Assembly (NCBI GenBank): GCA_025998875.1
Contig: AP024675.1
Span: forward strand, 629,589 to 693,588
Source: Bacteroidota bacterium
GTDB taxonomy: Bacteria; Bacteroidota; Rhodothermia; JANXDC01
DNA length: 64,000 bases
Reading direction: 5' to 3'
Shown: positions 1-64,000 of the stretch, one piece after another
Position numbering within the stretch: position 1 is the first letter of the stretch
Layout: each line of letters opens with the position of its first letter
Program-made: the position numbers and the translations under genes
The notes under the pieces: generated by a model
Seen by the model: the letters and a program-made list of their open reading frames with translations, nothing else
Told to the model about the DNA's origin: nothing
Databases searched by the model: none

Positions 1-35
1 TTCTGGCCACCCTGTAAGAGAGGGAAGCCGTTTTT

Positions 36-1448
36 ATGGGATGGTGGTCGCTGCTTCCGCCACTGGTCGCCATTGGACTGGCACTGCTCACCCGAGAGGT
101 GTTTTTATCCCTGCTGCTGGGCATCCTGATCGGGGCCATCGTGCTGCACCGGGGCGATGTACTGAGCGGGTTGCGGGAGCTTTTCGATCAGCTCGTGGCC
201 GTTTTTGCGGACGCGGGCAACACGCGCATCCTGATCTTCTGCCTGCTTGTGGGCGGGTTGATGAGCCTGCTACAGGCCTCCGGAGGGGTCGACGGGTTCA
301 TTGCCCGCGCCAGCCGATGGCGCTGGGCGCGTAGCCGGATCGGGGCTCAGTGGCTGGTCTATGTGCTGGGGTTGGTGATTTTTGTGGAATCCAGCATCAC
401 TTGCCTGGTTACCGGCGCCGTAGGACGCCCCCTGTTTGATCGACTCCGGCTATCGCGCGAGAAACTGGCCTATTTCTGCGATGCCACCAGCGCCCCCGTC
501 TGTATGCAGATCCCACTCAACGGGTGGGGGGCTTACGTGCTCGGCCTGCTCATGGCGCAGGGACTGAGCGAGGCCCTGGCCGTGCGGACGCTGCTGGAGA
601 GCCTGCTGTACAATTTCTACAGCCTGATCGTGATCGCAAGCCTGCCTGCGGTGATCTACGGGCTGGACTTCGGGCCCATGCGCCGGGCCGAGGAACGGGC
701 CCGGAATACGGGCAAAGTGCTCCGCGATGGGGCGAAACCTCTGGTGGCCGAAGAGGTCGTCTTCCACGCCCCACCACCGGATCGACCCCATCGGGCCCGC
801 AACATGCTGATCCCGCTGGGCGTGATGATCGCCATGATCCCCTTCGGGCTCTGGGTGACGGGAAACGGCAATCCCATGCAAGGATCCGGCTCCACGGCCG
901 TGTTGTGGGCGGTGAGCGCCGCTACGGCCGTGGCGCTGATGCTGGGCGTTGCGCAACGGCTTTTTTCCCTTTCGGAGGGCGTACAACTGGTGCTCAAGGG
1001 CTCCTCCGGCCTGCTTCCGGTAACTATCCTGCTTGTTTTCGCCTTCGCCCTTGGCCACCTGTGCCGGGAACTGGGTCTGGGCCCCTATGTGGCCAGCCTG
1101 TTATCCCCGGACTGGCCTCTGTTTTGGATCCCCGCGCTGGTGTTCGTAACCGGATGCGTGATTTCCTTTACGCTGGGCTCCAGCTGGGGGGCGTTTGCCA
1201 TCCTCATGCCCGTGGCCGTGCCCCTAGCGCAGGCGACGGGCCTACCGCTCCCCCTCGTGGTGGCCGCCGTACTGAGCGGAGGGGTATTCGGAGATCACAC
1301 CTCTCCCCTCTCGGATACGACGATCATCTCCTCCATGGCCGCTGTATGCGACCATATGGATCACGTGCGCACCCAGTTGCCCTATGGGCTGGGGGCAGCT
1401 GCGCTGGCGAGCGGGGCTTTTGTCGTAGCGGGCTGGTTGCTCAGCTGA
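36..1448 (+). CDS. polytopic membrane transporter, NhaC-family Na+/H+ antiporter-like
   Basis: 470-aa ORF with many hydrophobic helices and a central hydrophilic loop. The family call rests on recalled NhaC-like architecture only. Confidence 0.45.
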   Translation: MGWWSLLPPLVAIGLALLTREVFLSLLLGILIGAIVLHRGDVLSGLRELFDQLVAVFADAGNTRILIFCLLVGGLMSLLQASGGVDGFIARASRWRWARSRIGAQWLVYVLGLVIFVESSITCLVTGAVGRPLFDRLRLSREKLAYFCDATSAPVCMQIPLNGWGAYVLGLLMAQGLSEALAVRTLLESLLYNFYSLIVIASLPAVIYGLDFGPMRRAEERARNTGKVLRDGAKPLVAEEVVFHAPPPDRPHRARNMLIPLGVMIAMIPFGLWVTGNGNPMQGSGSTAVLWAVSAATAVALMLGVAQRLFSLSEGVQLVLKGSSGLLPVTILLVFAFALGHLCRELGLGPYVASLLSPDWPLFWIPALVFVTGCVISFTLGSSWGAFAILMPVAVPLAQATGLPLPLVVAAVLSGGVFGDHTSPLSDTTIISSMAAVCDHMDHVRTQLPYGLGAAALASGAFVVAGWLLS

Positions 1449-2335
1449 GCGGAGGGATAGTAGAGGCGCTGCGCCGCATGCAGCGTGTTTTCCAGGAGCA
1501 TGGCGATCGTCATAGGCCCCACCCCACCGGGCACAGGTGTGATCGCGCTCGTCCGTGGAGCCACAGCCTCGAAATCCACATCCCCCACCAGCACGTAACC
1601 CCGCGGGTGGGTCGGATCCGAGAGCCGGTTGATGCCCACATCGATGACCACAGCGCCGGGGCAGACCATCTCCGCCGTCACAAAACGCGGACGCCCGATA
1701 GCGACGACGAGAACTTCCGCGGTTCGCGTGATCTCTGCCAGATTCGGGGTCCGGCTATGGCAGACGGTCACCGTGGCATCCATACCCCGCTGCAGAAGCA
1801 GGTTGGCCAGCGGCAACCCCACGATATGGCTTCGCCCCAGGATGACCACCCGGCGGCCGCTCAATTCGATATCGTAGGCCCGTAGCAGTTCCACAATCCC
1901 GGCCGGTGTACAGGGCCGAAATCCGGGTTGCCCCAGTACCAGACGGCCCACGTTGATCGGATGAAACCCGTCGACATCTTTGGCCGGATCCAGCGCGGCG
2001 ATAACCCGATCCGGGTTGATGTGCTCCGGCAGGGGAAGCTGCACGAGAATACCATCCACGGCGGCATCGGCGTTGAGCCGATGAATGTGGCCGAGCAGCT
2101 CCTCTTCGGAAATGTCCAGAGGCAGATGGATGGTCTCCGAATCGATGCCCACCTCAGCCGCCGCACGCCTTTTTGCCCGCACATAGGAGGCGGAGGCGGG
2201 ATGATCCCCCACGAGAATCACGGCCAGAAACGGCCTGCGGTGCCCTTCCGCCCCACTCCATCGCTCCAGCTCTTGCCGCAACCGCTGCAGGCGGGTCTCG
2301 GCCACTCGTCTACCGTCCAGAATCCGATAGGACAT
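1382..2335 (-). CDS. folD: bifunctional methylene-THF dehydrogenase/methenyl-THF cyclohydrolase
   Basis: Protein MSYRILDG...VILVGDHPASASYVRAKRRAAAEVGI... is the FolD signature. Start trimmed to the in-frame ATG at 2335; the track start is 2359. It carries a roughly 30-aa C-terminal extension. Confidence 0.85.
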   Translation of the reverse strand: MSYRILDGRRVAETRLQRLRQELERWSGAEGHRRPFLAVILVGDHPASASYVRAKRRAAAEVGIDSETIHLPLDISEEELLGHIHRLNADAAVDGILVQLPLPEHINPDRVIAALDPAKDVDGFHPINVGRLVLGQPGFRPCTPAGIVELLRAYDIELSGRRVVILGRSHIVGLPLANLLLQRGMDATVTVCHSRTPNLAEITRTAEVLVVAIGRPRFVTAEMVCPGAVVIDVGINRLSDPTHPRGYVLVGDVDFEAVAPRTSAITPVPGGVGPMTIAMLLENTLHAAQRLYYPSAQLSNQPATTKAPLASAAAPSP

Positions 2336-2348
2336 CGCTTTCTCCCGG

Positions 2349-3983
2349 CTACTTGGCATAGGATACAGCGCGCACCTCGCGGATCACGGTCACCTTGATC
2401 TGGCCAGGGTACTGCATTTCCTGTTCGATCTTTTTGGCGATATCTATGGCCAACAGCTCCGCGCGCGCATCGTCGACCCTGTCCGCCTCCACAGTGACGC
2501 GCACCTCACGGCCCGCCTGCAGGGCGTAGACCTTCTGTACCCCCTCGAATTGGCTGGCGATCTCTTCGAGCTTCTGCAGCCGCTTGATGTACTGCTCGAT
2601 GGTCTCCCGTCGCGCGCCCGGGCGGGCCCCGCTGATGGCATCGGCCGCCTGCACGAGGGGCGAGATGGGGTTGTCCATCTCGATCTCATCGTGATGAGCG
2701 CCCACGGCATTGCAGACGATCGGGTGCTCGCCATACCGGCGACAGTACTCCATGCCCACCAGCGCATGAGGGCCCTCGGGCTCCCCCTCGACGACCTTGC
2801 CGATATCGTGTAGCAACCCGGCGCGCTTGGCCAGCTTGGCGTCCAGCCCCAACTCGGCGGCCATAATGGCCGCCAGACGGGCCACCTCCATGGAATGGGC
2901 CAGCAGGTTCTGCCCGTAGCTGGAACGAAAACGCATCCGCCCCACCAGACGCACCAGCTCCGGGTGCATGTTCGCGATACCCAGCTCGATGACAGCCCGC
3001 TCCCCGGTCTGGAAGATCTCCTCCTCGATCTCCTGTCGGACCCGGGCCACCACCTCTTCGATACGAGCCGGGTGGATGCGCCCATCCTGGATGAGCCGTT
3101 CCAGGGCGATGCGGGCGATCTCGCGCCGCACGGGGTCGAAGCAGGACAGGATTACGGCCTCGGGGGTATCGTCGACGATCACCTCCACCCCGGTGGCCGC
3201 CTCGAAGGCGCGAATGTTCCTTCCCTCCCGGCCGATGATGCGGCCTTTCATGTCGTCGGACTGGATGTTGACCACGCTGACCGTATTCTCGATCGTATGT
3301 TCGGCCGCTGTGCGCTGAATGGCCTGGATGATGATCTTCTTAGCCTCCCGGTTGGCCTGCAGACGAGCCTGTTCGCGAATTTCCTTGATGAGCTGGGCCG
3401 CCTCATTGCGGGCCTCTTCGAGCATGTTTTCGATGAGCATCTGACGGGCCTCCTCGGCCGTAAGCCCTGCTATGCGCTCCAGGCGCTGATTCTGCTCCCG
3501 GCGCAGGGCCTCGAGCTCTTCCAGCTTCTGGCTGTATTCGGCTTGCAGACGGCGATAGCGCTGCTCCTCCTCGCGTAGCTGCTGCTCCCGGAGGTTGAGC
3601 TGGTCGGCCCGGCGATCGAGGTTGAACTCCCGGTTTTTGAGCTGCTGTTCGAATTCCTGCAGCTTGGTTCGACGGCGCTCGACCTCCTGATCAAACTCCT
3701 GCTTCTTGCGCAGCCATTCGTCTTTGGCTTCGATCAGCTTCTCGCGCTTGAGGTTTTCGGCCTCCCGCTGCGCTTTGCGCAGCAGATCATCGGCCTCCCG
3801 CTGGGCCCGCTTGCGCACATCCTCGGCCTGCCGAGTAGCCCGATCCAGCACCTCCCGGGCCCGTTCCTCGGCCTGTTGCACAATCCAATGGGCACGCCGG
3901 CGTAGCAAGCCCCGACCCAGGACGTAACCACCCCCCAGGGCCAGGGCCGCAGCCGCGGCCACCACGAGCCACATGATGTCCAT
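2349..3983 (-). CDS. rny: ribonuclease Y
   Basis: N-terminal TM helix, long coiled coil, KH domain ([19 protein letters not shown]) and HD domain (LLHDIGK); 544 aa. Confidence 0.9.
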
Positions 3984-4015
3984 AAAAGCTCATACTCCTC
4001 TCCATGTGTGATGGG

Positions 4016-4366
4016 TTACGATCCGGCCGACTTCTTAGGCCTCCGCCTGCGGGCGGGTGCCGCATCGGCCGGAGGGGCCTCGTGGGCGATCCGATCCAGA
4101 AAATCGGCCACCTCCCGCAGCGCGGCGCGCCACGTCTCCTCGGCCACTTGCGACTGCTGCTGACAGAACCGCAACTCCAGAGCCAAATATAAAGCCGCCA
4201 TAATGGCGTACAGCGTATCCGACAAACCCGGCCGCTGCGTGCGGAATTCGCGCATCCGCTGATCAATCTCCTCGGCGGCCTGCGAGAACTCCCACTGCCG
4301 CGCTGGCGGGACCTGGAAGGTGTATTCCCTGTCCAGGATCTGGATTCGAACGGAGACCAGCTCCAT
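4016..4366 (-). CDS. zapA: cell division protein ZapA-like
   Basis: 116-aa protein MELVSVRIQILDREYTFQV... matches the ZapA fold pattern. It lies downstream of pheT as in Bacillus, and its start overlaps the stop of the upstream ORF (TGATG). Confidence 0.5.
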   Translation of the reverse strand: MELVSVRIQILDREYTFQVPPARQWEFSQAAEEIDQRMREFRTQRPGLSDTLYAIMAALYLALELRFCQQQSQVAEETWRAALREVADFLDRIAHEAPPADAAPARRRRPKKSAGS

Positions 4367-4698
4367 CAGGTTTCCCCGGCGCTAGGTTTCTGCTTCTTGC
4401 CTCGAGCGCGGGCGGGAGCCAGCAGGGCATCCATCTGCCTGATCAGCTCCTGAAGCTGCCCTTTGACCTGCCCCCAGCGCTGCGGGTCCACGGGGCTTTC
4501 GAGACGACGGGCCAGCTCCTGACGCAACCGAAGGATCTCCTGATCCCGTTCGGTCACCGTCAAACGCAACCGCTCGACCTGGACCTCCAGGGCGGCGCGC
4601 TCTGAGCGCAGCTGGCGTATCAGGGCCTCGAGAGCATAGAGCCGCTCCCAGAGTGCTTTCCATTCTGGCCTATCCGAGAACGGGTAATCCGCTTTCAT
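4366..4698 (-). CDS. small coiled-coil protein, possibly ZapB-like
   Basis: 110 aa, strongly heptad/coiled-coil, no other domain. Its start overlaps the pheT stop, so it is translationally coupled to pheT and zapA. Confidence 0.3.
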   Translation of the reverse strand: MKADYPFSDRPEWKALWERLYALEALIRQLRSERAALEVQVERLRLTVTERDQEILRLRQELARRLESPVDPQRWGQVKGQLQELIRQMDALLAPARARGKKQKPSAGET

Positions 4699-7136
4699 CG
4701 GCGCAACCGTGCTCCTAGATGCGTTTCCGCAGCCTGTACCATTCGATCCAGTACGGCCTGTACCTCGGCCTCCGTAAGGGTCCGCTCCGGATGGGCCAGC
4801 CGGAGCCGATAGGCCAGGCTGCGCGTGTTCGGGGGAAGGCGTTCCCCCTGATACAGATCAAAGAGCTCCAGCTCTATAAGCTCGGGTTGCCCGACCTGGC
4901 GAAGCAATCGCTCCAGTTCTCCGGCCCTCACCTCCAGAGGGACCACGAACGCCACATCCCGCTCGACGATGGGCTGGCGACTGAAGGGCGAATACGCGCG
5001 CGCACTGACCCGTCTCTGTACCGCCCCCTGTATCGCCTCCCAGTTCAGTTCCGCAAACACCACGGGGCGACGGAGCTCGAAACGCTCCTCCAGACGCGGG
5101 GTGGAACGCCCCATCCAGCCGACGAGATGCTCTCCGTAATAGAGCTGGACCAGATCGCAAAACCACCCCACCGGTTCGTCGGGGACGACGAAGGCAAAGC
5201 GATCCAGTCCAAGCCCCTCGCAGAGCGCCTCCAGCAGACCACGCATATCGAACCAGTCAACCTCTTTCATGGGCCGATCCCAGGCCAAAGGCGCCCGGAG
5301 GCCACTTAGGATTATGCCCAGGTGGAGCCGCTCTTCATATCCCGGGACGGGCCCTGAGGTGGCTTCCGGTCGGCGGCGAAAAACCCGCCCGAACTCGAAG
5401 AAGCGCACGTCTTCCTGCTGGTGGCGCTGATTGTGCGAGACGATGCGCAACAGCCCCGGGATCAGGCTCGGCCGTGCCACGACCATATCCGCCGAAATGG
5501 GGTTGATCGTACGCACCCACTCCTGCGCAGGTGCGAAGGGCTCGGCCAGGGCCTCGGACAGAAGACTGTTGGCGTACACCTCCCAGAGCCCCATACCGGC
5601 CAGCACATCCCGCATGCGATCGGTACGCGCAAAGTCCTCCTCCTCTCCTTCGCCCGGATACGGTAGGGGCACGCGCTCCGGCAGCGTCAGGCTGTCCCAG
5701 CCCCGGATGCGCCCCACCTCCTCGATGAGATCCACCTCTCGATCCAGATCGGGCCGATAGCCGGGAATCGTACACTTCCAGCTCCCTTCGGATTCCGGCT
5801 CCAGCTTCAGACCCAGCCGGGAGAGCACGCCCACGACCTCTTCGGCCCCGTAGCGAGAGCCCAGGAGCGCGTTGAGCCGGCTGAGCCGGAGCCGGACCTG
5901 TCGTAGGGGGATGGGCCGGGGGTAGAGATCCACTGTTCCGGGCACCACCTCCGCTCCCGTCAGCTCGGCGATGAGCTGAGCGGCACGCTCGGCCGCCCAC
6001 AGCGCCCCCTCGGGATCCACCCCGCGCTCAAAGCGATAGGAGGCTTCCGTGTTCAACCCGAGTTGCCGAGCCGCCCGGCGGACAGCGGCGGGATGAAAGT
6101 AGGCGCTCTCCAGGAGCACCCGGCGCGTCTCCGGGCCCACCTCGGAATTGGCCCCGCCCATCACGCCGGCAATAGCAACGGGCTTTTCCGCGTCGCAGAT
6201 CAGCAAGATCCCCTCCTGCAAGGTTCGCAGCCGGCCATCGAGCGTTTCGATCTGCTCTCCAGAGCGGGAAAGACGAACCCGGATCTCAGGGCCGGCCAGT
6301 TTATCCAGATCGAAGGCGTGCAGGGGCTGACCGATCTCGAGCATGACGAAGTTCGTCACATCCACCACATTATTGACCGATCGCATGCCCGCCGCACGCA
6401 GACGCCGGACGAGCCACTGGGGGGAGGGCCCGACGCGCACGTTGTCGATGAGCTTGGCCACATATCGGGGACAGGCTTCCGCATGCTCTATTACGACCCG
6501 CACCATACGAGCCGCCTCGCCGGGTTGACGACAGAGGGTCACCGCAGGCAGACGCAGATCCCGATCGGCCAGCGCGGATATCTCGCGCGCCACACCCACA
6601 TGCGAGGCCGCATCAGCCCGGTTGGGGGTGAGCTCGATCTCCAGTACCACGTCGGGCTCCAGATCCCAGTATGCGGCCAGGGGCTGTCCCACAGGGGCAT
6701 CGTCGGGCAGGACGAGGATGCCGGAATGGTCCTCGCCGAGCCCCAGTTCATCTTCGGCGCAGATCATCCCCTCCGATAGGACGCCCCGAATGGAGCTTTC
6801 CCGAATCGGAAGTCGTCCTCCGGCGCCGCGCTCAAACGGCAGTACCGCTCCGGGCAGGGCCACGGCGACCTTCTGACCTGCGGCGACGTTTGGCGCGCCG
6901 CAGACGATCTGCAGAGCCCGCTCCCGTCCCACATCGACCCGACAGAGGCGCAGCCGGTCGGCGTTCGGATGGGGCAGGCATTCGAGTATCCGCCCAATTA
7001 CCACCCCCTCGAGACGATCCCCGAAGGGCTCTACAGAGGCCACCTCCAGACCGGCGCGCGTGAGCCGCTCCGCGAGCTCCTCTACGGTCCAGGGGATATC
7101 CACATACGTCTGCAACCAGCGCAACGAGATCCGCAT
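4695..7136 (-). CDS. pheT: phenylalanine--tRNA ligase beta subunit
   Basis: 813 aa; N-terminus MRISLRWLQTYVD... and the B3/4, B5 and anticodon-binding-like regions are typical of PheT. Confidence 0.95.
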   Translation of the reverse strand: MRISLRWLQTYVDIPWTVEELAERLTRAGLEVASVEPFGDRLEGVVIGRILECLPHPNADRLRLCRVDVGRERALQIVCGAPNVAAGQKVAVALPGAVLPFERGAGGRLPIRESSIRGVLSEGMICAEDELGLGEDHSGILVLPDDAPVGQPLAAYWDLEPDVVLEIELTPNRADAASHVGVAREISALADRDLRLPAVTLCRQPGEAARMVRVVIEHAEACPRYVAKLIDNVRVGPSPQWLVRRLRAAGMRSVNNVVDVTNFVMLEIGQPLHAFDLDKLAGPEIRVRLSRSGEQIETLDGRLRTLQEGILLICDAEKPVAIAGVMGGANSEVGPETRRVLLESAYFHPAAVRRAARQLGLNTEASYRFERGVDPEGALWAAERAAQLIAELTGAEVVPGTVDLYPRPIPLRQVRLRLSRLNALLGSRYGAEEVVGVLSRLGLKLEPESEGSWKCTIPGYRPDLDREVDLIEEVGRIRGWDSLTLPERVPLPYPGEGEEEDFARTDRMRDVLAGMGLWEVYANSLLSEALAEPFAPAQEWVRTINPISADMVVARPSLIPGLLRIVSHNQRHQQEDVRFFEFGRVFRRRPEATSGPVPGYEERLHLGIILSGLRAPLAWDRPMKEVDWFDMRGLLEALCEGLGLDRFAFVVPDEPVGWFCDLVQLYYGEHLVGWMGRSTPRLEERFELRRPVVFAELNWEAIQGAVQRRVSARAYSPFSRQPIVERDVAFVVPLEVRAGELERLLRQVGQPELIELELFDLYQGERLPPNTRSLAYRLRLAHPERTLTEAEVQAVLDRMVQAAETHLGARLRR

Positions 7137-7146
7137 ATATGCCCCC

Positions 7147-8181
7147 TCAGCTTATGGGGAACTGGCGCAGAAAGCGCAGGTCGTTTTCATAAAAAAGCCG
7201 GATATCGTCGATCTGGTAGCGCAGCATGGCGATGCGCTCCACACCCAAACCAAAAGCATAGCCCGTATAGCGCTCCGGATCGATGCCAACGGCCTCGAAG
7301 ACGTTGGGATCGACCATGCCACAACCCAGGATCTCCACCCAGCCGGAGCCCTTACAGACCCGACATCCGGTTCCCCCACAGAGGAAACAGCTCACATCCA
7401 CCTCAGCGCTGGGCTCGGTGAAGGGAAAGAAACTCGTGCGCAACCGGATCCGGGCCGATGGGCCGAACATATGTCGGGCGAAAACCTGCAGGGTCTGCAC
7501 CAGATCGGCCATCGTCACCCCTTCATCCACATACAGCCCTTCGACCTGGTGGAAAAGGCAATAGCTACGGGCGCTGATGGTCTCGTTGCGATAGACGCGT
7601 CCCGGGGCGATGATGCGGATCGGGGGAGGCTTGCGCTCCATCACACGCACCTGCACCGGTGAGGTATGCGTGCGTAGAAGCACCTCAGAGTCCACAAACA
7701 GGGTATCCTGCATATCGCGGGCCGGATGCTCAGGGGGGAAATTGAGCGCGGTGAAGTTGTACCAGTCCGTCTCGATCTCCGGCCCCTCTGCCACAGCGAA
7801 CCCCATACGAGTGAAGATGCGCACGATCGTGCGCAGCGTCTGGGTGAGCGGGTGCACCCCGCCGACGAAAGGCCTGCGCCCGGGCAGGGACAGGTCCCCG
7901 ATCGGGCTCTGCTGGGCCTCGCGCGCCTCGATCTCGGCCCGGAGCCGCTCATAGCGGGCCAGCACGGCTTCTTTGAGCGCATTGAGCTGTCGCCCCCAGC
8001 GGGCGCGCTCCTCACGGGGCAGTTCGGGCAACCGATCGAAGTAGGCGCTCAGCACCCCCTTTCGGCCCAGAAAGTACGCCTTGAACTGCTCCAGCTCGGA
8101 ACGGGAACTGACGGGATAGGCCTCGATCTGCTCGGCCAGCTCCTGGAGATGTGCTGCAAGTAGCTCCATATCATGCTCCAT
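7147..8181 (-). CDS. pheS: phenylalanine--tRNA ligase alpha subunit
   Basis: 344 aa with class II aaRS motifs (FPFTEPSAEVDV, GCGMVDPNV). Confidence 0.95.
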   Translation of the reverse strand: MEHDMELLAAHLQELAEQIEAYPVSSRSELEQFKAYFLGRKGVLSAYFDRLPELPREERARWGRQLNALKEAVLARYERLRAEIEAREAQQSPIGDLSLPGRRPFVGGVHPLTQTLRTIVRIFTRMGFAVAEGPEIETDWYNFTALNFPPEHPARDMQDTLFVDSEVLLRTHTSPVQVRVMERKPPPIRIIAPGRVYRNETISARSYCLFHQVEGLYVDEGVTMADLVQTLQVFARHMFGPSARIRLRTSFFPFTEPSAEVDVSCFLCGGTGCRVCKGSGWVEILGCGMVDPNVFEAVGIDPERYTGYAFGLGVERIAMLRYQIDDIRLFYENDLRFLRQFPIS

Positions 8182-8189
8182 CTGGCCTG

Positions 8190-8229
8190 TGAAAATACCA
8201 CGAAGGGCTCGAGCGCGCTCGAGCCCTTC
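8190..8229 (-). terminator. intrinsic terminator/attenuator between rplT and pheS
   Basis: Perfect 28-nt palindrome GAAGGGCTCGAGCGCGCTCGAGCCCTTC. On the minus-strand transcript it is followed by GUGGUAUUUUCAC. It sits between the L20 stop and the pheS ATG. Confidence 0.55.
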
Positions 8230-8253
8230 GCATAGCCAACATCATGGGCGCGC

Positions 8254-8601
8254 TCAATGCAAAGCGGCTTCCACCACCGCGGCAAAGGCCTGGGGATCGC
8301 GCACGGCCAGATCGGCCAGCATCTTGCGGTTAAGCGCCATCCCTTTTTTGCGCATGGCATCGATCAGGCGGGCATAGGTGGTGCCATGCGCTCGGGCGGC
8401 GGCGTTGATGCGTATAATCCAGAGGCGACGAAAATCCCGCTTCCGCTGGCGGCGGTCGCGGTACATGTACTGCATCGCCTTCTCAACGCTGTATTTGGCG
8501 ATCGTGTAGTTTTTGCTGCGCCTGCCCCAGAAACCTTTGGCCTGCTTGAGGATTTTCTTGCGTCGGCGCCTGGAGGCCACACTGTTCGTTGCGCGTGGCA
8601 T
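8254..8601 (-). CDS. rplT: 50S ribosomal protein L20
   Basis: 115 aa [28 protein letters not shown]... is classic L20. ATG verified at 8601; the track ORF extends further upstream. An AAGGAG Shine-Dalgarno lies upstream. Confidence 0.95.
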
Positions 8602-8636
8602 GTCTGGCCTGCTCCTTCTTTTGTCTGACGGCGAAC

Positions 8637-8831
8637 TCAAACAGCCAGCAGCCGCCTGATGCGGGGCACGTCGACGGAGGCCACCACATCGGCCTGGCGG
8701 AGGCGGCGCTTGCGCTTGGGCCGCTTCTTGGTAAGCAGATGGCTGTGCCCGGCCCGATAGCGACGGATCTTGCCCGTGGCGGTAACCCGGAAACGCTTCT
8801 TGGCCGAGCTGTTGCTTTTCATCTTCGGCAT
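8637..8831 (-). CDS. rpmI: 50S ribosomal protein L35
   Basis: 64 aa [24 protein letters not shown]...; ATG verified at 8831. Confidence 0.9.
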
Positions 8832-8892
8832 CGCTGTCCTCTCTGGCGAGTACGGCGGGAATCCAAAGATAGCCATCCAGAGCCGAGCTTGT

Positions 8893-8935
8893 CAAAAAAA
8901 CGAGCCCGACCCTTGCTCGTGCGACACCGGCGGGC
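8893..8935 (-). terminator. putative attenuator hairpin in the infC-rpmI spacer
   Basis: GC stem (AGCCCG...CGGGCU) overlapping the infC stop, followed on the minus transcript by a UUUUUUU run. Confidence 0.35.
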
Positions 8936-9438
8936 TATTTCTTCTTTCTATCGGGTGTGAGGATCATGCTCAGCCGCTTGCCTTCCAGTTTGGGAGGCAC
9001 CTCGATCCTGCTGACATCCTCGAGTGCCTGGGCAAAGCGGGCCAGCATCTCCTCCCCCCGTTCCTGATAGACGATGTCCCGACCCCGGAACTGAACGTAG
9101 ACGCGCACTTTATTGCCCTCAAGCAGAAACTCGCGCGCATGACGGGCCTTGAAGGCGAAATCGTGCGTGTCCGTGACGGGCCGCAGCCGGATTTCCTTGA
9201 CCTCCGTGCTCTGCTGCCGCTTGCGCGCCTCGCGCTCTTTTTTCTGCTGCTCGTACCGGAATTTCCCGTAGTCGATGATCTTGCACACCGGGGGGTCTGC
9301 ATGCGGGGCGATCTCCACGAGATCCAACCCCAGCTCGCGCGCCATCTCCAGGGCCTTTTCCCGCGTGTAGATGCCATGCCTGCCGTCCGGGGAGACCACC
9401 CGAACCACGCGGGCCCGGATCTGCTCGTTGACGCGCAC
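8935..9438 (-). CDS. infC: translation initiation factor IF-3
   Basis: RVNEQIRARVVRV...EIAPHADPPVCKIIDYGKF...KEIRLRP... aligns with IF-3. The track start at 9438 is GTG; an in-frame AUA lies 9 codons upstream. The true start is uncertain. Confidence 0.9.
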   Translation of the reverse strand: MRVNEQIRARVVRVVSPDGRHGIYTREKALEMARELGLDLVEIAPHADPPVCKIIDYGKFRYEQQKKEREARKRQQSTEVKEIRLRPVTDTHDFAFKARHAREFLLEGNKVRVYVQFRGRDIVYQERGEEMLARFAQALEDVSRIEVPPKLEGKRLSMILTPDRKKK

Positions 9439-9439
9439 C

Positions 9440-11413
9440 TCAGGGCTTTTGTCGTGCTTGGCTATGGCTCGGCTCCTCCATGCTGATGATGCGTTGGTGA
9501 ATTTCTTCCTGAATCGCCTTTAGGAACACCTCCAAAGGGTGTCTTCCCAGATCGCCCTTGCGGTGGCGCCGAACCGCCACCGTGCCGGTAGCCTGCTCTT
9601 GGGCGCCCAGGACAAGCATATAGGGAACCTTCTGGGTTTCCCAGTATCGGATCTTGTAGCCCACCTTTTCATCGCGCTCGTCGAGCTCAACCCGGATCCC
9701 GGCCTGCAGCAGCTGATCCTGTACCGTGCGGGCATAAGGCAGAAAATCCTCACCCACCGGGATCAGGGCGACCTGAACGGGGGCCAGCCAGGTGGGAAAA
9801 GCCCCGCCGTAGTGCTCGATGAGCAGGCCCACGATGCGCTCGAAGGATCCAAAGGGGGCGCGGTGAATCACCACGGGCCGATGTCTGGCCCCATCAGGCC
9901 CCACATACTCGAGCCCGAACCGCTCGGGCATGACGTAGTCGACCTGCACGGTACCCAGCTGCCAGGCGCGACCCAGCACGTCGCGGACCATGAAGTCGAT
10001 CTTCGGCCCGTAGAAGGAAGCCTCCCCGATGCCGATGAAGTACTCCAGCCCCATGCGTTCGGCTGCGGCCCGCACGTCGGCCTCGGCCTGCTCCCAGAGC
10101 TCTTCCGACCCCCCGTACTTTTCCCGGTTGGCCGGATCCCGGAACGAGAGCCGCACGCTCACCGCCTGCAGGCCGAGCGTGCGGAAAACATGTTGCGTGA
10201 GCGCGATCACCTCACAGAGCTCTTCGCGCAGCCCCTCACGGGTAACGAAGATATGCGCATCATCCTGCGTAAAGCCGCGCACACGTATGAGCCCCGTAAG
10301 CTCGCCGGATTGCTCATAGCGGTATACGGTGCCGAACTCGGCGATCCGCAACGGCAATTCCCGGTAGCTGCGCGGCCGGGCCGCATAGATCATAAAATGG
10401 TGCGGGCAGTTCATGGGCTTGAGCAAGTATTCCTCCCCCTCGATCTGCATGGGGGGAAACTGGCTGTCCTTGTAGTATGGATAATGCCCGCTTGTCTTGT
10501 ACAGCTCGATGTTGCCCACATGCGGGGTATAGACGATCTGGTAGCCCCGACGACGCTGCTCCTCGCGCAGAAAACGCTCCAGCTCATGGCGAATTATGGC
10601 GCCCTTTGGCAACCAGATCGGCAACCCCTGACCCACGCGGGGATCGAGCAGAAAAAGCTCCAATTCCTGTCCCAGCCTGCGGTGATCACGCCGTTTAGCC
10701 TCCTCCAGCCGACGCAGGTAATCTTCCAGCATGGACTGCTTCGGAAAGGAGATCCCGTAAATGCGGGTCAGCTGGGGGCGATCCGATCGTCCCCGCCAGT
10801 AGGCGGCGGCCACGTTGAGCAACTTGACGTGCTTGATATAGCCTGTGGAAGGCACATGCGGCCCCCGACACAGATCCGTAAAAGCCCCCTGGGTGTAGAA
10901 GGTGATCGCACCATCGGGGAGCTCTTCGAGCAGCTCCAGTTTGTAGGGATCCCCTTTTTGCCGGAAGTAGGCGATCGCCTCTTCTTTGGAAACCTCCCGG
11001 CGCTGGAAGGGCACATCGCGCCGGATCAGTTCGCGCATTTTCTCCTCCAGCCGGGCCAGATCCTCCCCGGTAAGCCGGCGGTCTCCGAGATCCACGTCGT
11101 AATAAAACCCGTTGTCGATAGGGGGACCGATGCCGAATTTGACGCCGGGAAAGAGCGCCTCCAGCGCTTCGGCCATCACGTGTGCCGTGGAGTGCCAGTA
11201 CGTCTTGCGTCCCCACTCGTCTTCCCAGGTCAACAGACGCACGCGGGCCGAACGGGTAATGGGACGGGTCAAATCCCAGACCTCGCCGTCCACCTCGATC
11301 GCCAGCGCTTCGCGCTCCCATCGGGGACCGAGCTGGCGGGCTACCTGTAGACCTGTAATACCCGCTGGCACCTCCAGAAGACGGCCATCGGGCAGTTGGA
11401 GCTGAATGGACAT
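9440..11413 (-). CDS. thrS: threonine--tRNA ligase
   Basis: TGS-like N-terminus MSIQLQLPDGRLLEVPAG..., class II core and anticodon-binding domain. ATG verified at 11413; the track ORF extends to 11557. Confidence 0.95.
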   Translation of the reverse strand: MSIQLQLPDGRLLEVPAGITGLQVARQLGPRWEREALAIEVDGEVWDLTRPITRSARVRLLTWEDEWGRKTYWHSTAHVMAEALEALFPGVKFGIGPPIDNGFYYDVDLGDRRLTGEDLARLEEKMRELIRRDVPFQRREVSKEEAIAYFRQKGDPYKLELLEELPDGAITFYTQGAFTDLCRGPHVPSTGYIKHVKLLNVAAAYWRGRSDRPQLTRIYGISFPKQSMLEDYLRRLEEAKRRDHRRLGQELELFLLDPRVGQGLPIWLPKGAIIRHELERFLREEQRRRGYQIVYTPHVGNIELYKTSGHYPYYKDSQFPPMQIEGEEYLLKPMNCPHHFMIYAARPRSYRELPLRIAEFGTVYRYEQSGELTGLIRVRGFTQDDAHIFVTREGLREELCEVIALTQHVFRTLGLQAVSVRLSFRDPANREKYGGSEELWEQAEADVRAAAERMGLEYFIGIGEASFYGPKIDFMVRDVLGRAWQLGTVQVDYVMPERFGLEYVGPDGARHRPVVIHRAPFGSFERIVGLLIEHYGGAFPTWLAPVQVALIPVGEDFLPYARTVQDQLLQAGIRVELDERDEKVGYKIRYWETQKVPYMLVLGAQEQATGTVAVRRHRKGDLGRHPLEVFLKAIQEEIHQRIISMEEPSHSQARQKP

Positions 11414-11555
11414 ACCCGGTAATGCCCGTTGCGGGGTGAAATTACGCCACAACGGCCGCCGATAGCAAACCTCCCCCATTGCCCCGCGGCGATGGGGAGC
11501 CGGATATTTTGGAGGTGCAACTTTCGGGGCTTTTCTGCGAAAAACCTCTCTGTCC

Positions 11556-13622
11556 ATGCCGGTCCGCTACAGCCCCCATATCGGCTGGTTGCTGGGAGCC
11601 CTCCTGCTCAACGGGCTCGTCTTCGGGCTCGATGCCTTCCTGTTGGCCCTGCAGACCGGAGTGGAAACCGGTTTGCACGTTCCGGAGCTGGCCCTGTTGC
11701 GTGGGCTCGCCCTCGTGGCCAGCTATACGGCCCTGTTTGTGTACTTTCACCGACGCTACCAATCCTATCGGCCTGAGCCGCTGGAGGCGCTCTGGACGGT
11801 CCTGCTGGCCGGTCTGGGCCTTCTGCTACTGGCCTATGGCTTCGATGCCCTCTCGGGATCGGTCGAGCACCGGGGTGCGGCGGGCGGGATACGAGGCCTG
11901 CTGCGCGCCCGGGTGTTCGACCTCGGACAGGCGCTCTACACTTTCTGGACGCTGTTCAACCTCCGGGAGCTTGTGCTTTTTAAGCGCACCCTGCGGGCCG
12001 TGCGATACTGGAACGCCATGCTGGTGGTCTTCGCCCTGAGCGCCTTTAGCCTCTTCATGGCCTCCTACCAGCAGGCACCCCACCTGATCGCCCGGATCCT
12101 GGGCTTCGTCGCCATACTGCTCATGATCTGGTGCAGCATGCGCCTGGCCTGGATCGTGTACCTGCCTGCCCGGAAAAAACTGCTCGCGCTGCTGCTGGCG
12201 GGTCTAAACCTGCTCGTCATGGCCGTACTCCTGGGAAGCCAGCTGGGCTTCTGGCCCTCGGAGGAGGTCCGCCGGGAGGCGGGTTGGCTGTACGACTATC
12301 CGCTGGAGATGTTCGGCCTGCTCACGCTCGCCTTCGGTATCCTCTACAATAGCACGACCATCCTGAGCACGCTCTTTCATCTGCCCACTTCTTCCATTTT
12401 CGAACGCCGACAGACGGAGCTCTCCAGCCTGCACAACGTCAGCCGGCTGATCACCGAGGTGTTCGACCCGGAAAAGCTCGTGCGCACGGTCACCACCTCG
12501 GCCGCCGAGGCTGTCGGCGCCCGGGCTGCCTGGCTGGAGGTGCTCGACTGGCAGTCCGGAACCGTCCATCCCCGGCTGGCGGCCTGGTGTGGCATCGAAC
12601 CCGAACAGATCGCACACTGGGTGAACGGAGAGCTCTCCCGTATCGTGCTGGAAAACCGACAGACCGTTGTGCTGCACAGCCTGGAGGGCCGATCCGGATC
12701 CCTGGTGGTCGTGCCCCTCTATGCGCGGCAGGAGCCCATCGGGGTGCTCTATGTGCTCAAAGAGGTCTCCTTCGGCTTCGAGGCGGACGATGTGCTCCTG
12801 CTCCGTACGCTGGCCGACCAGGCGGCGCTCGTGCTGGAAAACGCCCGCCTTTTTACCCTCTCCCTGGAACGAGAAAGACTGAAACGGGAACTGGAGATCG
12901 CCCGACGCATCCAGCAACGCCTCCTGCCTCTGGAACTCCCCCGTTACCCCGGTCTGCACATCAGCGCCCGCGCCATGATGGCCGAAGAGGTCGGAGGCGA
13001 TTACTACGACTTTTACGCCCGCCCGGACGGACGGCTGGCCTTCGCCATCGCCGACGTTTCGGGCAAAGGCATCTCGGCCGCTTTTTACATGGCCGAGCTC
13101 AAAGGCATCTTTCAGGTGCTGGCCAGAGAAAGCCTGCGCCCCGTCGAACTGCTCACGCGCATCAACGAGGCCTTGAGCGCCCATCTGGAGAGCCGGCTTT
13201 TCGTCAGCATGCTCGTCGGATGGATGGATATGCGCACTTTCCGCGTCCACCTGGCCCGGGCCGGACACCCCCCCGCCCTGCTACGCCGGTCCAGTGGAGA
13301 AACCTGCTTTCTGCGCACCCGAGGTCCGGGACTGGGTCTGGTCCGGGATGGCCGATTCAGCAGTCTGGTCGAGGAGTGTGAGCTACAACTCGATCCGGGC
13401 GATCTTTTCCTGCTCTACACCGATGGCCTCATCGAGCTGCGCAACGAGCGAGGAGAGGAATTTGGCTATGAACGCCTGTTCGAGATCGTCCATCAGCACG
13501 GATCCTCGGCCCGGGAACTGGAACATGCCCTGCTGGAAGCCGTCGCCACCCACCGGGGAGCCAACCCGTGGCATGATGATCTAACGCTCGTTATCCTACA
13601 ACGCACCGGAGGGGAGCCATGA
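11556..13622 (+). CDS. membrane sensor PP2C-type phosphatase (RsbU/SpoIIE-like): polytopic N-terminus, GAF, PP2C
   Basis: 688 aa. About 250 N-terminal residues with 6-8 hydrophobic helices, a GAF-like middle region, and a C-terminal PP2C/SpoIIE domain (ARRIQQRLLP...VGGDYYDF...IADVSGKGISAAFYMAELKG...DGLIE). Confidence 0.8.
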   Translation: MPVRYSPHIGWLLGALLLNGLVFGLDAFLLALQTGVETGLHVPELALLRGLALVASYTALFVYFHRRYQSYRPEPLEALWTVLLAGLGLLLLAYGFDALSGSVEHRGAAGGIRGLLRARVFDLGQALYTFWTLFNLRELVLFKRTLRAVRYWNAMLVVFALSAFSLFMASYQQAPHLIARILGFVAILLMIWCSMRLAWIVYLPARKKLLALLLAGLNLLVMAVLLGSQLGFWPSEEVRREAGWLYDYPLEMFGLLTLAFGILYNSTTILSTLFHLPTSSIFERRQTELSSLHNVSRLITEVFDPEKLVRTVTTSAAEAVGARAAWLEVLDWQSGTVHPRLAAWCGIEPEQIAHWVNGELSRIVLENRQTVVLHSLEGRSGSLVVVPLYARQEPIGVLYVLKEVSFGFEADDVLLLRTLADQAALVLENARLFTLSLERERLKRELEIARRIQQRLLPLELPRYPGLHISARAMMAEEVGGDYYDFYARPDGRLAFAIADVSGKGISAAFYMAELKGIFQVLARESLRPVELLTRINEALSAHLESRLFVSMLVGWMDMRTFRVHLARAGHPPALLRRSSGETCFLRTRGPGLGLVRDGRFSSLVEECELQLDPGDLFLLYTDGLIELRNERGEEFGYERLFEIVHQHGSSARELEHALLEAVATHRGANPWHDDLTLVILQRTGGEP

Positions 13623-13990
13623 GCCAGTTTTCCGTCTCCTTTCGCCAGCACAATGGGGTGGATATCCTCGAGCTGCGAGGGGAACTCGATGCCCACACGG
13701 CCTCGGAGCTGGAGGCCGCCTTTGAGCGCCTGCTTCAGGAGGGTCGCTGTCGCGTCGTGATCAACTGCGCCGAGCTGAGCTACATCTCCAGCGCCGGCCT
13801 GGGGGTTTTCATGGCTTATGTGGAGGAGATGCGCAGCCGGGGCGGGGACATCAAGTTCTGCCACATGAGCCCGAAGATCTACAATATCTTCGACCTGCTG
13901 GGTTTTCCCCTGCTGTACGATATCCTGCCCACCGAAACCGAGGCGATCGCCCGCTTTAGCTCCCATGCCCAAACCTCGCAATCGGAGTGA
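13619..13990 (+). CDS. anti-sigma-factor antagonist (STAS domain, RsbV/SpoIIAA-like)
   Basis: 123 aa; ...GELDAHTASELEAAFERLL...INCAELSYISSAGLG is the STAS signature. Its ATG overlaps the upstream stop (ATGA). Confidence 0.85.
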   Translation: MSQFSVSFRQHNGVDILELRGELDAHTASELEAAFERLLQEGRCRVVINCAELSYISSAGLGVFMAYVEEMRSRGGDIKFCHMSPKIYNIFDLLGFPLLYDILPTETEAIARFSSHAQTSQSE

Positions 13991-14387
13991 GCTCACCATA
14001 CCGAGCCGTACAGAGGCCCTGGCCCGAGTACGCCGGTTTGTGCGTCGAAAAGCCCTGCGCATGGGCTTCACGGAAGAGGCCGTCGACCAGATCGTGATCG
14101 CCGTCGATGAGGCCTGCTCGAACATCATCCGGCACGCTTACGGGGGAGATCCCGCCCAGCAGATCCAGATCGTCGTCGACACCTATCCAGATCGGCTTGA
14201 GATCACGCTCTCCGACCAAGGACGGCGTTTTGATCCGAGCACATACCGGGAACCCGATCCGCAGAAGCTGGCCCGTTCCGGCCAGCGAGGGGGTCTGGGC
14301 CTGCTCCTCATGCGCCGCCTCATGGACGAGATCCAGTACGACTATCGGGATGAGTTCAACATTGTTCGGCTGATCAAATACCTATGA
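13965..14387 (+). CDS. anti-sigma regulatory factor Ser/Thr kinase (RsbW/SpoIIAB-like, HATPase_c)
   Basis: 140 aa; ...AVDEACSNIIRHAYGG...QGRRFDP...GGLGLLLMRRLMDE is GHKL kinase-like. It overlaps the STAS gene by 26 nt. Confidence 0.8.
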   Translation: MPKPRNRSELTIPSRTEALARVRRFVRRKALRMGFTEEAVDQIVIAVDEACSNIIRHAYGGDPAQQIQIVVDTYPDRLEITLSDQGRRFDPSTYREPDPQKLARSGQRGGLGLLLMRRLMDEIQYDYRDEFNIVRLIKYL

Positions 14388-16066
14388 CCCCACCCCTCTG
14401 GAACGTCCCTCCGCGCTACGATCTGGACTCCCTGCTGGAGACCAGTCGGCTTCTTGTGGGCTCGCTGGATGCGGACTTTATCCTGGACAACCTGCTCCGG
14501 ATCGCCATGGCCAAGGTGCTCACCTCCCGGGGGGTAATCCTGCTCCGCCAATCCGCAAACCGGTTCCGCGTGGCCCGTGCCCGAGGGATTCCGGACTGGA
14601 GTCCGGGAGCCGAACTTGAGCTGCCCGAAGCATGGCCCCCGAAGGATGGCCGCCTGCATCTGCCGGAATCCCTCCGAAAGCGGGGCCTTGTGTCCTGTTT
14701 TCTGCTGCGAAGCGGACAGGGGTTGCTCGGCCTGCTCGGCCTGGGACCCAAGGCGACCGGAGAACCCTACTCCAGCTATGAGGCCCAGTACATCGAGGCG
14801 CTAGCCAACATCACGGCCATGGGGCTGGAGAACGCCTTCGCCGTCAACCGGCTCCGAGAAATGAACCGGACCCTGGACCGACGCGTGCACGAACTGGAAA
14901 CGCTGCTGGATCTGAGTCGGGCGCTCAACAGCACCCTGGATCGAGAGGTCCTGCTCAAGCGGATCGGCTATACGCTCATGGGCCAGCTGCTGGTGGCCCG
15001 GTTTGCGATCCTGTTCCGCCCCCCGAATCGCCCGACAACCGTGTTGCTGGAACGCGGCCTTGCGCAAGCGCTCTCTGCCGAGCTCATCCCGGAAAGCTGG
15101 CTGCAGGAACCCCGTCCCCGCCGCATCGATCCCGACAGTGCGCTGGCCGCCTGGGGGCTGGAATGGATGGTGCCCATCTGGCTTTCCGATGGCCCGCGCG
15201 GGGTGCTCCTGTTGGGCAGTCGTGCCACGGGCGACCCGTTCGAGGAACAGGAGATCCGCTTTCTGGAGGCCGCCGCCCAGCTGGCCGGTATCGCGCTGGA
15301 GAACACCTATTTGTTTGAGGCGCACCTGGAAAAACAGCGCCTGGAGGAGGAACTGCACATCGCCCGACGCATTCAGCAGGGGCTGCTGCCGCGAACCATA
15401 CCCGATATACCGGGCTGCGAACTGGCCGCTTACTTGCACCCCGTGCGTCCGGTGGGGGGAGACTATTACGACGTACTGCCCCTTGAAGGCGGGCGATTCC
15501 TGCTGGCCGTCGCCGATGTGACAGGAAAAGGGGTGCCAGCCGCTCTGCTCATGGCCAACCTGCAGGCTATGTTGCATGTGCTGGCCCCCATTCCCATGTC
15601 TCTTGAAGAGGCCACAGCGCGCATCAACCGCATTATCTGCCACAATACGGATCCAGGTACCTTTATCACGTTCTTCTGGGGGATCCTCAATCCGGCTGAG
15701 CGCACCTTGCAGTATGTCAATGCCGGTCACGTCCCCCCGCTCCTTGTGCGCGCCAACGGCGACATCGAGGAACTCACCACCGGAGGCCTGCTCCTGGGCG
15801 TCATGGCGGAAACCGGAGCCTATGAGAGTCGAACCATCCAGCTACGTACGGGGGACACCCTGCTGCTCTACACCGACGGCCTTACGGAAACGTGCGATCC
15901 ACAGGGAAACTGCTACGATGAGGACCGCCTGCGGGCCACACTGTCCCGTCTGCGCCACGTACCCGCCTCCCTGCTGATCGAAGCGCTTCTCAGCGATGTG
16001 CGCGCATTCAGCGGAAAAGAAGATTTCGACGACGACCTGACCTTGCTTGTCCTGCGCCTTCTGTAG
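14384..16066 (+). CDS. GAF-domain PP2C-type phosphatase (RsbU/RsbP-like), soluble paralog
   Basis: 560 aa; the GAF regions and PP2C motifs (ARRIQQGLLP...VGGDYYDV...VADVTGKGVPAALLMANLQ...DGLTE) are paralogous to the 11556 gene. ATGA overlap with the upstream kinase. Confidence 0.8.
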   Translation: MTPPLWNVPPRYDLDSLLETSRLLVGSLDADFILDNLLRIAMAKVLTSRGVILLRQSANRFRVARARGIPDWSPGAELELPEAWPPKDGRLHLPESLRKRGLVSCFLLRSGQGLLGLLGLGPKATGEPYSSYEAQYIEALANITAMGLENAFAVNRLREMNRTLDRRVHELETLLDLSRALNSTLDREVLLKRIGYTLMGQLLVARFAILFRPPNRPTTVLLERGLAQALSAELIPESWLQEPRPRRIDPDSALAAWGLEWMVPIWLSDGPRGVLLLGSRATGDPFEEQEIRFLEAAAQLAGIALENTYLFEAHLEKQRLEEELHIARRIQQGLLPRTIPDIPGCELAAYLHPVRPVGGDYYDVLPLEGGRFLLAVADVTGKGVPAALLMANLQAMLHVLAPIPMSLEEATARINRIICHNTDPGTFITFFWGILNPAERTLQYVNAGHVPPLLVRANGDIEELTTGGLLLGVMAETGAYESRTIQLRTGDTLLLYTDGLTETCDPQGNCYDEDRLRATLSRLRHVPASLLIEALLSDVRAFSGKEDFDDDLTLLVLRLL

Positions 16067-16077
16067 GAGAGACCGCC

Positions 16078-16635
16078 ATGGATCACGGGCTGAAAGAAAC
16101 CCTTCTGCACAGCCAGCCCCTCGTTGAGGGGGTGCTATTGAAGGTGTATCGGGACACGGTACGCCTGCCCGATGGCCGAACTGCGATCCGGGAATGGATA
16201 CGCCATCCCGGCGCCGCGATCGCCGTTCCCCTCTTCCCGGATGGCAGCACCATCCTGGTACGACAGTTCCGCTACGCGGTGGGCAAAAGCTTTCTCGAAG
16301 TCCCGGCAGGCAAGCTCGATCATCCGGAGGCCGACCCGGAGGAGACCGCAAGGCGGGAGTTAGCTGAAGAAACGGGCTACCGGGCTGGCAAACTCACCTT
16401 CCTGGCGCGTTTCTACCCGTGCATAGGATACTCGAATGAGGTCATGTACCTGTACCTGGCCGAGGAGCTGGAGCCCGTCGTAAGCCACGCCGAAGAGGAC
16501 GAATTCCTGGAACCCGTTCGCCTCCCCTGGACTGAGGCACTCGATCGGATATACCGCAACGAGATCGAGGATATGAAATCCATGCTCGCCCTGTTGCTCG
16601 TAGATCGGTTTCTGACCATCCGGAACGCCCCGTAG
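16078..16635 (+). CDS. NUDIX hydrolase (ADP-ribose pyrophosphatase-like)
   Basis: Nudix box GKLDHPEADPEETARRELAEETGY; 185 aa. Confidence 0.8.
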   Translation: MDHGLKETLLHSQPLVEGVLLKVYRDTVRLPDGRTAIREWIRHPGAAIAVPLFPDGSTILVRQFRYAVGKSFLEVPAGKLDHPEADPEETARRELAEETGYRAGKLTFLARFYPCIGYSNEVMYLYLAEELEPVVSHAEEDEFLEPVRLPWTEALDRIYRNEIEDMKSMLALLLVDRFLTIRNAP

Positions 16636-16673
16636 GCATCGGCAGGGAAACGATCTCAGGGAGCACGGGGAGG

Positions 16674-17519
16674 CTATCGCTCCGGCCGGCGAAACCAGAC
16701 AACCCGAGGTTGGCCGGCGTAATCCTGCTCGAGCTTGGCCTCCCACCCGGCCTCACAGAACAGGTTTCGCACGGCCTCCCCGTAGTAGGCGTGCACTTCG
16801 ACGGCCAGCATCCCCCCGGGGCTCAGCAGACGGGGCAGATGCTTCTCTATGAGCCGATAATAGCGCAACGGATCGGTCCCACAGAAGAGGGCCTCCGGGG
16901 GCTCATAGCAGAGCTCCGGTTCCAGCGTCGACCGCTCCTGATCGGGTATATACGGAGGATTGGCCACGATCAGATCAAAGGACGGGCTTTCAGAGAGAAA
17001 ATTCCGATCCGCCACATCCGCCCGCACCCAGTGAACCGGACGGGCAAGCAAATCCCCGTTTTGCCGGGCCACGGCCAGCGCCTTGGGACTTATGTCCACT
17101 CCCCAGACCTCCGCAGAGGGGAAGAGTCGCTGCAAAGTCAGGGCCAGACAACCGGATCCCGTACCGATATCCAGAATACGCCCGGGATGAGCGGACATGT
17201 GCGCTCGCACCACATCGATCAGGCGCTCTGTTTCGGGCCGCGGTATGAGCACGTCCGGAGTAACCCGAAACACATCCTCATAGAAAGGGGCCCATCCCAG
17301 AATGTAGGCTACCGGTTCCCGCCGCAGACGCCGACTGAGCAACTGCAGAAATCGCGTCTGCTCCGACTCTCCTACGAGCTCACGGGAACGCATGTAGAGC
17401 TCCAGCCGTCCACATCCGAGCACATGGGCCAGGAGCCATTCTGCGCTCTGGCGTGCCTCAGGAACGCCGCAGCTCTCCAGATGCCACACAGCCTGCTGCA
17501 GTACATCCCGAATGGTCAT
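16674..17519 (-). CDS. prmC: release factor glutamine N5-methyltransferase
   Basis: HemK/PrmC family; NPPY motif (VANPPYIP); SAM-binding DIGTGSG. Confidence 0.85.
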   Translation of the reverse strand: MTIRDVLQQAVWHLESCGVPEARQSAEWLLAHVLGCGRLELYMRSRELVGESEQTRFLQLLSRRLRREPVAYILGWAPFYEDVFRVTPDVLIPRPETERLIDVVRAHMSAHPGRILDIGTGSGCLALTLQRLFPSAEVWGVDISPKALAVARQNGDLLARPVHWVRADVADRNFLSESPSFDLIVANPPYIPDQERSTLEPELCYEPPEALFCGTDPLRYYRLIEKHLPRLLSPGGMLAVEVHAYYGEAVRNLFCEAGWEAKLEQDYAGQPRVVWFRRPER

Positions 17520-17524
17520 CTGCC

Positions 17525-18319
17525 CTATCGGCCGAATTCATAGGAGAGGTACAGGGCTACCCCTTGGGAACGAGCGTACTCGGGCACATCCCGCGAGGTA
17601 ACCATGTGCGCCACGATAACGGGGAACAGCTTCCGACTTCCAGCAGGATCGATCTCCGCCAAACGACGCTTGAGGAAACGGTCCACATCGTTTCTGGAAA
17701 GCTGCACCTTGCTTTCTCCCACGATGAGTACCGGCAACCCATCCCTGCGCGCCCGCGCCAGGATATTGACCTCTATTTCTTGCCCCTTGCGGTCGGTGAG
17801 GTAGTCTCGTCTCAGGGGCTCTTCGAGCACGATCCCGTAGTCCCGCTCCAGGAGGGCGGGCAGATACCGGTACGCCTCGTTCTCCAGCGTGTATCCAACC
17901 GTAGCGGCCAGACCACCGAGTTGCCGGTTGGTCTCATCGATACGCCGATTTGTCTGCTCCAGCCGGTGGGCAAGCCGTTGTAACTGCTCTTCCGTCTTCC
18001 GCTGCGCCTCGGCTAGGGCATCTACCCGAGCCGTGAGCAGCCGTTGTGCTTCGGCTAGCTCATCTACCCGGGCCGTGAGCAACCGTTGTGCTTCGGCTAG
18101 TTCATCTACCCGGGCTGTGAGCCTTTCAAGCTGCTCTTCCGTCTTCCGCTGCGCCTCGGCTAGGGCATGGAGGACTCCTTGCAGCGCTTCCCAGTCGGCT
18201 TTTGTGACCGTCCGGGCCAGCTCTTCATAGAACTGGCTCATCACCTCGGCCAGACGCCGGGCGCCCTCCTCTCCAAGGGGTTCGCGCAGGTAGTAGTATA
18301 TCTGCAGCGTATCGGGCAT
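17525..18319 (-). CDS. coiled-coil repeat protein with C-terminal PD-(D/E)XK-like region (DUF3782-like)
   Basis: Central LTARVDELAEAQRL 14-aa tandem repeats. C-terminus has D...EIE...ESK, resembling a restriction-endonuclease-like fold. The track start at 18325 is TTG; the ATG is at 18319. Confidence 0.5.
   Translation of the reverse strand: MPDTLQIYYYLREPLGEEGARRLAEVMSQFYEELARTVTKADWEALQGVLHALAEAQRKTEEQLERLTARVDELAEAQRLLTARVDELAEAQRLLTARVDALAEAQRKTEEQLQRLAHRLEQTNRRIDETNRQLGGLAATVGYTLENEAYRYLPALLERDYGIVLEEPLRRDYLTDRKGQEIEVNILARARRDGLPVLIVGESKVQLSRNDVDRFLKRRLAEIDPAGSRKLFPVIVAHMVTSRDVPEYARSQGVALYLSYEFGR
17981..18170. repeat. intragenic tandem repeat: about 3 copies of a 42-bp unit, flanked by a duplicated 38-bp segment
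   Basis: Units CCGTTGTGCTTCGGCTAG(C/T)TCATCTACCCGGGC(C/T)GTGAGC(A/C)(A/T) at 18041-18082 and 18083-18124, plus a degenerate copy at 18002-18040. GCTGCTCTTCCGTCTTCCGCTGCGCCTCGGCTAGGGCAT is repeated at about 17984 and about 18131. Confidence 0.85.
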
Positions 18320-18340
18320 GATCAAAAATTATAAACGCAA

Positions 18341-18362
18341 AAGCCGGGCTGAAGTGCCCGGC
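18341..18362 (-). terminator. intrinsic terminator downstream of tRNA-Phe
   Basis: Stem GCCGGGC / loop TGAAGT / GCCCGGC, followed on the minus transcript by UUUUGCGUUUAUAAUUUUU. Confidence 0.6.
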
Positions 18363-18367
18363 CTCGG

Positions 18368-18440
18368 TGGACAGGGAGGGAGTCGAACCCCCGACACGAG
18401 GATTTTCAGTCCTCTGCTCTACCGCCTGAGCTACCTGTCC
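18368..18440 (-). tRNA. tRNA-Phe (anticodon GAA)
   Basis: Hand-folded cloverleaf GGACAGG-TA-GCTC...GAGGA-CTGAAAA-TCCTC...GGGGG-TTCGACT-CCCTC-CCTGTCC-A, 73 nt, CCA not encoded. Confidence 0.85.
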
Positions 18441-18486
18441 AGCGCGGCCGTAAAATACGCACGCGCCTCTTCCCCCGTCAAGGCCT

Positions 18487-18996
18487 CTATTGCGGGGCTC
18501 GCATGCGCACGAAGTCCTCAAAGGGCATGCGCTCAAAGGCCCGCTCGCCCACATAGCGCAGGATGAGCAGAAACCGATCCGGGGGATGATACCCGGGCAG
18601 AGGAGCGATAAGCGTCCCGTCCGGCTCCAGAAACAGCGTGGTCGGATACCCCGATACCCGGAAGGCGCGCGCCAGCTGCGCCGGGGTCACGGTCTGTCCT
18701 CGAAACACAAACCGGCTCTCTGTATCCTCGGCGTTAAGGCGTATGGGTACGAACGTGCGCCCCAGATAGGCCTGCACATCGGATCGGCTGTAGACCTCCC
18801 GATCCATACGCCGACACCAGGAGCACCAATCCGTATAGACCGCTATGAGCATCGGTTTCCCTGACCGGCGGGCTTCTTCTAGTCCGGAGGCCGGGTCGAA
18901 CCATCGAAACTCCGGCGACTGCGCTCGCACGGGCAGAGACATCCCCACCACCAGGAGAACCCAGAACAGCTGTGCTCTGTAGAGCAGACCGTGCAT
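18487..18996 (-). CDS. secreted thioredoxin-fold protein (CxxC; Thioredoxin_7-like)
   Basis: Signal-peptide-like N-terminus and a WCSWC motif in ...KPMLIAVYTDWCSWCRRMDREV... ATG verified at 18996; the track ORF extends to 19077. Confidence 0.7.
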   Translation of the reverse strand: MHGLLYRAQLFWVLLVVGMSLPVRAQSPEFRWFDPASGLEEARRSGKPMLIAVYTDWCSWCRRMDREVYSRSDVQAYLGRTFVPIRLNAEDTESRFVFRGQTVTPAQLARAFRVSGYPTTLFLEPDGTLIAPLPGYHPPDRFLLILRYVGERAFERMPFEDFVRMRAPQ

Positions 18997-19000
18997 GACG

Positions 19001-21019
19001 CTATAGCCCTTTGTTCCACGGCCGCATGGAAGCAACAGGGGATCCATTTCGGGTTTGCAGAGCCTCCAGAAGGGCACGAGCGCGCTCCAATACGTGCTCT
19101 ACGGTGAACCCGAACTGGGCAAACAGGACCTCGCCGGGAGCGGAGGCGCCAAAGCGATCCAGCCCGATTACGGCATCGGCGTAGCGCTCCCATCCCAGCG
19201 TGGCGCCCGCCTCGATGGCCAGCCGGGGCACCCCTTCCAGGAGCACCTGGGCACGGTAGGATTCCGGCTGCTGGGCGAAAAGCTCCCAGCAGGGCATGCT
19301 CACCACGCGGGCCGAGACCCCTTCCTCAAGCAACCGCTCCCAAGCAGCCACCGCCAGTGCGACCTCGGATCCCGTGGCCAGAAGCAGCAGCTGTGGCGAG
19401 GGGGCATCCCGGAGCACGTATCCCCCCCGAAGCACGGCCTCCGTGTCCGTGCCTGCGAGCACGGGCACGGGCTGTCGGGTAAGGGCCAGCACCGTGGGCC
19501 CATCGCGCCGTTCCAGGGCGATGCGCCAGGCGTAGACCGTTTCGTTCGCATCGGCGGGCCGGATAACCCAGCAGTTCGGCATCGCCCGCAAGGAGGCCAG
19601 GTGTTCTACGGGCTGATGCGTGGGCCCGTCTTCCCCAAGCCCGATGGAATCGTGGGTGCAGACGAACACCGTGGGTAGATGGGAAAGGGCGGCGATGCGA
19701 ATTGCGGGTCGCATGTAGTCGCTGAAGACCAAGAAGGTGCCCACGTACGGGCGCAACCCGCTCAGGGCCAGCCCGTTGGCGATAGCGGCCATGGCATGCT
19801 CCCGCACACCAAAGTGGACATACCGCCCCGAAAAATCCTCTTTACGGAACGCGTTCACCTCCGAGGGCCGGGTGTTGTTCGAGGGCGTCAAGTCAGCCGA
19901 ACCACCCAGCAGACGGGGAGCCCGAGGAACAGCCACCTCAAGTACCTTCCCCGAAGCCGCGCGTGTGGCCAGCTTCACGCCGACCGGAAAACGGGGGCGA
20001 TCTTCCCACCAGTCCAGATCCCCCTGCCCCGCAAGCACCCGATCCAGTTCGTGCGCTTCTTCAGGATAAGCCTTGCGATAGCGGGCCAGCAACTTCCTCC
20101 ACCGGTTTTCCTGGATCCGACCCCGGCGAAGGGCCCGGCGGAAATAGCGCAACACGGACTCCTCGACCACGAAATCCGCATCCGGAGGAAATCCGAAGCG
20201 CATCTTGACCAGACGGACCTCCTCCGGGCCCAAGGGTTCTCCGTGGGCTTTGGCTGTATCCTGTTTGTTCGGGCTACCGTATCCGATATGGGTGCGGACC
20301 TGCAGCAGGGCCGGCCGACCGGCCTGCAGGGCACCCCGGATGGCCTTGCGCAGCATACCCAGATGATTGCCATCGGGTACCCGACGCACATACCACCCGT
20401 AGGCCCGGTACCGAGCCGCCACATCCTCGCTCCAGGCTAGATCCGTCGGCCCATCGATCGTAATGCGGTTATCGTCGTAGAGCACAATCAGATTGTCCAG
20501 TCCCCAGTGCCCGGCCAGGGAGGAGGCCTCGGCGGTAATGCCTTCCATCAGGTCGCCATCGGAAGCCAACACGAAGACCCGGTAATCAAAGAGCGGGAAA
20601 CCCGGCCGGTTAAAGCGAGCGGCCAGATGCTTGCCCGCCGCCGCCATCCCCACCGCCGTGGCCAGACCCTGGCCCAGAGGACCGGTGGTCGTCTCCACGC
20701 CCGGGGTGAGCCCGTATTCGGGATGTCCGGGCGTACGGCTTCCCCACTGCCGAAACTGCTTGAGCTCCTCTATCGTCAACCCGTAGCCGGTCAGATACAA
20801 CAGGGCATAGAGCAGCATGGAGCCGTGCCCGGCCGAGAGCACAAAGCGATCCCGGTTGGGCCAGTGCGGATTGCCCGGGTTATGGCGCAGAAACTCGGTC
20901 CAGAGCACATAGGCCATAGGCGCAGCCCCCATAGGCATACCCGGATGTCCGGACCGAGCCCGTTCAACGGCGTCCACAGCCAGCAATCGGATCGTATTAA
21001 TGGCTCTTTCGTGGTTCAT
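19001..21019 (-). CDS. tkt: transketolase
   Basis: 672 aa; N-terminus ...[19 protein letters not shown]... and ThDP-binding motifs. Confidence 0.95.
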
Positions 21020-21151
21020 GAAAACCGATCTCCCTCGGGCCTATCACAGCAAAAATCCGTCCCCTATCCGGCCCGAGGCAACGGTTTCCAGATCGTTACA
21101 CCACAACCTCGGATCGTGCCGTATTTTTTCCCTCCCAGCTAGAGGTGCCTC

Positions 21152-22519
21152 ATGCTTCGGTTCCTGGCAAGATGGCTGTTTTTCGGCTGTGTTGCGCTTC
21201 CCCTCCGAGCACAGCCGCTGGATTCGGCCGCGATCGTAGGCACATATCGGCTCATCGCAGAACGTATCATCCAGGAAGCCACCCGGGATAGTTTCGCCTA
21301 CCGACGGCTGGCCGAACTCTGTGATCGCTTCGGACCCCGTTTCAGCGGCACGGAGAACCTAGAGCGGGCCATAGACTGGATTTTGGAGCAGATGCGAGCC
21401 GATGGACTGGAAAACGTTCGGGGAGAGCCTGTCTCCGTCCCCCGCTGGGTGCGGGGTCGGGAGTCGATCGAGATGCTGGAACCCCGCTACCGCCAGCTGC
21501 CCATGCTCGGGCTGGGCGGCAGTATAGGCACCCCTCCGGAGGGTATTACGGCCGAGGTGCTGGTCGTGGGCTCTTTTGAGGAGCTGCGGCGCCGTGCTTC
21601 GGAGGCCCAAGGAAAGATCGTGCTCTTCAATGTGCCCTTTACGACCTATGGGGAAACGGTACGCTACCGGACTCAGGGGGCCATCGAGGCGGCGCGCTTC
21701 GGCGCGGTGGCCAGCCTGATCCGCTCCGTAACCCCTTTCTCCATGCAGACCCCGCATACGGGCTCTATGAGCTATGATCCTGGGGTACCGCGCATACCTC
21801 ATGCGGCGATCACCGTCGAAGATGCCGAACTCATCGCCCGGCTGCAGGCGCGGGGAGAGCGCGTACGCCTGCGGCTGCGCATGGAGGCGCGCACCCTGCC
21901 GGATACCCTGTCCCGAAACGTGATCGCCGAACTGGTCGGCCGGGAAAAACCCGATGAAGTGGTCGTGCTGGGTGGCCACATCGATTCCTGGGACGTCGGA
22001 CAGGGCGCCATGGACGACGCCGGAGGATGCGTGGCGGCCTGGGAGGCGGTGCGGCTGCTCAAAAACCTGGGGCTCCGACCCCGGCGTACCATCCGGGTGG
22101 TGCTCTGGACAAACGAGGAAAACGGCCTCCGGGGCGCCACGGCATATGCGGCACGACACAACCCGGATCAGCATGTGTTGGCCATAGAATCCGATGCGGG
22201 GGTTTTCCGTCCGCTGGGCTTCGGCTTTTCAGGCTCAGAGGAAGCCTACAAGCTTGTGCGCGCCATCGGCACCCTGCTCGATCCCATAGGGGCCGGACGG
22301 ATCACGCGCGGCGGCGGAGGGGCAGACATCGGCCCGCTCATGCGTCGAGGCGTGCCCGGAATGGGGCTCGTTGTGGATGGCACGCGCTACTTCTGGTACC
22401 ATCACACCGAGGCCGATACGGTCGATAAGCTCGACCCCGGAGAGCTCAACCTGTGCGTGGCCGCCATGGCCGTGATGGCCTACGTAGTTGCCGACCTGCC
22501 TGAACCGCTACCCCGCTAG
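21152..22519 (+). CDS. secreted M28-family metallopeptidase (aminopeptidase-like)
   Basis: Signal peptide; ...VVLGGHIDSWDVGQGAMDDAGG... and ...WTNEENGLRGA... are M28 zinc-ligand motifs. Confidence 0.75.
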   Translation: MLRFLARWLFFGCVALPLRAQPLDSAAIVGTYRLIAERIIQEATRDSFAYRRLAELCDRFGPRFSGTENLERAIDWILEQMRADGLENVRGEPVSVPRWVRGRESIEMLEPRYRQLPMLGLGGSIGTPPEGITAEVLVVGSFEELRRRASEAQGKIVLFNVPFTTYGETVRYRTQGAIEAARFGAVASLIRSVTPFSMQTPHTGSMSYDPGVPRIPHAAITVEDAELIARLQARGERVRLRLRMEARTLPDTLSRNVIAELVGREKPDEVVVLGGHIDSWDVGQGAMDDAGGCVAAWEAVRLLKNLGLRPRRTIRVVLWTNEENGLRGATAYAARHNPDQHVLAIESDAGVFRPLGFGFSGSEEAYKLVRAIGTLLDPIGAGRITRGGGGADIGPLMRRGVPGMGLVVDGTRYFWYHHTEADTVDKLDPGELNLCVAAMAVMAYVVADLPEPLPR

Positions 22520-22536
22520 CCATGGGCGGTGCGATC

Positions 22537-22821
22537 TCAGCAGAAGACCACCTCTTCGATCACCGGCCTGCTGAGTCGTTCGTTGATCCGATCGCGCCAG
22601 TGCGAGCGGGCCAGATGTAGCTCCTGACGCCAGACCGGGCTAGAGACCTGCACGTAGAGACGCCCCCGTTCGACCCACACCCTCTTGGTGACGCGCGCAA
22701 TCTGGGGTCCAGCCAGCTCGAACCACTCCACCACAGCCCGGGCCTCGTAGAAAGGCTTCTCTAGGCCGGCTTGGACGATCCAAGCTTCCAGCGCCTGGGC
22801 AAGCGTTGTGGGCTTAGCCAT
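22537..22821 (-). CDS. DUF721 (DciA-like) protein
   Basis: 94 aa immediately downstream of, and overlapping, recF, as is typical for DUF721 in Bacteroidetes-type genomes. Confidence 0.55.
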   Translation of the reverse strand: MAKPTTLAQALEAWIVQAGLEKPFYEARAVVEWFELAGPQIARVTKRVWVERGRLYVQVSSPVWRQELHLARSHWRDRINERLSRPVIEEVVFC

Positions 22822-23959
22822 GATCGATCTCCCGCGGATCGGGTTGTACCCGGGGCTGAATCTCCAGCACCACGACCTCCGATTTCGTTTCGGCCAGATC
22901 GGGCACCTCGGTAGCGCTCAGAAACACCTGTCCGAAACCCCCTCGGGCGAGTACCTGCAGGAAAGCCGCGCTCCGGTGGGCATCCAGATCTCCCAGCACA
23001 TCATCAAGCAACAACAAGGGGCGCTCCTCGAGCACCGCTTCCAGATAGGCATACTGCGCCCACTTGAGCGCCAGCAACAGCGTGCGGTGCTGTCCCTGGG
23101 AGGCATAGCGGCGCACCTCGATATCATCGAGGTAGAAGATGAGCTCATCGCGGTGCGGGCCCAGCAGCGTACGAGCCTGGCGGCGCTCCAGGGGCCAGAT
23201 ATCCCGCAATGCCGTCCCGAAGCGCTCGGCTACCTCTTCCAGGCTGGCTGCCCCTTCCAGGGCGAAAGAAGGCCGGTAACGGATGCGGGGTTCCTCGCTC
23301 ACCTGGGCCACCTGCTCATAGGCGCGACGCAGCAAGTCCTGAAAAGCCTCCACGAACTGCATCCGACGCCAGACAATCCGGGAACCGTAGTGGATAAGCG
23401 CGTAATTCCATGGCTCCAGCACCTCCAGCCACGCGGTACCCCTTTCATGCCTGTGCGCCCACAGGAGCGCGTTGCGCTGCCGCATCGCCCGTCGGTAGGC
23501 CAGCAGATCTTCCAGATACAGGGGGCTGGCTTGGCTGATCACCGTATCTAGAAAGCGCCGGCGCTCCTCGGGCCCATCCATGGTCAGGCGTCGGTCATGC
23601 GGGGCGAAAACGACGACCGGAAAACGGCCCACCAGATCGGCAAGCCGCTCCAGAGGGGCCATGTTGATCCAGAAACGCTTGCCCGTTTCAGGATGATACT
23701 GCACACGCACCGTACGCTCGGCCCCCTGATCGGTCTCAAAGACCCCCTCCAGCTCAAAAAACGGCCTGCCAAACTGCACCAGATGGCGGTCCTCGACCCC
23801 CAGAAAACTCTTACTGAGGCACAGCACGTAGATGGCCTCCAAGACATTGGTCTTACCCCGGCCATTGGGCCCGACGAGCAGGTTCAGCCCGGGACCGAAG
23901 ACCAGATGGCTGTCCGCGTGAGCCCGAAAATAACGCAACCGCAAGCTTCGCAAGCGCAT
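22814..23959 (-). CDS. recF: DNA replication and repair protein RecF
   Basis: Walker A (LLVGPNGRGKTNVLEAI) and the rest of the ABC-ATPase RecF family pattern. ATG verified at 23959; the track ORF extends to 24064. Confidence 0.9.
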   Translation of the reverse strand: MRLRSLRLRYFRAHADSHLVFGPGLNLLVGPNGRGKTNVLEAIYVLCLSKSFLGVEDRHLVQFGRPFFELEGVFETDQGAERTVRVQYHPETGKRFWINMAPLERLADLVGRFPVVVFAPHDRRLTMDGPEERRRFLDTVISQASPLYLEDLLAYRRAMRQRNALLWAHRHERGTAWLEVLEPWNYALIHYGSRIVWRRMQFVEAFQDLLRRAYEQVAQVSEEPRIRYRPSFALEGAASLEEVAERFGTALRDIWPLERRQARTLLGPHRDELIFYLDDIEVRRYASQGQHRTLLLALKWAQYAYLEAVLEERPLLLLDDVLGDLDAHRSAAFLQVLARGGFGQVFLSATEVPDLAETKSEVVVLEIQPRVQPDPREIDHG

Positions 23960-24006
23960 ACGAAAAAAATACACCGACACCCTTTCCCCCGGCCAGGAGA
24001 GGGGCG

Positions 24007-24036
24007 AAAAAAAAGCGGCCGGAAGGCTCCGGCCGC
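24007..24036 (-). terminator. intrinsic terminator downstream of glnA
   Basis: A8 run, then GCGGCCGGA-AGGC-TCCGGCCGC on the plus strand, which is a stem followed by U8 on the minus transcript. Confidence 0.7.
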
Positions 24037-24060
24037 CGCGGGGTTCCGGTACAGGGGCGT

Positions 24061-25512
24061 TCAAACGTCAAAGTACAGCATGAACTCATGCGGGTGGGGC
24101 CGCATGCGCAGCTGCTGTACCTCATTGTCGTACTTGTATTTGATCCAGGCCGCGATCGTATCCTCACTGAACACCTCCCCGACGAGCAGGAACTCGTGAT
24201 CCCGCTCCAGGGCCTCGAGGGCCTCTTCCAGCGATTTGGGCGCCTGAGGCAGGGCGGCCAACTCAGCCGGATCGAGATGGTAGATGTCCTTATCCACCGG
24301 CTCGCCCGGATCGATCCGGTTGCGGATACCGTCCAGGCCCGCCAGTAGCAGAGCGGAAAAGGCCAGGTACGGATTGCAGGAGGGATCCGGGAAGCGGGCC
24401 TCTATGCGTTTGGCCTTTGGGCTGTCGGAGTAGACGGGGATCCGCACAGCCGCGCTGCGGTTGCGCGCCGAATAGACCAGGTTCACCGGGGCCTCAAAGC
24501 CGGGCACCAGCCGGCGGAAGGAGTTCGTGGTGGGATTGGTAAAGGCGATCACGGCCGGGGCGTGATGCAAAATCCCGCCGATAAACCAGAGCGCCAGCTG
24601 ACTCAAGCCGGCATATCCGTCGCCGAAGAAAAGAGGCTGCCCTTCTTTCCAGAGCGAGATGTGCACGTGCATGCCCGAGCCGTTGTCACCGAAAATGGGC
24701 TTGGGCATGAACGTGACGGTTTTGCCGTACTTCCAGGCCGTGTTCTTGACGATGTACTTGTAGTTGAGCAGCGCATCGGCGCAGCGCAACAGGGGCTGAT
24801 AGCGGATGTCGATCTCGCACTGGCCACCGGAGGCCACCTCGTGATGCTGCGCCTCGACTTCGATGCCGATGGAGAGCATATGAAGCACCATCTCGGCGCG
24901 CAGATTCTGCAGGGAGTCGGTGGGCGGCACGGGGAAGTATCCGCCTTTGGTGGTGGGCTTATACCCCAGGCTGTCGTGCCGGCCCCGGTTCCAGAAACCC
25001 TCATCGGAATCGAGCTTATAGAAGGCGTGATTGGGGCCCTCGTCAAAAGAGGCGTGATCGAAGACGAAGAACTCCGCCTCGGGGCCGAAATAGGCCACAT
25101 CGGCGATCCCGGTCTGCTTCAGGTAGCGTTCGGCCCGGCGCGCAATGCCCCGGGGACAGCGGGGAAAGGGCTCCAGGGTGCCCGGCTCATGAATCTCCCC
25201 CAACACGACCACGGTTTTGTGCGCAAAAAACGGATCCACAAAAGCCGTCGTCGGATCCGGGAGCACGAGCATATCGGATTCGTGGATGCTCTTCCAGCCC
25301 CGAATAGAGGAGCCATCGAAGCCCACCCCCTCGTCGAAGATCTCCGGCTTGAAGTGGGCCACGGGAATGGAAAAGTGCTGCTGCTGGCCCAGGAAATCGA
25401 CAAACCGGATGTCGACCATCTGGGCCCCGTTTTGCTCGATGAGCTCGAATACCTGCCGGATCGCCTCCCGGCGGAGCTCCACGGGCATGTCCATGATAAG
25501 CGGCGGCGTCAT
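24061..25512 (-). CDS. glnA: glutamine synthetase, type I
   Basis: 483 aa; GS motifs FDGSSIRGW, MHVHISLW and the ATP-binding region. ATG verified at 25512. Confidence 0.9.
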   Translation of the reverse strand: MTPPLIMDMPVELRREAIRQVFELIEQNGAQMVDIRFVDFLGQQQHFSIPVAHFKPEIFDEGVGFDGSSIRGWKSIHESDMLVLPDPTTAFVDPFFAHKTVVVLGEIHEPGTLEPFPRCPRGIARRAERYLKQTGIADVAYFGPEAEFFVFDHASFDEGPNHAFYKLDSDEGFWNRGRHDSLGYKPTTKGGYFPVPPTDSLQNLRAEMVLHMLSIGIEVEAQHHEVASGGQCEIDIRYQPLLRCADALLNYKYIVKNTAWKYGKTVTFMPKPIFGDNGSGMHVHISLWKEGQPLFFGDGYAGLSQLALWFIGGILHHAPAVIAFTNPTTNSFRRLVPGFEAPVNLVYSARNRSAAVRIPVYSDSPKAKRIEARFPDPSCNPYLAFSALLLAGLDGIRNRIDPGEPVDKDIYHLDPAELAALPQAPKSLEEALEALERDHEFLLVGEVFSEDTIAAWIKYKYDNEVQQLRMRPHPHEFMLYFDV

Positions 25513-25516
25513 AGCG

Positions 25517-26014
25517 CTACTCCTGTTTTTGGGGTTCTGCGGAAACCGTATCGGAAAGCCCGATGGGCAGAGCGCGCGTCTCTTTGAACGTGGACAACAC
25601 AATGCTCGTTTGCGTCTGCTTGACCCCGGGCCAGGCCTGAATGGTGGACAACAAGCGCTCCAGGGTCGTGGTGTTCCGGGTGCGGACCTTGAGCAGGTGC
25701 GACCCCTCCCCCGTGATGGAATGACACTCCAGCACCTCCGGTAAGGCCGTCGCCCGCTCTACAAAACCCGCATAATACGGGGATCCATCGACAAAGACCC
25801 GGATGAAGGCCGTGATATCGATGCCCAGCGCTTTGTGGGCCACCACGGCGTGATAGCCTTCAATGAATCCACGGGCCTCCAGCTTGCGCATGCGTTCCGA
25901 CAGGGCCGGCAACGACAAACCGACGCGCTCGGCCAGTTCGGTGCGCTTCATGCGCCCATGCTCCTGCAGAAGCTGCAGAATCTGCAGGTCGATGGCATCA
26001 AGCTCGTGATGCAT
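25517..26014 (-). CDS. Lrp/AsnC-family transcriptional regulator
   Basis: HTH (LDAIDLQILQLLQEHGRMKRTELAERVGLS) plus an RAM/ACT-like C-terminus; 165 aa. It ends 4 nt before the glnA start. Confidence 0.85.
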   Translation of the reverse strand: MHHELDAIDLQILQLLQEHGRMKRTELAERVGLSLPALSERMRKLEARGFIEGYHAVVAHKALGIDITAFIRVFVDGSPYYAGFVERATALPEVLECHSITGEGSHLLKVRTRNTTTLERLLSTIQAWPGVKQTQTSIVLSTFKETRALPIGLSDTVSAEPQKQE

Positions 26015-26039
26015 AACTCACTTTCATAAGGTCGATGCG

Positions 26040-26068
26040 AATATCGGCGGAACTTTCTTATATGTCAA
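26040..26068 (-). promoter_or_regulatory. sigma70-like promoter for the lrp-glnA operon
   Basis: On the minus strand: TTGACA, a 17-nt spacer, then GATATT, about 25 nt upstream of the lrp ATG, in a locally AT-rich stretch. Confidence 0.45.
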
Positions 26069-26231
26069 GCGGAAAAATCAGAACTTTTTCAGGTATATCC
26101 CCTGCCGAACTGCAAAAACGATCAGCGCCCCAACATATCCCCGGAAGACCCGCCGTGGAGGGCAGAGGGGCCTTTCTGCGGCGGGAAGCCGCCCATCCCG
26201 GCCGATTCAGTAGAACAGGAAGGAGAAAGGA

Positions 26232-26261
26232 GAAAAAAATCCGGCGAGCACGACTCGCCGG
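26232..26261 (-). terminator. intrinsic terminator downstream of tRNA-Asp
   Basis: CCGGCGAG-CACGA-CTCGCCGG, preceded on the plus strand by an A7T run, so U-rich on the minus transcript. Confidence 0.7.
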
Positions 26262-26282
26262 ATGGATCCGAACCGGATTTTG

Positions 26283-26356
<74 letters not shown>

Positions 26357-26400
26357 AGAAGCAGAGCAAATATAGCACCCCGCCCAACACCGCGCAAGGC

Positions 26401-26649
26401 TCAGGCGGGGGTATTCGAATCAGGGCGATAGAGGATCGCCACCACAACTTGCCCAACCCCCCCCAGAATGAGCAGGGGAGAAAGGTAGAGGGAGATCCAG
26501 CCGTCGACGGCGTTCTCCAAGCGCATGGCCACAAAACCCACCAGGATGAGCCCTACCCCGATCAGTAACAGCAGGTAGTTGATGGGCTCAAAGGGCAGGG
26601 AGCGAACCCCTCGGCTCGAGGATATCCGCCGCCGTCTCTGTTGCGCCAT
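26401..26649 (-). CDS. small membrane protein, DUF3098-like
   Basis: 82 aa with two TM helices (...INYLLLLIGVGLILVGFVAM...). ATG verified at 26649. Confidence 0.5.
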   Translation of the reverse strand: MAQQRRRRISSSRGVRSLPFEPINYLLLLIGVGLILVGFVAMRLENAVDGWISLYLSPLLILGGVGQVVVAILYRPDSNTPA

Positions 26650-26698
26650 AACGCCTCTCCTTGGGTATACAAAATATCTGGCAAACCCGCACACAAAC

Positions 26699-27883
26699 TC
26701 AATCCTCGATACGGCGCAGCTCAACACGGCGCTGCAAACGCAGGGAATCCCCCATGGTTCCCTCCCAGGATCCCTCCAGGAAGACCACATCACCCCGCTC
26801 TGGATCCCAGCTCAGGCGCACCTGTCCTTCGGGCAGGGCCCTTCCGCGCTGACGGGGCCGAAGATGCAGCCAGGAGTGATCTTCGTCGATGTTCCCGGAA
26901 AAGAACCACAGACCATAGGCCCATCCCGCTTGCCCCTCCCGTTCTCCCCATTCTCTCCATTCGGCCATCTGCGGCCCGAAAGCCCAGAATAGGTCTTCCG
27001 GCAACAGAGGAATGGGCACCTGAGTACGGACAGACCACGCATGGACATCGGCGCTGAAGCGGATGGTGCCGAGCCGCATATCCAGCCGGCCAACGAGCAC
27101 GCGATCCCGGCCGGGCTGCCAGAAATCCGGTCCTCTCCATCCCCATCCGGATGGGGCCGAAACCAGCTCGAAGCCCTCTCGGGGATCTCCGAAGAGGTAG
27201 AATTGCCGTTCCAGCTCCACCCAGCCATCCCGGTACAGCACCGCACGCGTGCGCGCAAAAGCCGGGGGCAGTCCATCCAGACGCAGACGCCCTCCCGGAT
27301 CCCTATCCAGCTCCAGGCCCAGAAGCAAGATCTCAACCCCGATGCGGTCATACCCCGCATAGATGACCCGCATACGGAAGTGTGTCTCCACATCCAGCCG
27401 GATTTTCTTGACCGCACGCCCTCGTCCCACCTCCAGATACACGATCTGGCGATATCGATATACACCGCTCCAGCGGGGGCCGAAATGCGTCCACGCAGGA
27501 GGCAGATAGACGCGCACGCGCCATTCCCACCAAGGTCGGTGGGCGACGATCGTGCAGGCGAACGAGCGACACTGCCGGCAATAGCGCTGCTCCCCACGCG
27601 CCTGCGTCTGCGATTGCGAGCCGCGCGCCGATCGGTTCGAGGCGGCCTGATCCGACGGCCAGGCTGGGGGCTGGGCCATGGGAACATTTTGTCCCCGCGC
27701 TCGCTCAGGAGCCCATACGACGGAGGAAGGCCGGCTCGGATCCCGCGGCGGAGCCCAGTACCCGTCCCGGGAACGAATCCGCTCCAGGTCTATACGCCGA
27801 GTTCTCAGGGTGTCTTCATCGACCGGATGCCGATACATCACGCTCCCCAGAACCAGCCACGCAAAGACAAGCATCCCGCACAT
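26699..27883 (-). CDS. hypothetical Trp/Arg-rich protein with N-terminal signal anchor
   Basis: A long ORF with no motif I recognise. I chose the start at ATG 27883 (MCGMLVFAWLVLGSVM...). The track start at 28051 would overlap the divergent cdd start. Confidence 0.4.
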   Translation of the reverse strand: MCGMLVFAWLVLGSVMYRHPVDEDTLRTRRIDLERIRSRDGYWAPPRDPSRPSSVVWAPERARGQNVPMAQPPAWPSDQAASNRSARGSQSQTQARGEQRYCRQCRSFACTIVAHRPWWEWRVRVYLPPAWTHFGPRWSGVYRYRQIVYLEVGRGRAVKKIRLDVETHFRMRVIYAGYDRIGVEILLLGLELDRDPGGRLRLDGLPPAFARTRAVLYRDGWVELERQFYLFGDPREGFELVSAPSGWGWRGPDFWQPGRDRVLVGRLDMRLGTIRFSADVHAWSVRTQVPIPLLPEDLFWAFGPQMAEWREWGEREGQAGWAYGLWFFSGNIDEDHSWLHLRPRQRGRALPEGQVRLSWDPERGDVVFLEGSWEGTMGDSLRLQRRVELRRIED

Positions 27884-28039
27884 GGCAACATCCTTTCGAC
27901 AGAAGACGCGCGTTTTTTCTTCAGAGAGCATGCCAGTCGTGGCAAATACCTGCTGAGGTTGTATTTTCTCCGAGTGGGGATCGTACCGCTGTCCGACTTT
28001 CCGGACAGCTCTGTCCCCCGCACAGAAGGAAAAACGACG

Positions 28040-28834
28040 ATGCAAGAGCATACCTTCGAGGTTCTTCGCCAGGCCGCTCGCCGGGCTGCCGAGCGGAGTT
28101 ATGTGCCCTACAGCAGGCGTCCTGCGGGATGCGCACTCTGGACGCGCTCTGGAACCCTGATCCTGGGCGCTCGGGTGGAAAACGCTTCCTATGGGCTGCT
28201 CATCGACCCCCTACAGAACGCCCTCAGCACGGCCTTTGCCTACGGGGAAAGGGATGTGGTCGCCGTAGCGCTCACGGAACCCTGCACGCTGGCCGATCTG
28301 GATCTGTGTGCGGGCTGGTTAGAGGAGGCCTGGATCGTGGACCCTGAGGGGGTAGGTCTGCTCTCCGAGCGGACTGGCCGCTCTGTATCGGTCACGGTGG
28401 CGTTGCCCGAGGCATGGCGTGAGCTGGATCCTTTTCTGCCCGCCCATTCGGACACCGACGGCCTCTCTCTGGCCCGGAAGGCGGCCCGGCAAGCTTATGC
28501 TCCGGAGTCCGGCTTCCGGGTAGGCTGTGCGCTACAGACAGCCGACGGGCGATGGCTTCTGGGCTGCAACGTGGAGCAACGCAATTGGCGTCACGTGCTC
28601 TGTGCGGAGCGTAACGTCCTGAGCACCTGGATATCCTACCGAGGGGCTCCGGTTACGGCGCTGTACATCTGCACCGCCGAGGCCGCTTACTGTCCTCCCT
28701 GCGGGGCCTGTCGGCAGGTGATGGCCGAACTGGCCCCGGAGGCCGAGGTCGCGCTGGCCGGGGGTGTGCACACCTCGAGCGCCGCGCTGCTGCCCCTCTC
28801 CTTCCATCCCGGTCTGCTCATCGGACAGCCATGA
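28040..28834 (+). CDS. cdd: tandem-domain cytidine deaminase: N-terminal ligand-less pseudo-domain plus C-terminal catalytic domain
   Basis: The C-terminal half carries CAERN and PCGACRQ zinc/catalytic motifs. The N-terminal half has the CDA fold pattern (...YVPYS...GARVENASYGL...) but lacks the Cys/His/Glu ligands. ATG verified at 28040. Confidence 0.75.
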   Translation: MQEHTFEVLRQAARRAAERSYVPYSRRPAGCALWTRSGTLILGARVENASYGLLIDPLQNALSTAFAYGERDVVAVALTEPCTLADLDLCAGWLEEAWIVDPEGVGLLSERTGRSVSVTVALPEAWRELDPFLPAHSDTDGLSLARKAARQAYAPESGFRVGCALQTADGRWLLGCNVEQRNWRHVLCAERNVLSTWISYRGAPVTALYICTAEAAYCPPCGACRQVMAELAPEAEVALAGGVHTSSAALLPLSFHPGLLIGQP

Positions 28835-29898
28835 AACAGGTAGCTATTCTCGGTACTGGACTCATAGGCGCCACCCTCGGACTGGCCATCGGACGTCTGC
28901 GCCCCTCCTGGATCCGGATCGGATATGACCGGGCGGAGGTGCTTTCCGTGGCCCGCAGATGCGGCGCGATCGATGAACCAGCCACCTCGGCGGAGGAGGC
29001 GGTCCGGGAGGCCGATCTGGTGCTCCTAGCCACCCCCTTGCGCGCTATGGAGGCGCTGATCGAAGAGCTCGCCCCGCATCTGCGTCCGGGCACCCTGCTT
29101 ACGGACACCGGCAGCGTAAAAGCCCCCCTGTTACACCACGTCCGCCAGCATCTGCCCGCATCCGTCTACTTCCTGGGCGGACATCCCCTGGCCGGATCCG
29201 AGCGCCCTGGACCCGAACATGCCGACCCGCAGCGGCTGGAGGGGGCTTTTTATGTGCTCTGTCCGCGCGATGAGGAGAGCTGGCGGGCATCGGGTTTTTT
29301 TCTGGAGCTGTTGCTGGAAATCGGACTGCGCCTCCTGCGGCTGGACCCGGAAACCCACGATCGCATCGTGGCCATCACCAGTCATCTACCCCAGCTGGTG
29401 GCCACCGTGTTGATGCAGACCATCGGCGAGCTCTGTCGGGAGGAAGAGCCCATACTGGCGGGCGGAGGCCTTCGGGACATGACCCGTATCGCCGACTCCC
29501 CCTTTACGATATGGCGCGACATCCTGGAACAGAACCGTCCGGCCGTCCTGTCCGCCCTGAGCGCCTTTGTGCGCCACATGGAGCGGCTCTACAGTGAGTT
29601 GGAGTTTCGTTCCTGGCGCGCGATCGAAGCACGTTTTGAGCAGGCCCGGAACCACCGGAGCGCGTTGCGCACAGAACCAGCATCCCCGGCCTCAGCCGCC
29701 CTCCAGGTAGAGCTCCCGATCCGCTCCGGTTTCCTCGAGGCGCTGCTTGCATGCCTCGGCGAGCAGCAGCCTGTTGGTCTACAGCTTCAGGGTCGAGCCG
29801 ACAACAGGCTGCTGTATCTGCGCTTCCCGGGTGAGCCGGAAGCCCGGAACGCCCGGGAGCGCCTGCTTGAGGCCGGATACCGGGTCTCTGCCCCCTAG
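28831..29898 (+). CDS. tyrA: prephenate/arogenate dehydrogenase
   Basis: Rossmann N-terminus MKQVAILGTGLIGATLGLA, TyrA catalytic core and a C-terminal ACT-like region. ATGA overlap with cdd. Confidence 0.85.
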   Translation: MKQVAILGTGLIGATLGLAIGRLRPSWIRIGYDRAEVLSVARRCGAIDEPATSAEEAVREADLVLLATPLRAMEALIEELAPHLRPGTLLTDTGSVKAPLLHHVRQHLPASVYFLGGHPLAGSERPGPEHADPQRLEGAFYVLCPRDEESWRASGFFLELLLEIGLRLLRLDPETHDRIVAITSHLPQLVATVLMQTIGELCREEEPILAGGGLRDMTRIADSPFTIWRDILEQNRPAVLSALSAFVRHMERLYSELEFRSWRAIEARFEQARNHRSALRTEPASPASAALQVELPIRSGFLEALLACLGEQQPVGLQLQGRADNRLLYLRFPGEPEARNARERLLEAGYRVSAP

Positions 29899-31601
29899 CG
29901 GCGGCCCCGGGGCGAGGCGGGCGCCGGCGCCGGAGCCGGGCGGGGTACCAGCACCCGTCCGGGCAACGCGCCTGTAAGCTGCCCCTCGTCAACGACGGGC
30001 ACGCCGTTGACGAACACGTATCGGATCCCCTCGGCGTGCTGGTGGGGCTCAAAGAAAGTGGCTTTATCCTGGATTCGATCCAGCTCGAAGATCACCAGAT
30101 CCGCAAAGTAGCCTTCCCGGATGTAACCCCGATCTTTGAGGCCCAGAATCTGCGCCGGCAGTCCGGTCGAGCTTCGGATGGCCTGCTCCAGGGATATCAC
30201 CCCCCAGTCGCGAGCGTACCGGGCGATTTTGCGCGGGTAGGTGCCGTAATAGCGGGGATGAATAGCCGGACCATCCTCCGGTAGCGCAATACCGCCGTCG
30301 GTGGCCGTGGCCGTCCAGGGCTGTTGCATATAGAGCCGCACATCGAGTTCGTCCATCGAAAAGCCCCGCACTCGTGCCCCGCCTGGACGGTTGAAGCCCT
30401 CGCGCTGCAGTCGGATGGCCGCCTCTATGGGAGAGATCCCCCAGATGCGCGCCACCTCCGCCAGGGATTTGCCGATCAGAGAGGAATCCGGATACTCGAA
30501 GATCACGATGCGCTCCGCTCCCCCCCGGCGTTCGATTTCGTGCTGGATATCTATGCGCAACGCCTCGGGCCGCTCGGCCAGTACGCGCTCGAAATGCGCC
30601 TTATAATCCGGCCGCTGGCCATCGGATCCCCTTCCCAGACCGGCGAAGACCCAGTCGGGGATGAGCACGGTGTTGCCATCCGAACCCGAGGTGGTGTAGG
30701 TATACTGATCGGCGTAGACCTGCACGCCCTGTCGGCGCGCTTCCTCGATCAGGTAAATGGCCGCCTGGCTGGAGCCCCAGTATCCGTAGTTTTTCGCCTT
30801 GATATGGGAGGCCACCACGACGGCGCCCGTCTGTCGGCCGATCTCGATGGTCTCCTGCACGGCCTCCAGGAGTGTCGGCGGGCCCGGCGGATCCTGACTG
30901 GGCCAGTACCACATGGGCGTGCGCCCCTCACTGCGCTCATGGGCGATGTAGACCCCCCCATAGGGGACGATCTCCCGCACGAGGGCGATGAGCTCCTCGG
31001 TGGTGCTCCACCGGCCGGGCACGTATTCCAGACCGGCCGATAGCCCCCAGGCGCCCTCTTCCATCCCCTGGCGCACGAGCGCGCGCATGCGTTCGATCTC
31101 CTCCGGACGCGCCGGACGACGAAAGTCCTGCCCCATGACCATGCCCCGCACCGTGCCGTGGCCCACAAGCAAAATGGCGTTGGGCCCGATGCCAAGCTGT
31201 TCCATGGTCCGGCGTTGCTCGCCGATGGGCCACGGAGAGCGGCCGTCCTGGTTGACGACCACCGTGGTGATGCCCTGACTGACCACGTTCGGGGCACTCC
31301 GGCGACGTCGGTCCTCATGCCGCAGCCCCCTGTAGGTAGGCGAGCCATCATCGGCATGGGAATGCAGATCGATGAATCCCGGACAGACGTACAACCCCGA
31401 GGCGTCGATGACCCGACGCGCCGTGGCCCGGGACAGGTCCCCGATGGCCGCTATGCGATCGCCCCGAATGCCGATGTCGGCCCGATACCAGGGGTTCCCC
31501 GTGCCATCGAGTATGCGCCCACCGCGGATGAGGACGTCGAAATCCTGCGCCCGTCCCGTACCGACAGCAAGGGCCATCGCAAGGAGCACAATCCAGCGCA
31601 T
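29895..31601 (-). CDS. secreted N-acyl-D-amino-acid deacylase (D-aminoacylase) family amidohydrolase
   Basis: Signal peptide; ...VLIRGGRILDGTG...GFIDLHSHAD... amidohydrolase metal-binding motifs; 568 aa. Confidence 0.75.
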   Translation of the reverse strand: MRWIVLLAMALAVGTGRAQDFDVLIRGGRILDGTGNPWYRADIGIRGDRIAAIGDLSRATARRVIDASGLYVCPGFIDLHSHADDGSPTYRGLRHEDRRRRSAPNVVSQGITTVVVNQDGRSPWPIGEQRRTMEQLGIGPNAILLVGHGTVRGMVMGQDFRRPARPEEIERMRALVRQGMEEGAWGLSAGLEYVPGRWSTTEELIALVREIVPYGGVYIAHERSEGRTPMWYWPSQDPPGPPTLLEAVQETIEIGRQTGAVVVASHIKAKNYGYWGSSQAAIYLIEEARRQGVQVYADQYTYTTSGSDGNTVLIPDWVFAGLGRGSDGQRPDYKAHFERVLAERPEALRIDIQHEIERRGGAERIVIFEYPDSSLIGKSLAEVARIWGISPIEAAIRLQREGFNRPGGARVRGFSMDELDVRLYMQQPWTATATDGGIALPEDGPAIHPRYYGTYPRKIARYARDWGVISLEQAIRSSTGLPAQILGLKDRGYIREGYFADLVIFELDRIQDKATFFEPHQHAEGIRYVFVNGVPVVDEGQLTGALPGRVLVPRPAPAPAPASPRGRR

Positions 31602-31744
31602 AGACCCTCTCCTGCTCGATTATCCGGATGATGATAGTATCCCGCCCGGCTTTAGGCAATCGTCAGGGAGGTGAAACTTCGGTAACGAGCCGGAAACCCG
31701 GAACCGGAGCCGGACGTTGGCACCCCGGTACGGAGTAACCGAAG

Positions 31745-33121
31745 ATGCGCACCTACCTGGAAGAAGACCCCATCTGCGCCCTGGCCACTCCTCCCGGTCA
31801 GGGGGCGCTGGCCGTGATCCGCGTCAGCGGGCGGGGGGCCATCGAGCGGGTATCCTCCTGCTTCCGAGGCAAAGATCTGCGAACAGTTTCCTCCCATACG
31901 GTACACTTCGGACGGATCGTAAACGATCGCGGAGAGGTCATCGACGAGGTGCTGGCCACCGTCTTCCGCGCCCCCCGGTCTTATACAGGGGAGGACGTGG
32001 TCGAGATCAGCTGTCATGGAGGTTGGCTGGTAAGCCGGCTCATCCTCGAGGTGCTTATCCAGGCCGGATGTCGCCCAGCCGAGCCCGGGGAGTTTACGCG
32101 CCGGGCGTTTCTGAACGGCAAACTCGATCTGGCACAGGCCGAAGCGGTAGCCGATCTGATCCAGGCTAGCTCCCGATGGGCGCATCGGGTATGTATCGAG
32201 CATCTGGAGGGCCGGCTTTCGCAACGCCTGCGAGAGTTCCGGGATCAGCTCCTGCACCTGGTGGCCATGCTGGAGCTGGAGCTGGATTTTGCCGAGGAAG
32301 ATGTCGAATTCGCCGACCGGACCGAGCTGCTGCGCTTACTGGAAAGGCTTCACGCAGAGGTACAGAGGCTGGTCAGCAGCTTCGCTCTGGGAGAGACGAT
32401 CCGGGAGGGCGTATTGACCGTCATTGCGGGTCGGCCCAACGCGGGCAAATCCACCCTGCTCAATCAGCTGTTGGGTCGCGATCGGGCGATTGTGTCGGCC
32501 ATCCCCGGTACCACGCGGGATGTGATTGAGGATCAGCTCCAGCTCGACGGCTTGCTTTTTCGGCTTCTCGATACGGCGGGCATCCGGGATACGGGCGACA
32601 TCATCGAGGAGGAAGGCGTCCGACGCACCCTCCGCACCCTGGAACAGGCCCGGCTCCTGCTCTACGTCTACGATGCAACCGCGGGTTGGACGGAGGAGGA
32701 GGCCCGGTTTCTGGATGCGTATCGAACCCGACATCCGGATACGGCTGTGCTCGTGCTGGCCAACAAGATCGATCAGCTGTCCCCGGACTACAGACCGCCT
32801 GCCCCGGATCATCTGCCCATTTCCGCGCAGACGGGGCACGGTCTGGAGCGGCTCAAGCAGGCCATGGTGCAGAGCGTCATCGATCGGGGTAATCTGACCG
32901 AGGATTCCCTGCTCATCACCAACGCACGCCACTATGCCGCCCTGAAGCGAACCCTCGAGGCCCTGCAAGAGGCCCAAGAAGGCTTTCAGCAGAGGCTCCC
33001 CTCGGACCTGCTCGTCATCCCCCTCAAAAGCGCGCTGCACGAACTGGGCACGATCACCGGAGAGGTGAGTTCCGAGGAGGTGCTTTCGTACATTTTCTCC
33101 CGCTTCTGCATTGGAAAATGA
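31745..33121 (+). CDS. mnmE: tRNA modification GTPase MnmE
   Basis: G-domain (GRPNAGKSTLLN...PGTTRD) and the C-terminal CIGK motif. Confidence 0.95.
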   Translation: MRTYLEEDPICALATPPGQGALAVIRVSGRGAIERVSSCFRGKDLRTVSSHTVHFGRIVNDRGEVIDEVLATVFRAPRSYTGEDVVEISCHGGWLVSRLILEVLIQAGCRPAEPGEFTRRAFLNGKLDLAQAEAVADLIQASSRWAHRVCIEHLEGRLSQRLREFRDQLLHLVAMLELELDFAEEDVEFADRTELLRLLERLHAEVQRLVSSFALGETIREGVLTVIAGRPNAGKSTLLNQLLGRDRAIVSAIPGTTRDVIEDQLQLDGLLFRLLDTAGIRDTGDIIEEEGVRRTLRTLEQARLLLYVYDATAGWTEEEARFLDAYRTRHPDTAVLVLANKIDQLSPDYRPPAPDHLPISAQTGHGLERLKQAMVQSVIDRGNLTEDSLLITNARHYAALKRTLEALQEAQEGFQQRLPSDLLVIPLKSALHELGTITGEVSSEEVLSYIFSRFCIGK

Positions 33122-34425
33122 GGCGGACCGGCTGGCCATATCTGGCCGTGTTGCTGCTCGGCCTTTACTGCGACAGGCCCATGGTCGCCGTAGCCCCCCC
33201 GGAGATCACGGTGCTGGAGCCCGACCCGAATACGGTCATCCGCACTGCGGAAGTAGACCTCCGGGTGCGCGCCACCAGTTTTCGGCCCATCTCCGGCCTG
33301 TGGGCCAACGGCCTTCCGCTCGCCTACCGGGAGAGCGATCGGAGCTGGCATCTGCGGCTTGCCCTCCGGCCGGGTATAAACCGGATCGTGCTCGAGGCGG
33401 CTGATCTTGAGGGCGTCCGCGGTCGGGACACGCTCTACCTGCTTCGGCTTTCTCTGCGGATCCGCCGCGGTGCGGACATGCGCCAGGCGCGCGCCTTTCA
33501 CACCGCCACCCCGCTTGCCGATGGCACCATCCTCCTGGTCGGAGGACTAAGCCACCCGGACGGGGAGGCCATGGCCGAGGTGGAACGCTACGATCCCCGC
33601 ACGGGTCGTAGCTACCCTACGGCGGGCGGGCTCATCCGCGCCCGGGCCGGACACGTGGCCCTGCCCCTGAGCGATGGGCGCGTGCTTTTTTTCGGCGGAG
33701 CCCGACGATACCCCCCTCGAACGGCGGCCGATTTCGTTCGGGAAGCAGAGCTCTACGACCCGGCTACGGATCGTTTTCATCTCCTGCCCCTGGCGGGGTA
33801 TCCCGTCGATCGCGCGTTTTTTGATGCGGTCTGGTATCCCCACCCGAATGGCCCTTATATCTGGATGCTCGGCGGCTGGGGAGATCTGGCCCCCGCCTCG
33901 CCGGATTTTGTCCTCGGCATTCGCCAGGACGGACGCTTTTACCTGTTTCGCAACGATTCCCTTTCCCTCTACGGATCGAGCGGCGCCCCGCTGTACCTGG
34001 AACCCGCCTTCGGCCATCTGCTCCTGCCGCTCGGGGCGCGCACCTACGCCCTGCTGAATACGGCCTTCTACAGCGCAGGATCGACCTCGCAAAACCAACT
34101 GCTGGAGCTGGACCGGCCGCGCGCTCGGGCGTTGCGCCCCTTTCACCAGGCGCGCACCGGACACGCCGCCGCGGAGCTGCAGCCGGGGATCTGGCTTGTC
34201 CTCGGCGGTGCTGTTCTGACAGGCTCGATGCCGGGCTCGTTTGTGCCTTCGATCGAATGTTTCATACCGGCTCTGGAGCGGTTTTACCTGTACCCCGAAC
34301 CGCTTTTTCTTGCCCGAGCCGGGTTGCGTGCAACAAAAACCCCGGATGACCGAATAATGTTATCAGGCGGCTGGTCTGCGCAGGGCATCAGCCGCGCTGT
34401 GGAATGGATTGAGCTGGAGCGTTAA
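33118..34425 (+). CDS. secreted Kelch-repeat beta-propeller protein
   Basis: Repeated Kelch-like blocks (RAFHTATPLADGTILLVGG, RAGHVALPLSDGRVLFFGG, ...). ATGA overlap with the mnmE stop. Confidence 0.6.
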   Translation: MRRTGWPYLAVLLLGLYCDRPMVAVAPPEITVLEPDPNTVIRTAEVDLRVRATSFRPISGLWANGLPLAYRESDRSWHLRLALRPGINRIVLEAADLEGVRGRDTLYLLRLSLRIRRGADMRQARAFHTATPLADGTILLVGGLSHPDGEAMAEVERYDPRTGRSYPTAGGLIRARAGHVALPLSDGRVLFFGGARRYPPRTAADFVREAELYDPATDRFHLLPLAGYPVDRAFFDAVWYPHPNGPYIWMLGGWGDLAPASPDFVLGIRQDGRFYLFRNDSLSLYGSSGAPLYLEPAFGHLLLPLGARTYALLNTAFYSAGSTSQNQLLELDRPRARALRPFHQARTGHAAAELQPGIWLVLGGAVLTGSMPGSFVPSIECFIPALERFYLYPEPLFLARAGLRATKTPDDRIMLSGGWSAQGISRAVEWIELER

Positions 34426-34611
34426 ATGCGGCCTCTGGAATATTTGCTCAGGCTCATCGTCATCGCGCTCATCGCCGTGCTGGCGATTGGGCTTCTGGGG
34501 TTCCTCTTTGAGATCGGCATGGCCCTGCTGAGGCTCGCCTTTCGCGTTGCCCTCTTCCTCTTGTTTCTGGCCATTGTGCTTCGTATTCTGGCAGCACTGT
34601 CGAGGAGGTAG
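34426..34611 (+). CDS. possible small two-TM membrane protein
   Basis: 61-aa entirely hydrophobic/Arg ORF between the Kelch gene and the large exported protein. It could be spurious. Confidence 0.25.
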   Translation: MRPLEYLLRLIVIALIAVLAIGLLGFLFEIGMALLRLAFRVALFLLFLAIVLRILAALSRR

Positions 34612-34627
34612 CCGATCGGCGCTCTCT

Positions 34628-37531
34628 ATGGTGCGGCCTTTCTTTTTCCTGGCGCTGTGGCTTGGCGCCGGCGGCATGCTCTGGGCGCAGGGCTTTAGCC
34701 CCTGGAACAACCGCAATCATCCCGAACTGCGATGGCAGAGGCTGGAGAGCGCGCACTTCCGCATCGTATATCCAGCCCACCTCAGGCAGACGGCTCTGCA
34801 GGCGGCGGTCGTGGCCGAGAGCACGCTTGCGGCCCTGTCCCGTAACCTGAACGGATTTATACCCCGGCGCAGGCTCGGCCTGTATCTGAGCGATACGGAT
34901 GAGATCACCAACGGCTACGCCAGCCCCACGGGGAATGCCTTCGTGTGGGTACACGTTCCGGATGCGGCCGAGCTCTTCAGCGGCCCGGAAAAATGGGTGC
35001 GCAAGGTCGTCGCCCACGAAATCGCTCATCTGCTCCACCTGGAGGCCACCCGCACCCGGCTCGGCCTATGGGGCTACGTGCTCGGACGCCCCCTTCCGCG
35101 TTCTTTCGCCGAAGGGTTGGCCCAGTACTGGACGGAATCCTGGGATGTGCTTCGAGGCGATCTGTGGCTGCGCACGGCCGCCTTTGATGGACGCCTCTCC
35201 TATGGTGACGGGCAGTCCGCCTGGAGCGGTCGACTCCTCTACGCCGTAGGACACAGCCAGGTCCGGTATCTGGCCCAGCAGTACGGCGACTCCGTCCTGA
35301 GTCGTCTGCTGCGCTACCGAAACCGGCTGGGCCTGTATGATTTCCCGAGCGCCTTCCGGTTCGCCACGGGCCTCGATCGACACCAGTTCGAAGAGTCCTG
35401 GCGACGCACGGTACTGCGTCATTACGTGTTCCAGGAAACCCAGAGCCCGCCTCTGCCCAGAGGTCGACAGGACCGCTGGACCAGCGGACCGCGGTATGTG
35501 CACGAAGTCCGATACAGCCGGGATACCCAGTGGGTTGCCCTGAGCGGCCTATGGGATCTCGATGATAGAGAACGCGGCCTCTGGGTTCGTCGTGCCGATC
35601 CGAGAAGCCCTTTTCGCCTCATCGCCCGGGGTGTGGAGCCGTACTTTGGACTCCATCCGGAGGGCCGTGCGGTAGTATACGCCAAAACCGTACGCGATAA
35701 GCACGGGGGGCTCATCCGCGATCTCTTTCTCACCGACCTGCAGACCGGGCGCACCCGCCGACTCACCCGAGGGGCTCGAGCCGCCTATCCGGACTGGTCT
35801 CCGGATGGCTCCTGGATTGTGTACGTGCGATCCGAGGGTCAGGCGGCCAACCTGTGGCGCATACGCCCCGATGGCACAGATGCAGAGCCCCTGACGCGCT
35901 TCTCCGACGATACCCAGTGTCTGCATCCCCGCTACTCCCCGGACGGGCGCTATATCGCCTTTACGCTCTTCGATGCCGTGGGCAACCGGGAGATCGCCCT
36001 GCTGGATGTGGAGCGGCTCCTGGTCCTGCTGCTCACCCTGGACCCCCCGGATGATCGGGCGCCCGTCTGGTCGCCCGATGGCCGCTGGATCGCCTTCACC
36101 TCCTACCGTTCCGGAGTACCGAACATCTATCGCCTCCCCGTGGTGGGGAACAGGAGGCCGGAGGCGCTCACCCGCTTCGCCTACGGAACACGGGTGCAGG
36201 CCTGGCTGCCCTCGGGGGAGCTGGTAGCCATCGTCACCGCCTCTCGCGGATATGACCGCGTCTATCGTCTCCCGGTCCGGGAGGCCATCGGGGATCCGGA
36301 TAGCCTCTCCTCTCCATGGGGGACATGGACGCAACACCGTCCTCCCCATATCCCGCCGATTGCGCCTTCTGTTCCGGATTCCGGCCTTGTTCGTTTCGAG
36401 GGTCCGTATCGGAGCTGGCGTTACATCCGCCCGCTCATCGGAGGCCTTCTGCCCTGGTATGCCTCCCCGAGGAACTGGGGTGTTGCGGGTCTGTCGATCT
36501 GGATGGAGCCCCTGGGCCAGCACACGTTGCTCGGGCTCGGGGCCTTCGTCTTGCCCCGCCCCCGCCGATCCCTTTTCCTGTTCACCTACCGGAACGCGCA
36601 ACTGGAGCCCACGATCACCTTTTCGGTCGGACGCCTTCCCAGCTACGTGGCCTTTTCCGAAAAAGGCGAGCTGGCGCTGGAAACCGCCACCTACACCGAA
36701 TTGAATCTGCGCCTGCCGATAAACGCCCTCGATGCCCCACCCCAGCAGGCCGCCGCAGGCCTGCGGCTGCGTCACGCAAAATACGAGACCCCGCATCCGG
36801 AAGCCTTTCGGAGCTGGCCAGAAGCGATTCGGCCGGGATACGGGATCCTGAGCGAACTCGTCCTCTGGGGCGCGGTGCGCTACGAGGCGCCTTATGGGCT
36901 CGGCACCATACTGCCCCTCAGCGCCCGCGGCCTGCGCCTGCAGTACCGGCTCTCCGGTCCCCTGTGGGGGAGCCGATCAAACCGCTTCCGTGTCGATGTG
37001 GACGCTTTCCTGTCCCACCCCATCGGGCGGGGCTGGGTGCTCTACGGAAGAACCCTGATGGCCTATCGTTCCGGAGCCGACCTGCCCCGGGAGTACATCG
37101 GATTCAGCCGTGGGGATTACGTCTCCATCGCTCCCTCCGGGCTGCCGGTACAGACCTCTGCTTTCGGGGAATTGTGGCCCTACCGGCCCCGGGTGCGCGG
37201 CTATCGATCTCTGGCTTACGGGGAACGGATGGGGTTCGGCACCCTGGAGCTCAGAAAACTGCTCACCCGCAGTGCGCGCACCACGTTTTTCGGGATAATC
37301 CAACTTGGCGGGCTGAGCGGAGCGGCCTTTCTGGAAGGGGGGATACTCTGGGACAGGACGGGCAGAACCGTAACGCAACGCCTAGGGGCCGGGGTGGAGA
37401 TAAAAAACGAGCTCCGAGTCGGGACGATCCGCATCGCGCACGCCTTCGGCCTGGCCTGGCCGCTGACGGCAGGGGCATCCCGACCCCGGGAGGGGTACTA
37501 TCGCATCCAGGCCAGCTTGCCGGTCTGGTAG
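34628..37531 (+). CDS. large exported multidomain protein: zincin-like HExxH domain, TolB-type beta-propeller, C-terminal beta-barrel-like region
   Basis: Signal peptide MVRPFFFLALWLGAGGMLWAQG. HEIAH...EGLAQY gluzincin motif. Repeated WSPDG.../YSPDGR... TolB-like blades. About 350 aa at the C-terminus with alternating-hydrophobic beta pattern ending ...YRIQASLPVW. ATG verified at 34628. Confidence 0.6.
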   Translation: MVRPFFFLALWLGAGGMLWAQGFSPWNNRNHPELRWQRLESAHFRIVYPAHLRQTALQAAVVAESTLAALSRNLNGFIPRRRLGLYLSDTDEITNGYASPTGNAFVWVHVPDAAELFSGPEKWVRKVVAHEIAHLLHLEATRTRLGLWGYVLGRPLPRSFAEGLAQYWTESWDVLRGDLWLRTAAFDGRLSYGDGQSAWSGRLLYAVGHSQVRYLAQQYGDSVLSRLLRYRNRLGLYDFPSAFRFATGLDRHQFEESWRRTVLRHYVFQETQSPPLPRGRQDRWTSGPRYVHEVRYSRDTQWVALSGLWDLDDRERGLWVRRADPRSPFRLIARGVEPYFGLHPEGRAVVYAKTVRDKHGGLIRDLFLTDLQTGRTRRLTRGARAAYPDWSPDGSWIVYVRSEGQAANLWRIRPDGTDAEPLTRFSDDTQCLHPRYSPDGRYIAFTLFDAVGNREIALLDVERLLVLLLTLDPPDDRAPVWSPDGRWIAFTSYRSGVPNIYRLPVVGNRRPEALTRFAYGTRVQAWLPSGELVAIVTASRGYDRVYRLPVREAIGDPDSLSSPWGTWTQHRPPHIPPIAPSVPDSGLVRFEGPYRSWRYIRPLIGGLLPWYASPRNWGVAGLSIWMEPLGQHTLLGLGAFVLPRPRRSLFLFTYRNAQLEPTITFSVGRLPSYVAFSEKGELALETATYTELNLRLPINALDAPPQQAAAGLRLRHAKYETPHPEAFRSWPEAIRPGYGILSELVLWGAVRYEAPYGLGTILPLSARGLRLQYRLSGPLWGSRSNRFRVDVDAFLSHPIGRGWVLYGRTLMAYRSGADLPREYIGFSRGDYVSIAPSGLPVQTSAFGELWPYRPRVRGYRSLAYGERMGFGTLELRKLLTRSARTTFFGIIQLGGLSGAAFLEGGILWDRTGRTVTQRLGAGVEIKNELRVGTIRIAHAFGLAWPLTAGASRPREGYYRIQASLPVW

Positions 37532-37532
37532 C

Positions 37533-38099
37533 TCATCGACCGGCGCGGTAGCGGGATACGTAGGCCACGTAGTTGGCCGCCGCCTCCTCCACCTGGAGGC
37601 GCTCTTCCTCCGTCAGGGGCCGCACCGGACGGGCGGGAACACCCAGCACGAGATAGCCGGACGGCACCCGCATGCCAGGAGGTACGAGCGCGCCGGCACC
37701 GATAAGGCTGTGATGCTCCACCACGGCTCCGTCGAGCACGGTGGCGTGCATGCCAACCAGGACAAAGTCCTCGATGACGCATCCATGCAGTACCGCGCTA
37801 TGCCCCACGGTCACATGACTGCCCACCTCGAGAGGCCAGCGGCGATGGGTTACATGGAGCATGCACAGGTCCTGGATGTTCGTCCGCTCCCCGATGCGGA
37901 TCCAGTGCACATCACCCCGGATAACGGTGTTGTACCATACGGAGCTGTGGGCTCCGATCTCTACATCCCCGATGATGCGCACCCCCTCGCAGAGGTGCAC
38001 CGTGGGATGCACTCGGGGCCAGCGTCCCTCAAACGGGGCGATCGTCACCCCGGGGGGCGAATGGAAGCCCTGGGGGGGTTCCATCCCTTGCGTTTCCAT
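37533..38099 (-). CDS. gamma-class carbonic anhydrase family protein (hexapeptide repeat, YrdA/PaaY-like)
   Basis: ...IIGDVEIGAHSSVWYNTVIRGDV... left-handed beta-helix pattern with His ligands. Confidence 0.8.
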   Translation of the reverse strand: METQGMEPPQGFHSPPGVTIAPFEGRWPRVHPTVHLCEGVRIIGDVEIGAHSSVWYNTVIRGDVHWIRIGERTNIQDLCMLHVTHRRWPLEVGSHVTVGHSAVLHGCVIEDFVLVGMHATVLDGAVVEHHSLIGAGALVPPGMRVPSGYLVLGVPARPVRPLTEEERLQVEEAAANYVAYVSRYRAGR

Positions 38100-38860
38100 G
38101 CGATCAACTCCACCTGCACATAACCCACGATGACGGAGAGGCGGGCCCGGAGGGGCACGCGAGCCTCATCGGCCGAAAACCAGCCCTCGTAGGGCCCCTT
38201 GAATCCCAGTAACCCCTCAAAATGCGCCACCCCACGCAGACACCAGGCCGCCACGGGATAGGGGACAGCCGGAACCCGCACCACAGACAGCCCCGCTGTG
38301 GGCTCGATCTCGGTGGTGCCGAACCGGTAGCTGACCCAGGTCGGCTCATCATAACGCCTCTGCCCCCCCGCTACCAGACGCGTAAAGTAAAAGACGCTGA
38401 TGCCATCCTGTCCACGTCCTCTCAGCGGGAAGGCTCGCTCCTCTACGCCCCCACGTAGAGACCGGCGTATGGTGAGCACACGACCCCGGAGGTAATCGAA
38501 CCGATATTCCGAAAGCACGCTATCCCCCCTATCCTGCTCCCTGGACCAGAAATAGCGACTACGCACCAGCCCGTCAAGCTCCTCCAGATAGGAATGATAG
38601 ACCCCGCTGATGTTCACCAGCGCCGAAACAGCGGGTACGGACCGGATCTCCGTGCTGGCATGACGGACCGTCCTCCCCTCAAAGAGCGTATCGCCATGCA
38701 GGCGTACCGTGATCCAGCCCAATGTAAGAGGACCCCAGCGAACGCGATAAGCCAGCTCTTCACCGGACCAAAATACCCGTGAGGGCTCTTCTGCCCTTAC
38801 GCTCCACTTTCCCGATGTGATCCCCACCCAGAACAGCAACCCGACGGGCAACCACCACAT
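38045..38860 (-). CDS. secreted DUF3108-like protein
   Basis: Signal peptide MWWLPVGLLFWVGITSG, then the YRVRWGPLTLG pattern; 271 aa. Confidence 0.4.
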   Translation of the reverse strand: MWWLPVGLLFWVGITSGKWSVRAEEPSRVFWSGEELAYRVRWGPLTLGWITVRLHGDTLFEGRTVRHASTEIRSVPAVSALVNISGVYHSYLEELDGLVRSRYFWSREQDRGDSVLSEYRFDYLRGRVLTIRRSLRGGVEERAFPLRGRGQDGISVFYFTRLVAGGQRRYDEPTWVSYRFGTTEIEPTAGLSVVRVPAVPYPVAAWCLRGVAHFEGLLGFKGPYEGWFSADEARVPLRARLSVIVGYVQVELIAWKRKGWNPPRASIRPPG

Positions 38861-38981
38861 GTGTCGCGTCCCCTGGATCTGAGGGTCGAAAATATCGCGC
38901 TGCGGGGAAACGGGACAATCTTCCTTCTGGAGGCCTCCGCAGTGTATCTTGTTCCGCTACAGCACAAGCATCCGGCAGCCT

Positions 38982-40148
38982 ATGCACGTCGCGGTGATCT
39001 TTGGAGGGGTTTCCGTTGAACACGAGGTCTCCATCCTGACCGGCCTACAGGCCCTGCATGCCCTTCGAGCAAGCAGGCATACGGCCTATCCGCTCTATAT
39101 CGACAAACAGGGGCGGTGGTATACGGGAGAGGCGCTCCGAGAGCTGGAGACCTTTCGGAATCTGGAAGCTCTTGCCCGCAAAGCCGTCTGCGTTGCCCCC
39201 ATACGCACCCCACAGGGAGATGTGGTGGTGCAGGAATTGGATTCTCCCCGTTGGCGCCGGCCGAGGCGCTGGCCCCTGGATGTGGCCCTGCTTGCCCTGC
39301 ACGGCGGGGAAGGAGAAAATGGCGGTCTGCAGGGGCTCCTGGAAACGCTCGATGTGCCTTATACGGGTAGCGGGGTGCTGGGCTCCGCGCTGGGCATGGA
39401 CAAAGTGGTCACCAAGTTCCTCTGCCTGGCTAACCAGCTTCCCGTGCTGCCCTTCGTATGGTTTCGGGAACGGGACTGGGAACACGACCCCGAGCAATAC
39501 CTCCTGCGGGCTGAGGAGCTGGGCTATCCTCTGATCGTCAAGCCCGCCCGGCTGGGATCCAGCATCGGCGTCGGCTGGGCCGAGCATCGCGCCGCGCTGG
39601 AGGAGGCCATTGAGCTCGCCTTCCGCTTCGATGACAAGGTGCTCATCGAACCCGCCCTTAAGGAGCGCCAAGAGGTCAACTGCGCCGTCCTGGGCACTCC
39701 TTCAGCAGCGCGGGTCTCCGTCTGCGAAGAGCCCCTGGGCCTCGATGCGGTGCTTTCGTATACGGACAAATACCTGCGGGGTGATCCCCAGAAGGGCATG
39801 GCCGGCGCTGAGCGTCGTATTCCGGCCGCGATCTCCGCCGAACAGGCCCGTCAGCTCGAAGAGCTCGCCCTGCGAGTTTTCCAGCTCTTTGAGCTTTCTG
39901 GAACGGCCCGGGTGGACTTTCTCATCGACCGGCGCACCGGATCGGTCTATATCAACGAGGTCAACACGATCCCGGGATCGCTGGCCTTTTATCTCTGGGA
40001 ACGATCCGACCTCCCCTTTGTCGAATTGCTGGAACAGCTGATTCGGATCGCGCTGGATCGCTATCGCGTTAAACAGACGCGCACGCGCTCCTATGAAACC
40101 AACCTTCTGGCTCACAAAAGCCAGACAGGACTCAAGTTGCACAAGTAA
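38982..40148 (+). CDS. ddl: D-alanine--D-alanine ligase
   Basis: MHVAVIFGGVSVEHEVSILTG... and the ATP-grasp C-terminus. The track ORF starts with TTG at 38949; the ATG is at 38982. Confidence 0.9.
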   Translation: MHVAVIFGGVSVEHEVSILTGLQALHALRASRHTAYPLYIDKQGRWYTGEALRELETFRNLEALARKAVCVAPIRTPQGDVVVQELDSPRWRRPRRWPLDVALLALHGGEGENGGLQGLLETLDVPYTGSGVLGSALGMDKVVTKFLCLANQLPVLPFVWFRERDWEHDPEQYLLRAEELGYPLIVKPARLGSSIGVGWAEHRAALEEAIELAFRFDDKVLIEPALKERQEVNCAVLGTPSAARVSVCEEPLGLDAVLSYTDKYLRGDPQKGMAGAERRIPAAISAEQARQLEELALRVFQLFELSGTARVDFLIDRRTGSVYINEVNTIPGSLAFYLWERSDLPFVELLEQLIRIALDRYRVKQTRTRSYETNLLAHKSQTGLKLHK

Positions 40149-40181
40149 CCAACACGGCATCGACTCAAGAGGAAAGGCGCA

Positions 40182-40742
40182 ATGCACAGCACACCCGCAT
40201 CTCACATCGAGCTACTGCGTCGAGCCGACGCAAGTCCGGTCATTCAGGTGCTGGGCATCGTGGGCTTTGCCCTGTTGACGACCCTGGGCGCCAAGGTGCG
40301 CCTCTATCTCTGGGAGGTCCCCATCACGTTTCAGACCCTGGGCATACTGGGGGCTGGCCTCTTCCTGGGGGCCCGCAACGGCCTGTTATCTCAGCTGCTG
40401 TACCTGGGCCTGGGTCTGTTTCTGCCCGTCTTTGCCGGCTCGGGATACGGCCCGCTCTATCTGCTGGGTGCGACGGGCGGATATCTGCTTGCCGCTCCTG
40501 TGGCGGCCTATGTGGTGGGCCGGCTAAGCCAGAGCAGGCGATCCTGGTCCGGACTGTTCCTGGCGCTGGTGGCCGGAGGGGGGGTGCTCTTTGGTATCGG
40601 GGTGCCCTGGCTACACTGGGCCGCGGGACATACGGGGTGGTGGGAGTCTCTGGATAAGGGCCTGTTGCGCTTCCTGCCATGGGAAGCGACGAAGTGGCTT
40701 CTGCTGAGCACCCTGTATCGCGCCTTATGCGCCTGGCGATGA
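40182..40742 (+). CDS. bioY: biotin transporter BioY (ECF S-component)
   Basis: 186 aa, about 6 TM helices, BioY-family pattern. Confidence 0.75.
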   Translation: MHSTPASHIELLRRADASPVIQVLGIVGFALLTTLGAKVRLYLWEVPITFQTLGILGAGLFLGARNGLLSQLLYLGLGLFLPVFAGSGYGPLYLLGATGGYLLAAPVAAYVVGRLSQSRRSWSGLFLALVAGGGVLFGIGVPWLHWAAGHTGWWESLDKGLLRFLPWEATKWLLLSTLYRALCAWR

Positions 40743-41929
40743 GGCCTCCGCTGTCTCTGCGCTGGAGGGCAGCTGCAGCCGTTCTGCTCACCGTGGGGTT
40801 TTTCTGCCTCCGCGGCGGGGCGCAGCCGCGCTCCATCATGGACGACAGCCTCTTTACCCGCCAGGTGCGCCTGGGCCTAGAACGCCTCTATGATCTCGAC
40901 TTCGCCGGGGCCCAGGCCGCCTTCGAGCCCATCCTGCGGCGCTATCCTGATCATCCCGTACGCGCTTTCCTTCCGGGTCTGCTGGCCTGGTGGCGAGTAC
41001 TGCTGGAATTGGACGTAAGGCAGGATCATGACGAGGCCTTCTTTCGACTCATGGACGAGACCGTTCGGCTGGCCGAGCTTCGCTTGAAGCAGAACCCGAA
41101 CGATCCCGATGGACTCTTCTATCGGGGTACGGCGCTGGGCCTTAAGGCCCGCCTGCTGGCCAACCGGGATCGCTGGCTTCCCTCGCTCTGGGCCGGACGT
41201 CGGGCGCTGGGAGACCTGTTTCGCCTTCTGCGTCTGGATTCAAGCAACGTCGATCTGCGTCTGGGCATCGGGTTGTATCGCTACTACGCCGAGGCCATTC
41301 CCGATCGATATCCCGTCACCCGGCCCTTTGTGTGGCTGTTGCCCTATCCCGGCAACCGCCAGCAGGGGCTGCGGGATCTGGAATGGGTTGCCCGCTATGG
41401 CCTCTATACGCGCACAGAAGCGGCCTACTTTCTGACCATGATCTTCATCGAATACGAACAGTCCCCGGCCCGGGCCCTGCCGTACGTGCGCGCCCTGCGA
41501 GAGCGGTATCCCAACAATGCCCTTTTTCACCGCCTGGAGGCCTATGTGCTGTTCTCTAGCGGGGACTGGGAGGGGGCAACAACAAGCTATCGCGGTATTT
41601 GGGCGCGCTACGGACAGGGACGCTTCGGCTATCATGTCCGCATGGCCCAGGAAGCCCGCTACCAGCTGGCCCAGATCGCCCTGCGATCCGGCCGCCTCGA
41701 GGAGGCGCTCGAAGGCTTTCAGGAGACCGAACGATTGGCTGCCGAACGAGAACCGGACTCTCCCTATCGCATCCTGGCCCGGTTACATCAGGGCATGACG
41801 CTCGATCTGATGGGAAGGCGTCAGGAAGCGCTTGCGCAGTACCGTAGCGTGCTCCGCATGCCCGATCAGGCCGGGGCCCATCGGCGAGCCCGCCGCTACC
41901 TGCAACAGCCCTATGGAAGCGGCGCATAA
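40727..41929 (+). CDS. secreted TPR-repeat protein
   Basis: Signal-like N-terminus (start at ATG 40727 or 40739) followed by degenerate TPR helices. Confidence 0.5.
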
Positions 41930-42012
41930 ATTTTTCACAGCTTCTCCGCTTGCGAATACGCTGCTGTCGCGCTAGCATAGCATCACCCTCAAAAAACCGA
42001 CGAGGAGGTGTC

Positions 42013-42942
42013 ATGATCCCCCGCCGCATTCTGGTGCCCACGGACCTGTCGGAAAACGCCGCGCGCGCCTATCCCTATGCTCGCTCTCTTGCCGAGCGCT
42101 TTGCGGCCCGCGTGGATCTGCTGCATATTATCCCCTCGACGGAAGCGCTCTCCCTGTCTCTGGTGCGCTCGGAGGCCTCCTTTGCGTGGTCCAAGGACCT
42201 CTATTCTCTGCTTCAGGCTGAGCGGCAGGAACAACTCGACAGGATCGCCCGGGAAAGCTTCCCGGAAGTCCTCGGGGAAACCCGCATCGCCATAGGCAAA
42301 CCCGATACGGCGCTGCTGGAAACGATCCATGCCGGACACTATGACCTGATCGTCATGGGCACGCGCGGGGGAGACGGGGTCTCTGTCGGAGCGGGAGCGA
42401 CAGCCGAACGGATCCTGCGGCGGGCTCATGTGCCCGTGCTGGCCGTGCCTCCGCATGCTCCGGTACCCCCCCGATGGGAACGCATCCTCTATCCGACGGA
42501 TTTCTCCGAGCTTTCGCGGGCCGCCTTACCCTGGGCGCTGTTGCTGGCCGAGGCCTTCTCAGGCACGGTGATCTTCTTCCACATGCTTTACCTGGGAGAG
42601 GACCCGCGCGTGGTCGAAAAAGCTCCCTCCGAGGCGGAGCTGGAGGCGATGCGCCAGCGGTTGCACGAACACATCCGGGCTGAACACCATGTAGAATCTG
42701 AGGAAAGCCTGCGGCGCAACCGACAATCCCCTCCGGTGCGCTTCGAGCGCGTCTTCGTGCGGGGCTATGCGGCCTATGATGAGATCGTACAGTATGCCGA
42801 TGAGGGAGCCGACCTGATCGTCATGAGCACCCACGGCCGCACGGGGCTGGCCTATCTGCTCCTGGGCAGCACGGCCGAGAAGGTGCTCCAGCACAGCCGC
42901 AAACCCGTCTTGCTCATTCGCCCCGAACGGGTTCGCTCCTAA
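42013..42942 (+). CDS. tandem universal stress protein (UspA x2)
   Basis: Two Usp domains ([11 protein letters not shown]...; ...HVPVLAVP... / ...[11 protein letters not shown]...; ...RKPVLLIR). GGAGG Shine-Dalgarno 5 nt before ATG 42013. Confidence 0.8.
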
Positions 42943-43984
42943 CCCAGCGCCATCGAGCCCGACGCAGCGAGGGGATATCCGGGGAGCCGGTCAAAAACAT
43001 AGCCGCCCGCAGCTGCCAGTGCAACTCCTCGGCGTATCGCTCAAGAGCCCTCCTGCCCCCACGAGCCAGCGCCTGCAGAAACGGCCGGGCGATACCGACC
43101 AGATGCGCCCCGAGGGCGAGGCATTTGGCCACCTCAAGCCCGTTGGTGATGCCTCCGGAGGCGATGATCGTAACCTCTGACCCTGCGACGGAGGCGGCCT
43201 CCTGCAGGGCTATGGCCGTCGGAATGCCCCAGTTGCGAAATACCCATCCCGGCCCATCGGGTTCGCCCCTGCGCAGCAGCTCTACAGCCGCCCAGCTTGT
43301 GCCCCCCGCGCCGGAGATGTCCACGATCCGCACGCCCACTTCCAGAAGGCGCCGCACTACTTCTCCGGAAAGCCCGGCTCCAGTTTCCTTGACGATAACG
43401 GGCACCTGGAGCGCGCCCACGATTCGCTCGATTTGCCGCAACACGCCCCGGAAGCGGGGTGTGCCCTCCGGTTGCAGGAGCTCCTGAAGCGGGTTCAGGT
43501 GCACCGCCAGCGCATCGGCCTCGATGGCCTCCACCAAACGACGAAGCATCTCCACATCCAGCCCTGCGGCCAGCTCCGCGGCCCCGATATTGCCGATAAG
43601 GGGAATCGAAGGGGCGCGACGCCGCACCACGCGATACGTCTCCCATTGCGCGGGATCCTCGAGAGCCGCCCGCTGGCTTCCCACCCCGAGGGGGATGCGA
43701 AAAGCCTCGCAAAACTCCGCCAGCTGTTCGTTGACCGTCCCCCCTTCCGGAAACCCGCCCGTCATGGCAGAGACCAGTACAGGCATATGGATCGGGCGAC
43801 CCAGAAACTCGGTCTCCGTACTGACCTCATCGAAGTCCAGCTCCGGAAGCGCACAGTGGATGAGCTCTATCGCCTCCAGACCCGTGGACTTTTCATACGC
43901 GACCGGACCGGAAATACATAACTGCAGGTGATCGGCCTTGCGGCTTACTGTTCTAGAAGGGGACTTTTCCTGAGGTGCCGGCAT
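42914..43984 (-). CDS. fni: type 2 (FMN-dependent) isopentenyl-diphosphate delta-isomerase
   Basis: 356 aa with the IDI-2 pattern (...KADHLQL...MTGG..., TIM-barrel FMN site). Confidence 0.8.
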
Positions 43985-43998
43985 TGCTCTCGATCATG

Positions 43999-44664
43999 CT
44001 ACATGGTGGCTAACGCCGGGCGCCCCTCCAGAAGTTTCACAATCCGCCGGTGCACTTCCTCCACCTCCCCCAATCCGCTGACACGGTGCAGAAGCCCATT
44101 GGTGGCATAGTAGGCTTTCACGGGTTCGGTCTGGGCCTCGTATACGGCCAGCCGCCGGGCGATGGCCTCCGGACGATCATCCGGACGTTGAATAATGGGT
44201 CCTTTTCCGCAGACCGGACAGCGGCCATCCTCCGGGGGTGGCCGGAAGGTCAAATGAAAGGTCTCCCCGCAGGCATCGCAGATACGCCGCTGGGAGAGGC
44301 GCCAGATGATCTCCTCGGCAGGCACTTCCAAGCTGATGACCGCCTGCAAGGGCAGATGCAGGCGGGCCAGTAAACGACCCAGCGCCTCAGCCTGCGCTAC
44401 GGTGCGGGGAAATCCGTCAAGCACAAAACGGCCATTCTTCAATCGACGCAGCCGGCGCTCCACCATGCCGATTACGAGCTCGTCGGGTACGAGCATGCCC
44501 TGCTCCATGTAGCGCCGCACCTCCCGGCCCAGCGGGGTCTCCTGATGTACCTCCTCTCGAAGCATATCGCCGGTGGCGATAATCGTGGCCTGATAGCGTT
44601 CACGCAGGAGCTTCGACTGGGTACCTTTGCCCGCCCCCGGCGGACCGAAGAGGACAATACGCAT
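43999..44664 (-). CDS. adk: adenylate kinase with Zn-finger lid
   Basis: MRIVLFGPPGAGKGTQ; lid CDACGETFH...CPVCGKG. ATG verified at 44664. Confidence 0.95.
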   Translation of the reverse strand: MRIVLFGPPGAGKGTQSKLLRERYQATIIATGDMLREEVHQETPLGREVRRYMEQGMLVPDELVIGMVERRLRRLKNGRFVLDGFPRTVAQAEALGRLLARLHLPLQAVISLEVPAEEIIWRLSQRRICDACGETFHLTFRPPPEDGRCPVCGKGPIIQRPDDRPEAIARRLAVYEAQTEPVKAYYATNGLLHRVSGLGEVEEVHRRIVKLLEGRPALATM

Positions 44665-44783
44665 AGACGGCTTCCTTCCCGCTGGCCGCTTTTGTGGGGT
44701 AATAGACCGACCGCGCACAGGATAGATGATGGACTATCGGAAAATACGCAACCCCGGGGGCAAGCGCAATGCGAAAAACGGGT

Positions 44784-44823
44784 AAAAAATCAGTCGGGTC
44801 CCCCTGTAGGTGGAGAACCCGAC
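44784..44823 (-). terminator. intrinsic terminator downstream of the second Lrp-family gene
   Basis: GTCGGGT...ACCCGAC stem followed on the minus transcript by UGAUUUUUUACC, about 125 nt after the stop codon. Confidence 0.5.
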
Positions 44824-44950
44824 CGTTTGCCCCCATAACCCCCAAACCCCATTGGCGGTCATCGCGGACATACTCAAGCATCGTGCCGGTTCGGATTCCG
44901 GCGCCTTCAAGGGATTCTCGGCCCACCCTCTCCCGAAGTGAGACTCATCC

Positions 44951-45376
44951 TCAACGCAACAGACGCGCGGAAAGCACCAGCGCCGTTACCGTGCGCTCAA
45001 TCTCTGGGATACGCTGAATGGCGGTGATAACGCGCTCCAGTTCCTCCGGCGTGCGGGCCTCGATACGAATCAGATAATCTGTAGCCCCCGTTACGCTGTA
45101 CAGCTCCACCACCTCGGGCATGCCCTCTAGGCGCTTTGCCAGCGCATCGGTATCCAACCGGGTCACCACCTGCACGAAAGCGGTCTGAAGCGGCCCGAGC
45201 TTTTCCCTTGCGATCACGGCACGATAGCCCTGAATATATCCTTCCCGCTCCAGCCGCTTGACGCGCTGATGCACCGATGGCGGGCTCAGGTCAATGGCCT
45301 CGGCGATCTCCCGATACGTGGCCCGGCCATGGCGCTCCAGGTAATGCAGGATTTTGAAGTCGATTTCGTCCAACAT
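44951..45376 (-). CDS. Lrp/AsnC-family transcriptional regulator (second copy)
   Basis: MLDEIDFKILHYLERHGRATYREIAEAIDLSPPSV... ATG verified at 45376. Confidence 0.85.
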   Translation of the reverse strand: MLDEIDFKILHYLERHGRATYREIAEAIDLSPPSVHQRVKRLEREGYIQGYRAVIAREKLGPLQTAFVQVVTRLDTDALAKRLEGMPEVVELYSVTGATDYLIRIEARTPEELERVITAIQRIPEIERTVTALVLSARLLR

Positions 45377-45549
45377 ACCCGATACGCCCCGCCATCGGTG
45401 TGCAGGGAAAATACGGTAACCCGAAAACTTCTCACCACCGGGGCCAAAATTACCCCCTTTCTGGACCGGAGGGGCGATTTCGGGCATATCCGGAGGGTGG
45501 AACAGGCTTTGCTTGCCCGGAAAAGACGAAACCTATACTTTCGCCCCAC

Positions 45550-46782
45550 ATGCGCCCTCATTGCCTCTATATGCTCCTGCTCCCTGCCGCCCTGTGGTTC
45601 TACCTCCTGCCGGCGGAGCAGGCCAGCGCGCAATCAGCCATCCTGTCGCAGATCACCGTTCACCCCCGTCAGGATGGCCAGGGCTACGTGGTGCGTCTGC
45701 ACACGAACCGGCTGCCTGCGCGCTATAGCTGGAAGCAGGAAACCGAAGGGCGCATTCGGATTTTCCTTGCCGGCGTGCGCCTGCGCCCGGGCTTCCGCAC
45801 CCCACCGGGTCACGGCATTGTACGCCACATCCGGATCAGCCCCTATGCCCGGGGGGTAGAGGTGACGCTCCTGCTCGACGAAGCCCGACCCGCCCAGGCC
45901 GCCCTGTATCCGGATGCGGCGCGGCCCCATCTGCTGCTGGGCCTCACCCTTCAAGCTTCTCCTACACCGGCGGTGCGGGCCCAACCTGTTTCCATCGCCG
46001 CGCCCCCTGCCCGCCAGGACACCACTCCGGCTCCCTCCCCATCGGAATCCTCCAAAACCCGCTGGCGCCTGGATATCGTTGCCATAGACGCCGGGCACGG
46101 AGGCGACGACGCCGGGGCTGTCTATTACGGAGTCCGAGAAAAAGACGTCACCCTGGCTATCGCGCTGCGCCTGGGCCGCATGCTGGAGGAGGAACTGGGC
46201 CTCAAGGTGGTCTATACGCGCACAGATGACCGCGCCGTGGATCTGTACCGGCGGGGGCAGATCGCCAACGAATCGGGAGCCAAGCTGTTTATCAGCATCC
46301 ACTGCAACGTCTCGCCGAGCTCCTCGCGGGTCAAGGGAACGGAGACCTACTTCATGGGGCTACACAAGACGGAAGAAGCCCGGCGCGTGATGGAGCGGGA
46401 GAACGCGGTCATCCGGCTGGAAGCCGACCCGAACCGTTACAAGGACTTTACCGAGGAACAGATCATTATCCACATGCTGGCGCAGAGCGCCTTTCTGCGG
46501 GAATCTGAGCGTCTGGCCGAACTGGTGGAGAAAGCCTTTGCCGCTCAGGGACGCCCAAGCCGAGGGGTCAAGCAGGCCGGATTTGTGGTACTCTGGCGCC
46601 CTTCCATGCCCAGTATCCTGGTGGAGACGGGTTTTCTGAGCAACCCGCAGGAAGCCCGCTTTCTGGCCAGCCCGGAAGGTCAGGAAATCATAGCCCGAGC
46701 GATCTTCAAAGCCGTCCAGCAGTACAAGCAACGCTACGAGAAGGCGCTCGAGGCCAGTTTCGCCACAACAAGCGGCCAGTGA
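45550..46782 (+). CDS. N-acetylmuramoyl-L-alanine amidase (Amidase_3) with N-terminal AMIN domain
   Basis: Signal peptide; AMIN-like block; catalytic ...AIDAGHGGDDAGAV...FISIHCNVS... Confidence 0.85.
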   Translation: MRPHCLYMLLLPAALWFYLLPAEQASAQSAILSQITVHPRQDGQGYVVRLHTNRLPARYSWKQETEGRIRIFLAGVRLRPGFRTPPGHGIVRHIRISPYARGVEVTLLLDEARPAQAALYPDAARPHLLLGLTLQASPTPAVRAQPVSIAAPPARQDTTPAPSPSESSKTRWRLDIVAIDAGHGGDDAGAVYYGVREKDVTLAIALRLGRMLEEELGLKVVYTRTDDRAVDLYRRGQIANESGAKLFISIHCNVSPSSSRVKGTETYFMGLHKTEEARRVMERENAVIRLEADPNRYKDFTEEQIIIHMLAQSAFLRESERLAELVEKAFAAQGRPSRGVKQAGFVVLWRPSMPSILVETGFLSNPQEARFLASPEGQEIIARAIFKAVQQYKQRYEKALEASFATTSGQ

Positions 46783-47420
46783 AACCCATCGTGATCGGCA
46801 TCGCCGGCGGCAGCGGGGCCGGCAAGAGCACCGTGATCGGCAAGATCATCCAGGCCTTTGGCCAGGAGCATATTGCGCTTCTGGAACACGATCATTACTA
46901 CAAAGACCTCGCCCAACACCCTGTTCAGGATCCCGCCAAGATCAACTTTGATCACCCCAGCGCGCTGGAAACAGAGCTGCTCATCGAGCACCTGCGGGAG
47001 CTCAAAGCGGGGCACCCGATCCAGCGGCCCATCTACAACTTCACCACGCATCGGCGCCTGCCCGATACGGTGCGCATCGAACCCCGGGATGTGATCATCG
47101 TCGACGGCATTCTGATCTTCGCCGACCGAACGTTGCGCTCGCTTCTGGACATCAAGATTTTCATCGACACCCCCGCGGATATCCGACTGATCCGGCGTAT
47201 CCGACGGGATATCCTGCAGCGAGGCCGCTCTCTGGAATCCATTCTCCACCAGTACGAGACCACCGTGCGGCCCATGCATTATGAGTTCGTAGAGCCGAGC
47301 AAGGAGTATGCGGACATCATTATCCCGCGGGGCGGGGAAAACGAGGTGGCCATCGAGCTGGTGATCTCCCGTATCCGAACCCTGCTTATGGACCGCACCG
47401 CTCAGGAGACAGCCGGCTGA
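46779..47420 (+). CDS. udk: uridine kinase
   Basis: P-loop IGIAGGSGAGKST; Udk family; 213 aa. Confidence 0.9.
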   Translation: MKPIVIGIAGGSGAGKSTVIGKIIQAFGQEHIALLEHDHYYKDLAQHPVQDPAKINFDHPSALETELLIEHLRELKAGHPIQRPIYNFTTHRRLPDTVRIEPRDVIIVDGILIFADRTLRSLLDIKIFIDTPADIRLIRRIRRDILQRGRSLESILHQYETTVRPMHYEFVEPSKEYADIIIPRGGENEVAIELVISRIRTLLMDRTAQETAG

Positions 47421-48190
47421 GCCTCGGCCACCGCAGTCTCCGCCGGCGTATTGAGCGTCATGATCAGCCGCACGCCGTGCAGTACCAGATGGGGATCGTG
47501 CTCGTCCACAGGCAGGTACTGGGACAGAAAGGCCGACCAGCCGCCGGTCAGGATCACCTTGGAGTCCACCTTAAGATGCTTGCGAATGCGCTGCACAAGG
47601 CCCGTGACCAGATCGATGGTCCCGTAGAGCACCCCGACCTGAATACAGGCCTGCGTGGAGCGGCCAACAGGGTATCGGGGCAACTGCAGATTGACCTCGG
47701 GCAAAAGAGCGGTATCCTGATGCAGGGAGCGCAGGATGAGCTCCAGCCCCGCCGTAATCGCGCCGCCCAGAAAAACCCCCTGCTCATCGACCACGTTGAA
47801 GGTGAGCGCTGTGCCGGCGTCAACGACGATGACAGCCTGTCGATGCCGATTGAAGGCCGCCGCGGCCCCGCAGAGCCGATCCATGCCCAGCGTCTCCGGA
47901 GTGTGGTAGCCCATCTGCACGGGTAGCTTCAGCTTGTGGTGCACCACCAGGGGGGATTGACCGGTGGCCCCCTGAATGGCCTCGCTCATCACCCCCGTCA
48001 GAGCCGGAACCACGGAGACGAGCCCGGCCCGCTCCACAGGGCGCCCCGCTATTCCCTCGCGCAACCAGTCCAGATAGGCCGAAACCGGGGCGCTGGCATC
48101 GGTTCGCCGCTGAAAAGTATGTACCAGGCGATAGCCGTCGAAGAGCCCCCCGACAATGGTTGAGTTACCGATATCCACAGTGAGCCACAT
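47402..48190 (-). CDS. coaX: type III pantothenate kinase
   Basis: MWLTVDIGNSTIVGGLF... CoaX/Bvg-accessory family. Confidence 0.9.
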   Translation of the reverse strand: MWLTVDIGNSTIVGGLFDGYRLVHTFQRRTDASAPVSAYLDWLREGIAGRPVERAGLVSVVPALTGVMSEAIQGATGQSPLVVHHKLKLPVQMGYHTPETLGMDRLCGAAAAFNRHRQAVIVVDAGTALTFNVVDEQGVFLGGAITAGLELILRSLHQDTALLPEVNLQLPRYPVGRSTQACIQVGVLYGTIDLVTGLVQRIRKHLKVDSKVILTGGWSAFLSQYLPVDEHDPHLVLHGVRLIMTLNTPAETAVAEAQPAVS

Positions 48191-49022
48191 AGCCCGATCC
48201 TCCGATTGTCACCTCTGCGGCATAGACGGAAATCTGCTCGTCGGCTCGCGTTCGAATGCGCAACGCTCCGTCCGGAGCCAGGCCGAGAAGCAATCCCTCC
48301 TGAGGGGCTTGCTCGGGCAGACGCTGAATCCAGGCCCACGTGCCCAGAAGGGCCATACGGGCCTCATAGGCCCGCCGCAGGGCCTCCGGCTGTCCCTGTG
48401 TGAGCGCCTCCCACCAGAACTCCAGACGCCCCAGCAAAGCGGCCAGCAGGAGCTCGCGCTCTATCCAACGCCCCGTCTCACAATACAGCGAGGTGGCGCG
48501 CCAGGCCAGCTCCTGGGGGAAAGCCTCTTCGTTCACGTTCACCCCGATACCCGCTATCAGACAGGCCCCGCTTGATTCAATCAACACCCCGGCCACCTTG
48601 CGCCCATTGAGCCAGACATCGTTGGGCCACTTGAGCCGAACCTCATGCCCCGGAACCTGCCCCTCAATGGCCTCAGCCACGGCCAACCCACAGGCCAGCG
48701 CATACCAACCCGGCGGAACCGGGGCCGGTCGCAGAAGCACGGAGGCGAGCACGTTGCGACCAGGAGAAGCCAACCAGGACCGCCCCAACCTTCCCCGACC
48801 CGCCCGCTGATAATCGGCCACAACCAACGCCCCCTCCGGAGCCCCTTCTTCGGCCCAGAGACGCAGAGCCGTATTGGTCGAGTCCAGCTCAGGTACATAG
48901 CGCCAGGCCCGACCCAGGTATCGCGTCTGCAGCGCCTGCTGGAAGCGCTCCGGTTGCCAGTACACACCACAGGTGGCCATTTTAGGTCGCGGGAAAATAA
49001 CTTCATAAAAACCGAAAGTCAA
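48165..49022 (-). CDS. birA: biotin--[acetyl-CoA-carboxylase] ligase, class I
   Basis: GRGRLGRSW motif; no N-terminal HTH. Confidence 0.85.
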   Translation of the reverse strand: MTFGFYEVIFPRPKMATCGVYWQPERFQQALQTRYLGRAWRYVPELDSTNTALRLWAEEGAPEGALVVADYQRAGRGRLGRSWLASPGRNVLASVLLRPAPVPPGWYALACGLAVAEAIEGQVPGHEVRLKWPNDVWLNGRKVAGVLIESSGACLIAGIGVNVNEEAFPQELAWRATSLYCETGRWIERELLLAALLGRLEFWWEALTQGQPEALRRAYEARMALLGTWAWIQRLPEQAPQEGLLLGLAPDGALRIRTRADEQISVYAAEVTIGGSGYVAHCGYR

Positions 49023-49050
49023 TCCATTTCACCATATAGCCATATTTAAA
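49023..49050. promoter_or_regulatory. AT-rich divergent promoter region (birA / TPR gene)
   Basis: A 28-nt spacer plus flanks (about 49000-49075) that are strongly AT-rich relative to the 65% GC background. No specific boxes assigned. Confidence 0.25.
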
Positions 49051-49704
49051 ATGAAAAATTGGATCTTCTGGGTAGGCTTTCTGCTAGCTATATGGGGCCA
49101 GGCCTCCCCTCCCCTCCTGGCGCAGGGGGCCGATGAAGAGCTTTCCCGGGTCCGAACGGCTATCGAAGCGGGCCGCTGGATCGAAGCGCGGGCCCGTCTG
49201 GAGCGCCTGATCCGAGAAAGACCGGAATGGCCAGAGGCGCGCCTGATGAGAATGGAGGTCTACCTGCGGCTCGGGATGCTGGAAGAAGCCGAACAGGAAG
49301 GAAATGCCCTGCGCAGCTGGGGCGAGAATCGTCCCGATTTCTGGACCCTGCTTGGCGATGTGTATGCAGCCCACGGCCGATGGGATGCGGCCTACGAGGC
49401 CTATCAGCAGGGCAGAGAGCGGGACCCGCAGAACCGGACGCTGTTGCTGCGCCTGGGCCACGCTGCGCTCTGGATCGAAGCCTTTGAGCCCGCACGACAG
49501 GCCTTCGAAGCCGTTCTCCGGACCCGGCCCACCGATCCGGAAGCCCATTATGGGCTGGCCCGTCTGGAGGCGCTGCGCGGACGGCCGGAAGCGGCTCTGG
49601 CGCATCTGCGGATCTGTTTCGAGCAGGGCTGGATCCAACCCGACGCAATCCGCAATGACCCCGTCTTCGCCGCCGTGGTCCGGCTTCCCGGTTTCCCTCG
49701 TTAG
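49051..49704 (+). CDS. secreted TPR-repeat protein
   Basis: Signal peptide MKNWIFWVGFLLAIWGQA, then 4-5 TPR units. Confidence 0.6.
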   Translation: MKNWIFWVGFLLAIWGQASPPLLAQGADEELSRVRTAIEAGRWIEARARLERLIRERPEWPEARLMRMEVYLRLGMLEEAEQEGNALRSWGENRPDFWTLLGDVYAAHGRWDAAYEAYQQGRERDPQNRTLLLRLGHAALWIEAFEPARQAFEAVLRTRPTDPEAHYGLARLEALRGRPEAALAHLRICFEQGWIQPDAIRNDPVFAAVVRLPGFPR

Positions 49705-50879
49705 ACGGGATGGTGGCTTCGATTCAGCCAATTCATGCGCTCCAGCACCCGCTCCAGGCGTCTGAGCACCTCGGTGATTTCTTCAGGGCGCGTTTCCCTG
49801 CCCAGGGAAAGGCGCAAGGAGGCGCGCGCGGTGGGTTCATCGAGCCCGATGGCGCGCAGCACATGCGAGGGTTCGAAAGCTCCACTGGAGCAGGCCGCTC
49901 CGTTGGACAAACAAACCCCCTCCAGATCCAAGTTAACGAGCAACATCTCCCCGTCGAGCGCCCGGCCGTTTTGCGGAGGGAAGGAGACATTGACGATATG
50001 GGGCAGGCGATCGGTCTCCGGGCTGTTGATGCGCACCCGTTCTGCAAAACGCTCCTGCAGGCCCTGCACCAGCAGGGCGCGCAGCGCCTCGGCCCGCTCC
50101 CAGTTCTCTGGGGCCTCTTCCCAGGCCAACTCCAGCGCACGGGCCATGCCGATGATCCCGGGCACGTTCTCCGTACCTCCCCGCCGATTGCGCTCCTGAG
50201 CCCCTCCTCGCAACAGGGGCTCAAACGGAGTTCCGGATCGCACGTAAAGAAATCCCACTCCCTTGGGGCCGTAGAACTTGTGCGCCGAGGCCGATAACAG
50301 ATCGACCCCCAGCTCATCTACCCGGAAACGGAGCTTGCCCACGCTCTGCACCCCATCGGTGTGCAGCCACACTCCGCACTGCCGACAGATACGGGCGATT
50401 TCCTCGATCGGGTTTATCGTTCCCAGCTCGTTGTTGGCGTGCAGCACGGAAACCAGGGCCGTGTCCGGCTCGATAGCCCGGGCGATCGCCTCCGGGTCCA
50501 CCCGTCCCCAGGCATCCACCGGCACCAGCGTGGCCCGCACGCCGAGGTAAGCCAGCCCCTCCAGTACCTCCAGCACGGCGTGGTGCTCGGTCGTCGTGCA
50601 GACCACATGTCGGCGTCCGGTGGCCAGAACCACGCCCCACAGGGCCAGGTTATTGGCTTCCGTGCCCCCACTGGTAAAGAGGATCTCCCCTGGATCGGCG
50701 CCCAGCAAAGAGGCGATGCGGTCTCGGGCTTCTTCCAGCGCCGCCCGTACGCGCCTGCCCGCCTGATGAATGGAAGAGGGGTTACCGAACTCCTCTGACC
50801 AGTACGGCCTCATGGCCTCCAGCACACGGGGATCCAGAGGCGTCGTGGCCGCGTAGTCCAGATAGATCACATGGCCCAT
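49701..50879 (-). CDS. cysteine desulfurase (NifS/IscS-like, class V aminotransferase)
   Basis: PLP-Lys motif SAHKFYGPKG; catalytic Cys region SNGAACSSG. Confidence 0.85.
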   Translation of the reverse strand: MGHVIYLDYAATTPLDPRVLEAMRPYWSEEFGNPSSIHQAGRRVRAALEEARDRIASLLGADPGEILFTSGGTEANNLALWGVVLATGRRHVVCTTTEHHAVLEVLEGLAYLGVRATLVPVDAWGRVDPEAIARAIEPDTALVSVLHANNELGTINPIEEIARICRQCGVWLHTDGVQSVGKLRFRVDELGVDLLSASAHKFYGPKGVGFLYVRSGTPFEPLLRGGAQERNRRGGTENVPGIIGMARALELAWEEAPENWERAEALRALLVQGLQERFAERVRINSPETDRLPHIVNVSFPPQNGRALDGEMLLVNLDLEGVCLSNGAACSSGAFEPSHVLRAIGLDEPTARASLRLSLGRETRPEEITEVLRRLERVLERMNWLNRSHHPV

Positions 50880-50954
50880 ATGTCGTACCTTTGTCCTGCT
50901 TACGGGGAAACCGTTCCCTCCATAGTCCGGTTCCAGAAACGCGGAGACCTTTTG

Positions 50955-52268
50955 ATGGACAAGCTCGTACTCCTTGGAGGTCGATCCCTGGAGGGGGAAG
51001 TTGCAATCAGCGGTTCCAAAAACACCGCCTTACCCCTCATGTCGGCCGCCATGCTCGTCGATGGGGTCAGCACGCTGTACAACGTGCCCCGCCTGCGGGA
51101 CATCTACACCTACAGCAACGTGCTGCGTGTAACGGGCGCCCATGTGCACTATGACCCCGAGACGCGCACCATGCACATCGACGCCTCGCGCGTGGGGCAT
51201 TTTGAAGCACCCTATGAGCTGGTCAAAAAGATGCGCGCCTCTTTTTACATCCTGGGGGCGCTTCTGGGGCGTTTTGGGCGCGCGCGGGTCTCCCTGCCGG
51301 GGGGATGTGCCTGGGGGCCAAGGCCGGTCAACCTGCACCTGGAGGGTTTTCGCGCGCTGGGAGCGGAGATCTCCCTCGATCGAGGCTACGTGGTAGCCCG
51401 GGCGCCGGCCTCGGGCCTGCGCGGGGCGCGCATCCGGTTCGAGCCCCCCAGCGTGGGGGCCACGGTGAACGTGCTCCTGGCCGCCGTGCTGGCGCGCGGA
51501 ACAACGCGCCTCGAAAACGCCGCCATGGAACCCGATGTGGTCTGCTTCGGCGAGGCGCTCAATCGAATGGGCGCCCGCATCTCGGGGCTGGGCACACCGG
51601 TCCTGGAGATCGAGGGCGTGCCAGAACTGCAGCCCCTCCTTGCTCATACCCCTCCGGACCGCATCGAGCTGGGCACCTACATGATCGCCGCCGCCATGAC
51701 CCGGGGCCGCGTCCGGCTGCTCCAGGCCGAACCCGCCCATCTGGGCGATTTTCTGGAGATATTCCGCCAGACCGGTGCCCGCGTGGAGGTCGGACCGGAC
51801 TGGATATACGTGGAAGGTCCGGAGGTGATCCAGCCCGTGAGCATTCAGACGGCGGTGTATCCCGGCTTCCCCACCGACTTGCAGGCCCAGTGGACGGCCA
51901 TGATGACCCAGGCCGATGGGGATTCGACCGTCACGGATACGATCTATTTTGACCGCTTCAAACATGTGCCAGAACTCCTCCGGATGGGCGCACAGATCGA
52001 AGTCGTGGGCAACCGCGCCCACATCCGGGGCAGGACCCGGCTGATCGGCGCGCAGGTTATGTCCACAGACTTGCGCGGAAGCGTCTCCCTCGTACTGGCC
52101 GGCCTGGTCGCCGAGGGACGAACAGACGTACTACGCGTCTATCACCTGGACAGAGGCTACGAGGCGCTCGAGGTCAAGCTCTCCGCCTTGGGCGCGGATA
52201 TCCGTCGGGAACAGTACGAGGAGTTCGGCACCGTGGTCCTTCCCCTGGAAGAGGAAGAACAGATGTAA
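50955..52268 (+). CDS. murA: UDP-N-acetylglucosamine 1-carboxyvinyltransferase
   Basis: MDKLVLLGG...ISGSKNTALP... EPSP-synthase fold. ATG verified at 50955. Confidence 0.9.
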   Translation: MDKLVLLGGRSLEGEVAISGSKNTALPLMSAAMLVDGVSTLYNVPRLRDIYTYSNVLRVTGAHVHYDPETRTMHIDASRVGHFEAPYELVKKMRASFYILGALLGRFGRARVSLPGGCAWGPRPVNLHLEGFRALGAEISLDRGYVVARAPASGLRGARIRFEPPSVGATVNVLLAAVLARGTTRLENAAMEPDVVCFGEALNRMGARISGLGTPVLEIEGVPELQPLLAHTPPDRIELGTYMIAAAMTRGRVRLLQAEPAHLGDFLEIFRQTGARVEVGPDWIYVEGPEVIQPVSIQTAVYPGFPTDLQAQWTAMMTQADGDSTVTDTIYFDRFKHVPELLRMGAQIEVVGNRAHIRGRTRLIGAQVMSTDLRGSVSLVLAGLVAEGRTDVLRVYHLDRGYEALEVKLSALGADIRREQYEEFGTVVLPLEEEEQM

Positions 52269-52314
52269 CCGTTGCGCCGTCGTGCTGGATTTTATATTTT
52301 TGGCGGTGCGAGAT

Positions 52315-52387
52315 GGCGCATTCGTCTAGGGGTCTAGGACGCCGCCCTCTCACGGCGGAAACACGGGTTCGAATCCCGTATGCGCTA
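52315..52387 (+). tRNA. tRNA-Glu (anticodon CTC)
   Basis: Hand-folded GGCGCAT-TC-GTCT...CCGCC-CTCTCAC-GGCGG...ACGGG-TTCGAAT-CCCGT-ATGCGCT-A. It is closely parallel to E. coli tRNA-Glu except for a CUC anticodon. Confidence 0.85.
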
Positions 52388-52388
52388 C

Positions 52389-52425
52389 AAAAAAGCGGAT
52401 GAGCGCCGCGCTCATCCGCTTTTTT
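52389..52425. terminator. bidirectional intrinsic terminator (tRNA-Glu/murA on plus; PfPDO-like operon on minus)
   Basis: A6 run, then a 12-bp perfect stem AGCGGATGAGCG-CCG-CGCTCATCCGCT, then a T5 run. Confidence 0.8.
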
Positions 52426-52434
52426 ACTTTGCAT

Positions 52435-53076
52435 TCAGGCTACCGCTCGCTCGATCGCTTCCAGCAGATAAGACTCCGGAACGGCGCCTTCGATGTGCTC
52501 GCGGTCGTTAATTACCGTCTTGGGCACGCCATAGACCTGATATCGGCTGGCCAGATGGGGAAACTCGATGGCCTCTACCATAGAGGCCTGGATGTTCGGA
52601 TTCAGATAGGCGAAGCGGAAAGCGCTCACCACCGCCCGCGGACAATACGGACACGTAGGGGTGACAAATACCTGTAGGTTCACCGGTTTCTGGATCCCGC
52701 GCACCCGTTCGACGATATCCTCGGGCAGATGCGTGTTTCCCGTGGATACAAGCCGGATAGCTTCCAGCAGGCTGGCAAACTCGTATCCCGAGGGAATCCC
52801 GTAGAACCGAATCCCGTAATCGCTTTCCCCCATCACCACGGTGGCCGGTATCTTGTCGATCCCGTAGGAGTTGGCCCGCTGGCGATCGAGCATGAAGTTG
52901 TAGACCTCCAGGGAGATCTGATCAGAAAGTGCGGCGACCTCTTCGAGTAGCTGGCGGGTCTCCCGGCAGTATTCGCACTCCAGCTCCTGGGTGAAGTAGA
53001 CCAGTCGCACCGGGTTTACCAGTCCGGACAGCTCTTGACGTACCAGTTCGCGCTCCCTTTCGCGTAGCAGGGTCAT
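52435..53076 (-). CDS. protein disulfide oxidoreductase, glutaredoxin-like with two thioredoxin folds (PfPDO-like)
   Basis: Two CxxC motifs (CEYC and CPYC) spaced as in Pyrococcus PDO; 213 aa. ATG verified at 53076. Confidence 0.7.
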   Translation of the reverse strand: MTLLRERERELVRQELSGLVNPVRLVYFTQELECEYCRETRQLLEEVAALSDQISLEVYNFMLDRQRANSYGIDKIPATVVMGESDYGIRFYGIPSGYEFASLLEAIRLVSTGNTHLPEDIVERVRGIQKPVNLQVFVTPTCPYCPRAVVSAFRFAYLNPNIQASMVEAIEFPHLASRYQVYGVPKTVINDREHIEGAVPESYLLEAIERAVA

Positions 53077-53093
53077 CGGGGTATCTCCTCTTG

Positions 53094-53444
53094 TTAGTAG
53101 CGTCCATTCTCTACAGGCAATCCGGCCCGACGCCAGGCCAGAATCCCTCCACGGATGTTGTAGACGTTCCGGTAGCCCAGTTGCTGGGCCACCGCCTCGG
53201 CGACCATGGCGGATCGGTTTCCGGAACGACACAGAAACAGGAGCTCCGCCTCCTTATCCGGAGGCAGCCGGGATATATCGAATGCGCTCAGAGGCAGGTG
53301 TAGCGCTCCGGGCACGGCGCCCTGCTCGTGCAACTCCTCCTTTTCCCGCACATCCACCAGCCAGGCGCCTCGCTGAAAACGCGCATAAGCCTCCTGCGGA
53401 GAGAGCTCTTCATACCCCTTTGGGGTCCAGAACCACCCACTCAT
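53094..53444 (-). CDS. single-domain rhodanese-like sulfurtransferase
   Basis: 116 aa; active-site loop CRSGNRS. Confidence 0.8.
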   Translation of the reverse strand: MSGWFWTPKGYEELSPQEAYARFQRGAWLVDVREKEELHEQGAVPGALHLPLSAFDISRLPPDKEAELLFLCRSGNRSAMVAEAVAQQLGYRNVYNIRGGILAWRRAGLPVENGRY

Positions 53445-53995
53445 CTGTATCCTCCTGTGTTGGGTTTACTCTTCCCCTGTTGCCGGGCCAGCAGGCGGGC
53501 CACGGCGCGCTCCAGATAGGGCAGCGCCGACACATCGCGCATCCCGGCCCTGCGGGCCTCGGCCAGCGCCTGCTCGGCAGACAGCCCCTTAAAACGCAGA
53601 TAGCCGTAATAAAGCTGTGCGGACCGATTGCCGGATCGGCAGTGCATAAAGATGGGTCCTGGGCTCTCCTCCAGGGCGCGCACAAAACGCGCCAGCACCT
53701 CCGGGGTAATCGTCTCCGGCCCTCCTACGGGGATGTTCACGTAGCGCAGCCCGAGCCGACGGGCCACCTCGGCCTCATCAAAAGGACGCCGCTCCTCGGG
53801 AAGGCGATTGTCGATCACGGTCCGGTATCCCGCCCTGCTCAGGGCGCGCAACTGCGCCTCCGTGGGCTGCCCACCGCAGGCCAGCCCGGGGCGCAGCAGC
53901 ACCCCATTGGGGATATCCTGAGGCAAGCCAGAATCCTGGACCCCTGTTCCAGCACCGAACACGAACATCAGAATACCGATGAACCACGCGCGCAT
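53441..53995 (-). CDS. DUF442/phosphatase-like (CX5R) sulfur-metabolism accessory protein, putatively exported
   Basis: Signal-peptide-like N-terminus MRAWFIGILMFVFGAGTG, then HCRSGNRS in a PTP-like fold. This domain is commonly fused or adjacent to persulfide dioxygenases (Blh). Confidence 0.55.
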   Translation of the reverse strand: MRAWFIGILMFVFGAGTGVQDSGLPQDIPNGVLLRPGLACGGQPTEAQLRALSRAGYRTVIDNRLPEERRPFDEAEVARRLGLRYVNIPVGGPETITPEVLARFVRALEESPGPIFMHCRSGNRSAQLYYGYLRFKGLSAEQALAEARRAGMRDVSALPYLERAVARLLARQQGKSKPNTGGYR

Positions 53996-54118
53996 AGGGT
54001 TTACCCCGTGTACTTGTGCCCTTTCGATGCAACCGGGTAGCGAAGATGTCATCGGGTTGTGTACTCCGGGGGGAATACGTATTTTCTCCGCGTTTGCCTA
54101 CCTCCTGGGTGGAAGGCT

Positions 54119-54415
54119 ATGAAGCAAAAAGCAGAACAGCTGACCCTTTCGCACATCGAGGATCGAAAGGAAATTCTGCGTCGCCTGGCCCGGATCGAGG
54201 GCCAGATCCGCGCTCTACAGCGTCTGATCCAGGAAGAGGCCGACTGCGCCACAATCATACAGCAGATGATGGCCGCCCGCCAGGCGGTGCATAAAACCTT
54301 TGCCGAGCTGATGGCCCGCCTGCTCACGCGGGAGTGCCTGCTAACGGAACACCTCTCCGAAGAAGAACGCCAGAACCTGGGCCATCTGGCCGATCTGATT
54401 CGCCGTTATCTGTAA
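54119..54415 (+). CDS. CsoR/CstR-family (DUF156) transcriptional repressor with two Cys
   Basis: 98 aa; ...RLARIEGQIRALQRLIQEEADCATIIQQMMAARQAVHKTFAELMARLLTRECLL... (Cys in EADC and RECL). ATG verified at 54119. Confidence 0.7.
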   Translation: MKQKAEQLTLSHIEDRKEILRRLARIEGQIRALQRLIQEEADCATIIQQMMAARQAVHKTFAELMARLLTRECLLTEHLSEEERQNLGHLADLIRRYL

Positions 54416-54463
54416 ACGCCGGACAGGTGTCCGACCCGAAAATACCCGCAGCGGCTCGGATGT

Positions 54464-54492
54464 CTTGACTTTTTAGTCGGACCTCTATACTA
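54464..54492 (+). promoter_or_regulatory. sigma70-like promoter plus GGGGGTAT-containing pseudo-palindrome upstream of the rhodanese-MBL gene (coordinates +/-1)
   Basis: TTGACT, 15-17 nt, TATACT/TACTAT. The ATACTATAGGGGGTAT overlap resembles CsoR-type operators. An upstream inverted repeat CGGACAGGTGTCCG lies at about 54420-54434. Confidence 0.4.
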
Positions 54493-54524
54493 TAGGGGGT
54501 ATCCGGTCAGGAGGTCTTCCACCT

Positions 54525-55709
54525 ATGGAATGGAAAACTCAGTTCACCCCCGAGGAAGTGGCCGAGCTGCTGGAACGAGGCGTTGGCTTCGGCGTGCTGG
54601 ACGTACGCAATGAAGAGGAATTCCGGCGCTGGCGCCTGGAGGGGCCAAACACCCCCCAAACCCTGCATATCCCCTACTTTGAGGCGCTGGAGGATGAGGA
54701 GGCCTTCGTCTCTCGCGTAGAGGCCGAGCTGGGTCGGGGGCCCATCCTAGCCATCTGCGCCAAGGGAGGATCATCGGACTGGATCGCCCAGGAGATCCTG
54801 CGGCCCCGGGGCTTTCAGGTCGCGAACATGATCGGGGGCATGGAGGCCTGGGGATCTAGCTATCGCATTCGCCTGCTTCCGGAATCCAAACAGGATACGG
54901 TGCGCATCTGGCAGCTGGATCGCTTCGGCCGGGGGTGCCTGCATTACGTAGTTGCCTCGGAAGGCGAAGCGATCCTTATCGATCCCCCTCGGCATATCGA
55001 GCGCGTACTGGAGCTCCTGTCGCGGGAAGGGCTACAGATCCGGGCCATTCTGGACACGCACGCCCATGCCGATCACATCTCCGGAGGCCCCGCGCTGGCG
55101 GAACGGACCGGCGCTCCTTACTATCTGCATCCCTACGACGGCATCCACCCTATCGACGTGCTTCCGGCTCAGATCCCGTTTGCCTTTCTGCAAGAGGGCA
55201 TGCGCTTTTCGGTGGGCTCGGCCGCCCTAGACGTTCTGCATATACCCGGCCACACGCTAGGCAATACGGCTTTTCTTCTGCAGGGGCAGAAGCGCTACCT
55301 CTTTACGGGGGATAGCCTCTTCATCCAGAGCGTTGCGCGGCCTGATCTGGGCGGTCGGGGGGAGGCGTGGGCGCCTCTGCATTTCCGATCCCTGCGTCGG
55401 CTGCTTCATCTTCCGGCGGATACGATCGTCCTGCCGGGCCATTACGCCTCGGCCGCGCGGGAGCAGCGCGCCGATGGCCTCTTTGCCGCCCCGCTGGGCG
55501 AGTTGCTCAGGAGCAACCCCGATCTGGCTCTGCAAGAGGAGGAAGCCTTTGTTTCCTATATCCTGGCCCACCTTCCGGAGTTTCCCCCGCAGTACGTGGA
55601 TATCAAACGGGTAAACGCCGGGCTCCTGCGACTGGATGAGGAGGGCCTCAACGAACTGGAGCTGGGCAAAAACGTCTGCGCGCTCTCGGGTGCTTATACA
55701 ACATCATAA
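54525..55709 (+). CDS. rhodanese-MBL fusion, persulfide dioxygenase-like (CstB/Blh-like)
   Basis: N-terminal rhodanese with CAKGGSS loop; C-terminal metallo-beta-lactamase fold with HAHADHISGG (HxHxDH). Confidence 0.75.
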   Translation: MEWKTQFTPEEVAELLERGVGFGVLDVRNEEEFRRWRLEGPNTPQTLHIPYFEALEDEEAFVSRVEAELGRGPILAICAKGGSSDWIAQEILRPRGFQVANMIGGMEAWGSSYRIRLLPESKQDTVRIWQLDRFGRGCLHYVVASEGEAILIDPPRHIERVLELLSREGLQIRAILDTHAHADHISGGPALAERTGAPYYLHPYDGIHPIDVLPAQIPFAFLQEGMRFSVGSAALDVLHIPGHTLGNTAFLLQGQKRYLFTGDSLFIQSVARPDLGGRGEAWAPLHFRSLRRLLHLPADTIVLPGHYASAAREQRADGLFAAPLGELLRSNPDLALQEEEAFVSYILAHLPEFPPQYVDIKRVNAGLLRLDEEGLNELELGKNVCALSGAYTTS

Positions 55710-55722
55710 AGGAGGCTCCGCC

Positions 55723-55983
55723 ATGGGGGAGATCGTCGTAGCCAGGGAACTCGACGTCCGCGGCCTACAGTGTCCCATGCCCCTGGTCAACGCACACCGG
55801 GCGATCAAGCAGATCGCCGTGGGCGAGGTGCTCAAAGTGCTGGCCACGGATCGGGGCTCGCTTTTGGACTTTAAGGGCTGGGCGGAAACAGACGACTCCG
55901 TCGAGTTGCTCCAGCAGGAAGAATATACCGACGAGCAAGGACGACGGGTGTACGTGCACTACCTGCGACGGGTAGAACCCTGA
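55723..55983 (+). CDS. tusA: TusA/SirA-like sulfur carrier
   Basis: 86 aa; LQCPMP (CPxP) motif. GGAGG Shine-Dalgarno; ATG verified at 55723. Confidence 0.8.
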   Translation: MGEIVVARELDVRGLQCPMPLVNAHRAIKQIAVGEVLKVLATDRGSLLDFKGWAETDDSVELLQQEEYTDEQGRRVYVHYLRRVEP

Positions 55984-56007
55984 ATAACCAGGGAGGAGGA
56001 GAGCATC

Positions 56008-56592
56008 ATGGCCGAAGCCATTGCCCAGGATCTGGAGACCCGCCTCCAGGAGCTCACCCAACGCCTGGAAGCGCTGGAGAGCCGCTATGAAAAAGACATG
56101 CGCCGCATCCAGCGGCACCTACCGGAGAACCGGGTGGCGATCATCTGCTTCAGCGGTAATCTGGACAAGGCCATGGCCGCGCTGATCATCGCCACCGGCG
56201 CGGCCTCAATGGGCATGCAGGTCTCGATTTTCTTCACCTTCTGGGGCTTGAGCGTGATCAAAAATGGCGCCCAGCTGCGGGGCAAATCCTTCATGGAAAA
56301 GCTCTTCAGCATCATGCTCCCGGAGAACATGCGCGAGCTCGGCCCCTCTCAGATGAACTTCGGCGGCATTGGCGCGCGTATGATGCGGGCCATTATGCGC
56401 AAAAAGCAGGTTCAGTCCCTCGAGGAGCTCTTCCAGCTGGCCCGTGAGCTGGGAGTTCGCCTGGTGGCCTGCACGATGAGCATGGATGTGATGGGCATCC
56501 GGGCCGAGGAACTGCTTCCCGGCATGGAGCTGGGTGGGGTGGCCACCTACCTGGCCGATGCCTCCAAATCCAAAGTCACGCTGTTTATCTAA
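56008..56592 (+). CDS. DsrE/DsrF-family (DsrE3/COG2210-like) sulfur carrier with N-terminal coiled-coil extension
   Basis: ...RVAIICFSGNLDKAMAALIIATGAASMGMQVSIFFTFWGL...LVACTMSMDVMG (conserved Cys). Confidence 0.65.
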   Translation: MAEAIAQDLETRLQELTQRLEALESRYEKDMRRIQRHLPENRVAIICFSGNLDKAMAALIIATGAASMGMQVSIFFTFWGLSVIKNGAQLRGKSFMEKLFSIMLPENMRELGPSQMNFGGIGARMMRAIMRKKQVQSLEELFQLARELGVRLVACTMSMDVMGIRAEELLPGMELGGVATYLADASKSKVTLFI

Positions 56593-56643
56593 CAGCGCGA
56601 CCCATTCGGACCGCTCACAGAGCCTCAGGAGAGGAGGGCGGGG

Positions 56644-58317
56644 ATGAACTATGGTTTCATCATCGATAACCGTAAGTGTATCGGCTGTCATGCTTGCACG
56701 GTGGCCTGCAAGGCGGAGCACGAAATCCCGCTCGGCGTCAACCGCACCTGGGTCAAATACGTCGAAAAGGGGCGCTATCCGAACACGCGGCGCTTGTTTG
56801 CCGTGCACCGGTGCAACCACTGCGCCGAGGCCCCGTGTGTGGAGATCTGCCCCGTAGAGGCGCTCTTTGTGCGCCCCGACGGGATCGTGGATTTCGATAA
56901 CGCCCGCTGCATCGGGTGCAAGTCCTGCATGCAGGCCTGTCCTTATGATGCGCTCTATATCGATCCGGAGACGCACACGGCGGCCAAGTGCAATTTCTGC
57001 GCGCATCGTATTGACCTGGGTCTGGAACCGGCCTGTGTGGTGGTCTGCCCGGAACATGCCATCATCGCCGGGGATCTGGACGATCCCCACTCGGAGATCA
57101 GCCAGCTTCTGGCCCGCGAACAGGTCCAGGTGCGCAAACCGGAAAAGGGCACCCTGCCCAAGCTCTGGTACATCGATGGGGACGAGGCCTCCCTAGATCC
57201 CCTGGCCACCCGGCGAGAGACGGAATACTTCTGGAGCGAACAGGCCACCGGGGTGGGGCATTTTGCCCGCTATGCGGAGATGCGGCAGGCGAACCGGGAT
57301 CCGGATCAGCTCCTCTATCAGCTGGCCGTCTTGCCCTCGGACTGGGCCCGTGCTGAGGCCCGGGTAGCCGAGGAGCTACGCCGTGAAGACGGACAGCGGG
57401 CCATGGGCGATCCCCTGCTCCGGATGCAGGAGGCCGTCTACGGGCAGAGCCCGGCCAGGCGCACCTATGACACCCCCTCGAAAGGGGTGCTCTGGGGATG
57501 GGAGGTTTCCGGATACATCTGGACAAAGGCCATTGCCGCGGGTGCGTTTCTGGTGCCGTTTCTTCTGCAGGATCTGGGCCTTGTCCGACTCGGCCCCGTG
57601 GCGGAATGGGTCGCCTGGGGGGTTGCCCTCCTGTTTTTGTTGCTGACCGGACTGCTATTAATCAAAGACCTGGACCGACCCGATCGGTTTCTGTACGTAT
57701 TGCTTCGCCCTCAGAAGCGTTCCTGGCTCGTCAAGGGCGCCTATATCCTTACCGGCTACGGAGCGGCCCTGGCCCTGTGGGGGGTATCACGCTGGCTGGA
57801 AAGCCCCGAACTGGGTTGGCTGGCCCGCCTGACGGGTTATCTGGGCGCCCTGGGCGCGGCCACATATACGGCCTTTTTGTTTGCTCAGGCCAAGGGGCGG
57901 GACTTCTGGCAGAGCCCCATGCTTGCCCCGCACATGCTTCTGCACGCCCTGCTGGCCGGAGGATCGGTGGGACTGCTCCTGGCCTGGGGTTTCGGCCTAG
58001 ATGCAACCCCCTTCGGCTGGGTTACCGCCTTCTCGGGGGCAGCAGGGCTCCTGATAGTAGCCATAGAGCTGGCTATGCCGCATCCCACACGGGATGCTCA
58101 TCTGGTGGCCCAGATCATCATGCGCGGCTACTATCGCCGGCTGTTCTGGCATACCGTGCTCTGGGGACACCTGCTGCCCGTAGTCGGGCTTTTCCTCGGA
58201 CTCTGGCTCGGTTGGCCTGTGGCCCTGTTGGCCCTGCTGGGCCTGATACTGCTTGTGGCCGTGCTGCCCATCGAGCACCTCTGGGTGCGCGTGCCTCAGC
58301 TCATCCCCCTGGCCTGA
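56644..58317 (+). CDS. fusion of a 4x[4Fe-4S] ferredoxin-type subunit (PsrB/SoeB-like) with an NrfD/PsrC-like polytopic membrane anchor
   Basis: N-terminal about 200 aa with four Cys clusters (CIGCHACTVAC, CNHCAEAPCVEICP, CIGCKSCMQACP, CNFCAHRIDLGLEPACVVVCP). C-terminal about 310 aa with about 8 TM helices. A single uninterrupted frame with a GGAGG Shine-Dalgarno. Confidence 0.7.
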   Translation: MNYGFIIDNRKCIGCHACTVACKAEHEIPLGVNRTWVKYVEKGRYPNTRRLFAVHRCNHCAEAPCVEICPVEALFVRPDGIVDFDNARCIGCKSCMQACPYDALYIDPETHTAAKCNFCAHRIDLGLEPACVVVCPEHAIIAGDLDDPHSEISQLLAREQVQVRKPEKGTLPKLWYIDGDEASLDPLATRRETEYFWSEQATGVGHFARYAEMRQANRDPDQLLYQLAVLPSDWARAEARVAEELRREDGQRAMGDPLLRMQEAVYGQSPARRTYDTPSKGVLWGWEVSGYIWTKAIAAGAFLVPFLLQDLGLVRLGPVAEWVAWGVALLFLLLTGLLLIKDLDRPDRFLYVLLRPQKRSWLVKGAYILTGYGAALALWGVSRWLESPELGWLARLTGYLGALGAATYTAFLFAQAKGRDFWQSPMLAPHMLLHALLAGGSVGLLLAWGFGLDATPFGWVTAFSGAAGLLIVAIELAMPHPTRDAHLVAQIIMRGYYRRLFWHTVLWGHLLPVVGLFLGLWLGWPVALLALLGLILLVAVLPIEHLWVRVPQLIPLA

Positions 58318-58336
58318 GAGAAGGAGGTATTCGCCT

Positions 58337-61225
58337 ATGGCCAAATCCTGGATAGAGCGCGCCGCCGAAGCTCTGCGCCTGATCCCCCGAATCGACTCCA
58401 ACGGAAGTACCCCCCTGCCCCGACTTGAGCCCGGTTCGGGGTTGCGTTCCTACCCCCCGAGGGAGCGCTGGAATCACTGGGAAGAATATGACCCTCGGGC
58501 CTGGCCCCGGAAGCGCAAACGGGCCTACATGCTTGTGCCCACCATCTGTTTTAACTGCGAAGCCGGATGCGGCCTGTTGGCCTATATTGACAAGGAAACC
58601 GGACAGGTGCGCAAACTGGAGGGCAATCCCTACCACCCCGGTTCGCGCGGCCGTAACTGCGCAAAAGGGCCGGCTACGATCAACCAACTCACCGATCCGG
58701 ATCGTATCCTCTATCCTCTGCGCCGCAAAGGCGAGCGAGGATCCGGTCAATGGGAGCGCGTATCCTGGGAAGAAGCCCTGGAGGATATCGCCGCCCGGAT
58801 CCGCCGCGCGCTCGAAGAGGGACGCAACAACGAAATCGTCTACCATGTGGGCCGACCGGGCCACGAGGGATACATGGAACGCGTGCTGGGGGCCTGGAAC
58901 GTAGACGGACATAACAGCCATACGAACATCTGCTCTTCCGGGGCCCGCTTTGGATACGCCATCTGGCAGGGATACGATCGGCCCTCCCCGGATCACGCCA
59001 ATGCCCGCTTTATCCTGCTGCTGAGTTCCCATCTGGAGACGGGCCATTACTTCAACCCCCACGCCCAGCGCATCATCGAGGGCATGATGCGCGGAGCCAA
59101 GCTGGCGGTTATGGACCCCCGGCTCTCGAACACAGCCAGTATGGCCGACTACTGGCTGCCGACCTATCCGGGCTCCGAAGCCGCTGTACTGCTGGCCATG
59201 GCGCGCATCCTGCTCCTGGAGGGTCGATACGATCGGGAATTCCTGGAGCACTGGGTCAACTGGCACGATTACCTCAACGCCCGACATCCCCAGCGACCGC
59301 GCACCTTCGAGGCCTTCATCGAAGCGCTCCTGGAAGAATATGCCCTCTTCACCCCGGAATTCGCCGCCCGGGAGGCCCAGATCGATCCTGAGCTCATCAT
59401 CGCCGTAGCCCGGGAGATCGGCGAGGCCGGATCCCGCTTTGCCACCCACAACTGGCGCTCGGCCTCCAGCGGCAACCTGGGTGGCTGGACTGTGGCGCGC
59501 GCGCTGCATTTTCTCAACGTCCTTACCGGATCGGTCGGCACCTATGGTGGCACCAGCCCGAGCGCCTGGAACAAGTTCAAGCCCATCGTGCCGCATGCCC
59601 CGCCGGCCACCCGATTCTGGAACGAGCTCCATTTCCCCCTGGAGTATCCGCTGGCCCACTACGAGATGAGCTTCCTACTGCCACACTTCCTCAAGGAGGG
59701 GCGCGGCCGGCTGGAGGTTTACTTTACGCGCGTCTTCAATCCCGTATGGACGTATCCGGACGGCTTTTCCTGGATCGAGGTGTTGCGGGATGAATCCAAA
59801 ATCGGCCTGCATGTAGCCCTGACCCCCACGTGGAACGAGACGGCCTACTGGGCCGACTACGTCCTGCCCATGGGACATGCCTCCGAACGACACGATATCG
59901 TCAGCTACGAAACCCATTCCGGCATCTGGATAGGCTTTCGCCAGCCCGTACTGCGCGAAGCGCTTCGCCGGCAGGGCAAACCGGTCCGCTTCACCTACGA
60001 AGCCAACCCCGGAGAAGTCTGGGAAGAGGACGAATTCTGGATTGAGCTCTCCTGGCGTATCGATCCCGAAGGCCGTCTGGGCATCCGGAAGCACTTCGAA
60101 TCCCCCTATCGTGCCGGGGAGAAGATGACTATTGAAGAATACTACCAGTACGTCTTCGAGCACGTGCCCGGCCTTCCGGAAGCGGCCGCCCGGGAAGGGC
60201 TTACCCCCCTGGAATACATGCGCCGCTACGGAGCCTTCGAGGTGAAAAAGCACGTCTACGAGAAACACCTCGATCCGGTGCCCGAAGAGCTGGCCCGCCA
60301 GGCGGAAATCGATCCGGAAACCCATATCGCCTACGTACATACGGACAGCGGGGAGCGACAGGCCATCGGGGTATACTACCAGGGCCAGATCCGCACGGGA
60401 TTTCCTACCCCCACGCGCAAACAGGAGTTCTACTCGCAGACCATGGTCGACTGGGGATGGCCAGAATACGCCATCCCGACCTATATCAAAAGTCATGTGC
60501 ATCCGGAACGGATTAACCGGGACAACAACGAGTTCGTCCTGGTGCCCACGTTCCGTTTGCCCACACTCATCCACACCCGCAGCGGTAACGCCAAGTACCT
60601 GGTGGAGATCTCCAACCGAAACCCGATCTGGATACACACCCGCGATGCGGAGCGCATCGGGGTGAAAACGGGAGACCTGGTGCGAGTCACCACGGAGATC
60701 GGCTACTTCGTCGATCGCGTCTGGGTCACGGAGGCGATTAAACCCGGCGTGGTGGCCTGCTCGCACCATATCGGGCGCTGGCGACGGGAACAGGATCCGC
60801 CGGGCAACCGATGGGCCACCAGCACCGTGCGGATCGAGGAAATCGCGCCCGGTCAGTGGCGCATGCAACAGGTCCGGGGGGTGGAGCCGTTTGTCAGTTC
60901 CGACCCCGACTCCAGGCGCATCTTCTGGCGGGATGGCGGAGTGCATCAGAACATCACGCACCCCGTACACCCGGATCCCATTTCGGGCATGCACTGTTGG
61001 CACCAGTGGTGCCGCATCGAGAAGGCCAGACCGGAGGACCGCTACGGAGACGTGTTCGTGGACACGAACAAATCTTTTGCCGTCTACCGGCAGTGGCTGG
61101 CCATGACGCGCCCGGGTCCGGGTCCCGGAGGACTGCGCCGGCCCCTGTGGCTGAACCGGCCGTTTCGGCCCGCCCCAGAGACCTTCTATGTAACCTCAGA
61201 GGCGCAATCACCGCCAGAGAGCTGA
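58337..61225 (+). CDS. molybdopterin (DMSO-reductase-family) oxidoreductase catalytic subunit without Tat signal (SoeA-like)
   Basis: 962 aa; N-terminal CFNCEAGCG...C [4Fe-4S] motif and the molybdopterin dinucleotide-binding domain pattern. No RRxFLK motif. Strong GGAGG Shine-Dalgarno; ATG verified at 58337. Confidence 0.75.
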   Translation: MAKSWIERAAEALRLIPRIDSNGSTPLPRLEPGSGLRSYPPRERWNHWEEYDPRAWPRKRKRAYMLVPTICFNCEAGCGLLAYIDKETGQVRKLEGNPYHPGSRGRNCAKGPATINQLTDPDRILYPLRRKGERGSGQWERVSWEEALEDIAARIRRALEEGRNNEIVYHVGRPGHEGYMERVLGAWNVDGHNSHTNICSSGARFGYAIWQGYDRPSPDHANARFILLLSSHLETGHYFNPHAQRIIEGMMRGAKLAVMDPRLSNTASMADYWLPTYPGSEAAVLLAMARILLLEGRYDREFLEHWVNWHDYLNARHPQRPRTFEAFIEALLEEYALFTPEFAAREAQIDPELIIAVAREIGEAGSRFATHNWRSASSGNLGGWTVARALHFLNVLTGSVGTYGGTSPSAWNKFKPIVPHAPPATRFWNELHFPLEYPLAHYEMSFLLPHFLKEGRGRLEVYFTRVFNPVWTYPDGFSWIEVLRDESKIGLHVALTPTWNETAYWADYVLPMGHASERHDIVSYETHSGIWIGFRQPVLREALRRQGKPVRFTYEANPGEVWEEDEFWIELSWRIDPEGRLGIRKHFESPYRAGEKMTIEEYYQYVFEHVPGLPEAAAREGLTPLEYMRRYGAFEVKKHVYEKHLDPVPEELARQAEIDPETHIAYVHTDSGERQAIGVYYQGQIRTGFPTPTRKQEFYSQTMVDWGWPEYAIPTYIKSHVHPERINRDNNEFVLVPTFRLPTLIHTRSGNAKYLVEISNRNPIWIHTRDAERIGVKTGDLVRVTTEIGYFVDRVWVTEAIKPGVVACSHHIGRWRREQDPPGNRWATSTVRIEEIAPGQWRMQQVRGVEPFVSSDPDSRRIFWRDGGVHQNITHPVHPDPISGMHCWHQWCRIEKARPEDRYGDVFVDTNKSFAVYRQWLAMTRPGPGPGGLRRPLWLNRPFRPAPETFYVTSEAQSPPES

Positions 61226-61237
61226 GCGCTGGCCGCG

Positions 61238-63007
61238 ATGGGGCATCCCTCGGAAGACCGGATCCATCTGGCCCCGTTTCTGAAGGATCTGCGCGCTTAT
61301 ACGTGGGGCACGTTTCGGATGGACCTGCAGGCGGGCCTCACGGTGGCCGTCTTCGCTGTGCCGCAGGTCATGGCCTATGCTATCCTGGCTGGCCTTCCCC
61401 CTACCTACGGGCTCTATGCGGCTATCACAACCGCAGCCATAGCGGCCCTCTGGGGCAGCTCCCCGTATGTGAACACGGGCCCCACGAACTCAGCCGCCCT
61501 CCTGACGGCAGGCGCGCTGGCCGCCTTCGCCGGCGATCCAGACTTCCTGGGGATCGTGTTCTTTTTTACCCTGCTGACAGGCCTCATCCGGATGGCTCTG
61601 GGCCTGCTGCGGCTGGGCAACCTGATCGATTTCGTACCCGAGTCGGCCTTTCTGGGCTTTACGATGGGCGCCGGCGTGCTCATCGGACTGGGCCAGTTCC
61701 ATCATCTGCTCGGCGTGGAGGCCTCCTCGAACGCGTGGTTCCCCGGGCGCATCTGGGATACGCTCGCCCGCTTTCCGGAAGCCAATCCGTATGCCCTCTC
61801 CATCGGCCTGGGAACAGCCGTTCTGCTTCTCGCCCTGGAACGCTACAACCGGTACTTTCCCGTTGCCCTTGGGGTCATCGGGCTGGGCACGCTGGGAGCC
61901 TGGCTGTGGGCTGAGGGGAAGCTGACCCTGGTGCGGGACGTCAGCCCCATACCGCGACAGCTCCCCCATTGGGAACTGCCCGCACTCCGATTCGATCTGC
62001 TCGACGAGCTCCTGCCTGGCGCGATGGCCGTGGCCCTTCTGGGCTTGATCGAGGCGGTTTCCATCGGCCAGACGCTTGCGCTCAAGCGCGGAGAGCGACT
62101 CAACTTCAATCAGGAATTTTTCGGCCAGGGCCTGAGCCATGTGGTAGCCGCTTTCTTTCAGGGCATTCCGGGTTCGGGCTCCTTTAGCCGTTCGGCCCTC
62201 ATCGAGCAAGCCGGAGGACAGACCCGCTTTGCCAATGTGGCCTATGCGGCCTGGATCGCTCTGGCTGTGCTCACGATAGCCCCCCTGCTGGAACGCATCC
62301 CGATCGCCTCGCTGGCTGGCTTATTGCTCTACATCGGTTATCGGCTCATCGACCTGCGTCGGCTCAAGCAGACATGGGCCATCTCGCGCTCCGATACCCT
62401 GGTGCTCGGCATCACGTTTCTCGTCACCGTGGGCTATCGAATCGAACTGGGCATCTTCTCCGGACTCCTTGTCGCCCTGATCATGTTTCTACGCCGGGCC
62501 CGTATCCTGCACCTGTTTGAGCTGCTCCCCCAGCAGGGGGGATCGTTCGCAGAGGTATCCTACCTGCCCGATCGAACCCACGAGCCCAGCGGACTGGTGG
62601 CCCTGGGCGTCTATGGGGACCTGTTTTTCGCCGTCGCCCAGGAATTGCGCACGCAACTACAGCAGATCGTGGAACTGCAGAAGCCACGCGTGATCGTGCT
62701 GCGCACCCGAGGCGCCCGCTCGATCGATTACTCCTGCTGGAACGCGCTCTTCGAGTTCGCTACATACTTCCACCGCCGAGGGGGCCGGCTTGTGCTTGTG
62801 GGCCTGCGGGAAGACTATTGGCGCATCATCCGGGATGCCGGCATGGATTCCGTACTACCCCCGCAACAGCTCTACCCAGCAGGCCATTCCCTGCTGGCCT
62901 CCTTTCAAGGCGCGCTGCGGGACTGGTTGCCCCGCGTCGATGCGGAGACGCTTTCCCCCGCCTGGCGGGCCTATCGGGATGCGCTCGTGGCCTCGACGAC
63001 CTCTTGA
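61238..63007 (+). CDS. SulP-family anion (sulfate) permease with C-terminal STAS domain
   Basis: ...AVPQVMAYAILAGLPPTYGLYAA... SulP signature; about 11 TM helices plus STAS. Confidence 0.85.
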   Translation: MGHPSEDRIHLAPFLKDLRAYTWGTFRMDLQAGLTVAVFAVPQVMAYAILAGLPPTYGLYAAITTAAIAALWGSSPYVNTGPTNSAALLTAGALAAFAGDPDFLGIVFFFTLLTGLIRMALGLLRLGNLIDFVPESAFLGFTMGAGVLIGLGQFHHLLGVEASSNAWFPGRIWDTLARFPEANPYALSIGLGTAVLLLALERYNRYFPVALGVIGLGTLGAWLWAEGKLTLVRDVSPIPRQLPHWELPALRFDLLDELLPGAMAVALLGLIEAVSIGQTLALKRGERLNFNQEFFGQGLSHVVAAFFQGIPGSGSFSRSALIEQAGGQTRFANVAYAAWIALAVLTIAPLLERIPIASLAGLLLYIGYRLIDLRRLKQTWAISRSDTLVLGITFLVTVGYRIELGIFSGLLVALIMFLRRARILHLFELLPQQGGSFAEVSYLPDRTHEPSGLVALGVYGDLFFAVAQELRTQLQQIVELQKPRVIVLRTRGARSIDYSCWNALFEFATYFHRRGGRLVLVGLREDYWRIIRDAGMDSVLPPQQLYPAGHSLLASFQGALRDWLPRVDAETLSPAWRAYRDALVASTTS

Positions 63008-63585
63008 GCGCAGGGGCGCGTGCGCTCCAGCATCCGGAAGACGGCTTCCCGGGTCTGGCCCACCATACCTTCGAGGGAAGCCACATACCCCATGCGCCAG
63101 AACCAGAACGCATGCTGGATCATACCCACGATCCAGGCGGTGGCCAGCTCCGGATCGACGGGACGAAATGCTCCCTGATGGATGCCCTCCCGGATCACGG
63201 CAACGAAATACGTCTTGGGCAGCACAACCGCCGGGGGTGGATTCCAGATGACCGGATGACGGTGCAGCTGCTGGAGATAGGCAAAAGCCTCTGGCTCCTG
63301 TAAGGCGAATTCGAACATGCCCACCAGGAGCGCGCCCAACCGGCTACGGGGTCCCTCCCGGCCGGCGAGCGCGTTCTGAAGCGCGGTGCCCATGCGTTCG
63401 GCGCAGGCCTCGAACAGCTTGCGGGCCAGATCCGTTTTGCTGGCGAAATGACGATACAGATTCCCCTCGGCCGTGCCCGCCAGGCGGGCGATTTCCCGCG
63501 TGCTCGTGCCCTCATAGCCTTTCTCGACGAAAAGCCGCAGGGCAGCTTTCCGGATTTCGGCTTCCTTCCGAGCGGAACGCGCCAT
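62971..63585 (-). CDS. TetR/AcrR-family transcriptional regulator
   Basis: HTH ...FVEKGYEGTSTREIARLAGTAEGNLYRHF... ATG verified at 63585. Convergent with, and overlapping, the sulP 3' end. Confidence 0.85.
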   Translation of the reverse strand: MARSARKEAEIRKAALRLFVEKGYEGTSTREIARLAGTAEGNLYRHFASKTDLARKLFEACAERMGTALQNALAGREGPRSRLGALLVGMFEFALQEPEAFAYLQQLHRHPVIWNPPPAVVLPKTYFVAVIREGIHQGAFRPVDPELATAWIVGMIQHAFWFWRMGYVASLEGMVGQTREAVFRMLERTRPCAQEVVEATSASR

Positions 63586-63587
63586 TT

Positions 63588-63974
63588 TCAGAAATCCCTC
63601 CGCATAAACCGCCACTGGGCCCATCCCAGGGGTCCGACAGCCCACAACAGCAGCACCCCCAGCGCGATCAGCTGGCCGAGCACCCCTCCCAGCAGGCGTT
63701 CATAGAGTGCCCCCGTATAACCCATCAGGAGCGCGGCCTCCAGGCGCATCGTCAACAGAATGCGCGCCAGGTCCAGAGGATTGAAAAACGTCAGCACGAA
63801 AGCGGGACGCTCTACCGGGTAATCGCGCAGCAGCAGGAGCAACAAGAGCAACAGGGCGTCGTAGAGCACGGCCGTGAAAAACCAGAAAACCATCCCTATC
63901 CCAAAGGCCCGTGTCCGATCTTCCCGTGTCACCGCCAGCCCAAAACCGATCCCGTAGTAGATGACAATGAGCAA
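63588..63974 (-). CDS. hypothetical polytopic membrane protein, possibly truncated by the window edge
   Basis: 128-aa hydrophobic ORF immediately upstream of tetR. The gene may extend beyond 64000. Confidence 0.35.
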   Translation of the reverse strand: MLIVIYYGIGFGLAVTREDRTRAFGIGMVFWFFTAVLYDALLLLLLLLLRDYPVERPAFVLTFFNPLDLARILLTMRLEAALLMGYTGALYERLLGGVLGQLIALGVLLLWAVGPLGWAQWRFMRRDF

Positions 63975-64000
63975 ACTCCCCGTACCGACTAACCAGAGGC

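Follow-up and report, generated by a model that had tools for sequence, protein, structure and literature searches.

The window, that is, the whole stretch of 64,000 nucleotides that was analysed, contained a group of sulfur genes around a two-gene molybdoenzyme module. The genes were as follows.

52435–53232, minus strand: thioredoxin-fold protein disulfide oxidoreductase (NCBIfam TIGR02187, 283.6 bits, above the cut-off of 185)
53094–53444, minus strand: single-domain rhodanese (Pfam Rhodanese, E = 2.5e-16)
53441–54052, minus strand: divergent gene for a DUF442/TIGR01244-like sulfur transferase domain protein (Pfam BLH_phosphatase; NCBIfam TIGR01244 under cut-off)
54119–54415, plus strand: CsoR/RcnR/FrmR-family repressor (Pfam Trns_repr_metal; PDB matches to FrmR, CsoR and the 7mq1/7mq3 chains)
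54525–55709, plus strand: rhodanese and metallo-beta-lactamase fusion, persulfide dioxygenase (PDO) of the CstB/Blh type (Pfam Rhodanese and Lactamase_B)
55720–55983, plus strand: TusA-family sulfur carrier (Pfam TusA, E = 5e-17)
56008–56592, plus strand: DsrE2-like sulfur carrier of the DrsE_2 family (Pfam PF13686, E = 1e-55)
56644–58317, plus strand: fused electron-transfer and anchor subunit, 557 aa (Pfam Fer4_11 at residues 51–144, NrfD at 280–514)
58337–61225, plus strand: Mo-bisPGD catalytic subunit, 962 aa, without Tat or Sec signal (Pfam Molybdop_Fe4S4, Molybdopterin and Molydop_binding)
61238–63007, plus strand: SulP/STAS anion transporter (Pfam Sulfate_transp, E = 1e-88, and STAS)

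The rhodanese-PDO, matched weakly by the NCBIfam models Blh and GloB, is presumed to be the source of sulfite, and the SulP/STAS protein is proposed as the exit route of sulfate. The DsrE2-like protein scored 98.9 bits with the NCBIfam DsrE2 model, under the cut-off. The repressor, in whose sequence two Cys but no metal-ligand His were read, is a candidate CstR-like persulfide sensor; a similar regulator adjoined the module in the related locus L001 and in Thermomicrobium roseum. No SQR gene was present within the 64-kb window. The operon is comparable to the cst operon of S. aureus and the BigR-blh operons of Xylella/Agrobacterium, which are persulfide detoxification systems. They have in common a CsoR-family (CstR-like) regulator, a rhodanese-PDO fusion, TusA/DsrE carriers, a DUF442 protein and an anion exporter. 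The cst and BigR-blh operons are not known to include a molybdoenzyme and export sulfite or thiosulfate, whereas the window operon has an additional, predicted sulfite-to-sulfate step.

Four features, all on the plus strand, were located at or near the beginning of the catalytic-subunit gene.

58321–58327, plus strand: Shine-Dalgarno AAGGAGG, 9 nt 5' of ATG 58337, seen directly in the sequence
58337–58531, plus strand: conserved N-terminal extension, residues 1–65, conserved in the 120 closest homologues
58547–58660, plus strand: FS0 [4Fe-4S] motif C71-x2-C74-x3-C78 ... C108, the four Cys being invariant in an 87-sequence alignment
58931–58933, plus strand: Cys199, predicted Mo ligand by alignment to PsrA/ArrA, in the invariant GHNSHTNxCS motif

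The credible start of this ORF, which ended at 61225, was ATG 58337, preceded by a strong ribosome-binding site, and the stop of the preceding gene (58317) lay just 5' of the Shine-Dalgarno sequence. An alternative upstream start bearing a twin-arginine leader was sought. The frame was closed by an in-frame stop at 58244–58246, 91 nt upstream of the ATG, and the sole other in-frame start was TTG 58253, inside the preceding gene, which would append MWPCCPSSTSGCACLSSSPWPERRRYSP at the N-terminus. These 28 codons contain an RRR triplet; the Kyte-Doolittle means over 15-aa windows did not exceed 0.06 and no hydrophobic h-region was found after the RRR. In the catalytic subunit itself the maximum 15-aa mean hydrophobicity, 1.22, was located over the FS0 cysteines themselves, and no RRxFLK-type motif was found ahead of the Fe-S cluster. 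The preliminary description of this DNA, made from the letters, had reported precisely this lack of a motif before a CX2CX3C...C cluster, and both observations were borne out: there was neither an RR motif nor a hydrophobic leader, and the cluster corresponded to the four FS0 cysteines listed above.

The Tat leader was absent from all of the 120 closest homologues. Among them 119 began directly with the conserved leaderless N-terminal segment of about 65 aa, and the remaining one (P0096) carried an additional non-Tat extension of about 40 aa resembling a mis-called start. Similarly, no valid Tat-like leader was found on the A (catalytic) or B (Fe-S) subunit when 91 related loci were read from stop to stop, the lone regex match (L007) being positioned 5' of that gene's called start. 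RR leaders were present in the controls PhsA, DmsA, an Azoarcus protein, P0126, P0142 and P0152. Since the 120 homologues and the 91 loci are likewise without a valid Tat leader, the leaderless start is not an annotation accident. Residues 1–65 consist of an amphipathic helix and a 'YPPxExW..W..Y/E..WP' box, in the place where relatives have the Tat leader. The YPPxExW-type box is also found in Tat-dependent relatives, and the amphipathic helix is missing from some family members.

The partner gene at 56644–58317 encodes a leaderless N-terminal four-cluster ferredoxin, a linker of about 80–100 aa and an NrfD domain of N-in topology, with eight transmembrane helices according to the family hydropathy. 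The first cluster motif starts at residue 12, and the protein aligned to TtrB, NrfC and DsrO only from their residues ~38–44 on, i.e., past their leaders. B and C were fused in 76 of 79 family loci. In the window anchor, the membrane loops displayed 13 Lys+Arg on the Fe-S side compared to 1 on the opposite side; the family means were 11.3 and 0.6, with a bias toward the Fe-S side in 76 of 76 sequences. In the homologous loops of Tat-dependent sister anchors the values were 4/4, 2/4 and 4/11, so that in the closest Tat-dependent relatives the bias is lost or reversed. Neither polypeptide has an export signal, and the charges of the NrfD anchor put the Fe-S side inside the cell. The 13:1 ratio thus implies that both redox subunits face inward. 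The cytoplasmic location first suggested for the catalytic subunit is therefore supported by a leaderless Fe-S partner fused to its membrane domain and by a charge bias that Tat-dependent relatives do not share. No TorD-type chaperone gene was found beside the window module; such a gene is present in the Tat-dependent sisters.

Cys199 aligned with Cys173 of Thermus thermophilus PsrA and the corresponding ArrA Cys, and Arg374 aligned with PsrA Arg332, both residues being invariant in the 87-sequence alignment. The Cys ligand is common to Psr/Phs/Ttr and the window protein and does not discriminate. No NCBIfam model reached its cut-off with the catalytic subunit, and no SoeA model matched. The best models were DmsA/YnfE (183 bits, cut-off 777.7) and PhsA (182.8, cut-off 694), and TtrA scored 113.2 against a cut-off of 1750. 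The AF2 model (pLDDT 85.5) had ArrA and PsrA as nearest solved folds: T. thermophilus PsrABC (2vpw/2vpz) and Shewanella ArrAB (6cz7), with target-normalised TM-scores of 0.77–0.78. The Cys Mo ligand and the FS0 motif are shared with both, and the NrfD-type anchor with Psr. The identity was merely 18–23%, however, and those enzymes are Tat-exported and periplasmic, whereas the window protein is about 200 aa longer, leaderless and associated with an anchor of opposite charge bias. The missing twin-arginine leader and the PhsA and TtrA scores below the curated cut-offs argue against a periplasmic Psr/Phs/Ttr identity. The NarG (type II) identity was rejected: the NarG model scored 28.7 bits against a cut-off of 1084, PDB NarG chains matched with E = 3e-4 over about 85 residues, the top folds were ArrA and PsrA, and FS0 is an all-Cys C-x2-C-x3-C motif. 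The "NarG-like" label of the preliminary description consequently holds for the orientation and fails for sequence and fold, which belong to the Psr/Arr branch.

The two-gene module, with the fused BC gene followed by the A gene, was found at 55–89% identity in over 600 species representing a dozen or more phyla, among them Bacteroidota, Chlorobiota, Chloroflexota, Actinomycetota and Myxococcota, as well as in haloarchaea. The BC-then-A order was seen in the window and in 90 of 90 related loci, and synteny was identical in an 89%-identical MAG. This BC-A family is widespread, tightly conserved and already described, and the window pair is a further member. The family has no curated profile; in public records it goes under the generic name "molybdopterin-dependent oxidoreductase" or is mislabelled "formate dehydrogenase".

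In Bacteroidota, Myxococcota, Rhodococcus pRHL3 and Thermomicrobium, the module was adjoined by PDO, SQR, SulP, YeeE-type carriers and ArsR/CstR-type regulators. Among the 55 fully flanked loci, 60% had one or more sulfur genes at a distance of up to about 6 kb; in the other 40% none was recognisable nearby, a proportion to be read with the fact that single-sequence phmmer queries probably undercount neighbours. A PDO gene was present within 6 kb in 35% of the fully flanked loci and SulP or TauE adjoined the module in 40%, TusA or DsrE2 being found in only ~13–15%. The TusA and DsrE2 genes were directly beside the module in the window, L001, Rhodococcus, a Marinimicrobia MAG and Chlorobium. 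The TusA, DsrE and persulfide dioxygenase genes pointed out in the preliminary description lie at 54525–56592 beside the module and recur elsewhere.

In the neighbour-joining (NJ) tree, constructed to place the protein, the whole superclade was separated from the Psr/Phs-like proteins with 100% support. The Tat-less proteins formed a core clade (80% bootstrap), and the window grouped with Chlorobium, Calditrichota and Bacteroidota (98%). The nearest non-family relatives, at 36–48% identity, are Tat-exported. None of the 150 best 50%-cluster representatives was a Tat-less relative with the A-B-C gene order, so that the characterised SoeA may be as distant as Psr-like proteins in general.

The closest described counterpart is the polysulfide-reductase-like complex 3 (PSRLC3) of green sulfur bacteria, an alternative, inferred sulfite-oxidising system of two genes (PMC5473276; PMC6338057; PMC9324843, which cite Frigaard & Bryant 2008 and Gregersen et al. 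2011). Four Chlorobium/Chlorobiaceae loci, among the 80 closest, were 66–67% identical to the window protein, and the homologue of Prosthecochloris aestuarii DSM 271 was 77% identical to the Chlorobium N1 protein. The gene order in these bacteria was BC, A, TauE, DsrE2 and in some cases TusA. This locus matches PSRLC3, the two being equated through the published description (two genes, cytoplasmic, inferred sulfite oxidiser) and not through locus tags. As in Chlorobium sp. N1 and P. aestuarii DSM 271, the window possesses a fused FeS-NrfD gene followed by the Mo-subunit gene, with no signal peptide on either polypeptide and with DsrE2 and TusA as neighbours. By sequence, the window pair is orthologous to the green-sulfur-bacterial complex, and the 58337–61225 product is a PSRLC3/SoeA-type "A" subunit. 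The window differs in its host, which is non-phototrophic and Bacteroidota-like, and in that the module sits not beside TauE but in a cst/BigR-like persulfide-detoxification operon with CstR-like repressor, rhodanese-PDO and SulP. The sulfite-to-sulfate activity of PSRLC3-type enzymes has been assigned in the literature by inference, and the literature searched contained no purification or knock-out of any BC-A family member.

The second counterpart is the sulfite:quinone oxidoreductase SoeABC of Allochromatium vinosum, Aquifex aeolicus and Ruegeria pomeroyi (Dahl et al. 2013 and Boughanemi et al. 2020, as cited in PMC8076601). SoeA and SoeB are expected on the N-side, with SoeC in inverted orientation (PMC8076601), and the 13:1 Lys+Arg ratio and the leaderless FeS subunit of the window agree with this expectation. 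Both systems are cytoplasm-facing complex iron-sulfur molybdoenzymes with a Mo-bisPGD subunit bearing an N-terminal FS0 and no Tat leader, and with a ferredoxin that holds four clusters. Their NrfD anchors contain no haem, and the predicted orientation is opposite to that of the Psr/Dms/Ttr anchors. The two systems are also alike in their linkage to TusA, DsrE and rhodanese genes, soeABC being linked with rhd-tusA-dsrE in Acidithiobacillus (PMC6335251). SoeABC is encoded by three separate genes, soeA-soeB-soeC, whereas in the window B and C are fused and BC precedes A. The host range of the BC-A family, from Bacteroidota, Chlorobiota, Chloroflexota, Actinomycetota and Myxococcota to haloarchaea, is also broader than that of SoeC, found only in Proteobacteria, Clostridia and Aquificae in a KEGG-based survey (PMC8076601). 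In a published tree with PSRLC3 among its sequences, the enzyme of an FCB-group MAG was classed as SoeA (PMC9324843). The likeness to SoeABC, whose characterised A subunits include A. vinosum D3RNN8 and A. aeolicus aq_1234, is one of architecture, orientation and neighbours. The Aquifex enzyme is said to have been described initially as a sulfur reductase; the direction in vitro and the substrate are therefore not guaranteed.

We propose, with a probability of roughly two in three, that the 56644–58317 and 58337–61225 products form a two-polypeptide, membrane-bound, cytoplasm-facing sulfite:quinone oxidoreductase which clears the sulfite made by the adjacent PDO. The SoeA-like sulfite-oxidising reading initially favoured is the best-supported function, in view of the 66–67% identity with the PSRLC3 orthologues and of the recurrent linkage to PDO and SulP/TauE. 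Counting against it are the 40% of fully flanked loci without a recognisable sulfur neighbour, the lack of an SQR gene in the window, and a gene order and B-C fusion unlike those of soeABC. In this model, sulfite would be supplied by the rhodanese-PDO encoded just upstream, sulfane sulfur being shuttled by TusA and DsrE2, and would be oxidised to sulfate at the Cys-ligated Mo-bisPGD site. Electrons leaving FS0 would be relayed by the fused subunit's four clusters to a quinone site within NrfD. Expression would be under the control of the CstR-like repressor, and sulfate would leave through the downstream SulP carrier. The oxidation of sulfite probably serves detoxification, with its electrons entering the quinone pool, and is probably not itself a coupling site, because the release of substrate protons and the uptake of quinone protons would take place on the same (N) side.

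The same proteins could work in the opposite direction, as a cytoplasm-facing, quinol-oxidising reductase of intracellular polysulfide/persulfide, thiosulfate or tetrathionate. The nearest structures and best curated models are indeed those of reductases (PsrA, ArrA, PhsA, DmsA), the Mo ligand is a Cys as in PsrA, the neighbours TusA, DsrE2 and rhodanese handle sulfane sulfur, and some loci have YeeE/PmpAB-type sulfur-compound carriers. We consider this rather unlikely: an inward respiratory reductase makes little sense in the many hosts that are aerobes or phototrophs (Saprospiraceae, Flavobacteriaceae, Rhodococcus, Thermomicrobium, haloarchaea and green sulfur bacteria), the genes most often found beside the module are those of SulP/TauE anion carriers and of a dioxygenase that produces sulfite, and for the orthologues of green sulfur bacteria the literature infers that sulfite is oxidised (PMC6338057; PMC9324843). 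It is quite unlikely, too, that the enzyme oxidises another sulfur substrate, e.g., thiosulfate or a sulfane/sulfonate carried by TusA/DsrE2, and would be a functionally new cytoplasmic sulfur dehydrogenase and not a SoeABC equivalent. The family, which has no curated model or characterised member, leaves room for such an activity, and in five of the places named above the carrier genes directly adjoin the module; but they are rarer around it than PDO and SulP/TauE, and a tusA/dsrE linkage is already known for the sulfite enzyme soeABC. The invariant Arg374, being common to PsrA, does not discriminate this reading from sulfite oxidation.

That the subunit is nevertheless exported, through a mis-called start, by hitch-hiking on its partner or by a non-Tat route, and is an ordinary periplasmic Psr/Phs/Ttr-type reductase, appears very improbable. 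The closest non-family relatives and nearest solved structures are Tat-exported and periplasmic, and an RRR triplet does lie upstream of the ATG. This triplet, however, is followed by no h-region and belongs to a stretch inside the preceding gene, closed by the stop at 58244–58246. The partner is leaderless and forms one polypeptide with a membrane domain whose positive-inside bias is 13:1, the leaderless state is kept in 120 + 91 relatives, and the TorD-type chaperone gene of the Tat-dependent sisters is missing from the window module.

The closest relatives outside the family are Tat-dependent B-C-A-TorD enzymes with 31–48% identity (P0126/L099, P0152, P0142, Sulfurovum mangrovi L010 and Azoarcus KH32C L011). 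In these enzymes, as in the family, the gene order is B-C-A and a "YPPxExW" box precedes FS0, and P0126, P0142 and P0152 fall within the same 100%-supported NJ superclade. Unlike the family, they possess leaders of the RRxFLK type, B and C are encoded separately, genes for a TorD/NarJ-type chaperone and for an additional ferredoxin are present, and their anchors show no positive-inside bias on the FeS-homologous side. It is possible, and we put it forward tentatively, that the BC-A family is a lineage separate from SoeABC, derived by turning a Tat-exported B-C-A-TorD enzyme inside out, with free sulfite, thiosulfate or carrier-bound sulfur as substrate. Inward-facing sulfur molybdoenzymes would then have arisen twice, independently. 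The conversion would have involved the loss of the leader, the fusion of B and C and the re-charging of the anchor loops.

The current understanding is not overturned by these findings. For the flip in topology of a membrane anchor between sister enzyme clades, the family is a clean example from nature. With sulfite oxidation as the preferred function, the window operon appears to contain every component of a cytoplasmic pathway leading from persulfide to the export of sulfate, namely repressor, dioxygenase, molybdoenzyme and SulP. If this is true, many aerobic heterotrophs (Saprospiraceae, Flavobacteriaceae, Rhodococcus, Thermomicrobium and haloarchaea) would oxidise sulfide-derived sulfur fully to sulfate instead of excreting sulfite or thiosulfate. 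As the family is widespread, without a profile and generically or wrongly named, the potential for sulfite oxidation is probably under-counted in genome surveys.

The A subunit, the 962 aa molybdenum-bisPGD catalytic protein, belonged to an operon with the following order:

CsoR-family repressor with two cysteines
rhodanese-metallo-beta-lactamase fusion of the persulfide dioxygenase (PDO) type
TusA
DsrE2-like carrier
56644–58317, plus strand, BC: four-cluster ferredoxin and NrfD domains joined in one protein, directly upstream of the A gene
58337–61225, plus strand, A subunit
SulP/STAS protein
divergent to the operon: a DUF442-like protein, a rhodanese and a thioredoxin-fold oxidoreductase

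The same operon order was observed in a MAG with 89% identity. A sigma-70-like promoter match was visible at 54465–54493, just upstream of the dioxygenase gene.

Two starts were possible for the open reading frame ending at 61225, TTG 58253 and ATG 58337. The ATG was preceded by AAGGAGG at 58321–58327, the stop of the preceding gene being at 58317. The TTG would add 28 codons, all within the preceding gene, which contained an RRR with no hydrophobic core after it, and an in-frame stop at 58244–58246 closed the reading frame. A hidden upstream start exposing a twin-arginine (Tat) leader, which the preliminary description had named as the observation that would contradict it, was thereby ruled out. 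Its statement that no RRxFLK-type motif lies ahead of the CX2CX3C...C cluster (C71, C74, C78 and C108) was correct: before the first Fe-S cysteine, neither such a motif nor a 15-residue window with a mean hydropathy above 1.22 was found.

The leaderless state was general among the relatives. The RR leader was missing from all 120 of the closest database homologues (70–89% identity), and 119 of them opened directly with a conserved N-terminal segment of about 65 residues, in which an amphipathic helix, "IExxAExLxxIP", precedes the box "YPPPExWDxWxEYxxxxWP". The homologue P0096 possessed an additional non-Tat extension of about 40 residues, which looks like a mis-called start. Catalytic and Fe-S subunits in 91 related loci were read from stop codon to stop codon, and none carried a valid Tat-like leader; the only regex match, in locus L007, was located upstream of the called start of the gene. 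Clear twin-arginine leaders were present in the comparison sequences (Salmonella PhsA, E. coli DmsA, the Azoarcus enzyme, and the homologues P0126, P0142 and P0152). The idea that the amphipathic helix is a vestigial Tat leader or a NarG-style chaperone handle was not supported, since the helix was absent from the Thermomicrobium, Rhodococcus and Myxococcota members and TorD/NarJ-like genes were found near only 4 of about 90 family loci.

The BC partner gave independent indications on topology. Its alignment to TtrB, NrfC and DsrO began only at their residues ~38–44, past their leaders, and its first cluster motif started at residue 12. Family-averaged hydropathy showed eight helices in the NrfD anchor. 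The loops of the window protein held 13 Lys+Arg on the side of the Fe-S domain versus 1 on the opposite side, the means over 76 family sequences being 11.3 versus 0.6, with the bias present in 76/76. In the exported, Tat-dependent relatives (the anchors of loci L099, L010 and L011), the homologous loops held 4/4, 2/4 and 4/11. By the positive-inside rule, these charges place the Fe-S domain, and hence the molybdenum subunit, in the cytoplasm. Judged from its loop charges, the BC anchor is inverted relative to those of the exported relatives, apparently by re-charging of loops 2–3, 4–5 and 6–7. Such an inverted anchor is the arrangement predicted for SoeC by Calisto and Pereira (PMC8076601). 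That the A subunit is exported in another way is very improbable, as its partner is fused, leaderless and charge-biased. The cytoplasmic catalytic subunit proposed in the preliminary description is thus supported by a leaderless partner whose charge-biased anchor is fused to the Fe-S domain.

No NCBIfam model reached its cut-off with the A subunit, the scores below it being 183 bits for DmsA/YnfE, 182.8 for PhsA, 113 for TtrA and 29 for NarG, and no family-specific Pfam or NCBIfam model was found. The closest solved sequences and folds, the latter searched with an AlphaFold model (pLDDT 85.5), were T. thermophilus PsrA and Shewanella ArrA, at 18–23% identity. Cys199, inside the invariant GHNSHTNxCS motif, was aligned with the molybdenum ligand Cys173 of PsrA, and Arg374 with PsrA Arg332. 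In a neighbour-joining tree the Tat-less core clade (80% bootstrap) was nested within a superclade supported at 100%, the basal members of which included Tat-dependent enzymes with 36–48% identity; these retained the B-C-A order, with an added TorD/NarJ-type chaperone gene. The BC genes preceded A in every related locus, with B and C fused in 76 of 79. The proposed inward orientation stands, the likeness to NarG being limited to orientation.

An uncharacterised, Tat-dependent sister group (P0126 in locus L099, L010 from a Sulfurovum mangrovi plasmid, L011 from Azoarcus sp. KH32C pAZKH, P0142 and P0152) showed 31–48% identity. Its gene order was (cytochrome c)-FeS-NrfD-Mo subunit (~880–1120 aa)-TorD/NarJ-like chaperone-extra 4Fe-4S protein. 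The Sulfurovum mangrovi copy was frameshifted. A "YPPxExW" box ahead of FS0, the N-terminal [4Fe-4S] cluster, was common to these sisters and to the leaderless BC-A family. Among other divergent relatives, P0162 (41% identity) was uninformative, a lone gene broken into fragments in its long-read assembly, and in P0125 (1220 aa, 49% identity) the FS0 cysteines were substituted ("TLVPTAAGGHPNACGLLAY"); the latter may be a cofactor-degenerate paralogue.

The BC-A family was tightly conserved and very broadly distributed, with at least 595 relatives in a scan in which each species was represented by one genome; the closest 80 of these were all at least 61% identical. It was present in Bacteroidota, Chlorobium, Calditrichota, KSB1, Planctomycetota, Acidobacteriota, Chloroflexota, Myxococcota, proteobacterial MAGs, Thermomicrobium roseum, Rhodococcus jostii pRHL3 and haloarchaeal plasmids. 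The same module was carried by haloarchaeal megaplasmids (L012, H3 and H5–H7, from Natrinema, Halomarina and Halomicrococcus), a further archaeal case being the euryarchaeote MAG L089. The haloarchaeal copies were 56–62% identical to the window protein. This distribution points to transfer of the module between domains.

In four Chlorobium/Chlorobiaceae loci, the A homologue was 66–67% identical to the window protein; that of Prosthecochloris aestuarii DSM 271 showed 77% identity to the Chlorobium N1 protein. In these green sulfur bacterial loci (L102 from P. aestuarii, L051, L053, L054 and L083) the two-gene module was followed by TauE and DsrE2, with a DUF1634 gene after TauE in L102 and TusA after DsrE2 in the Chlorobium loci. 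This TauE-DsrE2 sub-cluster was conserved and differs from the PDO/SulP context of Bacteroidota. Polysulfide-reductase-like complex 3 (PSRLC3) of green sulfur bacteria is encoded by two genes and viewed as an alternative system whose sulfite oxidation is inferred (PMC5473276, PMC6338057, PMC9324843), a description matching the window pair. From these matches and the published two-gene account, the window genes are therefore PSRLC3 orthologues, PSRLC3 being equated with the Chlorobium locus by description. SoeABC, known from Allochromatium and Aquifex with its A and B subunits placed on the N-side (PMC8076601), is the analogue whose function has been characterised. It resembles the window complex in description and orientation, but gene order and B-C fusion are real differences. 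No leaderless relative with an A-B-C order was found among the best 150 cluster representatives. Searching plasmids by tblastn at three settings returned only family members, Tat-dependent relatives, Dms/Ynf/Phs/Ttr enzymes, nitrate reductases and formate dehydrogenases. Candidate plasmid loci of Caballeronia, Rhodobacter xanthinilyticus, Pseudohalocynthiibacter, Agrobacterium vitis and Bradyrhizobium proved on inspection not to be soeABC. The closest described relative is a PSRLC3-type complex rather than the textbook SoeABC.

Elsewhere the module adjoined PDO, SQR with DUF1641, SulP or TauE, YeeE-type carriers, ArsR-/CsoR-type regulators and Mrp/NBP35. In the 55 loci whose flanks were 5 kb or longer on both sides, a PDO gene was present in 35%, SulP or TauE in 40%, and at least one sulfur gene in 60%. 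No SQR gene was detected in the 64-kb window by phmmer. Mrp/NBP35-type Fe-S cluster carrier genes lay directly downstream of, or near, the molybdenum subunit gene in actinobacterial, haloarchaeal and alphaproteobacterial loci (L009 9799–10968 in Rhodococcus jostii pRHL3; L012 10011–11171 on a Natrinema halophilum plasmid; L005 2216–3301), and may be dedicated maturation factors. In the window regulator of the CsoR/FrmR family (54119–54415), the two cysteines were 30 residues apart and Leu replaced His at the copper-ligand position, a pattern which fits a CstR-like persulfide sensor better than a copper sensor.

Persulfide dioxygenases produce sulfite, and a PDO-type gene is part of the operon. 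In the simplest reading, which we infer from this, sulfite from the dioxygenase would be oxidised by the molybdoenzyme with transfer of the electrons to quinone, and SulP would export the sulfate. A reductase facing inwards and an enzyme oxidising some other sulfur compound are less probable alternatives; both fit less well with hosts that are aerobic or phototrophic and with the linkage of the module to PDO and an exporter. The SoeA-like, sulfite-oxidising reading is thus supported, at the level of sequence, by PSRLC3 orthology and by the linkage to PDO and SulP/TauE.

Outside this region, a perfect hairpin with a 17-bp stem flanked by an A-run and a T-run (52389–52425), between convergent murA-like and thioredoxin-fold genes, is likely a bidirectional terminator. 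Two neighbouring genes, at 11466–13619 and 14354–16063, each encoded a GAF + SpoIIE (PP2C phosphatase) protein, and the window below 50 kb otherwise appears to consist of housekeeping genes (RNase Y, PheT, ThrS, transketolase, glutamine synthetase).

Several public MAG records name family members "formate dehydrogenase", and IMG "anaerobic selenocysteine-containing dehydrogenase" (P0002, P0015, P0118, P0331, P0334, P0372 and P0387). The initial observation of a leaderless catalytic subunit holds and its interpretation is supported; this kind of enzyme has already been described, and the wider family to which it belongs is under-annotated and uncharacterised.
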